This document shows positions 1 through 64,000 of a stretch of 64,000 bases of DNA, in pieces. The stretch covers positions 34,224,001 through 34,288,000 of the forward strand of contig NC_135893.1 in the NCBI RefSeq assembly GCF_964194155.1, given 5' to 3'. Source of the DNA: Cetorhinus maximus. Lineage: Eukaryota. A model generated the notes under the pieces. The model had not been told where the DNA came from, made no database searches, and saw nothing but the letters and a program-made list of their open reading frames with translations. Made by a program: the position numbers and the translations under genes. Every line of letters begins with the position of its first letter. Position 1 is the stretch's first letter.

Positions 1-1060
1 CCTCCTCTCACATGGTACTTTGTTGAATGCCTTCCAACAGATGTCATATACAACATCTACTTTTTTATTATTCATTTACGGGATATGGGCATTGCTGCTA
101 GACCATCATTTCTTGCCCATCCCTAATTGCCCTTGAGAAGGTGATGGTGAGCTGTCTTTTTGAACTGCTGCAGTCCAGATGGTGTAGGTACACCAACAGT
201 GCTGTTAGGGAGGGAGTTCCAGCAATTTGGCCCAAATTTCTCTGTTACCTCATGAACAAATCCAATTATTTCCCTTTAACAACTCCATGCTGGTTCTCCT
301 TTTACGAAGTGAAGGTTAATCTTGCCCCTGATAATGGTTTCCAAAAACTTCCCCGCTGCCGATATCAGGCTCCCTGGCCTATAGTTTCCTGGTTTATCCC
401 TTTCCTCTTTCTAAATAGTGGTATAACATCAGCAACTCTCTGGTCCTCTGGTTCAACTCCTGTGGCCAATGAGGATTGTAAGATTGTGATCAATGACTAT
501 TTATTGTACCTTTGCTTCTTTCAAAACCCAGGATGCATTTCATCTGGACCAGGTGACTTAGCAACATTCAGTAATCCTAATTGTTACTTATTACTATCCT
601 GTCCATAACTTCCCCTCCCTTCTTTTAGTGTAACCTTCACATCATCCACTTCCTTTATGAAGACAGGTGAAAAGTGCACTTTTAACACTCTTGCTAAGCT
701 GTCCACCTTGGCATGACGATTTCCCGTTTGGATCCCTAATAGGACCGACATTTTCCCTAGCAAGTCCCTTACACTTTACACATTTGTAAAATGTTTTCAG
801 ATTCAATTTAATGTCGCCTGCTAATCTTTTCTCGTAATTTTTTTTGCCTCCTGCATTAAGATTTTGAATTCCCTCCTGTATTTTCCATAATCTTCCTGGT
901 TATTAATTGAATCTTGCTCCTGACATTTATCTTATGCCGCTTTTGTCTGTTTTATTTTAACTTTGATTTTTGTCATCCAGGTCTCATTTATATGGATGCT
1001 CCAAATTTTCCCTTCAAAGAAATGTGTCTAGTTTGTGCCTGAATTATCTGTTCCCTGAAT
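1..1060 (-). mobile_element. Old, degraded CR1 LINE ORF2 fragment interrupted by a LINE 3' tail (about 60-225)
   Basis: Minus strand of 1-60 resembles the CR1 RT motif VDVVY..F.KAF.KVP. Bases 226-560 resemble upstream ORF2 (KSPGPD..HP, NYRP). 60-225 matches the L2-like tail seen at 22290 and 36720. Confidence 0.65.
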
Positions 1061-1510
1061 GTCTCCTTACTGATCTACCCTACAATTTAGTTTCTTCAAA
1101 ATACCTATCCTAAGTCCCTAGGCACCGCCCATATCCTATGACCATATCCCAGCACCTTCTGTTATCTGTGTTCAACGTATCATCCTGTAGACTTCTCTTT
1201 GTTTCTTCTGTACTTCCTCCTGGAAACAGGCACGATGAGTCAATTCGCCTCCTCGTGCTTTAAGAGTTTGTGGATTGATGTCTTTAGGCTAGTGCTTAGG
1301 AGAGTGCAAGTGATCAATGGTGAATGCAAGATGAACTAGTAATAATGCAAAACCAAAGTATTATATAAAAGTAAGGGACAGAAAGGGGGACTGAGTTATG
1401 TCTTCAAGCCCTGGTCAAGTTAAACCCCTGTCACTCATTATTCACTCATTCTTTGTTTCTTACATGTTTTTCTTTTTTTTTAATGCTACTGTCTGACTGA
1501 AATGATCTTT

Positions 1511-2212
1511 GGGCAGAAATCTCCCTTTGGTGAGCGGGGGCGGAGCCCGCTCACCGAGGCGTAAAATGACGCACAGTGACGTCAGGCGGGCATCCTGACA
1601 TCACCGCGCATCACTTAGATTGTCAGTTCAGCGGGCCGACGTGGCTGTGTGCCCACCGAACTGTCAAAGACCTATTAAGGCCATTATTAAACTAATAAAA
1701 GTTGTTAAGGATGTTGCCCGTCCAACCGTAAGGTTGACGGGCAGGCGAAGAGCCCAGGCGGCCTGCAGAAAAAACACGAAACCTCATCCACGGGTGGGAT
1801 GAGGTTTCATGGGGGATTTAAAATTTGTGTTACATTTTTAATAAAAGTAATTGACATGTCCCAGCTCATGTGATAGTGTCACATGAGGGGACATGTGAAT
1901 AAAATTTTTCACATTGTTTATTATCTTTTTAAAAGTAACACTGATCTCCCTGAGGCAGCACTTTGCCTTAGGGAGATCTGTGCGCCCTTTTGTGCGCATG
2001 CACGAAAGAGCACATTCCCAGCTCAGGGAATTGCCAACCCCGCCTGCACAGAGAGCGCATAGTGCTTCCTGGCACACGTCATGCTGGGCAGGCCTTAATT
2101 GGCCCGCCCACATAAAATGGCGGCAAGCCCCCAACCAGGGGTGCCGATCGGGGACCCGCCTGCTCGCGCCCGCTCCCGCACAACCCCCTCCGACAGAGGG
2201 AAAATGCTGCCC
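1511..2212. mobile_element. Harbinger-type MITE
   Basis: Termini GGGCAGAAAT...ATGCTGCCC, flanked by TTT on both sides (3-bp TSD). The internal sequence resembles 26700-27030 and 48485-49141. Confidence 0.8.
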
Positions 2213-3372
2213 TTTGAGATCATTTAAAAATCCTTTTCTTTTAAGTAGGTTTATGGTCATTCCACCAGCCAGTTTGCTCTCTGCGTGCAGTAATATTTTT
2301 CAACGTCCTCTCACTTTGATCACCCAAATCGAGGGAAATTTTTCCTTATTTTCATTCCTCAGTTTTGGAAGTGGGGAGCCTCCCTGAAACGTGTGTTAGC
2401 GCTTTCTGTTTTTCCCTTTCTACTTCTCCAACTGGGAATAGAAAGAGGATGCAATTATGTATGCAAACCTCATCTTACCAGAGGCAAGATTGCCTTCTCA
2501 TCCCCTCTTGTCAGTCAATGGGACCACCTTGAGGGCTGAAATAAGATCCACGCTGCAGTCAATTGACGGTAGAATCTTTTTTTGTGTAGCATAGGAAGTC
2601 ATTAAAATTTGAGATTGGATTTTGAAGGGTAGCAGAAAGCCACATTAGAAGCAATTATGGCAGAAGGCGGGATGTATAGAGTTGCTCAAGTGACACCATA
2701 GAAATGTATGTCAGTGACAGTTTGGGTGACAACCATAGAAAATCATTTTCTCTGGCAAATCACTTCCACAAAAATGATAAATCTGAAGTAGTTCTCTTGT
2801 AATTTTACTTCAGACCCCAAGAGGAAAAACCTCGAAAAAGATTAACACCATATCTAAAATGTCTCACTGAAGATATTTAAAGGTTTCAGACACCTCCACA
2901 AAAGGAAAGAATGGATGTCTGCTCAGATCTCTCTCAATTTACTTTATCTTATTCAGCATTAATAGAATTATGGAGGAGATTTAAAAGTGCCTGGCCCAGT
3001 GCAAAGTCAACTTAAAAGCTCAGATGTGTCTATACTGCATGGACTATGCTGCACAGGAGTGGATTATAATTTTTTGGATATTGGTATTTGGGCCCAATTG
3101 ATAGATTGGAGCTTGGAATTGCTTCCAAGGCTGGCAGATAGAGTAAAGCTCTCAAGAACAGAATGAAAGATGGGACGGAAGTGTCAGAAATGGTATTAAA
3201 AACCTGAGAGAACCTGAGAGATCTGTAAAATAAACTAGAGTCCCTGTACTCCAGTCGTTATGAAGGATGCAGCAATGAGTGGGGTGGTGTTGGTAATTAA
3301 ACAGAACAAGCTCCATTGAATTCTACTTGGACATGTCACTGGGACCATTGGACAGAACAACACAAAAGCCAA

Positions 3373-3700
3373 GGGCAGAATTTACCGCTCACACCAGCGG
3401 CAGGAATCATGGCGGGCGGGGGAACAATGTTTGACATGGCGGCTAAAGTCTGTTTCCCACCAGCAGGAAATGAGTTTGGAACTTTGATGGCAGCTCGAGT
3501 GTCCTGCTGATTTATGTGGGGAACCCCATCTGCATTCATTTACATCTCATTAAAAGGCCAACTTGCCAAAACTACATCACCCCCTCCAAATTAAGTGCCC
3601 CACCAGCGGATTATTAGAACAATTTATTTCCTGATGTATATAAATGTCATGCACCTGGCGAGCTCTGCTTCATCTCGAGGTATGTAGACACTGCTTTTGT
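3373..3700. mobile_element. Left end of a degraded Harbinger-type non-autonomous element
   Basis: Starts GGGCAGAATTTACC like the other Harbinger termini here. Matching right end not found. Confidence 0.45.
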
Positions 3701-5542
3701 CTACCTTTAAGAGCGGGGTTGTGAAATTTGTGTTCTTGTACCACAAGCCGTATCAAAGCTGTACAGGAAACACAGGGTCTCAGTGTATGGGGAAGGGAGG
3801 GGGAGTACCATAGAGGGCGGGGTCATTGGTGTCAACGGTGGATTCCTGGGGGGTCAACTCAGGGTACTGGTGGTAGGAGGGAACAGCCACAGTCAGAGGG
3901 TGAAGTGGGATGAGGTAGGGTGGGAGGTCCAGGTTAAGAACCTGGTAGGTGAAGGTCTCATTGGATGGGTCACAAAGGCTCACAAGACTGGTGACTTGGA
4001 TAACAGAGCAGGGGAAATGTCAGGGTGGGCATGGGTTAATGAAAGTAGGCATTGATCACAATCTTACAGGGCACAGGAGTTGAACTAGAGGGCTGGAGAT
4101 TTGCTGATGTTATACCACTGTTTAGAAAGAGAAAAGGGGTAAACCAGGAAACTACAGGCCAGGCAGCCTGACAACAGGTGTCGGCTCTGAGTGGAGGGAG
4201 GCATGTGGACGTGGATCGTTATAGTGTCCAAAGTAATGGGGGGTAGGTTCAAGGGTGACAGAGGGGAGAGGAATGGCGATATTTGTTGGGCAATGGGTGG
4301 AAGTTGGGGGGGTGACAGGGAGAGGGTAGAAGGTGGTGGAGCCTGTCTGCAAAGTTACATGCACCATTTTCTGAAGGCTGGTCTTGACAATACAGTTGCC
4401 CTGGACGTCTGTATCCTCAAAGTGGGAGGAGGGTCATTTTGGGTGGGTGGAGTTCAAGGTCAGCACAGGTGGCCGACTAAAGACACACCATAATAATTAT
4501 GGGGCGACTGGATGTCAAAGATGCTCAGTTGTGTTCTCCTCTCTATGGTGAAGCCCGCATTGTATCAGGTTTGTTCCCAACTCATGAGACTCATAAGATT
4601 GAGATCCCAGCAAGGTCAGGAGCTGCTGCTCATTCTCTACCATTTGCCATCAGGTTCAGTCAGAGGCAGGGATGAAGAGAGGGAGGGAGGTGGATGTCTC
4701 CAATGGGCACGGCTGGTGGAGGGCACCAACTCACAACTCCAAATCTCCATCCTCCCAGGTGAATGATCATGGCTGACAAGGGATCATGCAATTGGTCTAA
4801 TGCTGCCAAGGCAACGATCTCTATAGAGTACCGAGGGTGGAGGAGACAAGTGAAAAGGTATCCGAGTGAGACATCCACCTCCCTCCCTCCCTTCATCCTT
4901 GCCTCTGTACATAATATTAGTTGACCCCGCCTTGGTGCCGTGCAAAGGCAGTGTGATCTTCAAATGAAAGGGTATGGAAGGCAGGGATAATTATACCAGG
5001 AAATGCAGAAGTATTCATTCACCATTTTGAAGTCATGCATTCGGGCCTTCTGCTGCGACAATTAAATTTGAATCCATCAGCTCAGCAGTGATCATGGAGC
5101 TGAATAAACTCACTCCACTACTGTCAGTTCTGAACAGACCTGGCTGCTTCTGTCACCTGCCTCCCTTTATGTGACAAGTTACTCTTAAAATTGTCCTTCT
5201 AATGCTTCCTTACACTCTTTTGGTTTTTTGTTCCATTTAGTTCTCGACATAAGGCTGTGAAAGCCGTTTACATTTATGAAAAGTGCCCAAACTGTCATGT
5301 CCATCTTTTTTGCATCTTCTGCATTCCTATTGTTTCCTGTCCGTGCTCTTACTGAATCATTCTTCATACTTTGCATTGTGGATACTCCAGGGGCTCTTCT
5401 CTGCTCTACTCTCTGCTCTTACTATCTTTTGCACGTCAAATGTTCTTACATTCCAATATTTGGATCCATATGATAACATTTTACAGAATACTTTGACAAA
5501 ACATGGAGACATTTGAGAAACAGCATTTGTTGCAGACTAGAA

Positions 5543-6251
5543 GGGCAGAATTTTCCTAGCCTGGAATGGCAGAAATGGAAGCAAGGGGTCCGGGAAAATA
5601 ACAGGGAGTCACACAAGGCAGTTGCCTGATGCATTCCCACCACTGGGTCAGACAGGAATGTGGATCGACTGTTAGCTGCCAGGTGTCAGGCAGCCAATTT
5701 AAATATTTAAGGCCCCACTTAGGGGCGAGTCCAAGGGCCCATTTGCATTTTGCCAGTGGCAGAGCAGCCTCCTGCTGTGTGTGAAAACCATCACCTCCAT
5801 GGAAGCAGCCTCGCTGCAGCGGGTTGGGGAGGGGGGTGTCCTTTGGAGCCTCACAGTCCACCCCACAATGAAGGGGGCTGCAGGCAGCTAAGGCCACACC
5901 CATGCCCCAAACATTGCCACCAGAGGCATTTCCCCTCCTTTCAGAGGAGCCTCCCAGCTTGGTCTCTTAAAATATATAATTATTTGCATTCCTCTGCGGG
6001 TGTCTCCATTTTGAGGGGCCCTTGTGTTCTCCTGCCTGCTTCAGCAGCACCCACATCTCCTGGTGAGGGGGCTGAGGCTCTAGAGCTGCTGGTCGTCTGA
6101 CTGGCCCAGCAGCATCAGGAGGCCATCCACTCTCCATAATTGGACGGTGAGCTTGGAGGTGGCCAATTAAGATGCTACCTCCAGAAAAACAACTCCCTCA
6201 TTCCATTTGGTCTCGACTTTGGAGTCCCAAAGCCCGAGGAAAATCCTGCCC
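5543..6251. mobile_element. Harbinger-type MITE
   Basis: TIR GGGCAGAATTTTCCT...AGGAAAATCCTGCCC. Flanks GAA/AAA are an imperfect 3-bp TSD. Confidence 0.75.
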
Positions 6252-6910
6252 AAAGTTTCTGTGAAGTACAAACCTGAGGACCTGGGAGGTCAATCTGAGG
6301 AGCTACAACACCACCACTGGCAGGAGGATATAATTACAGCATGACAAGTCTGCAATGGCAGATTGCCTGATGAAGTTTGACAAGGTAAGCGTAGGCGGAT
6401 ATAAAATTCCTAATATATTATCATTTGACTTCTCTTGATTCATTATTTCCTGTCACTCTCACATGAAAACCTATTTGAATTGCATTTCTGCAATCAAATC
6501 ACCCGACTGAAAATCTTTAAGAGGTAGTAGCAAGTACACAGACAAATGCTACCTGTTAAGAATTGAACAAGTGTCTCTGTTAATGACCTTAGCTCATTCA
6601 TACCATCCGGAAAGTGGCAAAAAAAAATCATTGGCTCTGCGCAATTAAATTGAAAATGAGCCAGGAAAATCAATCAGCTAATTAAGCTGAATAGAGGTGT
6701 CTTATTAATTAAAACTGTTTCCATTGAACAACTCTCAGTATTAACACTCTTTGTTATTTTGTTCAGAAATGCGGTGACTTCCAAGGTTCACAAGAATGGC
6801 TGCTAAGTTGAGTCCATGACTAGAACAAGGCAGCTAAGAGTCAAACACCTAAAGAAAGGATGGGGGAGAATTAGACAAAGTTATGGAAAAAGTGATAGGG
6901 ACACTTCATC

Positions 6911-7927
6911 GGGTAGAATCTTCCTTTGGGCTTGGGAAAACCCAACCTGTACACTTTTGCGGCTCAGAGACTGCACACTCGGCCCATGTGTGACTTCACA
7001 TGCTATTTTTGTCTCTTCACAATGGGGTGGTGTTTGCAGTGCAGTTTGTGAGCTCTGAGCCAGTTCAGGAGGAGGGTGGCTGCAGAGCCAGGTTGGTTCA
7101 AGGGCCCACTAATTTCTCCAACAGAGTATCCTAACTCCCACAGTGTTTCAAGTCAGCCTAAAATCTTACCTCTCACCTCCTCACCCATCTCCATGCCCGC
7201 CCATAACCCTCAGATTGTCATGCTACCACATGCCACTTTTATGTCCCCTTGTACCCTTTATGCGCCCGCAAATCACCCATGGCACCTCATGTCACCTCTA
7301 TGACTCCTATGTATCCTCCATTGCTATTCAGCCAGTATGCACTGCTTACAGTCCTCAGCTTCCATGCATATCAATGGAAACTCTTTTATATTCCTCGGAA
7401 AAAAATAAATCTCGCATCATCTAATAACAGCCTCCATCAAACACAGTATCATTGAAACTAAGGGAAAAAATGCATTCTGCCATGTGAATAAAAAATCCTT
7501 CTAGGTCTTATAATCCTAGTCATACCTAGCACAAAGGAAAATGGTTGTGGTTGTTGGGGGTCAATCATCTCAGTCCCAGGACTTCGCTACAGGGGTTCCT
7601 CAGGGTAGTGTCCTAGGCCCAACCATCTTCAGCCAAGTCAACTCCCTTGGTGCCTGAACTGTGCCAGTGCCAGTGCCATTGGCCCAGTGCTGCAATTTAC
7701 CACCTACCCTTAGGCAGGCACCCAAACAGAGGTGGCAATCCAGCTGGAAGCTGGGCTGGGAAAAAAAATTGCAATTAATAGACTCGGGAGAACTAGCTGT
7801 GGTTGGGACAGGCCACCTGGTGGCAGGGGGGTGAGGGGAGGGGTGCAGTGGGGATGTTTGGGAGGGAGTAGGATTCCTGTCATGCCAAAGATGTGCCAGG
7901 ATTCTACTAATGTTGAGAATCCCGGCC
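6911..7927. mobile_element. Degraded Harbinger-type non-autonomous element containing a short internal LINE RT fragment (about 7520-7633)
   Basis: Termini GGGTAGAATCTTC...GAGAATCCCGGCC. 7520-7633 is nearly identical to the LINE RT segment at 51877-51990 (GVPQGSVLGPTIFS). Confidence 0.55.
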
Positions 7928-8476
7928 TCTCTGTCAATACGTGGACATGAAGACTGACCATTTGTGGTTGGAACTGGAGAGTAATGGCTACCCATAGGCC
8001 AGCAAGGAACAGGGATTTCAGGAGACAAGACAGAAAATGAAGCATTGTTTGCAATTTGACAGAGCTATTTTCCTAAACAGCAATCAACCGTAAAAATCTT
8101 TATTTTTTCAATGCAAATGGCCTGCAGTACCGAAAGAAATAAAACTTCCTTGGATTAATAAGAGCTGCTTTACAGCACCAATAATTCCCATTTTATCACA
8201 GCGGAATAGCTCTCAGACATTTGACAATAACATTTGCAATCTTATTAAACATCCGACATCCTTTGAAAATTTACGATTAACAGATTGTGCTAGAGGATAC
8301 CCATTGCATTGATTCTTTTCCCAATGTTTCCGAAGTCTGTTGGCCATTAGTTTTTTTTTGCTAAAATCACATTGCTTACATTTAATGTTACCTTTCCCAA
8401 CTGGGGCTAAATTCTTTAATTTTTCAGTCGGTCGTTAAGAAACCTCTAAAATATAAATCTGACACTGAAACACTAA

Positions 8477-11102
8477 GGCCTGGATTTTTACAATGATAGA
8501 GAGTTTGTCTATAATTGTGAAATGGTGGAGGAAGCTGAAATCCGAATGTCTCGCTAGCCCCCACCCCCCCCCACCCCCCACCCCCCCCCACTCCCAACAC
8601 AGCACCTACCATTTTCGTTGGGCAGGAATGTATACAGGTCGAGATTTGCACATGTGTGTTTCATGGAGGCAGCTGCTCAGATAAAACAGCAGCTGTCCCA
8701 ATCATGTCTGATTTTTGTTAGACAGGTGTGGAAACATGATGTGTGCAGATGAGACCTGGTAGGAACAGGTCTAAACTTTGCAGAGTCTTTTGGAAGGTGG
8801 GGTAACCTTTTGGTGAGATAGGATACCCCTTCGGATATAGTCTTGGGCCACATTTGAGGGAGGCACTGTTCTGGAGGGGTTAGGTGTCCTTTGGGATAGT
8901 TAAAAGTGGACATGAATGCGCTTAAAAAGTGTATAAACTCATTGGAACTGTCATGAAAGCTGTCAAAAGAAACTTTCAAAAGTGTCAAAAATAGCTGGCA
9001 AAAGGGACTGTCAAAAGGCAACTGTTAAGCTACCAAAATATTTAAAACTTCCCTTTCAAATCTTTGAAAAATCTGTGTGGAATGTTAAAGAATCATTGCT
9101 TGCTATACACTCTGTTGACATAAGCCTGAGGGCTATCATTACTGGATTAGTACTGCATGGGTGATTTCACAACCTTCCATTATCACAACAGGGTGCCTGC
9201 CATTTCACAGGTTGACTTGTAGCTACAAGTCATTATAAACTCTTTGAAGTGGGACTGTGAATTCCAATGTTTGTTTTTATAGGGGATTAAGCACCTGAAT
9301 GAAATGTGCGTTTTATAAGGAATTATGTTGAAGGAAAGTAATTAGTTTTTATGAATTAGTTTTTATGAATTAGTTTTTAAAAATAAAGTCTGCAGTAGCC
9401 ACTTAGAACTTGTTAGGAAATAAAGATAGTTTAAGTATGTCCTATTTGTATTTGTGGGTGTTAGGAATGAGTTTTAGCTTTGAAGTTTAAGTTTGATTTG
9501 TATTTCTGTATCTGTGTGTTAAGAAAGGTCAAATGGAGTTTTAGTTTCATTTTAAAAGGCTGCTTGCATTTCTAGTGAGAAGTTTACAACCCCTACAAAG
9601 TAAAAGTAAACACACAAGAGTAGAAAGAATAGTGCTGTTGCCTAGCAACAGGGGGGCCATGTAGGCAGGTTCCTCCCACAGACATACACACAGAACTAAA
9701 GAAACAGCAGTTTTAAGTTCAGTTGGAGCCAGGACCCCAGAGAGACTGGACACTGGGAGAAGGAACTGCAGATTTCCCAAAAGAACAAAAAGGCCTAAGC
9801 GAAGAAAAAAAAATCCAGGAAAATCCAGGAGAGTGGAGGGGTGGAAAATCCAAAGGAGGCCTTGTAGTCAAAGGAAGGAGAGGAACTGGGAACAGGTCCT
9901 GTTAAGTGAAGTTAAGAATAAGAGGCAGAGAGAAAGGCTACAAGCTTCAGATTTAAACTAAGAACAGCCTGCAAGGAGGTTCAAAGAGACAACTGAAAGT
10001 TTGTAACTCTTTGCTATGGGCATGTAAAGCAGTGGTGTACTGTTAAGGCTGAGTTGGTGAGAGAGAGTGCATGGAAGACAGCTTGAATGCACATGGTGAT
10101 CCAGGGGAGGGGAACATCAGGAGGAGAGTTCAAAACTCTGGAGGTGAACCCTTGTGAAAGGTGTCTAAGAGAAAACATCAGTTCGGGAGAAGATTCCAAG
10201 GCGAGGTTTTGGAGAGTGGAGATTGGAAACCCTCGAGTGAAAGACAGAGCACAGTGAGACTGGTTGGCTCAAGGTGTGACAAGCGTCTGGGGGAAGTTGA
10301 GGAGAGATCCATAGCATCTGGTTGAGATGACATCTGTCACCTGGTTTCAGAGTGTGGTGTCACTACAGGTTGCAATAGGTTTACATGGACTGTGTATTTA
10401 TTGTGAACTTTAAAGTATAAGATGGATTTTGTAACTTGTGTTATCCTTACAAATCTGTATATATCTGTAAAGGTATAGTTGTGGGCGGAGGAGTATTATA
10501 ATATAGTTCATCTTTTCTTGTTGAATAAATGTTTTATTCTTTTGTAAAAAGTTCATCAGCTGACTCCTGTGACTCAGTTCAGTAGCTACTCTCCACATAT
10601 CCACACAAATAATTAAAAGTTAGGATCTATCAAGCTGGGTTCCACTCTGGGATCAGACTTGCCCAGCGGTAACCTCAGCTGGGGATTGTAACTAACTTTA
10701 TTTTATTTCATCTCAGCATGGGTGTTGAGGTCTGCCCCTGGTGGATACTGGATGAGTTGGCATGGGGGTGTAAAGGGCAAAGAGTGGTGGGTGAGGGCAT
10801 GGATTGGCATAAGTTGGCACTAAATTGGCATAGGGGCTACAGGAGCAATGGGGGTGGGTAGATGGGCATAGGTTGGCATGGAATATGATGGACCATGGGG
10901 TGGGTGGGGTCATGGGGTGGAATTAGTTGGTATGGATTGGGCATGGGGAGCTTGTGGTGGGGATGAGGGGGGTGTGATGGGTAAGGGCTGGATTCCAGGA
11001 CAGTTTCTCCCGGTTTGGGTTTGCAGAGCAGGGAGTTATCCTGATCCCGCACTCCTGACCCGGAAGCGACAATTCAGGCCTAAGTTTTCAAAGAAAATGC
11101 CC
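8477..11102. mobile_element. Degraded Harbinger-type non-autonomous element, split by a solo LTR
   Basis: GGCCTGGATTTT-like left end and GAAAATGCCC-like right end, with GC/G-rich subterminal blocks like the other MITEs. Confidence 0.4.
9411..10693 (+). mobile_element. Solo LTR (Gypsy/ERV type), about 1.28 kb
   Basis: Begins TGTTAG and ends TGTAACT (a mutated ...ACA). Flanked by a perfect 4-bp TSD AACT (9407-9410, 10694-10697). AATAAA near 10524. Confidence 0.8.
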
Positions 11103-11629
11103 ATCCATTCCAAAGACTTTGGTTCCATGGTGCCAAGTTTATTAATAATGGATCAAGAGATTTGCAATGGATTTTCAACTTCAACAAAAGCAAACATCGG
11201 AACGACAATGTGGACTAATCTTTGACTCTTTCCCATCTTGTCTCTGTTCCAGTTTGGGACTTAATAAAAATGAACTGCTCCTATTGTTGTCCTGTATATG
11301 TGAGCTAACAGCCGCTAGAGCTGACGTTCAGCTTTTTAACCCTGTGTCAGCATATCAGTGTTTTATGAGAAGAATCACCTTTCCTCTCATGGATTGGAGG
11401 CTGTTGCCATGGACAAATTAAAGGACTGAAGGCTGAGGGAGCATGTCTTTTTCTCACTGTTGATTGTGTACTGGCCTCACGCAGGGTTGGTTTAAGATGA
11501 CCTGATGACTTCTACAACCCATTGTTACCCGTGCTCTTACTTTGTATTTGCTCCAAAGCAGTTGTAAATAATAAAAATGCCTTTAAAAAATCAGCCTTTA
11601 ATAACTCCCAGCTCATACGTGTTTTAACA

Positions 11630-12215
11630 AATAAAAATGAGATAGGAGTTGGGGTAGGCTGCATGGCCCTGTCAAGCCTGACCTGCCATTCAATAGAATT
11701 ATAGGTGATCATTTACTTCAGCTCCACTTCCTCACACTATCCCCATATCCCTTAATTTCCTCAAAAATCTATCAATCTCACTCTTGAACATACTCATCAA
11801 CTGAGCATCCACAGTTCTCTGGAGTAGAGAATTCCAAAGAGTCACAACCCACGAATTGAAGAAATGTCTCCTCATCTCAGTCCTAAATGGCTGACCCCTT
11901 ATGCTAAAATTATGGCCTCTAGTTCTGGACTTTTCCAACCAGGGGAAAGAGCCTCTCAGCATTTTACCCTGTCAAGGCCTCGAAGAATTTTATACATTTC
12001 AATGAAATTACCGTTCATTTTGATAAATTACAAAGCACATAGGCCCATTCAACTCAACAATTCCTCATAGGACAATACTTTCCAATCCCTGGAATCAATC
12101 TAGTGAACATTCGTTGCCCTCTCTTCAGCCAGTATATCCTTTCTTAGGTAAGGAGACCAAAATGATGCATCTGGTGTCACCAAAGCCCTGTGCAGTGGCA
12201 GCGAGACATTCTTAT
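11630..12215 (-). mobile_element. CR1 LINE 3' fragment
   Basis: ORF2 C-terminus SRTRGHN..IRGQPFRTEMRRHFF..VV.LWNSL, followed by the CR1 3' UTR. Confidence 0.9.
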
Positions 12216-12244
12216 TCTTAAAGTCCAAGCCCCTTACAATAAAA

Positions 12245-12553
12245 ATTCCTCCGCCTTCAGGTACCAAGCCCTAAGAGGGTATTGGCAACCATGGACTTCC
12301 ATTGGATTGGTCCATGATTATGCTTGGGAAAGCACGGCAGCGGTTTGCCATTGCCTTTTGCAGTATAGCTGGCCAGGAAACTCTCCCGCTGTCACCGCCT
12401 GCCATCAGGCACACTGGAAGGATTTACAGGCTGATAATCAACCTGTCTGGTCACATTATGAATGCACCTTCCGTGGTCACCAAGTTCTGAAGTGGGACTT
12501 GAACCCGGAGCTTCTGGTCCAGAGGTAGGGATGCAACACAGTACCACAAGACA
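12245..12553 (-). mobile_element. tRNA-derived SINE with an RTE-type body
   Basis: Minus strand has a B-box (GGTTCAAGTCCC) head and the motif GGCAATGGCAAACCGC typical of RTE-related SINEs. Confidence 0.6.
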
Positions 12554-12699
12554 TGCAATAAAACCTATTATACTATATTCTTTCCTACAGCTGGTGATTT
12601 CTTTCTGCTAACAATAGAAGTGATATTATATATATTTATATGATTTATTCATCTATGTGTATCATATATGTTATATCTATCTTTCAATCATCATTACTA

Positions 12700-12880
12700 A
12701 AATAGATTATCTGTTAATTTCCATATTACTGTTTGTGGAAGCTTGCTGTGCACAAATCTCCTGCCAAGTTTCCTACATTTAAACTGTCACCACACTTCAA
12801 ATGTACTTAATTAATGTGAAGTACTTTAGGATATCCTGAGATTGTGAAAGGCACCTTATAAATGCAAATTTTTCTTCCTT
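12700..12880 (+). mobile_element. DeuSINE (SacSINE1-like) 3' part
   Basis: Tail gattatctg...gtttgtgg.agcttgctgtg...gtgaaaggcaccttataaatgcaa. Confidence 0.7.
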
Positions 12881-12917
12881 TATTAGACGGTCGCTTGGTA
12901 GCACAGAGCTTGAATAT

Positions 12918-13025
12918 TGCTGAAAAGAGAAACATGTTGCTGAAGCTTTTCAGCTTGCACTCATCAGGACAAATGCAAGAATGCCAAATTTCAAACCATC
13001 ACCACAATTTATGCTGCAGGAGAAA
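12918..13025 (-). mobile_element. Penelope-like terminal remnant with a degenerate hammerhead motif
   Basis: Minus strand reads gtcCTGATGAgtgcaag..GAAAagcttc, i.e. a hammerhead core with a palindromic stem III. Confidence 0.5.
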
Positions 13026-14827
13026 TTAAAGTTTGGGCAAATCTGTGTCTTAAGCTGTGTTCGATCCATCTTCCAAAGCATCTTCAGTGTAACCCCTTAT
13101 CTTCACATGTCACAGCACCTATATTCAGGGCCAATGTTGAACTGCTAGATTTTCTGTGACCATGTTGGCCTTTATGAAACTGTTCTTGGTGGCTCTTGTT
13201 CAATTTTTAGTTGTGAAGATTAATGTAAGTGCAAGGGTTAACACGCAGTCAATCTGTACAGATTGGAAATACTGAATTGTCTCTGATTTTTCAGATCGGT
13301 CAGAGATGTGTGATTCTGCAGAGGAAAGCAGAACAAGCGGACATGAGCGTTAGTTATTTTGTGTTTTCTCACAAATCCATTCCTGAATTGATATATGACC
13401 AAAGGGCCTTAAAATACAGAAAGGGTTTCAGAATTTACTTTGCTACATTGACTGAGTTATGGGTATTGCCGAATTCCTTTTCTCCCTTGTTCAGGATTCC
13501 TCAGACCAAGGATCAAGTGAGACACTGTCGTTATTTTCCAAATTAAAAGAATTTAATTTGACATGACAGTTTTGCCAGAGAGTAAGTAGCTTCTCATATA
13601 TCATTTTCCAGTGAGTACTCAAGTCAAAGGATAGACCATGCCCCTTGTTCTTGGGAGAAAAAGAAGGTCCCTCTCCTACCCAATCGTGTCCCGATGTCAC
13701 AGATGGTTCCCCCGAGGACTCTTGTACAATGGGCTGTCTTATATGTTTTTCCTTCAAAACCTGCTGTCGGCCATTGCACCACACAAGGTTGATTTTGAAC
13801 CTCTAACGTTAAAGAACTCATTATCAATTTTCAGGCCTTGCTTCTCATCTCTGCAGCTGTCAGCATTGTTCCTTTTTATCAGTTACTCAGGTCTTGTAGT
13901 TTACTATGGTCAGCCTGATTGACACAGTCTCCTTTACTGACTCGACAAGACAGTATGTGGCCGGTATTGTAGCAAGCAGAAAATCCTATCATCCCTTTTC
14001 AGATACGTCAATGACTTAATTTCCCAGCATTTTGATTCGGTTCAACTTGACTGGGCTGTGTCCCTTTATCAAATAATGGAGGATTTCAATTCCATTCTTT
14101 TAGACATCTTGACAAACAAGCATTAAAACTCCTGACTGAAAAGTTCAAATTTCTTCAGTGCGAACAGGACATTAGTTCACGTGAAGCCATTTCAGCACAG
14201 CAAGGCACTCAAACCAATGAAACACAAATTTAAGACTGATTTTTGGGGGTTCCTTCACACAAAGCGGTTTCGGCGTAGGGTTAGCAGAGGCAAATCACTT
14301 GGAACTATTTGAAAAGAATACCTGAATCCCGTGATACAGAGGGACTGGCAATGGCGCAAACAGCCTTAATCAAACGTCTTTATTTTGTGAGGGGGCAATT
14401 AAAAAATAAGAAGAATTCGAATGGTGTAAGAGCAAATTTGTTACTTCCACAATGTTGGCAGCTGGGTGACAAACAAGCATTCTCGTTCCCCTTATGGCTA
14501 ATTCCTACCATGACCTTCGTGAGAAAACACTGAACAACTGTACTTCAATCCCTATTTGTATAAGACTGTCACGTTATCTCTACTGCCTTTCTTGTTGCTA
14601 TTTTGATAAATGTCATTTTAAGTTGCTGACATTTGTCTATTGATCTTTGTAACAGTGAGAAGTAAACTAAGGAGCCTTTCCTTTGTTGATATGTTTTATC
14701 CGTCAGCATTGTTTTCCAATATGTTAGCTTTGGCTTCAATCAGAAGGACACAAAATGCACCCACAGCAATCGAACACCCATTGCTTAGTGCAGAGATTCT
14801 ACAGGCAAAGTACTGTAATCCTATTGA

Positions 14828-15456
14828 TAGGAATTTAGGAGCAAGAGTAGACCATTCAGCCCCTCGAGCCTGCTCCGCTATTCATTTAGATCATGGCTGA
14901 TTATCTACCTCAACACCACTTTCCCATGCTATCCCATATCCCTTAATGTCATTAGTATCCAGAAATCTATCGCTATCTATCTTGAACATGCTCAATGACT
15001 GAGCTTCCACAGCCCTCTGAGGTAGAGGATTCCAAAGACTCACCACCCTCTGAGTGAAGAAATTCCTCCCCATCTCAGTCTTAAATGGCCTGCCCCTTAT
15101 TGTGAGACTGCGCTCTCTGGTTCTATACTCACCAACCAGGGAAAACATCCTATCCACATCTACCCTGTCACGTCCTATAAGAATTTTGTAAGTTTCAATG
15201 AGATCACCTCTCATTCTTCGAAACTCTAGAGAATACAGGCCCAGTTCCCCCAATCTCTCCTCATAAATGGTGTTGAGGTAGATAATCAGCCATGATCTAA
15301 ATGAATAACTGAGCAGGCTGAAGGGGCCGAATGGTCTACTCTTGTTCCTATGTTCCTATCAATAGGATTACAGTACTTCCAGCCCAGAAATTAGTTTGGT
15401 GAGCATCTGTTGCACTCCCTCTATGGCAAGTATATCCTCCTTAGATAAGGAGACCA
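14828..15456 (-). mobile_element. CR1 LINE 3' fragment with an internal inverted duplication
   Basis: ORF 14891-15253: LGLYSLEFRRMRGDLIETYKIL...WNPLPQRAVEA. Confidence 0.92.
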
Positions 15457-16622
15457 TAGCTTGTAAATTGGTATCGAAAGTCCCTGGGTCAATTTTTCTT
15501 CTGTTATGAGTTTGCTGATCTCAGGCAATGTGGCAGCTGGGGGTCCATCACTGGGCTGGGCTGGGTTCCCCCTCAGTATTCCTCTGCAGTGCTAGGGTGT
15601 CAGCACTGGGTGCGGACAAGCTTCAGGCATGTGGTGAGACTGATGCTGAAGAGGGGAATGATGTAGGCAGAGGGTGGGGCAAGTTTGAGTAGAGGGCAGG
15701 GGGTGAGGGGGAGTTAGAGGGGCAAAAGCAACTGTATGGATGCATCCATACTCATCCACTGAGTCTAGAATCACACAGTAAAGAAGCGCCTTTAGGTGCT
15801 GAATCAGGATGGAAGCATGGTGTGGCAGGAGTCAATCTCCAACAGAGAAAGAAGGCGCAGAATCAGTTAAAAAAAAGTGTGGAGTTGTTAGGGCACCTGA
15901 GTAAACTGTGGCCTTACATATATTCTAACTACATAATCATGTCAGTCCACCTCAATCCTAAATTCATTGTGCCAATATATTCCTGCCCTGTATATCTCCA
16001 GTCTTGGGGCCACTCTGATTTAAACATATTGATGATTCACTCATGTCCCCCATCCCTCCTTCTGCCCCTGGAATAAATAATACCTCCCCCCACCCCGCAA
16101 GTGCTCTTCTCAATTCCAGTCTTCACCTCCTGTCACCAACTAACAACGATGGTGATCTCCATCTGTCTGCCTCACACTTCCTCTTCCTCACCTTTTAAAG
16201 ACTTCATCCGAGCCACAATCAGGATTTATCCCCAACTCTCACCACTCCCTTTATTACCATAGCGATCTTGGGGGTCTTAAATTCAAACTTGAATCAATTG
16301 GTACGCCCTGACCACATCAAGCAGAACATGAGAGCAGGAACAACTCTGACTCCTCCTGTCCATCCCACACTGTCCCCTCTGCACCCACATCCACAACATT
16401 AATAAGAAATATAAGGAGATCATGAAGTCCTTCATGTGCAAAATCCAAGCCGTTTGTACAGCTGCTTCTGCTTCCCCTGGCTTCTCCTCTATCTTTAACA
16501 ACCCTCATCTCCTGCCACCTATCTGACCAAGCCTCCACCCCAGTTCCTTTCCCATCTCATCATTAACCCTCATCAAACTCATCACCACCTTCGTCCCATT
16601 GTCCTGATGCTTTGATCCCTTG

Positions 16623-16880
16623 TGTTAAGGTTCTGAGTACCTGTGGTAAAGCGGAGAGCTATGTACCTTTAAGAAAATGTAGCTAGTTGACCATGTGACT
16701 GTATTGACCAATTGCTGCACAGCGCAGACTTCTTGGGTAACTGTAATTCTAGAACTGGAGGTGAGTGAAGAAGCACACATGGTGTTAGTGCTCTCTTCTT
16801 AGTTCCAAAGAACAACCAGTGTCTGTTCAGTTAATCGGTCTCTCTGCCTATATTGTTTCAAGCACCAACTAATGTTTTAA
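16623..16880 (+). mobile_element. Possible short solo Gypsy LTR
   Basis: Starts TGTTA. Motifs ctttaaga...ccatgtgactgt..accaa...gcacagcgc resemble the 232-bp LTRs at 29498 and 33922. Confidence 0.4.
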
Positions 16881-17949
16881 TATCAAGGGTGCAGTTTGTG
16901 CTCGCTGGACAAAGTGAACCTGATAACCAAAAACGTAAAAGTACCCAACTTTTTCTTTATCGCCTTATGCTCATCAGCATTTTCAATCTGCCCCTGTTGG
17001 CCTGCACTGTTCACAGTATTTTTTTCAAAACTGTTCTCTTAAATTTCCCCTCAAATTACATCATCCTCAGCCGCTATAATCTCTCCAAATGCTGTCTTAC
17101 CTTCAACGTCTCCATCCGCTGCAATGTCCTGACTCCTATTTCTGGGGCTCAGATTTACACCCATCTCTATTGTCACTCTTTTCTTAATTCAGCTTCTGCT
17201 CCAACTACAGAACTAAGACTCTCCCCAGGTTTGTTGGATCTTGAAGATGTGAAACTATGTTCATCCTTCAAGGTAAAGATGACTATGTTGACAACCTGGG
17301 GTGTTTGGTAGGGTTCCAGTGGGTACATAGGCAACTGCTAAGGCCGATCTGCGCCTGCAAGATTCAGCTGTAAATAGGACAGAATGCTGCAAATGATTGA
17401 GTTTGGATGAGGATATGAGAGGTACTTTATAAATACAAGGTGTTTGACTTGGTAGCGCTCATTGTTTGGGAGCTACAGGTGCAAGTTGGGGACCAAAATG
17501 GCATCGATGTGAGCATGTACACTTCTGCCATGAATCACGCCGAACGCCTATCTTGCTACCCCACTGGGGAGAACGTGAATGCGTGCATAGCTAATGTCCA
17601 CTGGGAGTATGCAGAGAAGACAGATCATAGCATCAAACAGCATGCAATGCTGATTTGGCTCTAGCGCTGTCATTTAGTAGCTGAATGCTCCAGGCAGCAT
17701 CTTCTGTTAGCTTCAACTAACTCGCAACTCACAAAAACATTAAGCAGCAGGAAGACCCCATCTACCCAACCACCAACAGTGCTATTTAAAAGGATCATCA
17801 ACTCCTTGCGGGTCAATTGCTGATGGATTTTCTGCCGGTTGTTGCTACAATTCTAGACATTTTTTGTACTTTCCATAGTTGTTTCAAAGTGAAAAATTCT
17901 GCAGGGAGCATCATGACAGTTGCTGAAGGACATTTTACTGATTTTAAGG

Positions 17950-18900
17950 CTTCTGAACAAACCAGACATGAATGTGCTAGTAGGCATTTCCCTTGCAATA
18001 GAGCATGACTTGGAACATGAGCCGAGGCCACACAGTGTAGGACAAGCTTTTGGAAGACGGAGTAGGGGAGGGCAGGAAGGGGCCTCCGCAGGAGACCATA
18101 TGCCCCCAGAGCAATTGTTCGGGGAGCAATTCTCCTACCTGAACCTCATCAAGGAACAACATGTCTGCACTTCACTCAGGTTATCCTCATACTGAACTCT
18201 GCTACCTGCTGTAGCCACAACTGCAACTTCAGAACATGGAAATAACTGCATCGCCAGAACTGTGAAGATAACCTTAATAATTAACTTTCATGTGTCTGCC
18301 TCCTTCCAGAGAGATGAAGGTATTTGCAACATCCCACAGTTCATTATCCACCATCGTGTAAGGCTGAGGCTCTCAATTCAATGACAGCCAACTGCATTTC
18401 ATTCTCCCTTGCCAGAAACCAAGTGGTAGAGTAAGCTTATGGCGTTGCTAGGATTGCAGGCTTCCCCATTGTGCAGGATGCCATTGGCTGCACGGACATC
18501 ACTTTACAGGTACAGCATGGCAACTCTACCCTGTATCAGTACTGAGGGGGATTCCACTCCTTCAACATCCAGCAAGTGTGTGACCATGGGCATCAAATGA
18601 TGTTGGTCAATGTTCTCTATACTGGCAATGTGATTTATGACTGAGATGCACAACACATACACACACACAGACGTGCGTAGCATGCATACAATGAAAGACA
18701 TAATGCTACATGGAGTGTGATAGAACAGACCATTGGTGAGCTGAAACAATGCTTCCACTGCCTATACTGCACTGAAAGAGGCCTGCAGTACTCAGAAGAG
18801 CAGGTGTCAAGATTCATGGTGGTCTGCTACATGTGGCAGAACCTCACCATCATGAGGGCACAGCCTATGCCACCGCTATACTGTGAGCCACTGAGGAGCA
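17950..18900 (+). pseudogene. Heavily degraded Harbinger (HARBI1-like) transposase of a second element that ends near 19342
   Basis: Fragments across frames: FGEQFSYLNL, IAGFPIVQDAIGCTD, GFHSFNIQQVCDH, VIEQTIGELKQCFHCL...GLQYS...VVCYMWQNL. Confidence 0.8.
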
Positions 18901-19667
18901 AGAGCAGGAGGTGGAGCAGGAAGAGTGTGCCTTGAGAGTCTCCTGCCCCCTGCAGGTCCAGGGCACCTCTCCTCCTTTCCATTTCCTCCACGTAGGCCTC
19001 CCGGTGCAGTGCCGGAAAACCTTGCAGCTCATTGTATCCCAGGCCTCTCCTCACCCTTTCACAGAAGATTCACTTCCCGCATAACTTCCTGCCCCAGCGA
19101 CGGTCCACCTCTCCTTTACGAGGTGCAGGCCAGCTTTAGGTAGTGGTGGAAAATTACAGTTTTGGGCCTCTGGCTAATGCATATGCAGCCAATGAAGCGT
19201 GCTGTTAGTGCTGGATGCAGCAATCATGATAACGTGCAGGCGGCACCAGGTTGGTGTGCTGCCTGCATTCTAATTGACAGGCCCCAGTTTATCATGCATC
19301 ACTATCCCTGCCCTGGTTTTCGGGTGTTATCTAACTTAGCCCTCAGGCTTTTTTTTGCTGAAGTGCTTCGTGACACAGAAGTGAAGTTTAATATATAAGG
19401 GAAGAGAGAACAACTTCACACTGATGCTAAGACCATTGAAATGCTTTCTATCTGTAATGGGCATCAACACTTGCTAATAGCCGAGTGTGTAGAGACATGC
19501 CTGAGGCTTTTGCCTTAGGCATCAATGTCTGCAATGACACTATGAGCAGAATTTTACCCTTGGCATGCGGGCTTGGTGGGGGCAAAGGAGGTAGCTGGCG
19601 GTGAGCCGACTGCCACCGCAACTTTACGCGGACGGGCTAATTTAGGCAGGGATGGGGGCGGGGCTTA

Positions 19668-21642
19668 ATGTCCGCTGGGTCCAATGGCGGCCCGGCAGCC
19701 GATTCAAATAAGGCCTCAGCAGCCCCTGGAAGGCTCCCACTAAAGGATGTGAAAGTCATGTGCACGGATGCCCCAGCGGGTGGACACGGCCGGCGGGAGG
19801 GCAGGTCGGCAGGGCAGTTGGCCCCACGTTTCTCCGATGAGTGCCTCCCTGCCCTCCTGGAGGGGGTGGCAGTGCAGAGAGAAACCCTTGTCCCCGGGGA
19901 TGGGAGGAGGAGGCCCCCTCCCCACCTCACCAAAAAGGCCTGGGAGGAGGTGGTATCCAGGGTCAGCAGCCACGACGTGCTGAGGCGCACATGGGTGCAG
20001 TGCCAGAAGCGCTTCAGCTATCTCCTGCGACCGGGAAGGGTGAGAACCGTGTTGGCATGGGTCACTTAGCAGAACAAGTAAGAGCTGTCCATCCCCCTGT
20101 GGGCCTCAGAGGTGTTAGCGTGTGAGTGGCAAATGTCAATGAGGCAGGAGCTGGCCAAGGGGGTGAGCCCTGGCTGCTCGGACTGAGTGTCTTGCGGCTC
20201 CAGGGTCACGAATCGGCTGAGCCCTGCGAGGTTTTCCTCAGGCGGGGTTGGCCAGGCTGCAATGGCGCTGCAGGTACAGGGTGGACTAATCAATGCTCCT
20301 CTGACCTTTCAGGAGAAAACATCCCATAACAATGCAGAGAGGTCCCGGACTGGCGGGGACCCCCACACCTACTAATCCTCACTCATTATGAATCCTGAAA
20401 CTGGAGAGGCGCCATGCACTTCAGTCAAGCAGCCACGGTGAGGTTGGGGAGCCAGAGGGAGGTAAGAGTGCAGTGCACTGAGGTCAGAATGTCAGGAATT
20501 GCAACCATTCCACTGTTGTCTGTATATTGATGTGAGCCTCGAACCTGGAATCCCCATTGATAATGGAAAGACCAAGTCACCATGATGCAGATCTCTGTCT
20601 CAGGAGGCTGCCAGGCATGCACACTGACAGTCTAATAACTTAAACTAATGACATTTCCTTCTCCATTTTAGGCTCACCAGCAGCCCCTCGTTGTGAGGAG
20701 CCTGAAGGCCCACCCCTGACCCCTGAGGACCACACTGATCAGAACTCACCAGCGTCACACCCGCTCTCTCAAGCAGGCACCAGAGCAGATACCAGTGCCT
20801 TGCTGGGCATTAGATTGGCATCTAGTATCTCTGTGCAAATTGGGGACGGCACTTCACACTCACTTGAGGTGCAGGCGGAGGTAGAGAGTGCCCAGGGCGC
20901 TGGCGGTCCAAGGACTGCTGGGGACCAGGAACATGCTCAGTTGGTGGCTGATGATGAGCCTCTGGAGTCGTCCCTGAGGCAGCAGATGCTGGAAGTCCAG
21001 CAGGGTGTGCGGGAGGATCTGGCGGAGATACATGAGGGAATGTGTGCCATGGTGTCCATTGCAGAGGAGTCCCTGTGGAGCATAAGCACTGCGTTGACCC
21101 TCATGGCCAAGCGCACTGCCTTCTCCATGGAGAGAGTGGCGACTCTCATGGAGAGGCTCCTCCAGGGACTCAATCAGGGGTTCCTGGGGATGCGCTCGGA
21201 CCTGCAAGCCCTCACACCAGCAATGATCTCAGCTGGTCAGTGTCAGTGTGGGAGATGGATTGGGCACCCGGTATACCAGATAGGTGCCTGTCCATCAATG
21301 GTGAGCAGGGAGGCCCAGAGCGACCTGATGCTGGCACAAGAGGTGCCTGTCATCTCTGCGGGCTCCTCTCAGGGCGCTCCGGCTGGGGGAAGCAGCTCCT
21401 CAGCCCCCCTGCCAGTGACCGTGGCATCTGATGAGGCTGCGGCGACTGGGGAGATGCCAGCCGTGCCACTGGCCGCTCTCTCCCAGGTGGGGCCAGCACA
21501 GGCTCCATGGGCCAGAGGACGACCGCCAAGGTCATCAAGGCCAACAGGACAGCAGAATGAGCAGAACGTCTCCAATGCCGGTGCCAGTGAGGGGGGAGCA
21601 CCTAGACGTAGCACCCACAAGCCAAAACTTAAAGCACCTTAA
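19668..21642 (+). pseudogene. Harbinger Myb/SANT-like DNA-binding protein gene, 3 exons (..20039, 20313-20461, 20672-21642)
   Basis: Exon 1 has APRFSDECL..LLEGV...KKAWEEVVSRVSS...RTWVQCQKRF. Canonical GT/AG sites at 20040/20312 and 20462/20671. Exon 2 has EK..HN.AER.RTGG with a frameshift. Exon 3 is in frame with ORF 20800-21642. Start codon uncertain. Confidence 0.85.
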
Positions 21643-22276
21643 GCACAACACGGGTTTACCACAGGTGATATTTGTTTGCCCCTTTTCTCTGTTTTTTTTT
21701 AATGGTGTGATGTGAAACACCGGTGAATGTTATTTTCTGCTATGTTTGTCACTCAGAAGTAAATGAGATGTTATTTTTTTGTAACTGGCCTCTGGATGCT
21801 TCATTTGTTCTGTAGGTGCAGGCTAAGCCATGACATTCTGATGGATGTGTGACTCCTTAAACTTTATTCATAGTGTATGTTGTTGACCAAGGAACTGGTC
21901 CTGTCAGGTATCGAGTATGGAGCCTGCAGCCCTGGAATGTGGCGGTGGTTCTTATTTGGTAGTCTAGCTGAAGGAGCGTTGGATCAAAGCATCCCGGGTG
22001 TCCCTGCCTCCCTGGAGGTTGCCCAGGTCAGCGTCTATGCCCTCAGCATCTCCTGAGCATGCTCGACCTTGGACTCACTACTGGACTCATCGTCTGTTGC
22101 CTGTGCAGCAGCGTCAAGATTTTCTTCTCCACTGGGTCCCCCCTTTCCAATGCCAGATTGTGGAGAGCGCAGCATTCAACCGCTTTCTGTGACACTCACC
22201 CGGGGGGTATTGGAGTGCGCCCCCTAAATGGTCCGGGCATCGGAAGTGCATCTTGAGAAGACCTATGGTTCTCTCT

Positions 22277-25200
22277 TTTTTTTTATTATTCATTCAGCAT
22301 TTATTGCCCATCCCTAGTTGCCCTTGAGAAGGTGGTGGTGAGCTGCCTTCTTGAACCGCTGCAGTCCACGTGGTGTAGGTACACCCACAATGCTGTTAGG
22401 AAGGGAGTTCCAGGATTTTGACCCAGCGACAGTGAAGGAACGGTGATAAATTTCCAAGTCAGTGCGTGGCTTGGAGGGGAACCTCCAGGTGGTGGAGTTC
22501 CCATGCATCTGCTGCTCTTGTCCTTCTAGGTGGTAGTGGTTGTGGGTTTGGAAGGTGCTGTCTAAGAAGTCTTGGTGAATTCCTGCAGTGCATCTTGAAG
22601 ACTGCTGCTACTGTGCGTCAGTGATGGAGGGAGTGAATGTTTGTGGATGTGATGCCAGTCAAGCAAATTGCTTTGTCCTGGACGGTGTCAAGGTTCTTGA
22701 GTGTTGCGGGAGCTGCACTCACCCAGGCAAGTGGGCAGTATTCCATCACACTCCTGACTTGTGCCTTGTAGATGGGGGACAGACTCTGGGAAGTCAGGAG
22801 ATGAGTTACTCATCGCATGGTTCCTAGCCTCTGACCTGCTCTTGTAGCCACAGTATTTATGTGAGGAGATGGTTAGATCTCCAAGGGGAGATGGTTAGAT
22901 TCCCTGTTGTTGGAGATGGTCACAGCCTGGCATTGTGTGGCACATATGTTACTTGCCATTATCAGCTCAAACCTGAATGTTGTCTTTATATGGCCAGTCC
23001 AGCTCCATTTCTGGTCAATGGTAACCCCCAGGATATTGATAGTGAGGGATTCAGTGATGGTCATGCCATTGATCATCAAGGGGCCATGGTTGGATTCTCT
23101 CTTGGCTGGAGATGGTCATTGCCTGACACTTGTGTGGCATGAATGTTACTTGCCTCTTGTCAGCCCAAGCCTGGATATTGTCCAGGTCTTGCTGCATTTG
23201 GACATGGACTGCTTCAGTATCTGAGGAATCGTGAATGGTGCTGAACATTGCCAGCCAGGCAGAGCAAGCCAGAGGCTTCACAGTGATTGTTGGATTCCCC
23301 GTGTCCAGGCTGCCATCGACTACACACATGTGGCCATCAAGGCGCCAGCGGGTCAGCCAGGTGCCTTCGTCAACAGGAAGGGCTTCCACTCCATGAACAT
23401 GCAGATAGTGTGTGATCACAGGGTGCAGATTCTGCCAGTCTGTGCAAGGTACCCAGGCAGCTCCCCTGACACTTACATCCTGAGACACTCCCAGGTGTCG
23501 AAGCTCTTCAGTGCTCCAGCCCGACTGGATGGATGGCTGCTGGGTAACAAGGATTATCTGCTCATGACGCCTCTCTGCCACCCAAGAACAGAGGCTGAGC
23601 AGCGGTACAACAGGAGCCACCCCTCCACAGGGGCTGTGGTAGAGGGGAGGTGATGGTGTAGTGGTATTGTCACTGGGCTAGTAATCTAGAGACCCAGGGT
23701 AATGCTCTAGGAACCTGGGTTCGAATCCTGCCAGGGCAGATGGTGGAATTTGAATTCAATAGTTGCAAAAATCCATCTGGTTTACTAATGTCCTTCACGG
23801 GGGAAAAAAAAAATCCACCTGGCACTTCTAGCTGAAGATTGTTGCGAATGCTTCAGCCTTATCTTTTGCACTGCTGTGCTGGGCATATTTGTGGAGCCTC
23901 CTCCTCCAGTGAGTTGTTTACTTGCCCACCACTATTCACAACTGGATGTGGCAGGACTGCAGAGCTTTGACCTGATCCATTGGTTGTGGGATTGCTTAAC
24001 TCTGTCTATCACTTGCTGCTTATGTTGTTTGTCACACAAGTAGTCCTGTGTTATAGCTTCACCAGGTTGACAGCTCATTTTTAGGTATGCCTGGTGCTGC
24101 TCCTGGAATGCCCTCCTGCACACTTCATTGAACCAGGGTTGATCTCCTGGCTTGATGGTTATGGTAGAGTGGGGGATATGCCGGGACATGAGGTTACAGG
24201 TTGTGTTCAAGTGCAATCCTGCTGCTGCTGATGGCCCACAATGCCTCATGGTTGCCCAGTCTTGAGTTGCTAGATCTGTTCAAAATCTATCCGATTTCGC
24301 ACAGTGGTAGTGCCACACAACACGATGGAGGGTATCCTCAATGTGAAGGCAGGACTTCGTCTCCAAAAGGACTGTGACCGATACCATCATGGACAGATGC
24401 ATCTTCGGCAGGCAGGTTGGTGAGGATGAGGTCAAGTATGTTTTTCCCTCTTGTTGGTTCCCTCACCACCTTCCGTAGACCCAGTCTAGCAGCTATATCA
24501 TTTAGGACTCAGCCAGCTTGGTGTTACCGAGCCATTCTTGGTGATGGACATTGAAGTCCCCCACCCAGAGTACATTCTGCACCTTTGCCATCCTGAGTGC
24601 TTCCTTCAAGCGATGTTCAACATGGTGGAGCATTGATTCATCAGCTGAGAGAGGGCAGTACATGGTAATCAGCAGGAGGTTTCCTTGCCCATGTTTGACC
24701 TGATGCCATGAGACTTCATGGGGTCCGGAGTCGATGTTGAGGACTCCCAGGGCAACTCCCTCCCGACTGTATACCACTGTGCTGCCACCTCTGCTGGGTC
24801 TGTCCTGCCAGTGGGACTGGACGTACCCATGGACGGCGATGGTGGTGTCTGGGACATTATCTGTAAGGTATGATTCCGTGAGGATGACTATATCAGGCTG
24901 TTGCTTGGCTGGTCTGTGAGGCAGCTCTCCCAATTTTGGCACTAGCCCCAGATGTTAATAAGGAGGACTTTGCAGGTTGACAGGGCTGAGATTGCCGTTG
25001 TCGTTTCCGGTGCCTAGGTCAATGCCAGGTGGTCCGACCAGTTTCATTCCTTTTTTGTGACTTTGGTTGCAGTTTGACACAGCTGAGTGGCTTGCTAGGC
25101 CATTTCAGAGGACATTTCAGAGTCAAGGGTTTAAGGGTCTGGAGTCACATGTAGGCCAGGCCAGGTAAAGATGACAGATTTCCTTCCCTACAGGGAATTA

Positions 25201-25390
25201 GTGAACCAGATGGGTTTTTACAACTATCGACAATGGTTTCATGGTCATCATTAGACTTTTAATTCCAGATTTTTATTGAATTCAAATTCCCCCATCTGCC
25301 CTGGCAGGATTCAAACCCAGGTCCCCAGAGCATTACCCTGGGTCTCTGGATTACTAGTCCAGTGACAATACCACTACACCATCACCTCCC
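22277..25390 (-). mobile_element. CR1/L2-group LINE with a tRNA-like 5' head, APE endonuclease and RT; centre rearranged
   Basis: Endonuclease ORF 24502-24942 (PDIVILTES, GDFNVH), RT C-terminus at 22600-23250, A-rich tail at 22277-22295. TSD AGAG (CTCT at 22273-22276 and 25391-25394). Confidence 0.9.
23250..23805 (+). repeat. Inverted duplicate of about 25180-25786 (transposase core plus LINE 5' head)
   Basis: ORFs 23231-23653(+) and 25382-25924(-) are near identical and both run into the same LINE head at VVEGR*. Confidence 0.9.
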
Positions 25391-27194
25391 CTCTACCACA
25401 GCCCCTGTGGAGGGGTGGCTCCTGTTGTACTGCTGCTCAGCCTCTGTTCTTGGGTGGCAGAGAGGCATCATGAGCAGATAGTCCTTGTCATCCAGCAGCC
25501 ATCCATCCAGCTGGGCTGGAACACTGAAGAGCCTCGGCATCTGGGAGTGTCTGAGGATGTAAGCGTCATGGGAGCTGCCTGGGTATCTTGCACAGACTTG
25601 CAGAATCAGCATCCTGTGGTCACACACTATCTGCACGTTCATGGAGTGGAAGCCCTTCCTGTTGACGAAGGCACTGGGCTCACCCGCTGGCGCCTTGATG
25701 GCCACATGTGTACAGTCTATTGTAACCTGGACGCGGGGGAATCCAGCAATCACTGCGAAGCCTCTGGCTCGCTCAGCCTGGCTGGCCTCGTCCATACAGT
25801 AACGAATGAAAGTCAATACACGCCTGAACAGAGCTTCTGTCACCAGTTTGACGCAACTGTGGACAGCTGATTGGGAGACTCCACACAGATCCCCCCACTG
25901 AGCTCTGGAAAGAGCCGGAGGCATAGAGGTTGAGGGCCACTGTGATCTTCAGAGCCACTGGCATGGGGTGTAGAGCCACACAATCAGAGCTGATCTCAGG
26001 GCCGATCATCTGGCAAATGGAGGTGACTGTCTCCCTTGGGAGACGGAGCCTCCTTCAGCATTGCACTTCAGACATATTGAGGTAGCTGCTTCGCCGCCTG
26101 CAAACCCTGGCAGCAGGATAGTGGCGTCTTCTGCGGCCCCTTCCACCTTGGCCTTCCTGCTGGCCCTGTGCCCCTTGTGACTGCACCTCTCCCCCCACAG
26201 GTCACGCCCCTGGAGGCTGAATAGCGACACCTGGCCTCCTCCCCCTTCTGGCCCTCTCTTCCTCCTCAGAGGAGGTGCCTCCAGCAGAGAGCACAATCCC
26301 CATTACCAATCTTCTCCTTTTAAGCATAAAATATTGCACTCCTTATGGTGAACAAAAAAATTATAACAAAATAAGCCTAACCCAGTTACACTTGGCACAT
26401 ATCAAGTGCTCACAACATAAGATTCCTCTAAAGCCCATTTATTGAATCTGTTGTTTAATTCTTTTGATCTAATCCCTATTTTTATAGAATGGAAACCTGA
26501 CCAAACCTTACCATTACCAGAGTAAGAGAAGGCTGTCTGATACCTGGAAAGCCCCAGATGGTGTGAATCCTCCGGGAGCCTGGAAAACAACACTGAGTCC
26601 TGAACTGAAGCTTTTAAATGGCCTGAATGCAGCACTGAAGCGAAATGAAGCTCTCCTTGTTCACAGGAGCAAGCAGCAGCAAGTGATATCCAAAACTACT
26701 CACTATTCGCTTTGCAAAGCCCACTGACCCCTCTTATCCTGCCCGTGGATGAGGTTTTACAAATTGTGGCCTGCCCGCCTGCCCGTTTTGCCCGTGCGAT
26801 GCCCTGAAAATTGCACAGTCTACGTAAACTCAGAGTCAGTTGGTCTCTCAAGGGCCTTAACTGGCCACTTAATTAATGGCGGGCACGCCTCCTTCTTCGT
26901 CGCGCGCACACCCGGCGAAATATCGCGAGAGTGAGCGTTGACGTCGGGACGCTCGTCCGACATCAACATGCTTTATTTCATGCACGGGCGTGTCGGGCAC
27001 ATGCCCGCATGCCAAGGGTAAAATTCTGCCTGATATAATGGTTTAAATGATGTGTAACAATTATTTTACCTGTAATGAAGCATTGAATAAAAAAAACAAA
27101 TCTGTCAAACTTCCATGTGTTTGTGTAAGAAAACCTTGTTTTTGTGCTGCGCTGTATTCAAGTGTCATTCCCAAAGGCCATTGTGGAGGTTGTT

Positions 27195-27535
27195 TGTGGA
27201 GGTAGTTTCCCCTTGTGGGAGAGTCTAGGACCAGGGGTCATAATCTCAGAGTAAGGGGACGCCCATTTAAGACAGAGATGAGGAGGAATTTCTTCTCTCT
27301 GAGGGTAGTGAATCTGTGGAATTCTTTACCGCAGAGGGCTGTAGAGGCTGGGTCGTTAAGTATATTCAAGGCTGAGATAGGCAGATTTTTAATCAGTAAG
27401 GGATTCCAGGGGTATTGGGAAAAGGCAGGAAAGTGGAGTTGAGGATTATCAGATCAGCCATGATCTCATTAAATGGTAGAGCAGACGCGATGGGCCGAAT
27501 GGCCTACTTCTGCTGCTACGTCTTATGGTCTCATG
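27195..27535 (+). mobile_element. CR1 LINE 3' fragment
   Basis: GESRTRGHNLRVRGRPFKTEMRRNFFS.. followed by the 3' UTR and a tcttatgg tail. Confidence 0.92.
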
Positions 27536-27899
27536 GAGGCCACTGGGCCTGACGAGCCCTGGGTCATTGATTATCTTCTGGACTTGATCGCAAATTTCAG
27601 CTCCTATTGGTTGAGCTATGCCTCTAGGATTGGAAAATGCTTCCTCGGTGGATTTAGACCAATTAAGGACCAGTTTTTGGAGCTTTTACTATCTTGTCAT
27701 TGGAATGCTTCACAGCCTTTTCACGAAGTTTTTGGTGATCTTAATTTGCCCACGTTATTTTTTTTTTAAACAACAATAAAGAAACAGCCCTTCTTCACCA
27801 TCCATGTCCCCAAGGTCTGAAATATTGTACCAAGCAATACAAAGAAAACCACAGGCAGTCAGCAACAAAGAAGATTGCATGGGACGCTCTGAGTGAAGG

Positions 27900-28130
27900 G
27901 GATGGCAGAGAGAGAGAGAGATAGGGCATACCAACCAGGGCACCAGAGAGAGAGAGAGAGAGAGAGAGAGGTTAAAACAATAAGGGCATCCGAAAGAGAG
28001 AGAGAGAAAGAGAGCAATCTAATCAAGCTATCTGAGAGAGAGGACAAACCAACCAGAGCATCAGATATGGCTAGCCAATTGGGGCATTTGAGAGAGAGAC
28101 ATCAAAACTAGTGGGACATCTGAGACAGAG
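27900..28130. repeat. GA microsatellite-rich degenerate tandem repeat
   Basis: Repeated (GA)n blocks separated by ggcatc/aaac units. Confidence 0.7.
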
Positions 28131-29089
28131 GGCAAGTCAAACAGGGCATCAGGTACATATTCGGAGTAAACAATTGGGCTGCAGTGGTTAGCCATGACTA
28201 GTACAATGAAGATTTACCAATGAATCATCTCAAATAAAGCTGACTGCCCACTTATTTCTGGTCATTTCCCACATTTACACCATCGAGGAATTCCACAGAT
28301 CCACTTTTCTGAGAACTGTTGATTCAAATATTCCCACATAGCTCACAAGGCTGGATATGCAAATACTTTCGACTAATTTTGGAAATGGATGAGACGTATT
28401 TCAGAAGTTGGAGCTGAAATTAGGTTGAATAGGTCAGCTCCTTCAGCAGGCTGTGTTGAGCTCAAATCCCGGTGCCAGTCTGCATTAACCACGTGCTCCC
28501 CCACCCCTCCCCACCCCACTCCCACACAAGCATACAAATTAAAACTAAATGGGCAAATTAAGACCACAAAAAACTTTGGCCGCTGTGAAGAATTCCAATA
28601 AGACAGTAAAAGCTCCAAAAATGAGCCAGAATATCATTCGCTAATAAATTTAATGACACATGAGGTTTATTCGACTGATCTCTGGAACACCAGCCTCTTG
28701 TCGAAGACAGCTGTAATTACTGATCATCCGATTCATCTTCTATGTCCGACTAGACAAATTGAACAAAAGAGTTATTCATAATTTGAATCAATAGAACAGG
28801 GGATGGAATCAAGGAGGCGCATCATTAGAAATATAACCAAAGACCTTATTCATCAGCGACATCCAAACTTACCTGGAATCAATACTTTAGTGTCAAGGGA
28901 ATACATTTGGGATAATTTATGCTGGGCAATGGTAATTGACAATCTCAGAAAAATGAAATTGGGCAGCATGCAGTTTCAGGAAGGCTTTTCTCCATCCGTG
29001 ATTAAATACTTGCGACTGAACCCCTATGGTAGCTGCTGCTGAGATCACTCTGAGCAGTGTTCATCAGGAATGTGTGAAAGCATCAGTGG

Positions 29090-29435
29090 CATGGACAGAG
29101 TAGATAGTCAGAAGCTTTTTCCCGGGGTGGAAGAGTTAATTACTAGAGGACATAGATTTAAGGTGAGAGGAGAAAACTATTAAGGTGATGCGCGGGGCAA
29201 ATTTTTTACGCAGAGGGTAGTGAGTGTCTGGAATTTGCTGCCAGAGGAGGTGGTGGAAGCAGGTACGATAGTGGTGTTTAAGAGGCAGCTTGACAAATAC
29301 ATGAATAAGATGGGAATAGAGGGATACGGACCCCGGAAGTGCAAGATGTTTTAGTTGACGGGCAATATGATCGGTGCAGGCTTGGAGGGCCGAAGGGCCT
29401 GTTCCTGTGCTGTACTTTTCTTTGTTCTTTGTTCA
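29090..29435 (+). mobile_element. CR1 (HER1-like) LINE 3' fragment
   Basis: TRGHRFKVRG...FFTQRVVSVWN.LPEEVVEAG, 3' UTR ggccgaagggcctgttcctgtgctgt, (tttgttc) tail. Confidence 0.88.
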
Positions 29436-29825
29436 TCAGTGTAAAGTCTGCCAGCTAGAAATTCATCTCGGACAATGGTAGAAAACGATTGATATTGTGT
29501 GGTAATTATAGTTTTGGAAAATATTGGATTATAGCTTTAAGAATAATCCTGTGTTATAAGATCACATGATCTGTGTAAACCACTTTGTTAGCAGCGCAAG
29601 AAACTTTTACTGCTGAGCTCTTCTTTAGTTATGGAGTTTGATGCATGCGTGTAGTTGCTGCTGCTGTCTTGTAAATAAAGTTAAATGTGTCCACTAAGAA
29701 AAGTTGTCTGGAAGATCAACTCTATAACAAACTGGCGACAAGGATAAATCAGATTCAGTGCTGTTCCTCACCTAGTGATTGTGAGTATCTAAATTCATTA
29801 AAAATAAAAGATATATACATCTGAA

Positions 29826-31705
29826 ATGACACAGTTTGGCAGCATTTATCCCTTTGAGCCAGCCACAGAAAATTGGTGTCAATATACAGAACATCTTGTG
29901 TTCTTCTTTCAAGCAAACAAAATCATAGGGGAGGAAAAGAGGAAAGCGATTCTCCTGAGTATTTGCGGGAGCAAGACCTACAGATTCAAAGAACTTCAGC
30001 GAATTAGTAGACCTCGTGAGGGGACATTTTCAACCCAAGCCCTCAATCACAATGCAGAGGTTCAGGTTCAATTCACTGAATAGAGCCCTGAGGGAGACAA
30101 ATGCTGTTTATGTGGCAAAATTAAAACAACTAATGAAATATTGTGACTTTGGTGAAACCCTAAATGACATGCTCAGAGACCGTTTAGCATGTGGTATGCA
30201 GGAAGACACTATTCAGCGAAGATTGCTGACTGAAGTGAATCTTGATTTTAAGAAAGTGTTAGAAATAGTGCTGGTGATGGAAAGTGCTGTAAGGGATTCA
30301 CAAGCAAATCAAGGGGCACAAAATGGTGCCACTCTCCTAGTCGGGTGGGAACAGTCAGCCGATAGTGTTGCAAAAAGCTGGGACTCCACAGCAAAGTGGG
30401 AAACAGCCCCCGCTAACCGAAAAATGAGAGGAAACAGCTTAGCAACTAAATGAAAAAATAACTTTCTTCGACGTGGAAGCAATCAGTCTTCTAGCATTTG
30501 GCAATTTAAAAAAGTAGAATGTTATTTTTTCACAGAAGTGGACACATAATGAGATAGTGCAAAGCGAGATTTAAACAGGCTTCCAAACAACAAACGAAGT
30601 CCAATGAAGTCTAAAGTGCAGAAGAGCCAGAAACAACCAATTCTAACATTTATTCATTATTCAACATGAAAGTTGGGAAGACACAGCCAATATTTGTTAC
30701 TGTGCAAGTGAATGGTAAACCATTAAAAATGGAAGTAGACACGGGTGCTTCTGCCATTGTAATAGGAGAACGCACTTTCAGATATTTAAATAAAGGTGAT
30801 CAACAATTAAATTTGGATCAAACATCTGCCAAGTTGAAAATGTACACAGATGAAGAAATCCAAGTAAAATGTATCATCAGAGCAATTGTACATTATAGAC
30901 ACCAATTGGCACAGCTACCAGTGATGGGGGTAGAAGGTGAAGGGCCAAGCCTTCGAAGGCGAGATTGGTTGAAGGAGATTAAATTAAACTGGTCCGAAAT
31001 CTTCCAGTTGCAAGCAGGTGGACTACCAGAGCTGCTAAAAAAAATGACAACATCTTCAGGGATGAACTGGGAAAAATCCAAGGCCTACAGGCCAAGATTT
31101 ACATGGACCCAGAAACAAAACCTCGCTTCTTGAAAGCAAGATCGGTGCCATATGCTCTGAGAGAGAAGGTTGACACTGAGTTGAACCAGCTAGAGGGGCT
31201 GGGTGTCATAAAAATGGTTCAGTTCTCAGAATGAGCAGCACCCATAGTCCCTGTCCTTAAACAAGACCAGACCATCTGGATCTGTGGGGACTATAAACTA
31301 ACGGTCAACAGAGCAGCCAAACAGGACAGGTACACTATTTCCAAGATTGACGACCTATATGCCTATACTAGCAGGAGGGTCAACGTATATAAGCTTGATA
31401 TGAGTCACGTATATGGGCAACTGGAGTTGGATGACGTCTCCCAGGAATTCATAACCATAAATACCCACAAAGGGTTACATCAATATACACGCCTGCCCTT
31501 CGGTGTTTCCTCAGCCTATGCTATTTTTCAGAGGACAATGGAAAGCTCACTACAGGGACTACCTCAGGTTGTGTTCTACCTGGACGATGTACTGATAACA
31601 GGGTTCACAGAAAAGGAACACTTGGCTAACCTAGAGGAAATCTTGAAACGTATTTTTTAAAAGCAGGAGTGCGTCTGAGGAAGGAAAATGCACTTTTCAA
31701 GCAAA
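29826..31705 (+). pseudogene. Gypsy gag-protease-RT, disrupted
   Basis: Gag FEPATENW.QY, LNDMLRDRL.CG; protease MEVDTGAS; RT ICGDYKLTVN, THKGL.QYTRLPFGVSSA, YLDDVLI, KCTFQA. Confidence 0.92.
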
Positions 31706-32070
31706 TGAAGACTGCCTTAAACAACGACATGGAAGAACAGCAGAAGAACCCCAAAGAGACTCTGCTGAATGCCAGAGTTCAAGATGAAGTGAGCGAACTT
31801 TGCAAAGAGAAGGAAAACCTGTTGAAAGACCTTCATACACTACAAGAATCCCTCAGGTCAAAGTTTGTGCCTCTAAAAAATTACAAAGAGAAGCGGGAAG
31901 AATTTAACACCTCTCATAACAAACTGAAGAACCATTTGGCGGAGAAGGTGCAGCAATGTTCAAGTTTCCAGGAGGAAGCCAACAGATATAGGAAGGAGAC
32001 AGGAGAGCTGAAGAATCAGTTAAATAAAGCTAAAGAGGCTTTGAAAGCAAAAGAACTTTCCAAGATGTGA
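31702..32070 (+). pseudogene. Captured host gene fragment, UACA-like coiled coil
   Basis: Open frame QDEVSELCKEKENLLKDLHTLQESLRSKFVPLKNYKEKREEFNTSHNKLKNHLAEKVQQCSSFQEE. It aligns without gaps to the UACA coiled coil as I recall it (QEEIVTLHAEIKAQKKELDTIQECIKVKYAP...LKDQLSEQTQKYSVSEEE). Confidence 0.7.
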
Positions 32071-32414
32071 GTAGATAATTAAGTCATGGGTAGCTCAACT
32101 ACTGAACTATGACAAGTTGAGATTGCATCTGAGGGAAGTCTGGCTGACAGTGAAGTCAAAAAGAAGGCCGAGACTAAACTGAGACTTTAAAAAAAAAATC
32201 ATACTGTGTGGGATTCAGCATTGCTCCCCATCCTGATTTTGTGAATCATTCTAGAACTCTGGATCAGAGGCAACCCATGACTATGCCATTTGTTCACTTG
32301 CAACTATCAGAATTATCATACACAAACGCTAGTCAAACACAAGTCAATCCAACGATACAAGTGCCAGTTCGCAGCATTTGCTTATCCAGGAGTTCCGAAT
32401 ATGCCTCTATCGTT

Positions 32415-32939
32415 TCATCAAGGTGCCGTTTTCAGACAACGCTAAGCCTAATACTTCCCAATTTGGAGGTGAAGGTGAAGAAAAGTCAAGGGAACCAAAA
32501 AGCGACTCATGATTTGCATAGTCATGAGCAATAATTTACTGTTGGTGAAGCAGTATGTGTAAAGAATTTCAGTGCAGGATCGAAGTGGTTACCTGGTAAA
32601 GTGAGTTTTGTGGCCAGACCATTGTCATACCACGTGTAAGTGGAGGGCCGTATCACCCATAAGCATGTGGATCATTTAAGAAAAAGAGAGATACCCCAAC
32701 AAAATGATGTATCACCTGTAACCATTGCTGAACCTATGGTTCCTGTTGAAGTTGCTCAATCAAGGACAGGCATGCCCGATGTCTCCGTCGGAGCAGAGGA
32801 CTCTGAACTGCAAGTGCCGAATGAGGTACCTAATGTTAATGCGGTTCCAGAGAATGTGTTTTCTACAACAGAATCTGAAGTTGTAGAGCTGCAACATTCC
32901 ATGCGAATCAGGAAACCACCTGAAAGACTGAACTTGTAA
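32415..32939 (+). pseudogene. Gypsy integrase C-terminal region
   Basis: RFQTTLSLILP...FTVGEAVCVKNF..GSKWLPG...SY.V..EGRITHKHVDHLRK...RIRKPPERLNL. Confidence 0.85.
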
Positions 32940-32983
32940 TTTCATGACCTGTGTAAATATTGTAATGTCATGAGATAAATATA

Positions 32984-33874
32984 TGTTATGGCACAGCTGA
33001 TGGTAAATGCTGAGTTGTTCAAATCCCAAAGGGAAACTTGAAGCAATTTCCACAACTTGTTTTGCAATTTGTGTGAATTTCGAGATGCATGCCTTGAATT
33101 CAGTAGTGATAAGACCACCAAGTCTTATAGGTTTTTACAAAACTAGATTAAACATTTATTAATAGAATAAATAACTTTAAATACATATATAGATCTACAA
33201 ATTACTACTATGATAACTTCTAAATCCTCTAATCAAACTAATTCCCAGTTACACTTTCATTAAGGCAATAGTAAGACATATTTTTAAAAGACCCAGGCAA
33301 AGTAAATGATACCCTGAACAACTGAATTCAACATGAGTTCTCTTAACTTCAGTCCCTGAAGGCAGCAGTTTGAGGCATAGATGCTGAAGGCGTTTCACAC
33401 TTGTTGAATCTTAGACTGCCTTCCCTTACACACAACCTTTGCTCCTATATACATATTTTCCCCTTTGAATGCAAATTACCATTGTTTTACTATGTCTTTT
33501 GAACTTTACCTCTCTACTAATAAAAAATCTATCATAGTACCAATTCCACCAGTAATCTTTGGGAAAAATAAATAAACACACTATTTCTTACAACTTCTGC
33601 TGGCTAGGTATACATTACACTCCCACTTTTAAAACAATCTAGTCTTGTTTATTTAAAAATGCAAATTGTCCCTTGACACCTACGTTCCTAAACTTCCCCC
33701 AAGTTTACCTAGTTAACAGTTCAAACCTAACTTCTCTTCTTACATCAAAGCACCCAGACTAGCTGCCTCTAATTCAATTAAGTCACACACACACATACAC
33801 ACACACATCCCACTATTACTCTATTTTACAATAAATTCCAGTAACATTATGAGAATTAATATATCTTCCTGACA
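32984..33874 (-). mobile_element. Solo LTR nested in the 3' region of the Gypsy element
   Basis: TGTTA...TGACA termini in AT-rich flanks. Colinear with 49413-50411. Confidence 0.75.
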
Positions 33875-35029
33875 ATATCCTTGTAAATACAAAATGTACA
33901 GAAAAGTTAAAGGGAGAGGAACATAGTAATTATAGTTTGGGGAAATGTTGGACTGCAGCTTTAAGAATAATCCTGTGTTGTAAGATCACATGATCTGTGT
34001 AAACCAATGTGTTAGCAGCACGGGGAACGTCCACAGCAGAGTTCTTCTTTAGTTATGGAGCTTGTTGCACACATGTAGTTGCTGCTGCTAACTTGTAAAT
34101 AAAGTTAAATGTATCCACTAAGAAAAGTTGCCTGGAAGATCAACTCCATAACATATTAGCTTTCCCATTAGACTCAGTGCCTGATTCCATTCCATTGCCC
34201 CGAACAGAATTCAATGTCAGATGTTACGTAGAATGGCCAGCCGATCCGATATCACCCACTTTGCGCCAATGGCCGAGAGAAATTTCTAACCCAAATATTC
34301 TAATATATGTTAATTCCAATAATTGTATGTTGAGGACGAATGAGTCTGAAGCTTGCCTGTACCTTAAAACAGGTTTATTTCCAAGACAGCAAAGTAAAGT
34401 CACAGACTCCCCCGTTTCCTCTCAGACACTCAGGCTGTGTTCTCTTCCTCCAGCTCTCCACAAGAGAGAGAAGGAACACTCATCAATGACAGAGAACAGC
34501 TGCTGAAAGCAATACTCAATGTCTGCTTCCTGCTCAGAAGAGAACACTATAAATCCTGCTCGTGGTTTGTGAGACCAAACACTCTAGAAACACATTTCTC
34601 AAGAAAAAAAACTATAGAAATGATCCCTCAGAGTATAGTGAACTGGTTTACATACTCTTGCAATGATTCCCTAACCTGTCCCCAACTAGGGACAGTTGTG
34701 CTTAATTACTAACTTAAGGCAGATATCCTATTGCAGCACAAATTCAACATTAACAATATAGAGCATCACAAAGGACAAACACTGGGACAAGGAATGACAT
34801 ACCAATGTGACCATTTTGTCTTGCTACTCATAACACATAAAACAAGTCCCCTTGCATTTGGAGAAAAGGTTTACAAGGCTGAATCTGTGCTCCTACATAT
34901 TCCCCAAACCGGTGCAGGAACAGAATTGTATCAAGAAATCACAGGCACCTAATCCATGAATTTCTACCCTAATTTCCCACAATGCACCCCTCCCACTGGA
35001 AGCATACTTCCATTTCCCACTCCATGACT

Positions 35030-35705
35030 TTGAATCCCAGTCAATGTTTTCACTCTAGTGCAGTACAAAGGGAGTGCTGCACTGTAGTAGGAGCTAACTT
35101 TTTGATGAGATGTTAAACTAAGGGCCCAGTCTCTCTTCTCAGCTACTCCTAAAAGATCTCATGTCATGATTTGAAGAAGGACACTAGAGTTCTCCCCAGT
35201 GTCCTGCTGGGAATCTATTCCTCTGCCATCACCTTGTATTTATTTATTTATTTATTTATTCTTTCACAGGACATGAGTGTGGCTGGCTAGGCCAACATTT
35301 TTATTGCCCATCCCTAATTGCCCTTGAGGTGATGATGAGCTGTCTTCCTGACCCGCTGCAGTCCATGTGGTGTAGGTACACCCACAGTGCTGTAAGGGAG
35401 GGAGTTCCAGGATTTTGACCCAGCAACAGTGAAGGAACGGTGATATATTTCCAAGTCAAAATGAAACTCGCAGGTGGTGGTGTTCCCGTGCATCTGCTGA
35501 CCTTGTCCTTCTAGTTGGTAGAGGTCGTGGTTTTGGAAGGTGCTGTCGGAGGAACCTTGGTGATTTGCTAAAACAGATTAAATGGTTGTTATCATGTTGC
35601 TATTAATGGGAGCTTGCTTTGCAGAAATTATCTGCCGCATTTCCTACATTACAATAGCGACTACATTTCAGAAAGTACTTCACTGGCTATAAGGAGTTTT
35701 GGAAC
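35030..35705 (+). mobile_element. DeuSINE split by a LINE 3' tail (35236-35567, minus strand)
   Basis: Deu core gtgcagtac..gggagtgctgcactgt...gatgagatgttaaac. The tail resumes at 35568. Confidence 0.75.
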
Positions 35706-36574
35706 CATCATGTTTTGTTACTTTTGTCTGTCAACAAATGGAAGAGAGCAACAGTTATTGCTTCAGATGGGACCCTTCATTTTGCATTTCAGACCAGTTC
35801 ACAAATTCTAATTAGCACACACCATTAAAGAATACATGACCACAATGAGCAATGTGACCCAAGGGGGTTAACACAGCCATTCCAACTTTGGACCCTGGGG
35901 CCTGATAGACTGACAGAATGATATTGTCCTCCTCACTGCTAAGATCCAGTAGCCTCAGCCCAGCTCTACTGGATACGAACTCACAGAAAAAATTTCCCAA
36001 CCCATAATTACACTCCGAGCAGCCAGAAAATGGCACAGAGCGAGAAATAGACAGTGTGACTGACGCAGTAGGAGAGCTCACCTGAAGGTGATAAGCCAGA
36101 ATTTGGGACATAGTAGATTCAGCTTTTACTCTAGCTTCTTACTATATCGCACCTGACGTTAAGGCTGGATGAGAAACATTGTGAAGTGTTCTATTCTCCA
36201 AAAACAACTTTGATTCCTTTGGAGAGTAGAATCATTTATCAAAAACACTTTTTCATAAAGGCCAATGAATTACAATATGGAGTATTATACAGGATCGAGT
36301 TGATATACTTTCAGTGTTTGAATTATTTTTCAACAACTAGATAGAAACACAAAGCCTAGATGGAAGTTTTATGTACATGCTCCCATTATATAGCAGTCTA
36401 TTTGCATAAAATCCTATTTGTTCCATTGTTGTTTTATGTTCAGATAAAGACACACAAAAGATTGTGGTTATATTCTGATCGCTGTCTTTGTATTCTGAAT
36501 ATATCTGCCGTAGCCCCACTATGTAATGGAGTTTCTCCCATTTCCTTCAGAATTATACACAATAGCATGATGGC

Positions 36575-37825
36575 TTTTATTGCCAGTCAGTTTTTGTGTA
36601 AGAATAAGGAAATCTTGCTGCAATTGTACAGGGTTTGATGAGGTCACACCAGGAATACTCTGTACAGTTTTGATCATCTTACATAAGGAAGGATATACTT
36701 GCTTTTTTTTCATTCATTTATAGGATGTGGGCATTGCTGGCTAGGCCGGCATTTATTGCCCATCCCTAATAGCCCTTGAGAAGGTGGTAGTGAGCTCCCT
36801 TCTTGAACCACTGCAGTCCCTGTGGTGTAGGTACACCCACAGTGCTATTACGAAGGGAATTCCAGGATTTTGACCCAACGACAGTGAAGGAACGGTGATA
36901 TATTTCCAAGTCAGGGTGGTCGTGGTCGAGGGTTTGGAAGGTGCTACCTCAGGAACTTGGTGAGTTCCGGCAGTGCACCTTGTAGATGGTGCACACTGCT
37001 GCCACTGTGCATTGGTGGTGGAGGGAGTGAATGTTTGTCGAAGGGGTGCCAATCAAATGGGCTGCTTTGCCTTGGATTGTGTCAAGCTTCTTGAGTGTTG
37101 TTGGAGCTGTGCTCATCCAGGCAAGTGGGGAGTATTCCATCACACTCCTGACTTGTGCCTTGTAGATGGTGGTTAGGCTTTGGGGAGTCAGGAGGTGAGT
37201 TACTCTCCGTACAATTCCTAGCCTCTGACCTGCTGTTGTATCCACAGTATTTATATGGCTTGTCCAGTTCAGTTCCTGGTCAATGACAACTGCCAGGATG
37301 TCGATAGTGGGGGATTCAGTAATGGTAATGCCATTAAATGTTAGAGAGAATGCCATAAAGGTTCATTGAACTGATTCCTGGGATGAGAGATTGTTTGATG
37401 AAGAGAGAGTGAGAAGAATGGGCCTACATTCTCTGAAGTTTAGAAGAGTGAGAGGTGGCCTTATTGGGATGTATAAAATTCTGAGTGTGTTTGACACGGT
37501 AGATGCTGAGAGGCCATTTCCCCTAGCTGGAGAGTCCAGAACTACAGGGCATAGGCTCAGGATAAAGGATCAACCAGTTGGGGCTGAGATGAGGAGAAAT
37601 TTCTTCACCCACAGGGCTGTGAATCTTTGGAATCCTCTAGCCCAGAGGGTTGTGGCTGGTCAGCCACTGAATACATTTTGGACCAAGAGTAATAGATCTT
37701 TGTGCATGAAGGGAATCAAGGAACATGCAGGGATAGGGTGGGAAAGTGGAGTTGATCAGTCCTGACCTTATTGAATAGTGGAGCAGGCCCAAGGAGCTGT
37801 GTTGACTTCTCCTGCTCCAAGTGTT
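36575..37825 (+). mobile_element. CR1 3' fragment split by an L2-group LINE fragment (about 36703-37345, minus strand)
   Basis: ORF 37391-37765 is a CR1 C-terminus. ORF 36949-37356 reads IYKAQVRSVMEYSPLAW. Confidence 0.85.
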
Positions 37826-37964
37826 GTAATCATCCTGCTTAAAAGAAGCCATTGCTAACTCCAGAATTACAGTACTGAATATTATAGAGAATATATCTAA
37901 CTGATGTAGTTCTGGGATTTACTTTCTCATTAGTGAAGGAAGAAAGACCAAATGCACCAAGAAC

Positions 37965-38340
37965 TCTGCTGGTTATGGTACTGGACTAGCAATCGAGAGA
38001 CAAGTGAACTCATCTCCCATCATGGCAAGTTTATAAATCTGATTTCAGTTTTACAAATCTGTAAAAATAAACTGGTAACAGTGACCATGAAACTGTTGGT
38101 TGTTATAAAAACACATTAATGATCACGAATGTCCTAACCCTGCAATCCTTACCCAGTCTGGCCTTTACGTCACCTCAATCCCACACCAATGTGGGTAACA
38201 TTTATCCACTTTCTCAACTGACTTGGTAAACCACTTGCTTGTATCAAACTGCTACAGTAAAGAAGGTGGCCCACTACCACCTTTTTAAGGCAATAAATGT
38301 CAAACTTACCAGAAATTCCCACTTTCCAAGAATTTCTTTT
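37965..38340 (+). mobile_element. Degraded tRNA-head SINE of the 55405 family
   Basis: ctggactagcaatc...gtgaccatgaaactg...ccttacccagtctggcc, with a LINE-type tail. Confidence 0.6.
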
Positions 38341-38864
38341 TAAAATTACAGCATTGTGATGATAATGGGGGAACCAGAAGGTTTGCAAGATTTCTAGTTT
38401 AAGTTATCGATGGAAACTTTGAACCAATTAACCTTGCTCATAACAGATCTAGCACACTCCAAATTCTACCAATGTCAAGTACTACTGAGCTATTTGAAAA
38501 TTATTAACATCATTGTTATTACCATCGAACATAAATATCCATCGGGACTTTCACTGAAGGAATTGAGGTTTGCCTCCAGCTGTTTAGCATCCATCTACAG
38601 AAGTGGGTTCCACATGGGCCTCACAAGGGCTTATGCGGGCTTCACGTGGACTTTACATAGGCTTTATATGAGCTTCCCCTGGGTGTTATATGGACTTCCA
38701 GAGGCATCAGTGCTCAAAAATCTAAACATTTCTGACTAAGGTTGAGGATAACATCTCTGCTGTACATAGATGGGCCAAATGCTCAGTCCATCAGCACAGG
38801 TTAACCTCTGGTCAAACCTTCTTAACAGGTCTACATAAAAACATTTGCCACTCATGTTTTAAGA

Positions 38865-39400
38865 CCTCAGCTGTGGCTCAGTCACTGGACTCTTGCCTCT
38901 AGGTCTAGAAGGCTGCAACCTTACACCAGAGACTTGCAGCACATAATCTAGATGGATACTTTAGTGCAGCACAAAGGGAGTGCTGCACCATCAGAGGTGG
39001 TACCTTTTGGATGAAACATTGACCTGTGGTACTGCCTGCTCTCTAACAGAGGAACAGGAGTAGACCCTTCAGCCACATGAGCATATTCAACCATTCAATT
39101 AGATCGTGGCTGATCTGTATCGTAACTCCATTGATTTATCTTGGCTGGCTGATCTTATTCGATAATATATTCATCTAACACAAATCTATCAACCTCAGTT
39201 TTGAAATTTTCAATTGACTCCCAACATAGCTGTAACAGACCTCATAGCAGGGGAACTCTCCCAGTGTCCTAGCCAATATTTATCCTTCAGTCAAAACAGG
39301 GTTATCTGGTCATTTATCTCATTGCTGTTTGTGGGACCTTACTGTATGTATTTTGAGTGTTTTCATTATTTAAACGGTTTTCAAAACCACTTTGGAAGAA
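38865..39400 (+). mobile_element. DeuSINE split by a CR1 tail (about 39050-39230)
   Basis: Head tcagctgtggctcag...cttgcctct, Deu core and tail. Confidence 0.7.
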
Positions 39401-39804
39401 TAGATGAGCATCATTGCAGGCAAGTCCTAATTGGTCATGTTCCTGCCAAGAAGCCTAACAAAATCCTAATTAATGATGATTCCAACAAAAGAATGGAAAA
39501 AAAATGAGGAGGCACCCTACTTTCTAAAAATGGAAAATATCCTCTATACTATTCAAACACTGACGCAACATTGAAAACAATTCAAAAAACATTCATCAGA
39601 CCACCCTGCACCAACTGGCTTCTGACAGCCGTTCTCTCACATCCCATCTGTAATAATTAATCTGCTAACATCATGGACCACAGAATAACTAATACATTCT
39701 GTCAAGTGTCATACAAAATATGGAATAAATGAGCCTGTTCCATCAATTGAAATAGTTCAGTAACTAGCAGGTATAGGGCACAAAGGGTAAACAAATGTAC
39801 AAGC

Positions 39805-40352
39805 ATACAAATTAGGAGCAGGCCATTCAGCCCCTCGAGCCTGCTCTGCCATTCAATAGTATCATGGCTGATCTGATTTTAACCTCACATTCCTGCCTAT
39901 CCCCAATAACCTTTCATCCCCTTGCTTATCAAGAATCTATCTACCTCTTCCTTAAAGATATTAAAGGATTCTGCCTCAACTGCCTTTTAAGGAAGAGAAA
40001 TCAAAATTCTCACAACCCTCTGAGAGAAAAAAAAATTCCTCATCTCTGACCTAAATGGGAGACCCCTTATTTTTAAACTGTGATCCCTAGTTATAGATTC
40101 TCCCACAAGAGGAAACATCCTGTCCACATCCACCCTGTCAAGATCTCTCTGGATCTTATATGTTTCAATCAAGTCTCCTCTTACTCTTCTAAACTCCAGT
40201 GGATACAAGCCTGGCCTGTCCAACCTTTCTTGATTAGACAACCTGCCCATTCCAGGTATTGATTTAGTAAACCTTCTCCGAACTGCTTCTAATGCATATA
40301 CATCTTTCCTTAAATAAGAAGACCAATATTGTACACACTACTCCAGATGTGG
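39805..40352 (-). mobile_element. CR1 LINE 3' fragment
   Basis: ORF 39987-40250: GLYPLEFRRVRGDLIETYKI. Confidence 0.9.
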
Positions 40353-40354
40353 AA

Positions 40355-41030
40355 TGTAATATTTTGCCCTGTGATGGGTTTGACAGATAGGGAGGGCATT
40401 TAATCGGGTAGGAGGATGATGGGTAAGGATCGCACCACCTTCCTGGCTCCACTTGATTAATTACATGGCAGGAAGGCCATACGTGAGCAATTAAAGCCCA
40501 CTTAAGGGCCTCACCCCACCACTGCTGGTATTAACCCAGCAGCAGGAAGTGGTCTCACTATGCAACGGGTGCGGGGCTGCTTCTCGGCTCCAAGTGGTGG
40601 GTGGGGTGGAGGGAGGTGGTGGTGTTCAAAGGCACTCAGTGCTTGATTGAGGTACCTGGCATCAGAAAAGTGAGGGGGGATGGCTGCTGAAATCCACCCC
40701 CATGCCCTTGTAGCCAACCCCCCTCCGTTGCAACTCCCGCCTCATGAATCCTCTCCCATCATCACTTAGCTGTGACTGGGTCCTTTCATGATCCTCGGTC
40801 TTGGTTGGGTGTAGTACTAGCAGCAGCCACCATCTCCCTGATGGCGCAGCTGTTCAATAGAGTTGCCGGCCTCTGATTGGCCAGCAGCTCTTGGCAGGTG
40901 GGACTTCCATCCCCAGGCTCTCTGATCCCAGGGAAGGCCCCGATGCTGACCTGTTAGGTGCCTGAATGGCACTTAATTCAGCAGGCCTTCCCTAAATGAG
41001 GCAACAGGGTGCTCTCACTGGGTCTCTTAT
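40355..41030. mobile_element. Degraded Harbinger-type MITE
   Basis: GC-rich body with motifs shared with the 5543 MITE (aattaaagcccacttaagggcc, ctctgattggccagcagctc). Confidence 0.5.
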
Positions 41031-41077
41031 CATTCCCTTCACCTCCATTGAACACCACTCCAAGCTCTGCTCTAAAT

Positions 41078-41420
41078 GGTATGGTAACACAGAGATAATG
41101 TTGCTGGACTCGTAATCCAGAGATTGGGTTAATAATCCCAAGACATGAATTCGAGGCCCAGTGCAGCAGCTGAGGAATGCAAATTAAATGAATCTGGACC
41201 CAGAACCTATTTTTAGTAAGGGTGTATGTGTAGTGACTGGAATGTTGTTTAAAAAGCCATCTGATTCACCAATATCCTTATCTGGTCTGGCCTAAATGCG
41301 ATTGACTCTGAGCTGCCCTCTGATGTAGCCTAGCAAGCCATTCAATTGTATTCAACAAGGCAACTCACCACAACCTTCTCAAGGGCAATTAGGGATGGGC
41401 AACAAATGAATGAATAATAA
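41078..41420 (+). mobile_element. tRNA-head SINE sharing head and tail with the 22277-25390 LINE
   Basis: ctggactcgtaatccagaga head, cctagcaagcca, then caccaca.ccttctcaagggcaattagggatgggcaacaaatg tail. Confidence 0.75.
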
Positions 41421-41699
41421 ACGAAACATCTGTAACTATCAGCTGTTGGGTATTAAATGACAGAAACCACGTTTGTCTCCCATATTTGTTCCTAAATTAT
41501 TGTGCTTATTAAGCTGAGGAATCCCTTTCCATATCCATAGCCATGGGTTGGCATTTGCATTCAAAGGTTAGAAGGAGCACTGCCAGATGTCGATTAGTAT
41601 TCCCTGCATTCTGTTCCCCATCACGCCCCTTTGAACCCCACCCCACGGGAATCCAACCATTACAAAGATGCATGTTTTTTCAAAGAGCCAGTCTGGGGA

Positions 41700-41970
41700 C
41701 CAGTCTGTGGCAGATTTGAGATGAGCTCTTAAGTCCTCATGCTCACTCTTTTTCTTGTGACCTGCAAAGATCATTTTTGTTCCTGGGGTATTTTTATTTG
41801 GATTCTCCAGGTTATTCCTGAGTACGTCCTGATCATGGGTGATACCTTTGTTTTTGTTTGCTTCAGTGTAGGAAAATCCTTCAGCCTGGCCAGTCCTGTG
41901 TCGAAAGAAACCAGACAGGTTTTCTAGGGAATACAGAGAGCCCTCTCTCGCCATCACTCAACTGTGGCCT
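41700..41970 (-). pseudogene. CYCS: Processed cytochrome c pseudogene
   Basis: Translation [72 protein letters not shown] matches cytochrome c residues ~31-103. It is continuous across the usual intron position at NKG/I. The N-terminal CXXCH is decayed. Confidence 0.93.
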
Positions 41971-42559
41971 GTTTTTTTAATCTATTTTGCAGCTTCTCTG
42001 AGCAGCATTGCCAATTTAAGGGCATTTTATAGACAGTTTTCAGTCATGGTTCATACCCGCTAGGAATTGAAGCTGCCCCCAACCTCATTTCATGGTGGAC
42101 CTTACATCTAGCAAGACAGGTTTAGTACAACCTCTCTTCAACATCCTTTGAATTGTTAATGCTTTAGCGATCATTCATTTTTATGAAGGACAGCCAAATT
42201 AAGTAGCCACTTCACCCAGGATATTGTACTCAGCTTTGAATTTTATGTGGACTACAGCACAAATCCAGAAAGGAACAGGATTATTGATTTCATCCCATTT
42301 ACTCAAATTTCAAATATTAAAAGGGTGAAGCTTTAAAAGAGATTTCATTGTTTTTTCAAAGACGTGGTTTCACCTATAAAAAAAACTAAAGGAAGATTTG
42401 CATTTACCTAGTGCCATTCACAACTTCAGGTGTCTCAAAGCGCTTTACAGCCAATGAGGTCCTTTTGAAGCATAGTCACTGATGTAGACAATGTGTGCAC
42501 AGCAAGATCCCACAATCAACTATGTGGCTATGACCAGTTCATGGAATATCTCTGTCAAC

Positions 42560-43530
42560 ACCAGCATTTATTTCCCATCCCTAATTGCCTGTGAGAAGGT
42601 GATGGTGAGCCGCCTTCTTGAACCGCTGCAGTCCATGTGGTGTAGGTGCACCCACAGTGCTGTAAGGGAGGGAGTTCCAGGGTTTTGACCCAGCAACAGT
42701 GGAGGAACAGCAAAATAATTCCAAGTCAGGATAGTGTGTGGCTTGAAGGGGAACTTATGGTAGTAACATTCCCATGTGTCTGCTGCTCTTGTCCCTCTAG
42801 GTGGTAGGGGTTGCAGGTTTAGAAGATATGGTGCATGGAGTGTTGGTAGGTTTGCTTCCACTGTGCACCAGTGGTGCAGAGAGTGAATATTTAAGGTGGC
42901 GGATGGGGTGCCAATCAAGTGGGCTGCTTTGTCCTGGATGATGTCGAGCTTCTTGAGTGTTGTTGGAACTGAACTCATCCAGGCAAATGGAGAGTATTCC
43001 ATCACACTCCTGACTTGTAGATATAGTGGACAGACTTTGGGGAGTCAGGAGGTGAGTTACTCACCGCAGAATTCCCAGCCTCTGACCTGCTCTTGTAGCC
43101 ACAGTATTTATATGGCTGGTCCAGTTAGGTTCTGGTCAATAGTAACCTCTAGGATGTTGTAAGTCAGGAATTCAGGCGTTGTAATGCCATTGAATGTTAA
43201 CCCCTAGGATGTTGTTAGTCAGGGATTCAGTCATGGTAATGCCATTGAATGTCAAGTGGAGATGGTTAGAATCACTCTTCTTGGAAATGGTCATTGCGTA
43301 CCACTTGTGTGGCGTAAATGTTACTTGCCACTTATCAGCCCAAATCTGAATGTTGTCCAGGTTTTGCTACATGTAGACACAGACTGCTCCAGTATCTGAG
43401 GAGTTGCGAAAACACTGCAATCATCAGCAAACATTCCCACTTCTGACTTTATGATAGAAGGGTGGTCATTGATGAAGCAGCTGAAGGTGGCTGAGCCTAG
43501 GACACTACCCTGAGGAACTCCTGCAGCAAT
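42560..43530 (-). mobile_element. L2/CR1-group LINE RT to 3' end
   Basis: GVPQGSVLG..FSCFIND..GMFADD, MEYSPFAWMS, and a tail. Confidence 0.88.
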
Positions 43531-43536
43531 TGCAAT

Positions 43537-44928
43537 ATGTCTATTCAAGAAAGGAGGGAGTCAGAAAACAGGAAACTATCGGCCAGTTTGCCTAACATCT
43601 GTCATTGGGAAGATGCTAGAACCCATCAATAAGGAAGTAGTGGGGGGCATTGAGGAAATCGTAAGACAATCAAACAGTCAACAAAGTTCATGAAAGGGAA
43701 ATTGGGATTGACAAACTTATTAGAGTTGTTTGATGATGGAATATGTAAGGTGGATAAAGGAGAACTGGTAGATATAGTGTATTTTGATTTCCAAAAGTAT
43801 TCGATAAGGTGCCACATAAAAGATTATTACAGAAGATTAAAGCTTATAGTGTTGAGGGGTAATATATTAACATGGATAGCGGATTGGCTAACTGACAGAA
43901 AACAGAGAGTCGCGGTAAATGGGTCATCTTCAGTTGGCAAACAAAAACTAGCAGAGCGCCACAGGGTTCAGCGTTGGGTCCTCAACTATTTCAATCTATA
44001 TGAATGACTTGGATGAAGGCACTAAATGTGTTGTTGCTGAATTTTCTGATGCTACAAAGATAGGTAGGAAAGCAAGTTGTGAGGAGGCTACAAAGAGTCT
44101 GCAAAGGGATACAGATAGGTTAAGTGAGTGGGTAAAAACTTGGCAGATGGAGTTGTAATGTAGAAAAATGTATGGTTGTCCACTTTGATGGGTAGAATAA
44201 AAAAGCAGAATATTATTTAAATGGAGAGAGACTGCAGGGTGCCGTAGTACAGAGGAATCTGGATGTCCTCATACGTGAATCACAAAAAGTTAGCATGCAG
44301 GATCAGCAGGTATTTAGGAAGGCAAATGGGATGTTGGCTTCTATTTCAAAGAGGATGGAATATAAAAGAAGGGAAGTGTTGCTACACCTGGAGAGCACTG
44401 TGTACAGTTTTGTTCTCCTCATATAAATGCATTGCAGGCATTTCAGTGAATGTTAACTAGGTTGATTCCTGGGACAAAGGGGTTGTCTTATGTGGAGATG
44501 TTGAGCAGGTTGGGCCTATACTCATTGGATTTTAGAAGAATGAGAGGTGATGTATTGAAACATATAAGATTCTGAGTGAACTTGACAGGGTAGATGCTGA
44601 AAGGATCTTTTCCCTCATGGGGGAATCTAGAACTGGGGACAGAGTTTCAAAGTAAGTGGTCTCCCATTTAGAACAGGGATGAGGAGGAATTTCTTCTCTC
44701 AGAGAGTTGTTAGTCTTTGCAATTCTCTACCCCAGAGAGCAATAGGGTCTAGGTTATTCAATATTTTCAAGGCTGAGTTAGACAGAGTTTTGATGTACAA
44801 GGATTATGGGGAGCAGGCAGTACAGTGTATTTAAGGCCACAATTAGATCAGCCACTATCTTAGTCGATGGCAAAGCAGCCTCAAGGTGCCAAATAGCCTA
44901 CTCTTGCTCTTATTTCTTATGATTTATG
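43537..44928 (+). mobile_element. CR1 LINE RT to 3' end
   Basis: GNYRPVCLTSVIGKMLE, LTNLLELFD, VDIVYFDFQK, then the C-terminus and 3' UTR. Confidence 0.9.
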
Positions 44929-45889
44929 ATGTCCTGAAGCTGAGGCGAGTGGCTGGGGCAGAATGATGTTGGTTGAGGAATAAATATTTGCTAGGGCACC
45001 AGGGAGAACTCCCTTGCTCTTCCTTGAAACGGTACCATGGGATCTGTTAGGTCTAGCCAAGAGACCAGATGGGGTCTCAAGTTAATACCTCATCTGAAAA
45101 GCATCAACACCAAGAATGAAGCACTCCTTCGATACAACACTGAGAGTCAGCTTAGATTTTGTGTTCAAGTCTCAGCTGTGCTTAACCAACCCACAACTTT
45201 CAATCTCAAGATACAAAATGACTTCACTGAGCTGGGACTGAGCAAAGAATGTTTTAAAAGGTTAACATCAGCAAGACAGTAAAGTCTTCAAACTTGAAAC
45301 CAATATTATGAACAGCTGGAAAGTAGCCTGCCTTTGAATGTGACAGACTTCTGACCTTTATCCTGTATCCAATATCCGTATTATGTTAGTGTCAGTTTGA
45401 ATTTACCTTACATAAATTGATCAAGCATTGAAGATAAGAAGCCAGTCTGCATTTGTGCATTATATACAAATACATAGGTTCATTTATCAAGGAGTTAAGA
45501 AGTTGGTAGCAGTATTGCAAAGTTGGAGAACTTATATGCATACCTGACCTGTTTGTTTCCTCATAGTAGACTGAGACTGAGCCTGAATCACATGAGACAT
45601 TGCATAATTTCCCTCCAGTAACATATTCAGAAAATGCAACCACACCCACTTAAAGATGTACCACAACACGAACCACACTGTGACTGTTGGGAAATGGCCA
45701 TGACATCCCCATGTATAAGCAGCCTGCTGACATTACACCCCCACACTATCCAGCGATATGCAGGAGGCTAGCTCATGCTTGTGGTACTGTGCAGTGAGCA
45801 TGAATCAGGGCCGTTAGGAGAGGGGGAAGAACATGCCTAACATGTTGGCGAAACCACAACTTGGCCGTAGAGCAATGCTCTGCCGTGTA

Positions 45890-46112
45890 TTTGTTTTTCA
45901 TTCATGCACAGGATTTGGGTGTTGCTGGCAACACTAGCATTTGTTGCCAATTCCTCATTGGCCTCGTGTCTTTGTGAATCGCTGCAATCTGTGTGGGGAA
46001 GGTATGTCCACGGTGCTGTTATGGAGGGAGTTCCAAGATTTTAACCCAGCCACAATAAAGGAACGGTGATATATTTCCAAGTCAGGATGGTGTGTGACTT
46101 GGGGGGGAACTC
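45890..46112 (-). mobile_element. L2-group LINE 3' tail
   Basis: Same tail sequence as 22290-22500 and 35240-35460. Confidence 0.75.
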
Positions 46113-46517
46113 CAAGTATACCGTAAATTAGACAAGTCCAAGTATGTAGTGAAGCAGTGAAGGGGACTGTAGGGATAATCTGGTGTGAATCGGGGTTATC
46201 AGGATGAGATAAGAATTTGAATGCTGCATAAATTAATGAGGTTTTGTGTGTGGAATTTCCGTGGTGTAATAACTAATCTGAGACATCAAAAGCAAGAAAA
46301 ACAAATTTTAGCACCTAACATTATCACTAAATGAGCTTATACATCAACATGCAGAATGTGATTATTCACATTTGCCCAAGTTAATTAAACCTAGAAAAGA
46401 AACAACACATGAGAGGTGTTCCTGGAGACTTTCAAACTAATCTTAATGAAGCTAGTGCAACAGTCATGGTGACACACTTGCAGCCTCCAGACGAGTTTTT
46501 GGCATGCGAGTGTTAAG

Positions 46518-46810
46518 GTGTCAGCCTTGATTCACTTGGTAGCATGCATGCTTTGGGATCAAAAGGTTGTGGCTTCAAGTTCCAAACCAGGACCTGAGCA
46601 CAAAATTCAAGGCTGACACCGGGTGCTGAGGGAGTGCTACACTGTCAGAGGTGCTGTATTTCAGATCAGATGTTCAGCCAAGGCCCTGTCCAGCTTCTCA
46701 GGTGGATGTAGAAGACCCCATAGCACTATTTTGAAGAAAAGCGGGAGAGTTATCCCCAGTGTCCTGGCCAATCTTTAATCCCTCAATCAGCAGCACAAAA
46801 AACAACAAAC
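46518..46810 (+). mobile_element. DeuSINE (SacSINE1-like) head and core
   Basis: tRNA-like head, gagggagtgctacactgtcagaggtgc, cccagtgtcctggccaat. Confidence 0.8.
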
Positions 46811-47325
46811 TATGGGTACAATTTCCAATTCATGTGGAAACCCTTTATTAATGCATTAAGCAGTAATATATACTTACAACACCAGTTGCTTAATAAGAAC
46901 CACGTGCAGGAGCTCATCCCCGGGTGGTCAGTCTGCTGAACGAGTTCTTCCACATGACTTCCTGTGACTGACCAAGTCACACTTCCTGGCTGCAGCCTCA
47001 ATGTCCTTGGAAGCTGTGGCTTTACTCCCCTTTCTGACCCTGGTATCTCGGCATATAAGGTAATGCCTTAAATCGAGTCATCTGTTTGAAATATCAATCC
47101 CATCCCTGCCATGCAAAGACAACCTTCATGTGGTCATTTCCTGCTCTCAGCAGGGGCTGTCTCCAGGCAACTGGCAGCAATCGATGTGGTTTCTGTATCT
47201 TGGTAAGGCAGGAGGAAAGCCATTCACACACACCCGAGAGACCACTGTCTAGGTCAGTTTCTGTAATCAGGGTGTCTGGTGATTAGCACCCCCCCAGTGA
47301 CATGTCCTGACACGTCTATGTCTAT

Positions 47326-47446
47326 GTGTGTGTGTGTGTGTGTGTGTGTGCGTGCATGTGTGTGCCTGTGCCTGTGTGTGTGTGAGTGTGTGTGCGTGTA
47401 TCTGTGTGTGAATGTGCGTGTGTCTGTCTGTGTGTGTGTATGCGTG
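47326..47446. repeat. (GT)n microsatellite abutting the assembly gap
   Basis: Read directly from the sequence. Confidence 0.95.
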
Positions 47447-48239
47447 NNNNNNNNNNNNNNNNNNNNNNNNNNNNNNNNNNNNNNNNNNNNNNNNNNNNNN
47501 NNNNNNNNNNNNNNNNNNNNNNNNNNNNNNNNNNNNNNNNNNNNNNNNNNNNNNNNNNNNNNNNNNNNNNNNNNNNNNNNNNNNNNNNNNNNNNNNNNNN
47601 NNNNNNNNNNNNNNNNNNNNNNNNNNNNNNNNNNNNNNNNNNNNNNNNNNNNNNNNNNNNNNNNNNNNNNNNNNNNNNNNNNNNNNNNNNNNNNNNNNNN
47701 NNNNNNNNNNNNNNNNNNNNNNNNNNNNNNNNNNNNNNNNNNNNNNNNNNNNNNNNNNNNNNNNNNNNNNNNNNNNNNNNNNNNNNNNNNNNNNNNNNNN
47801 NNNNNNNNNNNNNNNNNNNNNNNNNNNNNNNNNNNNNNNNNNNNNNNNNNNNNNNNNNNNNNNNNNNNNNNNNNNNNNNNNNNNNNNNNNNNNNNNNNNN
47901 NNNNNNNNNNNNNNNNNNNNNNNNNNNNNNNNNNNNNNNNNNNNNNNNNNNNNNNNNNNNNNNNNNNNNNNNNNNNNNNNNNNNNNNNNNNNNNNNNNNN
48001 NNNNNNNNNNNNNNNNNNNNNNNNNNNNNNNNNNNNNNNNNNNNNNNNNNNNNNNNNNNNNNNNNNNNNNNNNNNNNNNNNNNNNNNNNNNNNNNNNNNN
48101 NNNNNNNNNNNNNNNNNNNNNNNNNNNNNNNNNNNNNNNNNNNNNNNNNNNNNNNNNNNNNNNNNNNNNNNNNNNNNNNNNNNNNNNNNNNNNNNNNNNN
48201 NNNNNNNNNNNNNNNNNNNNNNNNNNNNNNNNNNNNNNN
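47447..48239. other. Assembly gap (N run)
   Basis: All N. Confidence 1.
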
Positions 48240-48484
48240 GTATCCTTGCCCAATCTTTTTTTCAAAGATCCATATAAACTTCAGCATTGATGTCTTCAGT
48301 CAGGAACTTTCGTCCGATGTCCTCCGCACTCCAGGTTCCCATCACATGGTTCTGAGCTAAGATGTTAGTCTACCTCACAACTGGTTATAATTTGACACAA
48401 GTATAAAGTTAATACATATTAAAAAGAAACAAAGGGAGGTCTTACTGCGTGACAAAAACACACAAATTCCAAAACGATTACACT

Positions 48485-49141
48485 GGGCAGGATTTTCCCT
48501 TCACCAGGCGGGCGCAGGAACAGCCGCGAAACAGACCTCCGCCCGCAATCGGACTCCAAACGCAATTTCTCACTGGCTGACCAATTAACAACCAGCCAGA
48601 GTGAAACGCACGCTGAGAGCCTCACGCTGCCGGGGCGGGAGGCAGGAGGAGCGTGAGCGCTGAAGTCTGCGCGTGCGCAGGGAGGGAGCGCGTACTGAAA
48701 CCTCCCTGAAGGCACAGAGCTGCTGCAGGGAGCTGAAGAATTTTAAAATGAAAAATAAAGATTTTAAAAATAAGGGAAACATGCAACCCATATTAAAAAT
48801 GATGTTTCAAAATTTAAATTTTAAAAAAATTACTATTGGAAACGTCATTCCGCCCATGCATGAGGTTTCCTCAAAAATATAAAGACCACCTAGCCTATTT
48901 GCTCGTCCGCCAACGGTAAAGTTGGGCGGGCAGCGAAAAATCGGATTAAATTAATTGATTAATGGCCTTAATAGGCTTCTCAATTGTTGGCGGGCACGCT
49001 GCTGACTCTCGTGCCCACCCCCCGACCGAAATATTGCGTGAGTGAGCGATGACTTTGGGACGCTCGCCCGACATCATCGCGCACTATTTTACTCCCAATG
49101 GGGCTGGACGTGCACCAGCCTCTGGGATGTAAAATTCTGCT
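48485..49141. mobile_element. Harbinger-type MITE
   Basis: GGGCAGGATTTT...AAAATTCTGC with a 3-bp TSD ACT/ACT. The right part is homologous to 26740-27030. Confidence 0.82.
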
Positions 49142-49412
49142 ACTGTCTGCAAGTGAGTTTCCTGCATTACAACAGTGATTATACCTCCAATGTAATTCAC
49201 TGGCTATGAAGCGCTTTGAGACATGATCCACTGAGAATGTAAGGTGTTATTTAAATGCAAGTCTTGCTTTAAATCTATATTTCATATGCGTGTGGTTGTG
49301 TCTTATTATCTCATTCATTTGATTTAATAGAGTATTAACCAGAGGTTTGAGTTTCCTAGTCTTCAAACTTGTATTGGTGATAATGGTTATATGAATGATA
49401 TCTCCACAATAG

Positions 49413-50411
49413 CGTTATGATATGGCAGGTGGCAATTGGTCAGTCTGACCAAATCCCAAAGGGAAACTTTGGTCAAGCCATCACAACAATTTTGCAATTT
49501 GTATTTATTACGAGAAGGTATGCACACTGAAGTCAGAAGTAGAGTCAATTATCACCTTTGGAGATTTTAAGATTAAATTACAACATTTATTAACAAAAGA
49601 AATGTCAAAACTTACAGTTATACAGTCTTATAATGGTTCCGAAAAGATTTCTACTTAACTAGACTCCCAACTGCACGCCCCTTTTCAGGCAACAGTCCAA
49701 ATAGATTCTTAATCTATAAAACATCCAGCAATATTACCTCAAGTACCCACTGTTGCTATAAGGGAGATATTTCACAGCTTCTCTCTCCCCCTCACTTGAC
49801 AATGGAATTGTAAGGCTTTAAACAAAACCTTGCACTCTAGACCAAACCAGCACGTCTCTGGTGTGATGAGAGGCTACTTTTTCACAGGTCTATTTTGCAC
49901 AGTCCACCTCTCAAAACCTCACAGGGCCACTCCACATATAGTTTCCAAATATATTCTTTAAATATATTTTCTCCCTTGTGATCCGAAAATCCCATTGTTT
50001 CACCCTTGTTTTGGAAGTTACTTTTCCCAGAATATAAAAATCTTTCATGTTGCCCTTATGCCCAGCACTTTTGGGAAAAATAAACTTACTAACTTTGCCT
50101 TATTTATCTTGCCAGTTGTAAAACATCTTATCCTGTCCCTTTAAAAAATCAAACAACATCTCAACTTACCTACAAAATGCAAATTTTATTCACACTGCTG
50201 AGACTTCTTAGCTCACCCATCTCTGTTTCAAAATGCCTGTTTTACATTTAACCCCTTTGATGATTCAAACCCTGCAGTCTGACCATCTTTAGTTTAATTA
50301 AATTAGTCATACGTATACACACACACAAACATACACACACACGCCTGCTTCGGTATCCCACAGTAAATTAGGAAAAATATGATATTTACTTTACAATCAG
50401 GATATATGACA
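49413..50411 (-). mobile_element. Solo LTR, same family as 32984-33874
   Basis: (C/T)GTTATG...TGACA with flanks ATAG/ATAT. Shares aaatcccaaagggaaactt, ctttgggaaaaataaa and a CA tract with the other copy. Confidence 0.75.
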
Positions 50412-51554
50412 ATATTTTCTAAAAGGCTTTATTTTAACTAGGGGTTGCTTCTGGACTCTTCAGATGTCTGGCCAAGACCTACGAGGCACAGTTTGAGCAA
50501 GAGGGTTGGATGATAGGCTTCAGTTTCCATGCCTGGCCATACATTTTGTACTGAGACTGTGTTCCAGGTTAGAATTCCTCTCAGCTGCGTCATGAAGCTG
50601 GACCTCTGTATTTTTTGAAATATGATTTTCAAAACCTTCAACTGACTGGAAATTCTGCAAATTGAAATGAGACAGAACAAACTACTTTAAATTGCAAGGC
50701 CACCTTGCAAGGTGAAGGTGAGAAAAGCAAACAAGACCCCCTAAGGGAGTATGATGAGAGTTATTTCCAGTAACTTACAGTCATCAAAACTCAACACTAT
50801 CTAAGGAAGATATGAAAAATGCCAAGTGCTGGATTTTCATCAGCTGTAATCTTTTTAAGACAATGGGGAACAGCTAACCACCCAGGATATACAACCTGCA
50901 CTCCACCCAAGTGGAAACAGACACTCAAACCGTTCCCTGTGAAATGTGAAAGACCCCCATCTCCTGTTGGCTTTTACTATTTTGAAATTCGTCATAAGTG
51001 TCTGAGATGAAATATCAGAAAATGTGATTATCTGTTCTACAACACAATGACAACAGCTGACATAGTAATCAAATTCCTCTGGAATGTACAACTAGCAGGG
51101 CTTTAAGAACAACTTTACCAAGCCAGAGGAAAAAGAAGTTGTCAGAGGAGAGATTTTTTGAAAAAGCAGAAGAAGCAAGCTGAAAAGTTCTCTCTTTTTC
51201 TCACTCTCCAGGAACAAGTGCAGTGCCCGATTCAAGAAATCAGCATACCAAAATCTACCAACAACCCAAGATGGTGTAAGAATTGCAACAACTTCTACAT
51301 CAGACCACATCCAAGGAACCAGCTAACTTAAAATGGCTGCAATGTTCAACAACCTATGCCTAAAGGACAAGCAAAGGACATATAACTGTATATTCTTTTA
51401 ACTTTTATTTGGATTCTATCTGTCCTTACTTCTGACACCTCTGTGTGTGTGAGTGTGTGTATGTGTGTGCTTGTGTGTGACATCACATCTTTTATTACTT
51501 TTCCTCGGGCTTAGTGGCTAATAAACCTGCTATTTCTTTGACTCAAGAAAACCT

Positions 51555-52990
51555 CCAACTTGGCCAATTATCACCCCATCAGTCTACTCTCAATCATCAG
51601 TAAAGTGATAGAAGGGGTCATCAACAGAGCTATCAAGTGGCATTTGCTTAGCAATAACCTGCTCACCAACACTCAATTTGGGTACTGCCAGGGTCATTCA
51701 GCTCCTGACCTCATTACAGCCTTGGTTCAAACATGAACAAAAAAGCTGAATTCAAGAGATGAGATGAGAATGACTGCCCTTGACATCAAAGCTGCATTTG
51801 ACTGAGTGTAGCATCAAGGAGCCCTAGCAAAACTGGAGTCAATGGGAATCAGGGGTAAAATGCTTCCCGGTTGGAGTCATACCTAGCACAAAGGAAGATG
51901 GTTGTGGTTGTTGAAAGTCAATCATCTCAGTCCCAGGACATCGCTGCAGGAGTTCCTCAGGGTAGTGTGCTAGGCCCAACCATCTTCAGCTGCTTCATCA
52001 ATGACCTTCCTTCCATCATAAAGTCAGAAGTGGGGATGTTCGTTGGTGATTGCATGATGTTCAGTACCATTTGCGTCTCCTCAGATACTGAAGCCAATCA
52101 TGTCCATTTGCAGCAAGACCTGGGCAATGATCACCTCCAACAAGAGAGAATGCAACCATCTCCCCTTGACATTCAATGACATTGCCATTGCTGAATGCAC
52201 GAAGATCAATATCCTGGGGGATACCAGGATCAGAAACTGAACTGGACAAGCCATATAAACACTGTAGCTACAAGAGCAGGTCAGAGGCTAGGAATCCTGT
52301 GGCGAGTAACTCACCTCCTGATTCCCCAAAGCCTGTCCACCATTTACAAGACACAATCAGGAGTGTGATGGAATACTCCCCACTTGCCTGTATGAGTGCA
52401 GCTCCCACAACACTCAAGAAGCGTGACACCATCCAGGACAAAGCAGCCCGCTTGACTGGTACCCATCCACCACCTTCAACATCACTCCCTCCACCTCTGA
52501 CGCACTATGGCAGCAGTGTGTATCATACATAAGATGCACTGCACCAATTCACAAAGACTCCTTCGGCAGCACCATCCAAATCCATGACCTCTACTATCTA
52601 GAAGGACAATGGCAGCAAATGCATGGGAACTCCACCAGCTGCAAGTTTCTCCTGGCTGACCTATAATGCTCAACCAACATTGCTTATTTTATTGCTGTAT
52701 GTGGGAGCGTGCTGGGTGCAAATTGCTTGCTGCATTTCCAACACCACCTGGAAGTTCCCCTCCAAGCCTCACACCATCCTGACTTGGAAATATATCCCTG
52801 TTCCTTCACTGTCACTGGGTTAAAATCCTGGAACTGCCTCCCTAACAGCACTGTGGGTGTACCTACACCACACGGACTGAAGTGGTTCAAAAGGGCAGCT
52901 CACAACCACCTTCTCAAGGGCAATTAGGTTTGGGCAATACCTGATGGCCTAGGCAGCAATGCCCACATCCTATGAAAAAAATGAAAAAAA
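51555..52990 (+). mobile_element. L2/CR1-group LINE RT to 3' end, same family as 22277-25390
   Basis: NYHPISLLSIISKVIE, ALDIKAAFD, GVPQGSVLGPTIFSCFINDL, and an A-rich tail. Confidence 0.92.
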
Positions 52991-54649
52991 CAAGAACAGG
53001 TCTTTTGACCTAACTGGTCTATACCAGCGCTTATGCTCGATACGAGCTTCCTACTCGATTGGCTGTGTTTTGATCACAAAAATAAAAATTAGTCTTGGTA
53101 TTCAAATGGTCCACCTTATTCACTGTGAGCTCGTTCTAATTTCACCCTGGAGTCCATTGGACATGAGGTTGGAGATTGATGGCCAATGCAACATTTGCCT
53201 CATGGGGTTGAACAGTTGCTAACCAAGTCTATTAGCTGTATGTGTGCTGGATGTTAGTTTGCAGCCAGACATCCGTGAGCTGCCTCACACAAGCCAAAGA
53301 GGAATGGCCTTGCCTCAGAAGCCTGGCCTTAAGATTGCAGCAAGCATTATAGCTTCAACTATGGGCCTTGAAGTGATATCCAGCCTTTGTCACACCTCAA
53401 TAAGTTTTTCGGATCCCTCTCGATACCACGTATAGGCCGAAGCCGGCTGGAGGAAGCTTATGGGGTTGCTACAGAAATGGTGCATTTCTTTCTAAAATTA
53501 TCTCCTTTCCATCTGACTTTGTGATTGGAATGTGTTGTTGTAACAGTGAAACTCAACCCATATCCTCAGTGAGTAAAGAATTATTAATCATGTCAATCAC
53601 AAGTTATGAATGCTATCCCTGGCATTCAGCATGAACCAGTATCATTGCTCATCAATTATTGATATATTTGTAATCTGAAAAGCTCTTGATTTTACCACCT
53701 GCTCATGTGGAAAATTATTGATACTGTCATTCATAAGATATTAATATTAGTGAAACTTGCACCAATGTTATTAGAATGTCATTGGGAGCTATTATAGATG
53801 TATTTATGTATTGTATTAAAATATTGCATATTTCACACTGTTCTAACCTGATATTCAATCATTCTCAGTTTCAATATTAATGTTCATATGTGCCAACCCT
53901 TCAGCTGCCATGGTTCCCTCGTTGTGTCACTAAATGGGATCCTAATATCTTACCCCCACAAACTGCTCAAAACCCCTTCTGAAAAGTGAATTTACACCCC
54001 CCCCCCTCCCCCTCCGCCTATTTTTTTGTAGTAATTTCAGTGGCTTGTGTTTTCCTATCCAGCACTGGGACATGTGCTGGGCGAGGCGGAAGGACCTCAT
54101 CACAAAATTGAGAGGAGCTGCTTATGATTTATTTGAACTTGGCTTTAGCCTGCGAGGCAATAACTTCTAGAGATATAGGAATTGCTAGGCTAGGAACAAT
54201 CCATTGGTTCACCTTCTACAACCCTGATAGTCAAATAATACAACAGTGGAGTGGGTTGATTAATTATGGCCATCAATCTCTACCAATTAATCTACAACAG
54301 ACAAGACACAAGGGAAAGTGCCAATGATGGAGAGCTTTGGGAACCATAGGGCCAAAGTCACCTATTTCTCCCAAGCACACTTGTCGCATTCCTGTCTGAA
54401 ATTACTCATTTACTATGTCCTAAAATGTTATTTTAAGAAAGAAATCTATCTAATTTGCATTTGACGGAATCAACGTCAACTGCTTCTACCATCTCCCTAA
54501 GGATACGACTAGTGTAGCAAAACCGATATCTTATTGCTTTTGTTACTCATGAAGGTGTGTTTCAGTACCGTAGAATGCCCTACGGACTATATTCAGCACC
54601 TAGCACATTCCAGAATGTTTCTTCCATCTTGTCAGACATTCAGGGGATA

Positions 54650-55395
54650 CTTGGCAATGCTGTTGTCTATGGAAGGGACAAAGCAGAATACAATTAGCGG
54701 TTATCAGCGGTGCTCACTCGATTTGCACAATGCAATTTGATGCTCAAGAAGAACAAGTGCATATTTGCGGCACCTGAGGTTGGATTTCTAGGGCGCAGAG
54801 TGACAGCAACTGGAGTAAAGCCTACACGCGGCAATGTCAAAACCCTTCCTGCACTTCTAAACCTGTCTAATGTGAAAGAGTTAGCGTTGTTTCTCGGTAC
54901 TACCGACTTTTATCACAAATTCGTTCCCAAGCAGGCAGAGATCGCAAAGCCTCTTCGGAAGCTACTGCACAAAGATGCACCATGGGAATGAACAGTCACA
55001 CAGCAAACAGCATTTGAAACATTAAAGGCAAAGATAACATCTCCACCAGTCCTCACTCATCTCAACCCACATGTGGAAACATATGTCACAATAGATCCAT
55101 CAGGAAATGCAATAGGAGCTGTACACTCACACTGTATTGAAGGAAGCGAATAGTCAATCACTTATGCATCACACGCACTGTCGGAAACTGAACGCAAATA
55201 CTCCACTGGAGAGCGGGAAGCCAGGAAGCACTAGCCTGTGTCTATGCTTGTGAACATTGGCATATGTATCTCTAGGTTAGAAAGCTCACTCAGCGCTGAC
55301 TACATTGTTAGCCACATCAGGATCTGGTCATTGACCTCTACACACATACAGATGGTCAGATTGGCTTCATCAGTATAACTTCAAGGTTAAGTCTC
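54650..55395 (+). pseudogene. Orphan Gypsy pol fragment (RT C-terminus and RNase H)
   Basis: LKKNKCIF..PEVGFLG, VKELALFLG..FYHKFVP, QTAFETLK..ITSPPVL, YASHALSETERKYSTGERE. Confidence 0.88.
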
Positions 55396-55404
55396 TCACA
55401 GGTT

Positions 55405-55776
55405 GGGAAGATGGTGGCATAATGGCAACGTGACTGGGCTAGTACTCCAGAGGCCCAGGCTAAAGCTCTGAGGACACAGGTTCAAATCCCACCACAGCAG
55501 CTAGTAGAATTTCTATTCAATTAATAAATCTGGAATTGAAAGCTGGTCTCAGTTGTGGTGACTGTGAAACTATCACTGATTATTGTAAAAACCCATCTGC
55601 CATCCTTACCTGGTCAGGCCTGCATGTGACTCCAGGCCCACAGCAATGTGGTTGACTCTTAACTGCCCTCTGAAATGATCCAGCAAGCCACTCAATTCAA
55701 GGGCAATTAAGGATAGGCAACAAATGCTGGCCTTCCTGCTAACACCCACATCCTATAAAAGAATAAAGATAAAAAA
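55405..55776 (+). mobile_element. tRNA-head SINE sharing 5' head and 3' tail with the LINE at 22277-25390
   Basis: A-box-like TGGCATAATGG, B-box GGTTCAAATCC, tail caagggcaattaaggataggcaacaaatgctgg. Confidence 0.85.
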
Positions 55777-55976
55777 TGTTCAAGCAAGCTCTCACAAACT
55801 GCGATGTGAAAATGACCAGATATTCTGTTTTAGAGAGTTTAGTTGAGGGATAAGTATTGGCCAAAGAGAAATCACCTGCTCTTCTGCAAATTAATGTAAT
55901 TGGATCATTTATTACCAACTGAGGGAGTTGCAAGACTTCAGTTTAACATCTCGTCCAAAAAAAAGTACTTCCGACA

Positions 55977-56220
55977 GCATAGTATTCTCACAGTATTCAC
56001 ATAGTATTCCCCAGCATTCACATATTATTCCCGCAGTATTCACATAGCCTTCCCCAGTATTCCCAAAGTATTCCGGCAGTACTTTAGTAATATTCCTCAG
56101 TATTCCATAGTATTCCTATAGTATTCCCCAGTACTGCCAAAGTATTCCTGCAATATTCCCATAGTATTCCCCAGTATTCCCATAGTATTCCTGTAGTATT
56201 TTCATAGCATTCCCGCAGTG
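55977..56220. repeat. Degenerate 10-11 bp tandem repeat (agtattc.. units) inside a minus-strand DeuSINE (about 55780-56255)
   Basis: Repeated catagtattc/cagtattcc units directly after the Deu core ccgacagc. Confidence 0.8.
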
Positions 56221-56489
56221 TTGTTTGATTGTTAAGCTACAATTTTTGTTCAAGTCTTTGTATTAATTCCAGGCCATTCATGTTCCAATGATGTGTGCTT
56301 TACGGATTCTGATATAGTGTCATTGCAATGCACAACACGAGGAGGAAATCTCAGGTCATCCTGAATCCCAACAGGCTATCAGCAAGACTCTGCTGCTGTC
56401 CATCTTTGCAGATAATTGCAGCTTTAAGAAACAGGAAGCCTCTGGCACTCATTGGAAGCTTTGCCAAATTTATTTCTGATGAAGGGGCC

Positions 56490-56795
56490 TTTTTGCTTTG
56501 GTAGAGAGGTCAGTGAGCAGGGGGCATAGATTTTAAATGATTGGTAGAAAGATCAGAGGGGAGGGGAGGAAAAGATTTTTTAACACAGAGGGTTGTTGGT
56601 GTCTGCAACTCACTGCCAGAAAGGGTAGTTGAGGCAGAAACTCACAGCTGGATATGCACCTCAAGCGTCGTAACCTGCAGGGCTGCAGACCAAATGCTGG
56701 AAAGTGGGATTAGGGTGGTGGCTCATTTTTCGGCCGGCACAGTCACGATGGGCAGAGTGGCCTTTTCCTGTGCCGTAAACTTCCTGTGATTCTAT
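56490..56795 (+). mobile_element. CR1-like 3' fragment
   Basis: FLTQRVVGVCNSLPERVVEAET. Confidence 0.75.
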
Positions 56796-57029
56796 TCTGT
56801 GCACCAGAATTTCTTACTGATTGATAGTTCAACAGCTAATTCCTTAACGTCACTTTTATCCTTTCCCTCTATCATGGCTTCATTACCCTATTCGTTATAG
56901 TGAGGTTCTGTGCAGGATGAAGTTATGGAACATGCAGAGACTCGAATTATTTGGGATCATGGCACAGACACTTGTGCCTTAGCACGCTGCCTTGCCATTC
57001 ATGATCCCAATGGTATAGACTCGGGCTAT

Positions 57030-57425
57030 TTCCCCTTGGGAAAAGTACATTATGGGGTGATTAAATTGAGATGCTTAAGATAATTAAACAATTGAACATG
57101 GTGGACAGAGCAAAGCTATGTCCTTTCAAGTAAAAGCTCAGAACAAGGGAACATTAGCTTAAAATTCGAGCCAGGCCGATCTGGTACGGTGCCAGGAAGC
57201 AGTTGTTCACACAAAGGGTACTGGAGATCTGGAAGTTTCTTCCCTGCAAAAGCTGTTGAGGCTAGGGGGCAACTGAAGATTTGTTAGCTGGGGTTATTAA
57301 GGGATATTAAGGGATTTGATACCAAGGCAGATAAATGGAGTTAAGATACAGATCAGCTAAGGTCTAAATGAATGGTAGAACAGGATCAAAGGACTGAAAG
57401 GCCTACTTTTGTTACGTTGGTTCTT
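57030..57425 (+). mobile_element. Old CR1 3' fragment
   Basis: Degenerate GD.IE.LK, RTREH.LKI, FTQRV..IW and a 3' UTR. Confidence 0.65.
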
Positions 57426-58474
57426 GCTGTATTAATTCTGATTAGGAACATTAGGCTTTGTGCACCAGCACTTTGCTTCTATCCATGACTGATGGCAGAG
57501 TGTTATAAGCCACCATTGCAGAGAGGCCCCATAGCCTCCCTGGTGACATCCTTCAAATTTTTCTTCTCCTTAAGGCTGGTATGGATAAAAGCGCTGGGAA
57601 GCAGGTATTCACCTGAACTACTGTTAGAATAAAGAGCCTTCTGGTACATGTTGGGCACAGCATTGTGCACTGTGAGTAGATGGTAACAAGGGTGCAATCG
57701 ATGACACCCGAGCTCTGATCAAACCAGCTGACCTATAAAACTCTGGTGCCCTATCACACTGCTGCTGGTCACTACTGAAGATGACCAAGTTGTTGGCTGT
57801 GCTGAATCTTGTGTTTGTGATCTTCATACCTCCATGGACATCCGTGGTGAGACTGAATGGAGCCCAGGGCATAAAAATTGAGGGCCAACGTGGTTTTGAC
57901 AACTTTACAGGCGTTAACTTTTGGATGAAAGCCTTGATGAAGAAATGGGCACTGGCCTCCTTGTTAACCTTCAGTCGACATAGACACATTTCTCCCATCA
58001 TTCCAATGTAGCTGTGACTGGGATGATGGATCTGCTGCGTTGTATTTGATGGCACCTCACATCAGAGACAGCATTTTGCTCCTCTTACACTCCTCCCATT
58101 TCAAATGCAATGCTGCACCGCACCCCTTTTAAACTAACCTCCAATGCAATGATGCATCATCTGACAGTCAGTACTAATGAGCAGCCTGCAGCTTGGCAGC
58201 AGCTCTGGACTAGTATGAGTGCTAATATGAAGGGTTTCTTGCAATACATATGATTCTGCATTTAATGAGCCATTACATTGATGATGATTATTTGGGTAGA
58301 ACACATCTTCAGTTTGTAATACCTAAAGCCACTTCAGTGAACAGCGAGTGTAGCAGCAGGAACTGAGTGATAGAGTGCTTTCAAATCAATGGGAATGAAA
58401 ATGGAGACAGACATATAAAAGGTAGCCGATCAGACATCACCAGTTTTACTTTCTCACAAAAGTCAAAATTACCC

Positions 58475-59190
58475 TCATTGATCTCCCACAGATACGCCAA
58501 CACTAGCAGAGTCCACACTCCCAACACTGATTCACTGATCCACCTACACCAGCAGAGTCCACACTCCCAACACTGATTCACTAATCCACCTACACCAGCA
58601 GAGTCCACACTCCCAACACTGATTCACTGATCCACCTACACCAGCAGAGTCCACACTCCCAACACTGATTCACTGATCCACCTACACCAGCAGAGTCCAC
58701 ACTCCCAACACTGATTCACTGATCCACCTACACCAGCAGAGTCCACACTCCCAACACTGATTCACTGATCCACCTACACCAGCAGAGTCCACACAACCAA
58801 CACTGATTCACTGATCCACCTACACCAGCAGAGTCCAAACTCCCAACACTGATTCACTGATCCACCTACACCAGCAGAGTCCACACTCCCAACACTGATT
58901 CACTGATCCACCTATACCAGCAGAGTCCACACTCCCAACACTGATTCACTGATCCACCAACACCAGCAGAGTCCACACTCCCAACACTGACTCACTGATC
59001 CACCAATTCCAGCAGAGTCCACATTCCAAGCACTGATCTCCCACTGATCCACGAACACCAACAGAGTCCACATTCCCAGCACTGATCTCCCACTGATCCA
59101 CGAACACCAACAGAGTCTACATTCTCAGCACTGATCTCCCACTGATCCACCAACACCAGCAGAGTCCACATTCCCAGCATAAATACACTG
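58475..59190. repeat. 46-47 bp minisatellite
   Basis: Unit CCAACACTGATTCACTGATCCACCTACACCAGCAGAGTCCACACTC, about 15 copies, with variant units at both ends. Confidence 0.97.
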
Positions 59191-60340
59191 ATCTCAAATC
59201 CAAAACTTTTTGGCAAACTATGTACTCATGTGGAGCATCATAGCTGTGTCCTTAGCCCACATGTGAACTTTCTACCAGAGATCACAAAGTGCTGAAATTC
59301 TTCCCTCATCCAGCAACACCGAGGCAATCAAGTTATTGAACCATCCCAGTACAGGATGGGGGCCTTTTGGCCAATCCATTAGCCCAGTGCAGCTGGCTTA
59401 ATAATCATTCAGGTATCAAACTTCAATGTTAGGTCAATATATCTTCCAGATAAGTGGACCGTCTTTTAGCTGGCCTGCTCCTGTGTGTTGGTGGGTAGTT
59501 TCACACTTACTCTTGGCCAACACACTGGCATGATTCATTATGGTACGCAGGGAGCAGAAGGAACCCAGTGCAAATACACTAATGGACATCTATCATCAGG
59601 GCAAAGTCACTGCTAATTAGACCAGTGCTTATGGCTATTTCTTCAATGGTGCCTCAACCTAAATTAAATCCAGAGTAAGTGCAAATTTCATCATTATCTT
59701 CATCAAATGGAGAACCAATACAGTTTTCTGATAAGCTCATAACAATGTTTAATTTGAATTAGAGTGCGGATGACTCCTCAAAACAACAAGCGAATGGTTT
59801 CTGGCACCCACGCTCTGTAGTAGCTGAGTGAGCATGGCAGTGAATGTGAATGGTTTACAATGTCTGTCACTCGAGCCAAGCCATAGATTGCAAAGCCTTT
59901 TGCAATGAATCAGTTTATGAATAACATGCTCACGTAGAATAACCACAATAACCAATCTGTAATGTTTATATATCTCAGAGGATTTAATCAGTTGTGCAGC
60001 CACTGAATCATAACGCAAGGCACTTTGTTATATTGCTTGCAATCTTTTACAGAAGGTTGCTGGTATCAGAAACCAGTAGGCATGCGGTGCTGACAATATT
60101 TGTTGAACTGAGCAACTACATGATGAAGAATTGTTTATCCACGTCAGATAAGAATGAAACACATGCATTTTTATATTGATTCCTGTTTTCAGAAGAAGGG
60201 AGAGCATGAATAGGTAAACTGGTTGAAAGATAAAGGGAAGACATGTTTTACTATAATGCCTTTCACAACTTGGAGATGTCCCAAAGCACTCTGCAGCCGA
60301 TGATGTATTTTTGATATGTAGTCACTGTGATAATGTAGAA

Positions 60341-61272
60341 AATTATGCAGATGATACAGAGATAGGTGGAGGGACAGGTAGTATTGAGGAGGCGGGGAGG
60401 CTGCAGAAGGATTTGGACAGGTTAGGAGAATGGGCAAAGAAGTGGCAGGTGGAATACAACGTGGGGAAGTGTGAGGTCATGCACTTTGGAAGGAAGAATA
60501 GAGGCATAGACTATTTTCTAAATGGGGAGAGAATTCAGAAATCTGGAGTGCAAAGGGACTTGGGAGTCCTAGTCCAGGATCCTCTTAAGGTTAACTTGCA
60601 GGCTGAGTCGGTAGTTAGGAAGGCAAATGCAATGTTGGCATTTATTTCGAGAGGACTAGAATATAAAAGCAGGGATGTGCTGCTGAGGCTTTATAAGGCT
60701 CTGGTCAGACCACATTTAGAATATTGTGAGCAATTTTGGGCCCCGTATCTCAGGAAGGATGTGCTGGCCCTGGAGAGGGTCCAGAGGAGGTTCACGAGAA
60801 TGATCCCAGGAATGAAAGGCTTAACATATGAGGAACGTTTGAGGACTTTGGGTCTATACTCGATGGAGTCTAGAAGGATGAGGGGGGATCTGATTGAAAC
60901 TTACAGAATGCTGAAAGGCCTGGATAGAGTGGATGTGGGAAGATGTTTCCATTAGTAGGAGAGACTAGGACCCGAGGGCACAGCCTCAGAGTAAAGGGAA
61001 GACCTTTTAGAACAAAGATGAGGAGAAACTTCTTTAGCCAGAGTGTGGTGAATCTATGGAATTCATTGCCTCAGAAGGCTGGGGAGGCCAGGTCATTGAG
61101 TGTATTTAAGACTGAGATAGATAGGTTCTTGATTGGTAAGGGGATCAAAGGTTTCGGGGAGAAGGCGGGAGAATGGGGTTGAGAAACTTATCAGCCATGA
61201 TTGAATGGCGGAGTAGACTCGATGGGCTGAATGGCCTAATTTCTGCTCCTATGTCTTATGGTCTTATGGTCT
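60341..61272 (+). mobile_element. Relatively young 5'-truncated CR1 LINE inserted in a DeuSINE
   Basis: ORF YADDT...LQKDLDRLGEWAKKWQ...LVRPHLEYC, with one frameshift near 60943 and a (GTCTTATG)n tail. Confidence 0.95.
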
Positions 61273-61278
61273 AAAATG

Positions 61279-61405
61279 AGGCCGGGATTTTCAGCCCTGT
61301 TGAAGCAGGGCCTGCTGCAGGAGTTCGGCGGCCCAGCCAGAAGTCCACTGATTTTTGTCGGGATCGGATGATCCCAGTGGCAGGTGGGGCCAGAAAATCC
61401 TGCCC
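61279..61405. mobile_element. Very short Harbinger-type MITE
   Basis: AGGCCGGGATTTTC...GAAAATCCTGCCC. Confidence 0.65.
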
Positions 61406-61530
61406 AAGATCTCACAAGCAGCAAAATGATAAAGGGAGAAATATTGTCCAGAACACTGGGAGGTCGTTCTCGCCATCCTTCAAAATGCACAGGAGGATAT
61501 TTTACATCCACCCTAGAGGATAGATGGGTG

Positions 61531-61662
61531 TAAAAGCAAAATACTGCCGATGCTGGAAATCTAGAACAAAAACAAAATACCTGGAAAAACTCAGCAGGTC
61601 TGACAGCATCTGCGGAGAGGGATGTAGTTGACGTTTCGAGTCCATATGACCCTTCATCAGAA
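61531..61662 (-). mobile_element. Penelope-like element terminal (pLTR) remnant with a minimal hammerhead ribozyme motif
   Basis: Minus strand reads CTGATGAAGGGTCatatGGACTCGAAACGTC...cagatgctgtcagacctgctgag. Confidence 0.75.
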
Positions 61663-61814
61663 GGCCTCACTTTAGCACCTCATCCAGAAGACAGCACCCC
61701 TGACAGCACAGATCTCCCTCAGTAATGTGGACTGAAGAATAAACCTATACTATGCGTTTAAGACTCTGATGAGGGGCTTAAATCCTTGGCTGTCCAACTG
61801 GGACACCAAGGTGG

Positions 61815-62210
61815 ACGCTTGCAATACCTTGTCACTTCCTCAGGAGTCCCAAACACTTTGCAGCCAAATGATTACTTTTGAAGCCTTGTCATTATTCAAC
61901 ACATGGAAATGTACCAGTTAATTCACACACAGCAAGACCCAAAAACATCATTATATGAATGCCCAACAAACCTGTTTTTGGTGGTGTTGATCGGGAGAAG
62001 AATGTTGGCCGGGATATTGGGAAAAGCTCTTGCTCTTCTTGAAAAGCACTAGATGATTCTAGTGTGTGTTTGAACTACCAGAATGAGATCAAACCTCTTA
62101 TCCAAAAGATCTTTGATAATGTGACATTGCCGCTGATTAACAATGGATTGTTAGCTAGATATGTGCTCAAGGTGAACCACGACCTCTGCGACAGAGCCAA
62201 ATTGACACAC
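61815..62210 (-). mobile_element. Old DeuSINE
   Basis: Degenerate tail, core and head colinear with the 46518 family. Confidence 0.6.
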
Positions 62211-63526
62211 AAGCAGTGATATGGGAAATTTATCAACTAGCCTAAAAAAAACAGCCCAAAGGAGTAGATTTGCTGCCATAATCAAAATGACTCAATTTAA
62301 TTTTCAATAGTTGCTGGATCTTCTTCGTTGGTTGTCATAGGCAACCCTTAGAGAAGAGGTTGCATAGTCAGCCAGGTTTAGCGAAGCGAAATTAAATTAT
62401 TGGCCTAAAATTCATTTGTCATTTGTTTAACTGCATTGTCAAATGTTGCCTGATCTCACCTTGTGAGAGAGATGTGACAGGAATGGTCTGATAAATATAC
62501 CAGGAGCAGTGCGTCATCAATAGAATGGCAAGTCGTCTATATTGAGGTATAGCAATCAATCAAAACTCAAGCCTTGGAAGTTGCAAACAATTATAAGAAT
62601 TCACTCAGAATTCATGCTTACAAAATCCAATGAATAATCAGTTGAAATTAAGGACTCTCCAAACCTAAGCTCGGCATTATAGTGGATTCCCATCTCATCA
62701 ATAATTCATGTCATCCATTTATATTGTTGCAAAGGTCTGCCAATGAAAACTTCTTTAATATGTTTCAAATGTTGACATACATAGTTTTGCTGACAAAAGC
62801 TCCCTCCAGGTACTCACCCAAGTGGTCCTCGTGTGTAAGTCCAGAGCAACGAAGTGTCTTCATTAGGTAAACAACTAAATCCAGAGAGGCCTAATTTAAT
62901 TATAACATAGAATTACATAGAACTTACAGCACAAGAAAAGACCATTTGACCTAAACAGATGTTTATGCTTCACATGTATCTCCTCTCACTCTACTTCATC
63001 AACCCACAGCACAATAAAATATTTGCTATCCCACATGCTCGGGGAATGGGCGGTGCCGGTTAATCAAAAATGCCAGTTAACTGAGAGTTACATTACTCCG
63101 GACACAAGACAAGGTCCTGCTCTGTCTTTGAGGGGTTCAGGGGAGATGGGAAACAGCTGGGCAGTCAAACACCCCAGCACAACATGGCATCAGAGCAAAA
63201 ATCAAGCTGTCAGCTGCTGACTGGCTGTTGAAAAAAAGCAGTTCAGTAGTCAGTTCACTGGCAGTTGCTCCAAACAGTATATCGTTGTTCAGGCACAATA
63301 ACCAAAACTGACCTAATGATTTAATAATTTCAGTGTAAAGCCAAAGAACAACTTCTCTAGATTTACAATCTACTGTCATTATTTTTTTTTTAAAAGAGTG
63401 CTTTATGTGAATACTGAAAGAGACTGGCTTTAAAAAAAAAATTGAGGTGTCAGAAATTACAGCTACTGGAGAATTCTGGTTGGTAGAGTGTCAGATAACA
63501 CAAAGTTTACTCTATATAATTCAAAA

Positions 63527-63711
63527 CTAAAAACAGAAAATACTGGAAATATTCAGCAGGTCAGACAGCATCTGTGGAGAGAGAAACAGAGTTAATGCTT
63601 CAGGTCGATGACCCATCAATTTCTCTCTCCACAGATGCTGCCTGACCTGCTGAGTAATTTCAGCATTTTCTGTTTTATTTCCGATTTCTAGCATCTGCAG
63701 TATTTTGCTTT
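63527..63711. mobile_element. Penelope-like terminal remnants in inverted (hairpin) arrangement
   Basis: aaaacagaaaatactgg...cagcatctgtggagagagaa (63530-63587) is the reverse complement of 63621-63677. Confidence 0.75.
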
Positions 63712-64000
63712 CCTATCACATCTTTCTATTCCTTTCTCCCTCATCTGTTTATCTCGCTTCCCCTTAAATGCATCTATGTTTTTGCTTCAAGTGCTTCCTG
63801 TGTAGGGGAGTTTGACATTCTCACCGTTCTCTGGCTAAAGAAGTTTCTCCAATTCCATATTGGATTTATTAGTGACTATCTTAAATTTAGGGCCTCTCGA
63901 TTTGAATTCCCCCACAGTTGTCATTTTCATAATGTCATAAATATTTTCAATCCTGACAAAGAGGAACTATGAAAGGAAAGCTGAAGTGGGAATGAAAGCA

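What the first reader, a model, noticed from the sequence alone, without database searches (positions are those of the whole stretch)
22277..25390. LINE whose 5' end is a tRNA-derived SINE head, with a matching head-plus-tail SINE family
Seen: one insertion bounded by a single TSD (AGAG) starts with a tRNA-like head (A-box-like TGGTGTAGTGG; B-box GGTTTGAATCC, and GGTTCGAATCC in the duplicate at 23718). After about 430 bp it reaches the APE endonuclease with no ORF1, and it ends in an A-rich tail. The SINEs at 55405-55776, 41078-41420 and 37965-38340 consist of the same ~320 bp head joined to the last ~75 bp of this LINE. Inference: this is an autonomous single-ORF LINE that acquired a Pol III-type head, and its partner SINE is an internal deletion derivative. 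Most LINE/SINE pairs share only the 3' tail. I cannot tell whether this family is already catalogued.
Basis: partly seen in the sequence, partly recalled or inferred. Interest (0 to 1): 0.72.

Follow-up and report, generated by a model that had tools for sequence, protein, structure and literature searches.

The report
Shark Zenon LINE with tRNA head
This is a dead copy of an abundant shark and ray jumping gene (a Zenon-type LINE) whose family begins with the tRNA-like promoter normally seen on short non-coding SINEs, and nearby SINEs look like the same element with its coding middle cut out, which makes it a testable candidate for a protein-coding retrotransposon transcribed by RNA polymerase III.

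Summary
Observation confirmed; the chance-chimera rival is refuted. The element (25390-22277, minus strand) is one insertion in a Harbinger transposase, bounded by an AGAG duplication. It is an elasmobranch Zenon (CR1-group, ORF1-less, poly-A) LINE. Its 5' end matches, by eye, the published white shark consensus CarCar_Zenon-1, and 7 of 7 shark and ray Zenon consensi in that supplement start with the same A-box/B-box head; 0 of 3 hagfish and coelacanth ones do. Whale shark gene models and sequencing contigs also bridge head and endonuclease. So the family is catalogued and the lack of ORF1 is ordinary for Zenon. The tRNA head is not mentioned in that paper, and ten literature searches found no description of it. 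Corrections: this copy is dead and lacks its RT core, replaced by a post-insertion inverted duplicate; the three SINEs have three different, nested junctions and heads only 70-78% identical. They carry no SINE-only middle, which favours internal deletion. Pol III transcription is inferred, not shown (about 45%). Precedents: RTE-1_DAn (tRNA-like sequence in a LINE), Persaeus (Zenon deletion derivative without a tRNA head). New variant of a known kind.

The parts
25391..25394 (-). Target site duplication AGAG, 5' copy
25290..25390 (-). tRNA-derived head: A box 25381-25371, anticodon-like stem-loop 25362-25346, extra hairpin 25342-25324, B box 25317-25307
25070..25289 (-). Body shared by LINE and SINEs; not Deu or Meta domain by eye
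24976..25069 (-). LINE-only linker between shared head/body and endonuclease; present in published consensi and whale shark gene models
23813..24975 (-). APE endonuclease and linker of the single ORF, broken by stops and frameshifts
23250..23812 (+). Inverted duplicate of 25786-25180 (Harbinger flank 91%, head 95%, with a deletion); sits where the RT core is missing; arose after insertion
22314..23249 (-). End of RT domain and C-terminal part of the ORF, broken
22277..22313 (-). Shortened 3' UTR and A-rich tail
22273..22276 (-). Target site duplication AGAG, 3' copy
55405..55776 (+). SINE-like derivative 1; head 78% identical; crossover 25084-25081 to 22329-22326; intact A and B boxes
41078..41426 (+). 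SINE-like derivative 2; head 73% identical; crossover 25079-25077 to 22356-22354
37960..38345 (+). SINE-like derivative 3; head 70% identical, lacks the extra hairpin; crossover about 25070-25058 to 22364-22351
19546..27029 (-). Host PIF/Harbinger DNA transposon with 27-bp perfect inverted ends; its DDE_Tnp_4 ORF is split by the LINE

Best explanation
A decayed full-length-origin copy of the elasmobranch Zenon LINE (about 3.3 kb, one APE-RT ORF, poly-A tail). SHOWN: the family's own 5' end is a tRNA-derived head with A and B boxes, shared by sharks and a ray and absent from the first 400 nt of non-elasmobranch Zenons (95%). INFERRED: an ancestral Zenon captured a tRNA-type head before the shark-ray split. 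The head works as the internal promoter, most likely for Pol III (45%; no other single mechanism scores higher), so each full-length insertion carries its own promoter. The RNA would be uncapped and translated cap-independently. INFERRED: a jump of the reverse transcriptase, or a DNA deletion, from about 55-90 nt inside the 3' end to the end of the 320-nt head/body leaves promoter plus RT-recognition tail, a ready-made SINE mobilised in trans (75%). This copy inserted in a Harbinger and later lost its RT core to an inverted duplication.
For: Head in 7 of 7 elasmobranch consensi from 5 species; three body motifs occur in 6, 6 and 7 rows of the supplement, all elasmobranch Zenons (first 400 letters only, compared by eye). 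A box kept in 7 of 7, B box in 6 of 7 (one base short in the ray), while the spacer varies. 5' end about 9 nt before the A box, as in tRNA genes and SINEs (established). 3 of 27 close EN relatives listed carry head-encoded residues ahead of the endonuclease, all three whale shark gene models. Contigs align across 25066 in 86, 53, 51 and 21 cases in 4 runs of 3 organisms; one record spans 24738-25111. SINEs have 0-2 nt between LINE-5' and LINE-3' matches and 2-3 nt of ambiguity at the crossovers. Zenon deletion derivatives arose at least four times in moths (PMC6740152). No T4 run in head and linker; 3 of 3 T4 runs with an aligned second copy are private. Uncapped LINE RNA is translated in R2 and L1Tc (PMC6765202). 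Pol III transcripts retrotranspose without ORF1p in the L1 system (PMC2666806 abstract).
Against: No transcript 5' ends or polymerase data: only contigs were available. T4 depletion is weak: 6 runs in 6274 nt against 7.4-11.9 in shuffles, and A4 runs are also below shuffles; 3 of 6 runs had no second copy to compare, two of them in this element. Zenons without the head also lack ORF1, so the head does not explain ORF1 loss. Rfam and ARAGORN do not recognise the head; folding z-scores are -1.8 to +1.1. The junction bin has the lowest summed depth of 30 in all three DNA runs, and head-to-tail joints are not among the 15 of 8807 shown. The three SINE junctions are nested, so one founder with later deletions fits as well, and n = 3. 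A 3.3-kb coding Pol III transcript has no precedent that I found.
Confidence: 0.55

Rival explanations
1. The head is part of the family but the coding RNA is made by Pol II (read-through or an internal promoter). The tRNA-like fold is a processing or translation signal, playing the part that ribozymes play in R2, RTE and L1Tc; Pol III uses the boxes only in the short derivatives.
For: LINEs are Pol II transcripts as a rule. The anticodon-like stem pairs in 4 of 4 window heads and an extra hairpin folds in this head and in the 41078 SINE with different letters, which hints at RNA-level constraint. No clear in-frame ATG before the endonuclease in this copy.
Against: A and B boxes are kept across 5 species while the spacer changes in length; the element starts where Pol III would start; overall folding is not significant.
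Confidence: 0.3
2. SINE first: an ordinary tRNA SINE with a Zenon tail existed, and a Zenon took over its 5' part by template switching. The SINEs are the donors' relatives, not deletion products.
For: Heads must come from a tRNA or SINE. SINE heads are 70-78% identical to this LINE and resemble the dogfish-type head by eye; the most diverged SINE lacks the extra hairpin. Module exchange among SINEs is common.
Against: The shared region ends exactly where the SINE tail begins in 3 of 3 copies, a coincidence under capture but automatic under deletion; two SINEs keep LINE sequence beyond the junction of the third.
Confidence: 0.2
3. A chance SINE/LINE chimera unique to this locus; other full-length copies have a normal 5' UTR and ORF1.
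For: Only one head-endonuclease junction lies in the window; the TSD is only 4 bp; depth is lowest at the junction.
Against: Published consensi from 5 species carry head, linker and endonuclease start in one piece; whale shark models and contigs bridge it; all Zenons lack ORF1.
Confidence: 0.01

Closest known systems
Elasmobranch Zenon LINEs, e.g. CarCar_Zenon-1 (Stuart et al. 2026, PMC13343379, Supplementary Table 2)
   Same: Same family: first 400 nt collinear and nearly identical by eye; 3288 nt; no ORF1; poly-A; Zenon covers 6.8% of the white shark and whale shark genomes.
   Different: Nothing in sequence. The paper does not mention the tRNA head or the SINEs ('tRNA' 0 hits in text and held supplement; 'SINE' only in a reference title).
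Persaeus SIDE and lepidopteran Zenon (Wang et al. 2019, PMC6740152)
   Same: Short element made of the 5' and 3' ends of a Zenon; several origins; microhomology at breakpoints.
   Different: Persaeus has no tRNA homology or Pol III promoter and has a variable middle; here the deletion product is a tRNA SINE because the parent LINE already carries the head.
RTE-1_DAn and relatives (one sentence in Kojima 2018, PMC5786205)
   Same: A LINE holding a tRNA-like sequence that matches many SINE2 heads.
   Different: RTE clade; position and function not described in the parts read; sequence not available to compare.
Bipartite SINEs (Bov-tA, Mar-1, AfroSINE, CoeSINE4, SINE2_Gav; Kojima 2018)
   Same: tRNA head + LINE 5' part + LINE 3' part.
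   Different: There the tRNA head is added to a deleted RTE or Vingi and is absent from the LINE; here the autonomous LINE has it.
Shark SINEs HE1 (V-SINE, partner HER1) and SacSINE1 (Deu-SINE, L2 tail)
   Same: tRNA-derived SINEs of elasmobranchs with LINE tails.
   Different: Body lacks the Deu motifs shown (by eye; 9-10 nt overlap only); tail is Zenon. HE1 and SacSINE1 sequences could not be seen.

Membership tests
Zenon (CR1 group) | Sequence match to a Zenon consensus | tested here: met
   First 400 nt of CarCar_Zenon-1 collinear with 25390 to about 24995, by eye; five motif searches
Zenon (CR1 group) | No ORF1; single APE-RT ORF | tested here: met
   Endonuclease about 430 nt from the 5' end; collinear with single-ORF APE-RT proteins of 941-983 aa
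Zenon (CR1 group) | Poly-A tail | tested here: met
   A-rich end at 22290-22277 and in other 3' copies
Zenon (CR1 group) | RT domain falls in the Zenon clade | not tested
   RT core is missing from this copy and no reference RT set was usable; placement rests on PMC13343379
SINE2 (tRNA SINE), for the short copies | tRNA-derived head with A and B boxes | tested here: met
   55405 copy: boxes and tRNA profile E 0.008; the other two are decayed but homologous
SINE2 (tRNA SINE), for the short copies | 3' tail shared with a partner LINE | tested here: met
SINE2 (tRNA SINE), for the short copies | Many copies with the same junction and TSDs (amplified family) | tested here: inconclusive
   3 copies, 3 junctions, no convincing TSD; joints not shown
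SINE2 (tRNA SINE), for the short copies | Transcribed by Pol III | not testable with these tools
   Only contigs were offered
SIDE / bipartite non-autonomous LINE | Made only of the 5' and 3' ends of the partner LINE | tested here: met
   0-2 nt between the two matches in 3 of 3
Deu-SINE (SacSINE1 type) | Deu domain in the body | tested here: not met
   By eye against the Deu alignment; SacSINE1 itself not seen
MetaSINE | 66-bp Meta domain after the head | tested here: not met
   By eye
V-SINE (HE1) | V domain and HER1 tail | not tested
   Sequences not available
tRNA gene | Full cloverleaf | tested here: not met
   ARAGORN 0 genes, Rfam no tRNA hit at E 10

The most novel reading that the evidence does not exclude
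Elasmobranch Zenon is an autonomous, protein-coding LINE transcribed full length (3.3 kb) by RNA polymerase III from a captured tRNA promoter and translated without a cap. It became up to about 7% of shark genomes, and it spawns true SINEs in one step by internal deletion, erasing the usual line between LINE and SINE.
Probability: 0.42. Interest if true: 0.85.

Novelty: new variant of a known kind. Interest (0 to 1): 0.6.

Why it matters
LINEs are held to be Pol II transcripts and SINEs Pol III transcripts, and SINEs are thought to be assembled from separate head, body and tail. A very abundant vertebrate LINE that carries the Pol III head itself gives a direct test of whether a coding retrotransposon can run on Pol III, and a one-step route to SINE birth in which head, body and tail all come from the partner. 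A few near-intact copies are on record (1 of 1419 in whale shark, 3 of 612 in stingray), so promoter assays are feasible. Practically, repeat libraries will mislabel these SINEs as LINE fragments, and the heads may inflate tRNA counts in shark genomes (untested lead).

Tried and rejected
No whole genome is held, so no genome-wide count, TSD survey or tree. A 24-nt body motif found 0 hits in viral and 0 in metagenome contigs. The word-indexed protein search of longer proteins gave 1 hit, an exonised fragment. Rfam and ARAGORN gave no tRNA call. Alignment scores against 58 tRNAs fetched with a head-derived pattern are circular for this head and were replaced by the unbiased set; 115 of 120 pattern hits lie in tRNAs and 100 of 120 are Gln(TTG), a weak hint at the isotype only. 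Folding z-scores are not significant; four sequences are too few for covariation. The T-run test is inconclusive. Summed contig depths were not used as copy numbers. The RNA label of X15 is a guess, so it is not evidence of transcription. The inverted head at 23644 was rejected as a second insertion because it carries the same flank. The script stopped after 27 of 29 rows. Repbase and Dfam could not be searched. Supplements of PMC3531059 and PMC5499810 could not be read and could hold a name for this SINE; consensus cells of PMC13343379 are cut at 400 letters.

Full report
VERDICT. The tRNA-like head is the normal 5' end of the elasmobranch Zenon LINE family, not a local accident. The family is in a 2026 catalogue, but I found no description of its head or of its SINEs. 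Pol III transcription is an inference.

THE LOCUS. The element runs 25390-22277 on the minus strand. It splits a DDE_Tnp_4 ORF of a Harbinger with 27-bp perfect inverted ends at 19546 and 27029. AGAG stands at both ends, and the transposase reads AVVE before the head and RTIG after the tail. Four bases alone would be weak; the rejoined reading shows that head to tail came in as one block. The endonuclease (PF03372, PF14529) starts about 430 nt in. Against single-ORF APE-RT relatives of 941-983 aa, residues about 418-676 are missing. In their place lies an inverted copy of 25786-25180, 91% identical in the flank and 95% in the head. It contains the insertion junction, so it is younger than the insertion and is no independent copy. 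The ORF has many stops and frameshifts.

IS THE HEAD tRNA-DERIVED? [quoted passage not shown] The pattern hits 3 places in the window against 0.01 per shuffle (written after seeing the boxes). A profile of 48 phage tRNAs, not selected by the head's motif, gives 6 hits at E 20 or less; ranks 1, 2 and 4 are the duplicate (E 0.0013), the 55405 SINE (0.008) and this head (0.15). A 5-bp stem with a 7-nt loop sits at the anticodon position and pairs in 4 of 4 heads, followed by about 20 extra nt that fold as a hairpin. By eye, the dogfish consensus shows these extra bases as a tandem copy of the anticodon arm. Against: ARAGORN and Rfam make no tRNA call and folding is not significant. This is usual for SINE heads (own knowledge). 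The isotype is open.

IS THE JUNCTION FAMILY-WIDE? Yes, on three lines. (1) Supplementary Table 2 of Stuart et al. 2026 (PMC13343379) lists 10 Zenon consensi. All 7 from elasmobranchs (white shark, whale shark, catshark, dogfish x3, stingray; 2886-3314 nt) begin with this head and run on into the linker; the 2 hagfish and 1 coelacanth consensi show no such head in their first 400 letters. CarCar_Zenon-1 is nearly identical to the window by eye. Three body motifs occur in 6, 6 and 7 rows of the held text, all of them these Zenons. Cells are cut at 400 letters and no alignment was run on them. (2) Of 150 proteins returned, 29 are close relatives; of 27 rows printed, 3 (P0003, P0013, P0051) carry head-encoded residues ahead of the endonuclease, and P0061 may be a fourth. 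The three are whale shark gene models (10 of 150 looked up). Gene models can skip DNA, so they show order, not contiguity. (3) Four runs from three coded organisms (4 of 24 listed) laid 394,000-569,000 contigs per DNA run on the stretch. A one-base gap at 25066, in the junction, is seen in 86, 53, 51 and 21 contigs, and one listed record spans 24738-25111. Against: the junction bin has the lowest summed depth of 30 in the three DNA runs. SINEs and 5'-truncated copies skip it and this copy has indels there, but the tool warns that depth is no copy number.

WHAT IS ALREADY KNOWN. The same paper reports Zenon in elasmobranchs, coelacanth and hagfish, always without ORF1 and with a poly-A tail, and says that the elasmobranch ones had not been submitted to a repeat repository. 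Zenon covers 6.8% of the white shark and whale shark genomes, 4.4% of dogfish, 3.2% of catshark, 0.7% of stingray and 0.02% of the chimaera. Intact ORF2 is listed for 0 of 2313 white shark, 1 of 1419 whale shark and 3 of 612 stingray copies. 'tRNA' has 0 hits in the paper, its held supplement and its preprint, and 'promoter' 0 in the preprint. So single-ORF structure is ordinary for Zenon; the head is the unremarked part. Moth Zenon has a deletion derivative, Persaeus, which arose at least four times and has no tRNA homology or Pol III promoter. [quoted passage not shown] The gain of the head before the shark-ray split is inferred from this distribution.

THE SINES. Three copies align to the head at 78%, 73% and 70% and to the tail; a head profile finds no further good copy in the window. 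Between the LINE-5' match and the LINE-3' match lie 0-2 nt. Best crossovers: 25084-25081 to 22329-22326; 25079-25077 to 22356-22354; about 25070-25058 to 22364-22351. The lack of any SINE-only middle is automatic under deletion and a coincidence under head capture, so I favour deletion (75%). The junctions are nested, so three events and one founder with later losses fit equally. The SINE heads differ from this LINE and by eye resemble the dogfish-type head, so they descend from older lineages. No convincing TSD was found at their ends, and head-to-tail joints are not among the 15 of 8807 joints shown; their copy number is unmeasured. The body is not Deu or Meta by eye.

MECHANISM. Shown: boxes at the 5' end, kept across five species while the spacer changes. 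Inferred: TFIIIC binds them and Pol III starts about 9 nt upstream, making the whole RNA. This needs a coding strand free of terminators. Head and linker have no T4 run. In 6274 nt of window Zenon fragments there are 6 runs against 7.4-11.9 in shuffles; the 3 with an aligned second copy are private, 3 could not be compared. That is compatible but weak. It also needs cap-independent translation, for which R2 and L1Tc are precedents; the start codon is unresolved here. In the L1 system Pol III transcripts need no ORF1p (abstract), which would make a Pol III head cheap for an ORF1-less LINE, but headless Zenons lack ORF1 too. The main rival is Pol II transcription with the tRNA-like fold used for processing or translation (30%).

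NOVELTY. New variant of a known kind. Ten searches showed no paper on a tRNA-headed Zenon or a Pol III-driven autonomous LINE; the library lacks most subscription papers, and Repbase and Dfam could not be searched, so an entry may exist. Five earlier notes of this scan describe what appears to be the same family in other genomes; they are unchecked AI notes, none names Zenon, and they are not counted as support.

PAPERS SEEN. PMC13343379: abstract, passages, Methods, data statement, five supplement searches. Its preprint: term search. PMC5786205: parts 1-4 of 5, two supplement searches. PMC6740152: parts 1-3 of 5. PMC5499810: parts 1-2 of 6. Passages only: PMC3747384, PMC10886601, PMC7245038 (supplement search 84), 10.1101/443036, PMC11481361, 10.1101/2025.06.08.657570, PMC4824008, PMC3531059, PMC6765202. 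Abstract only: PMC2666806. Supplements of PMC3531059 and PMC5499810 were not readable and could bear on whether the SINE has a name.

SCORE. Interest 0.60: solid, family-wide, directly testable and apparently unremarked, but the family is catalogued, partial precedents exist and the striking claim is untested.

Noticed in passing
window 19546-27029: Complete PIF/Harbinger transposon with 27-bp perfect inverted ends, a DDE_Tnp_4 ORF on the minus strand and a second long ORF at 20644-21642 on the plus strand; Harbinger-part contigs were laid in all four runs.
   Followed up: partly
window about 12575-12260, minus strand: A second, unrelated tRNA-headed element (tRNA profile E 0.01) holding a motif like the RTE 5' UTR shown; probably an RTE-type bipartite SINE.
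   Followed up: partly
window 23250-23812: Inverted duplication of the insertion's own 5' junction into the place of the RT core, ending in a 9-10 nt A run; looks like a replication or repair template switch after insertion.
   Followed up: partly
window 22295 and 41408: This LINE and the 41078 SINE both lack the same part of the family's 3' tail, which other copies keep; shared subfamily or repeated deletion between short repeats.
   Followed up: no
window 25342-25324 and 41125-41143: The extra hairpin in the head folds in both the LINE and the 41078 SINE although the letters differ; by eye it is also present with other letters in the published consensi. Possible RNA-level constraint.
   Followed up: partly
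window 25103-25095: ATG-GCC-TAG, a two-codon ORF at the end of the shared body, is visible in most published consensi; a whale shark model reads through it (P0013). Role in translation start unknown.
   Followed up: no
window 51545-52990, 42562-43530, 36703-37362, 35247-35569, 45888-46117, 58-234: At least six further 5'-truncated Zenon fragments; the one at 51545 holds part of the RT missing from the focal copy.
   Followed up: partly
window 11672-12124, 14836-15267, 27187-27536, 37345-37818, 39814-40303, 44048-44928, 60314-61269: A second repeat family in at least seven fragments, likely canonical CR1 ORF2 pieces.
   Followed up: no
window 58500-59176 and 55978-56219: Tandem arrays: 46 bp x 14.5 at 94% match, and an 11-bp-based array. 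An assembly gap lies at 47447-48239.
   Followed up: no
paper 10.1101/2025.06.08.657570: Sharks are reported to have excess tRNA loci, including selenocysteine and intron-containing calls; young Zenon heads with their extra hairpin might account for some. Untested; ARAGORN does not call the decayed heads here.
   Followed up: no
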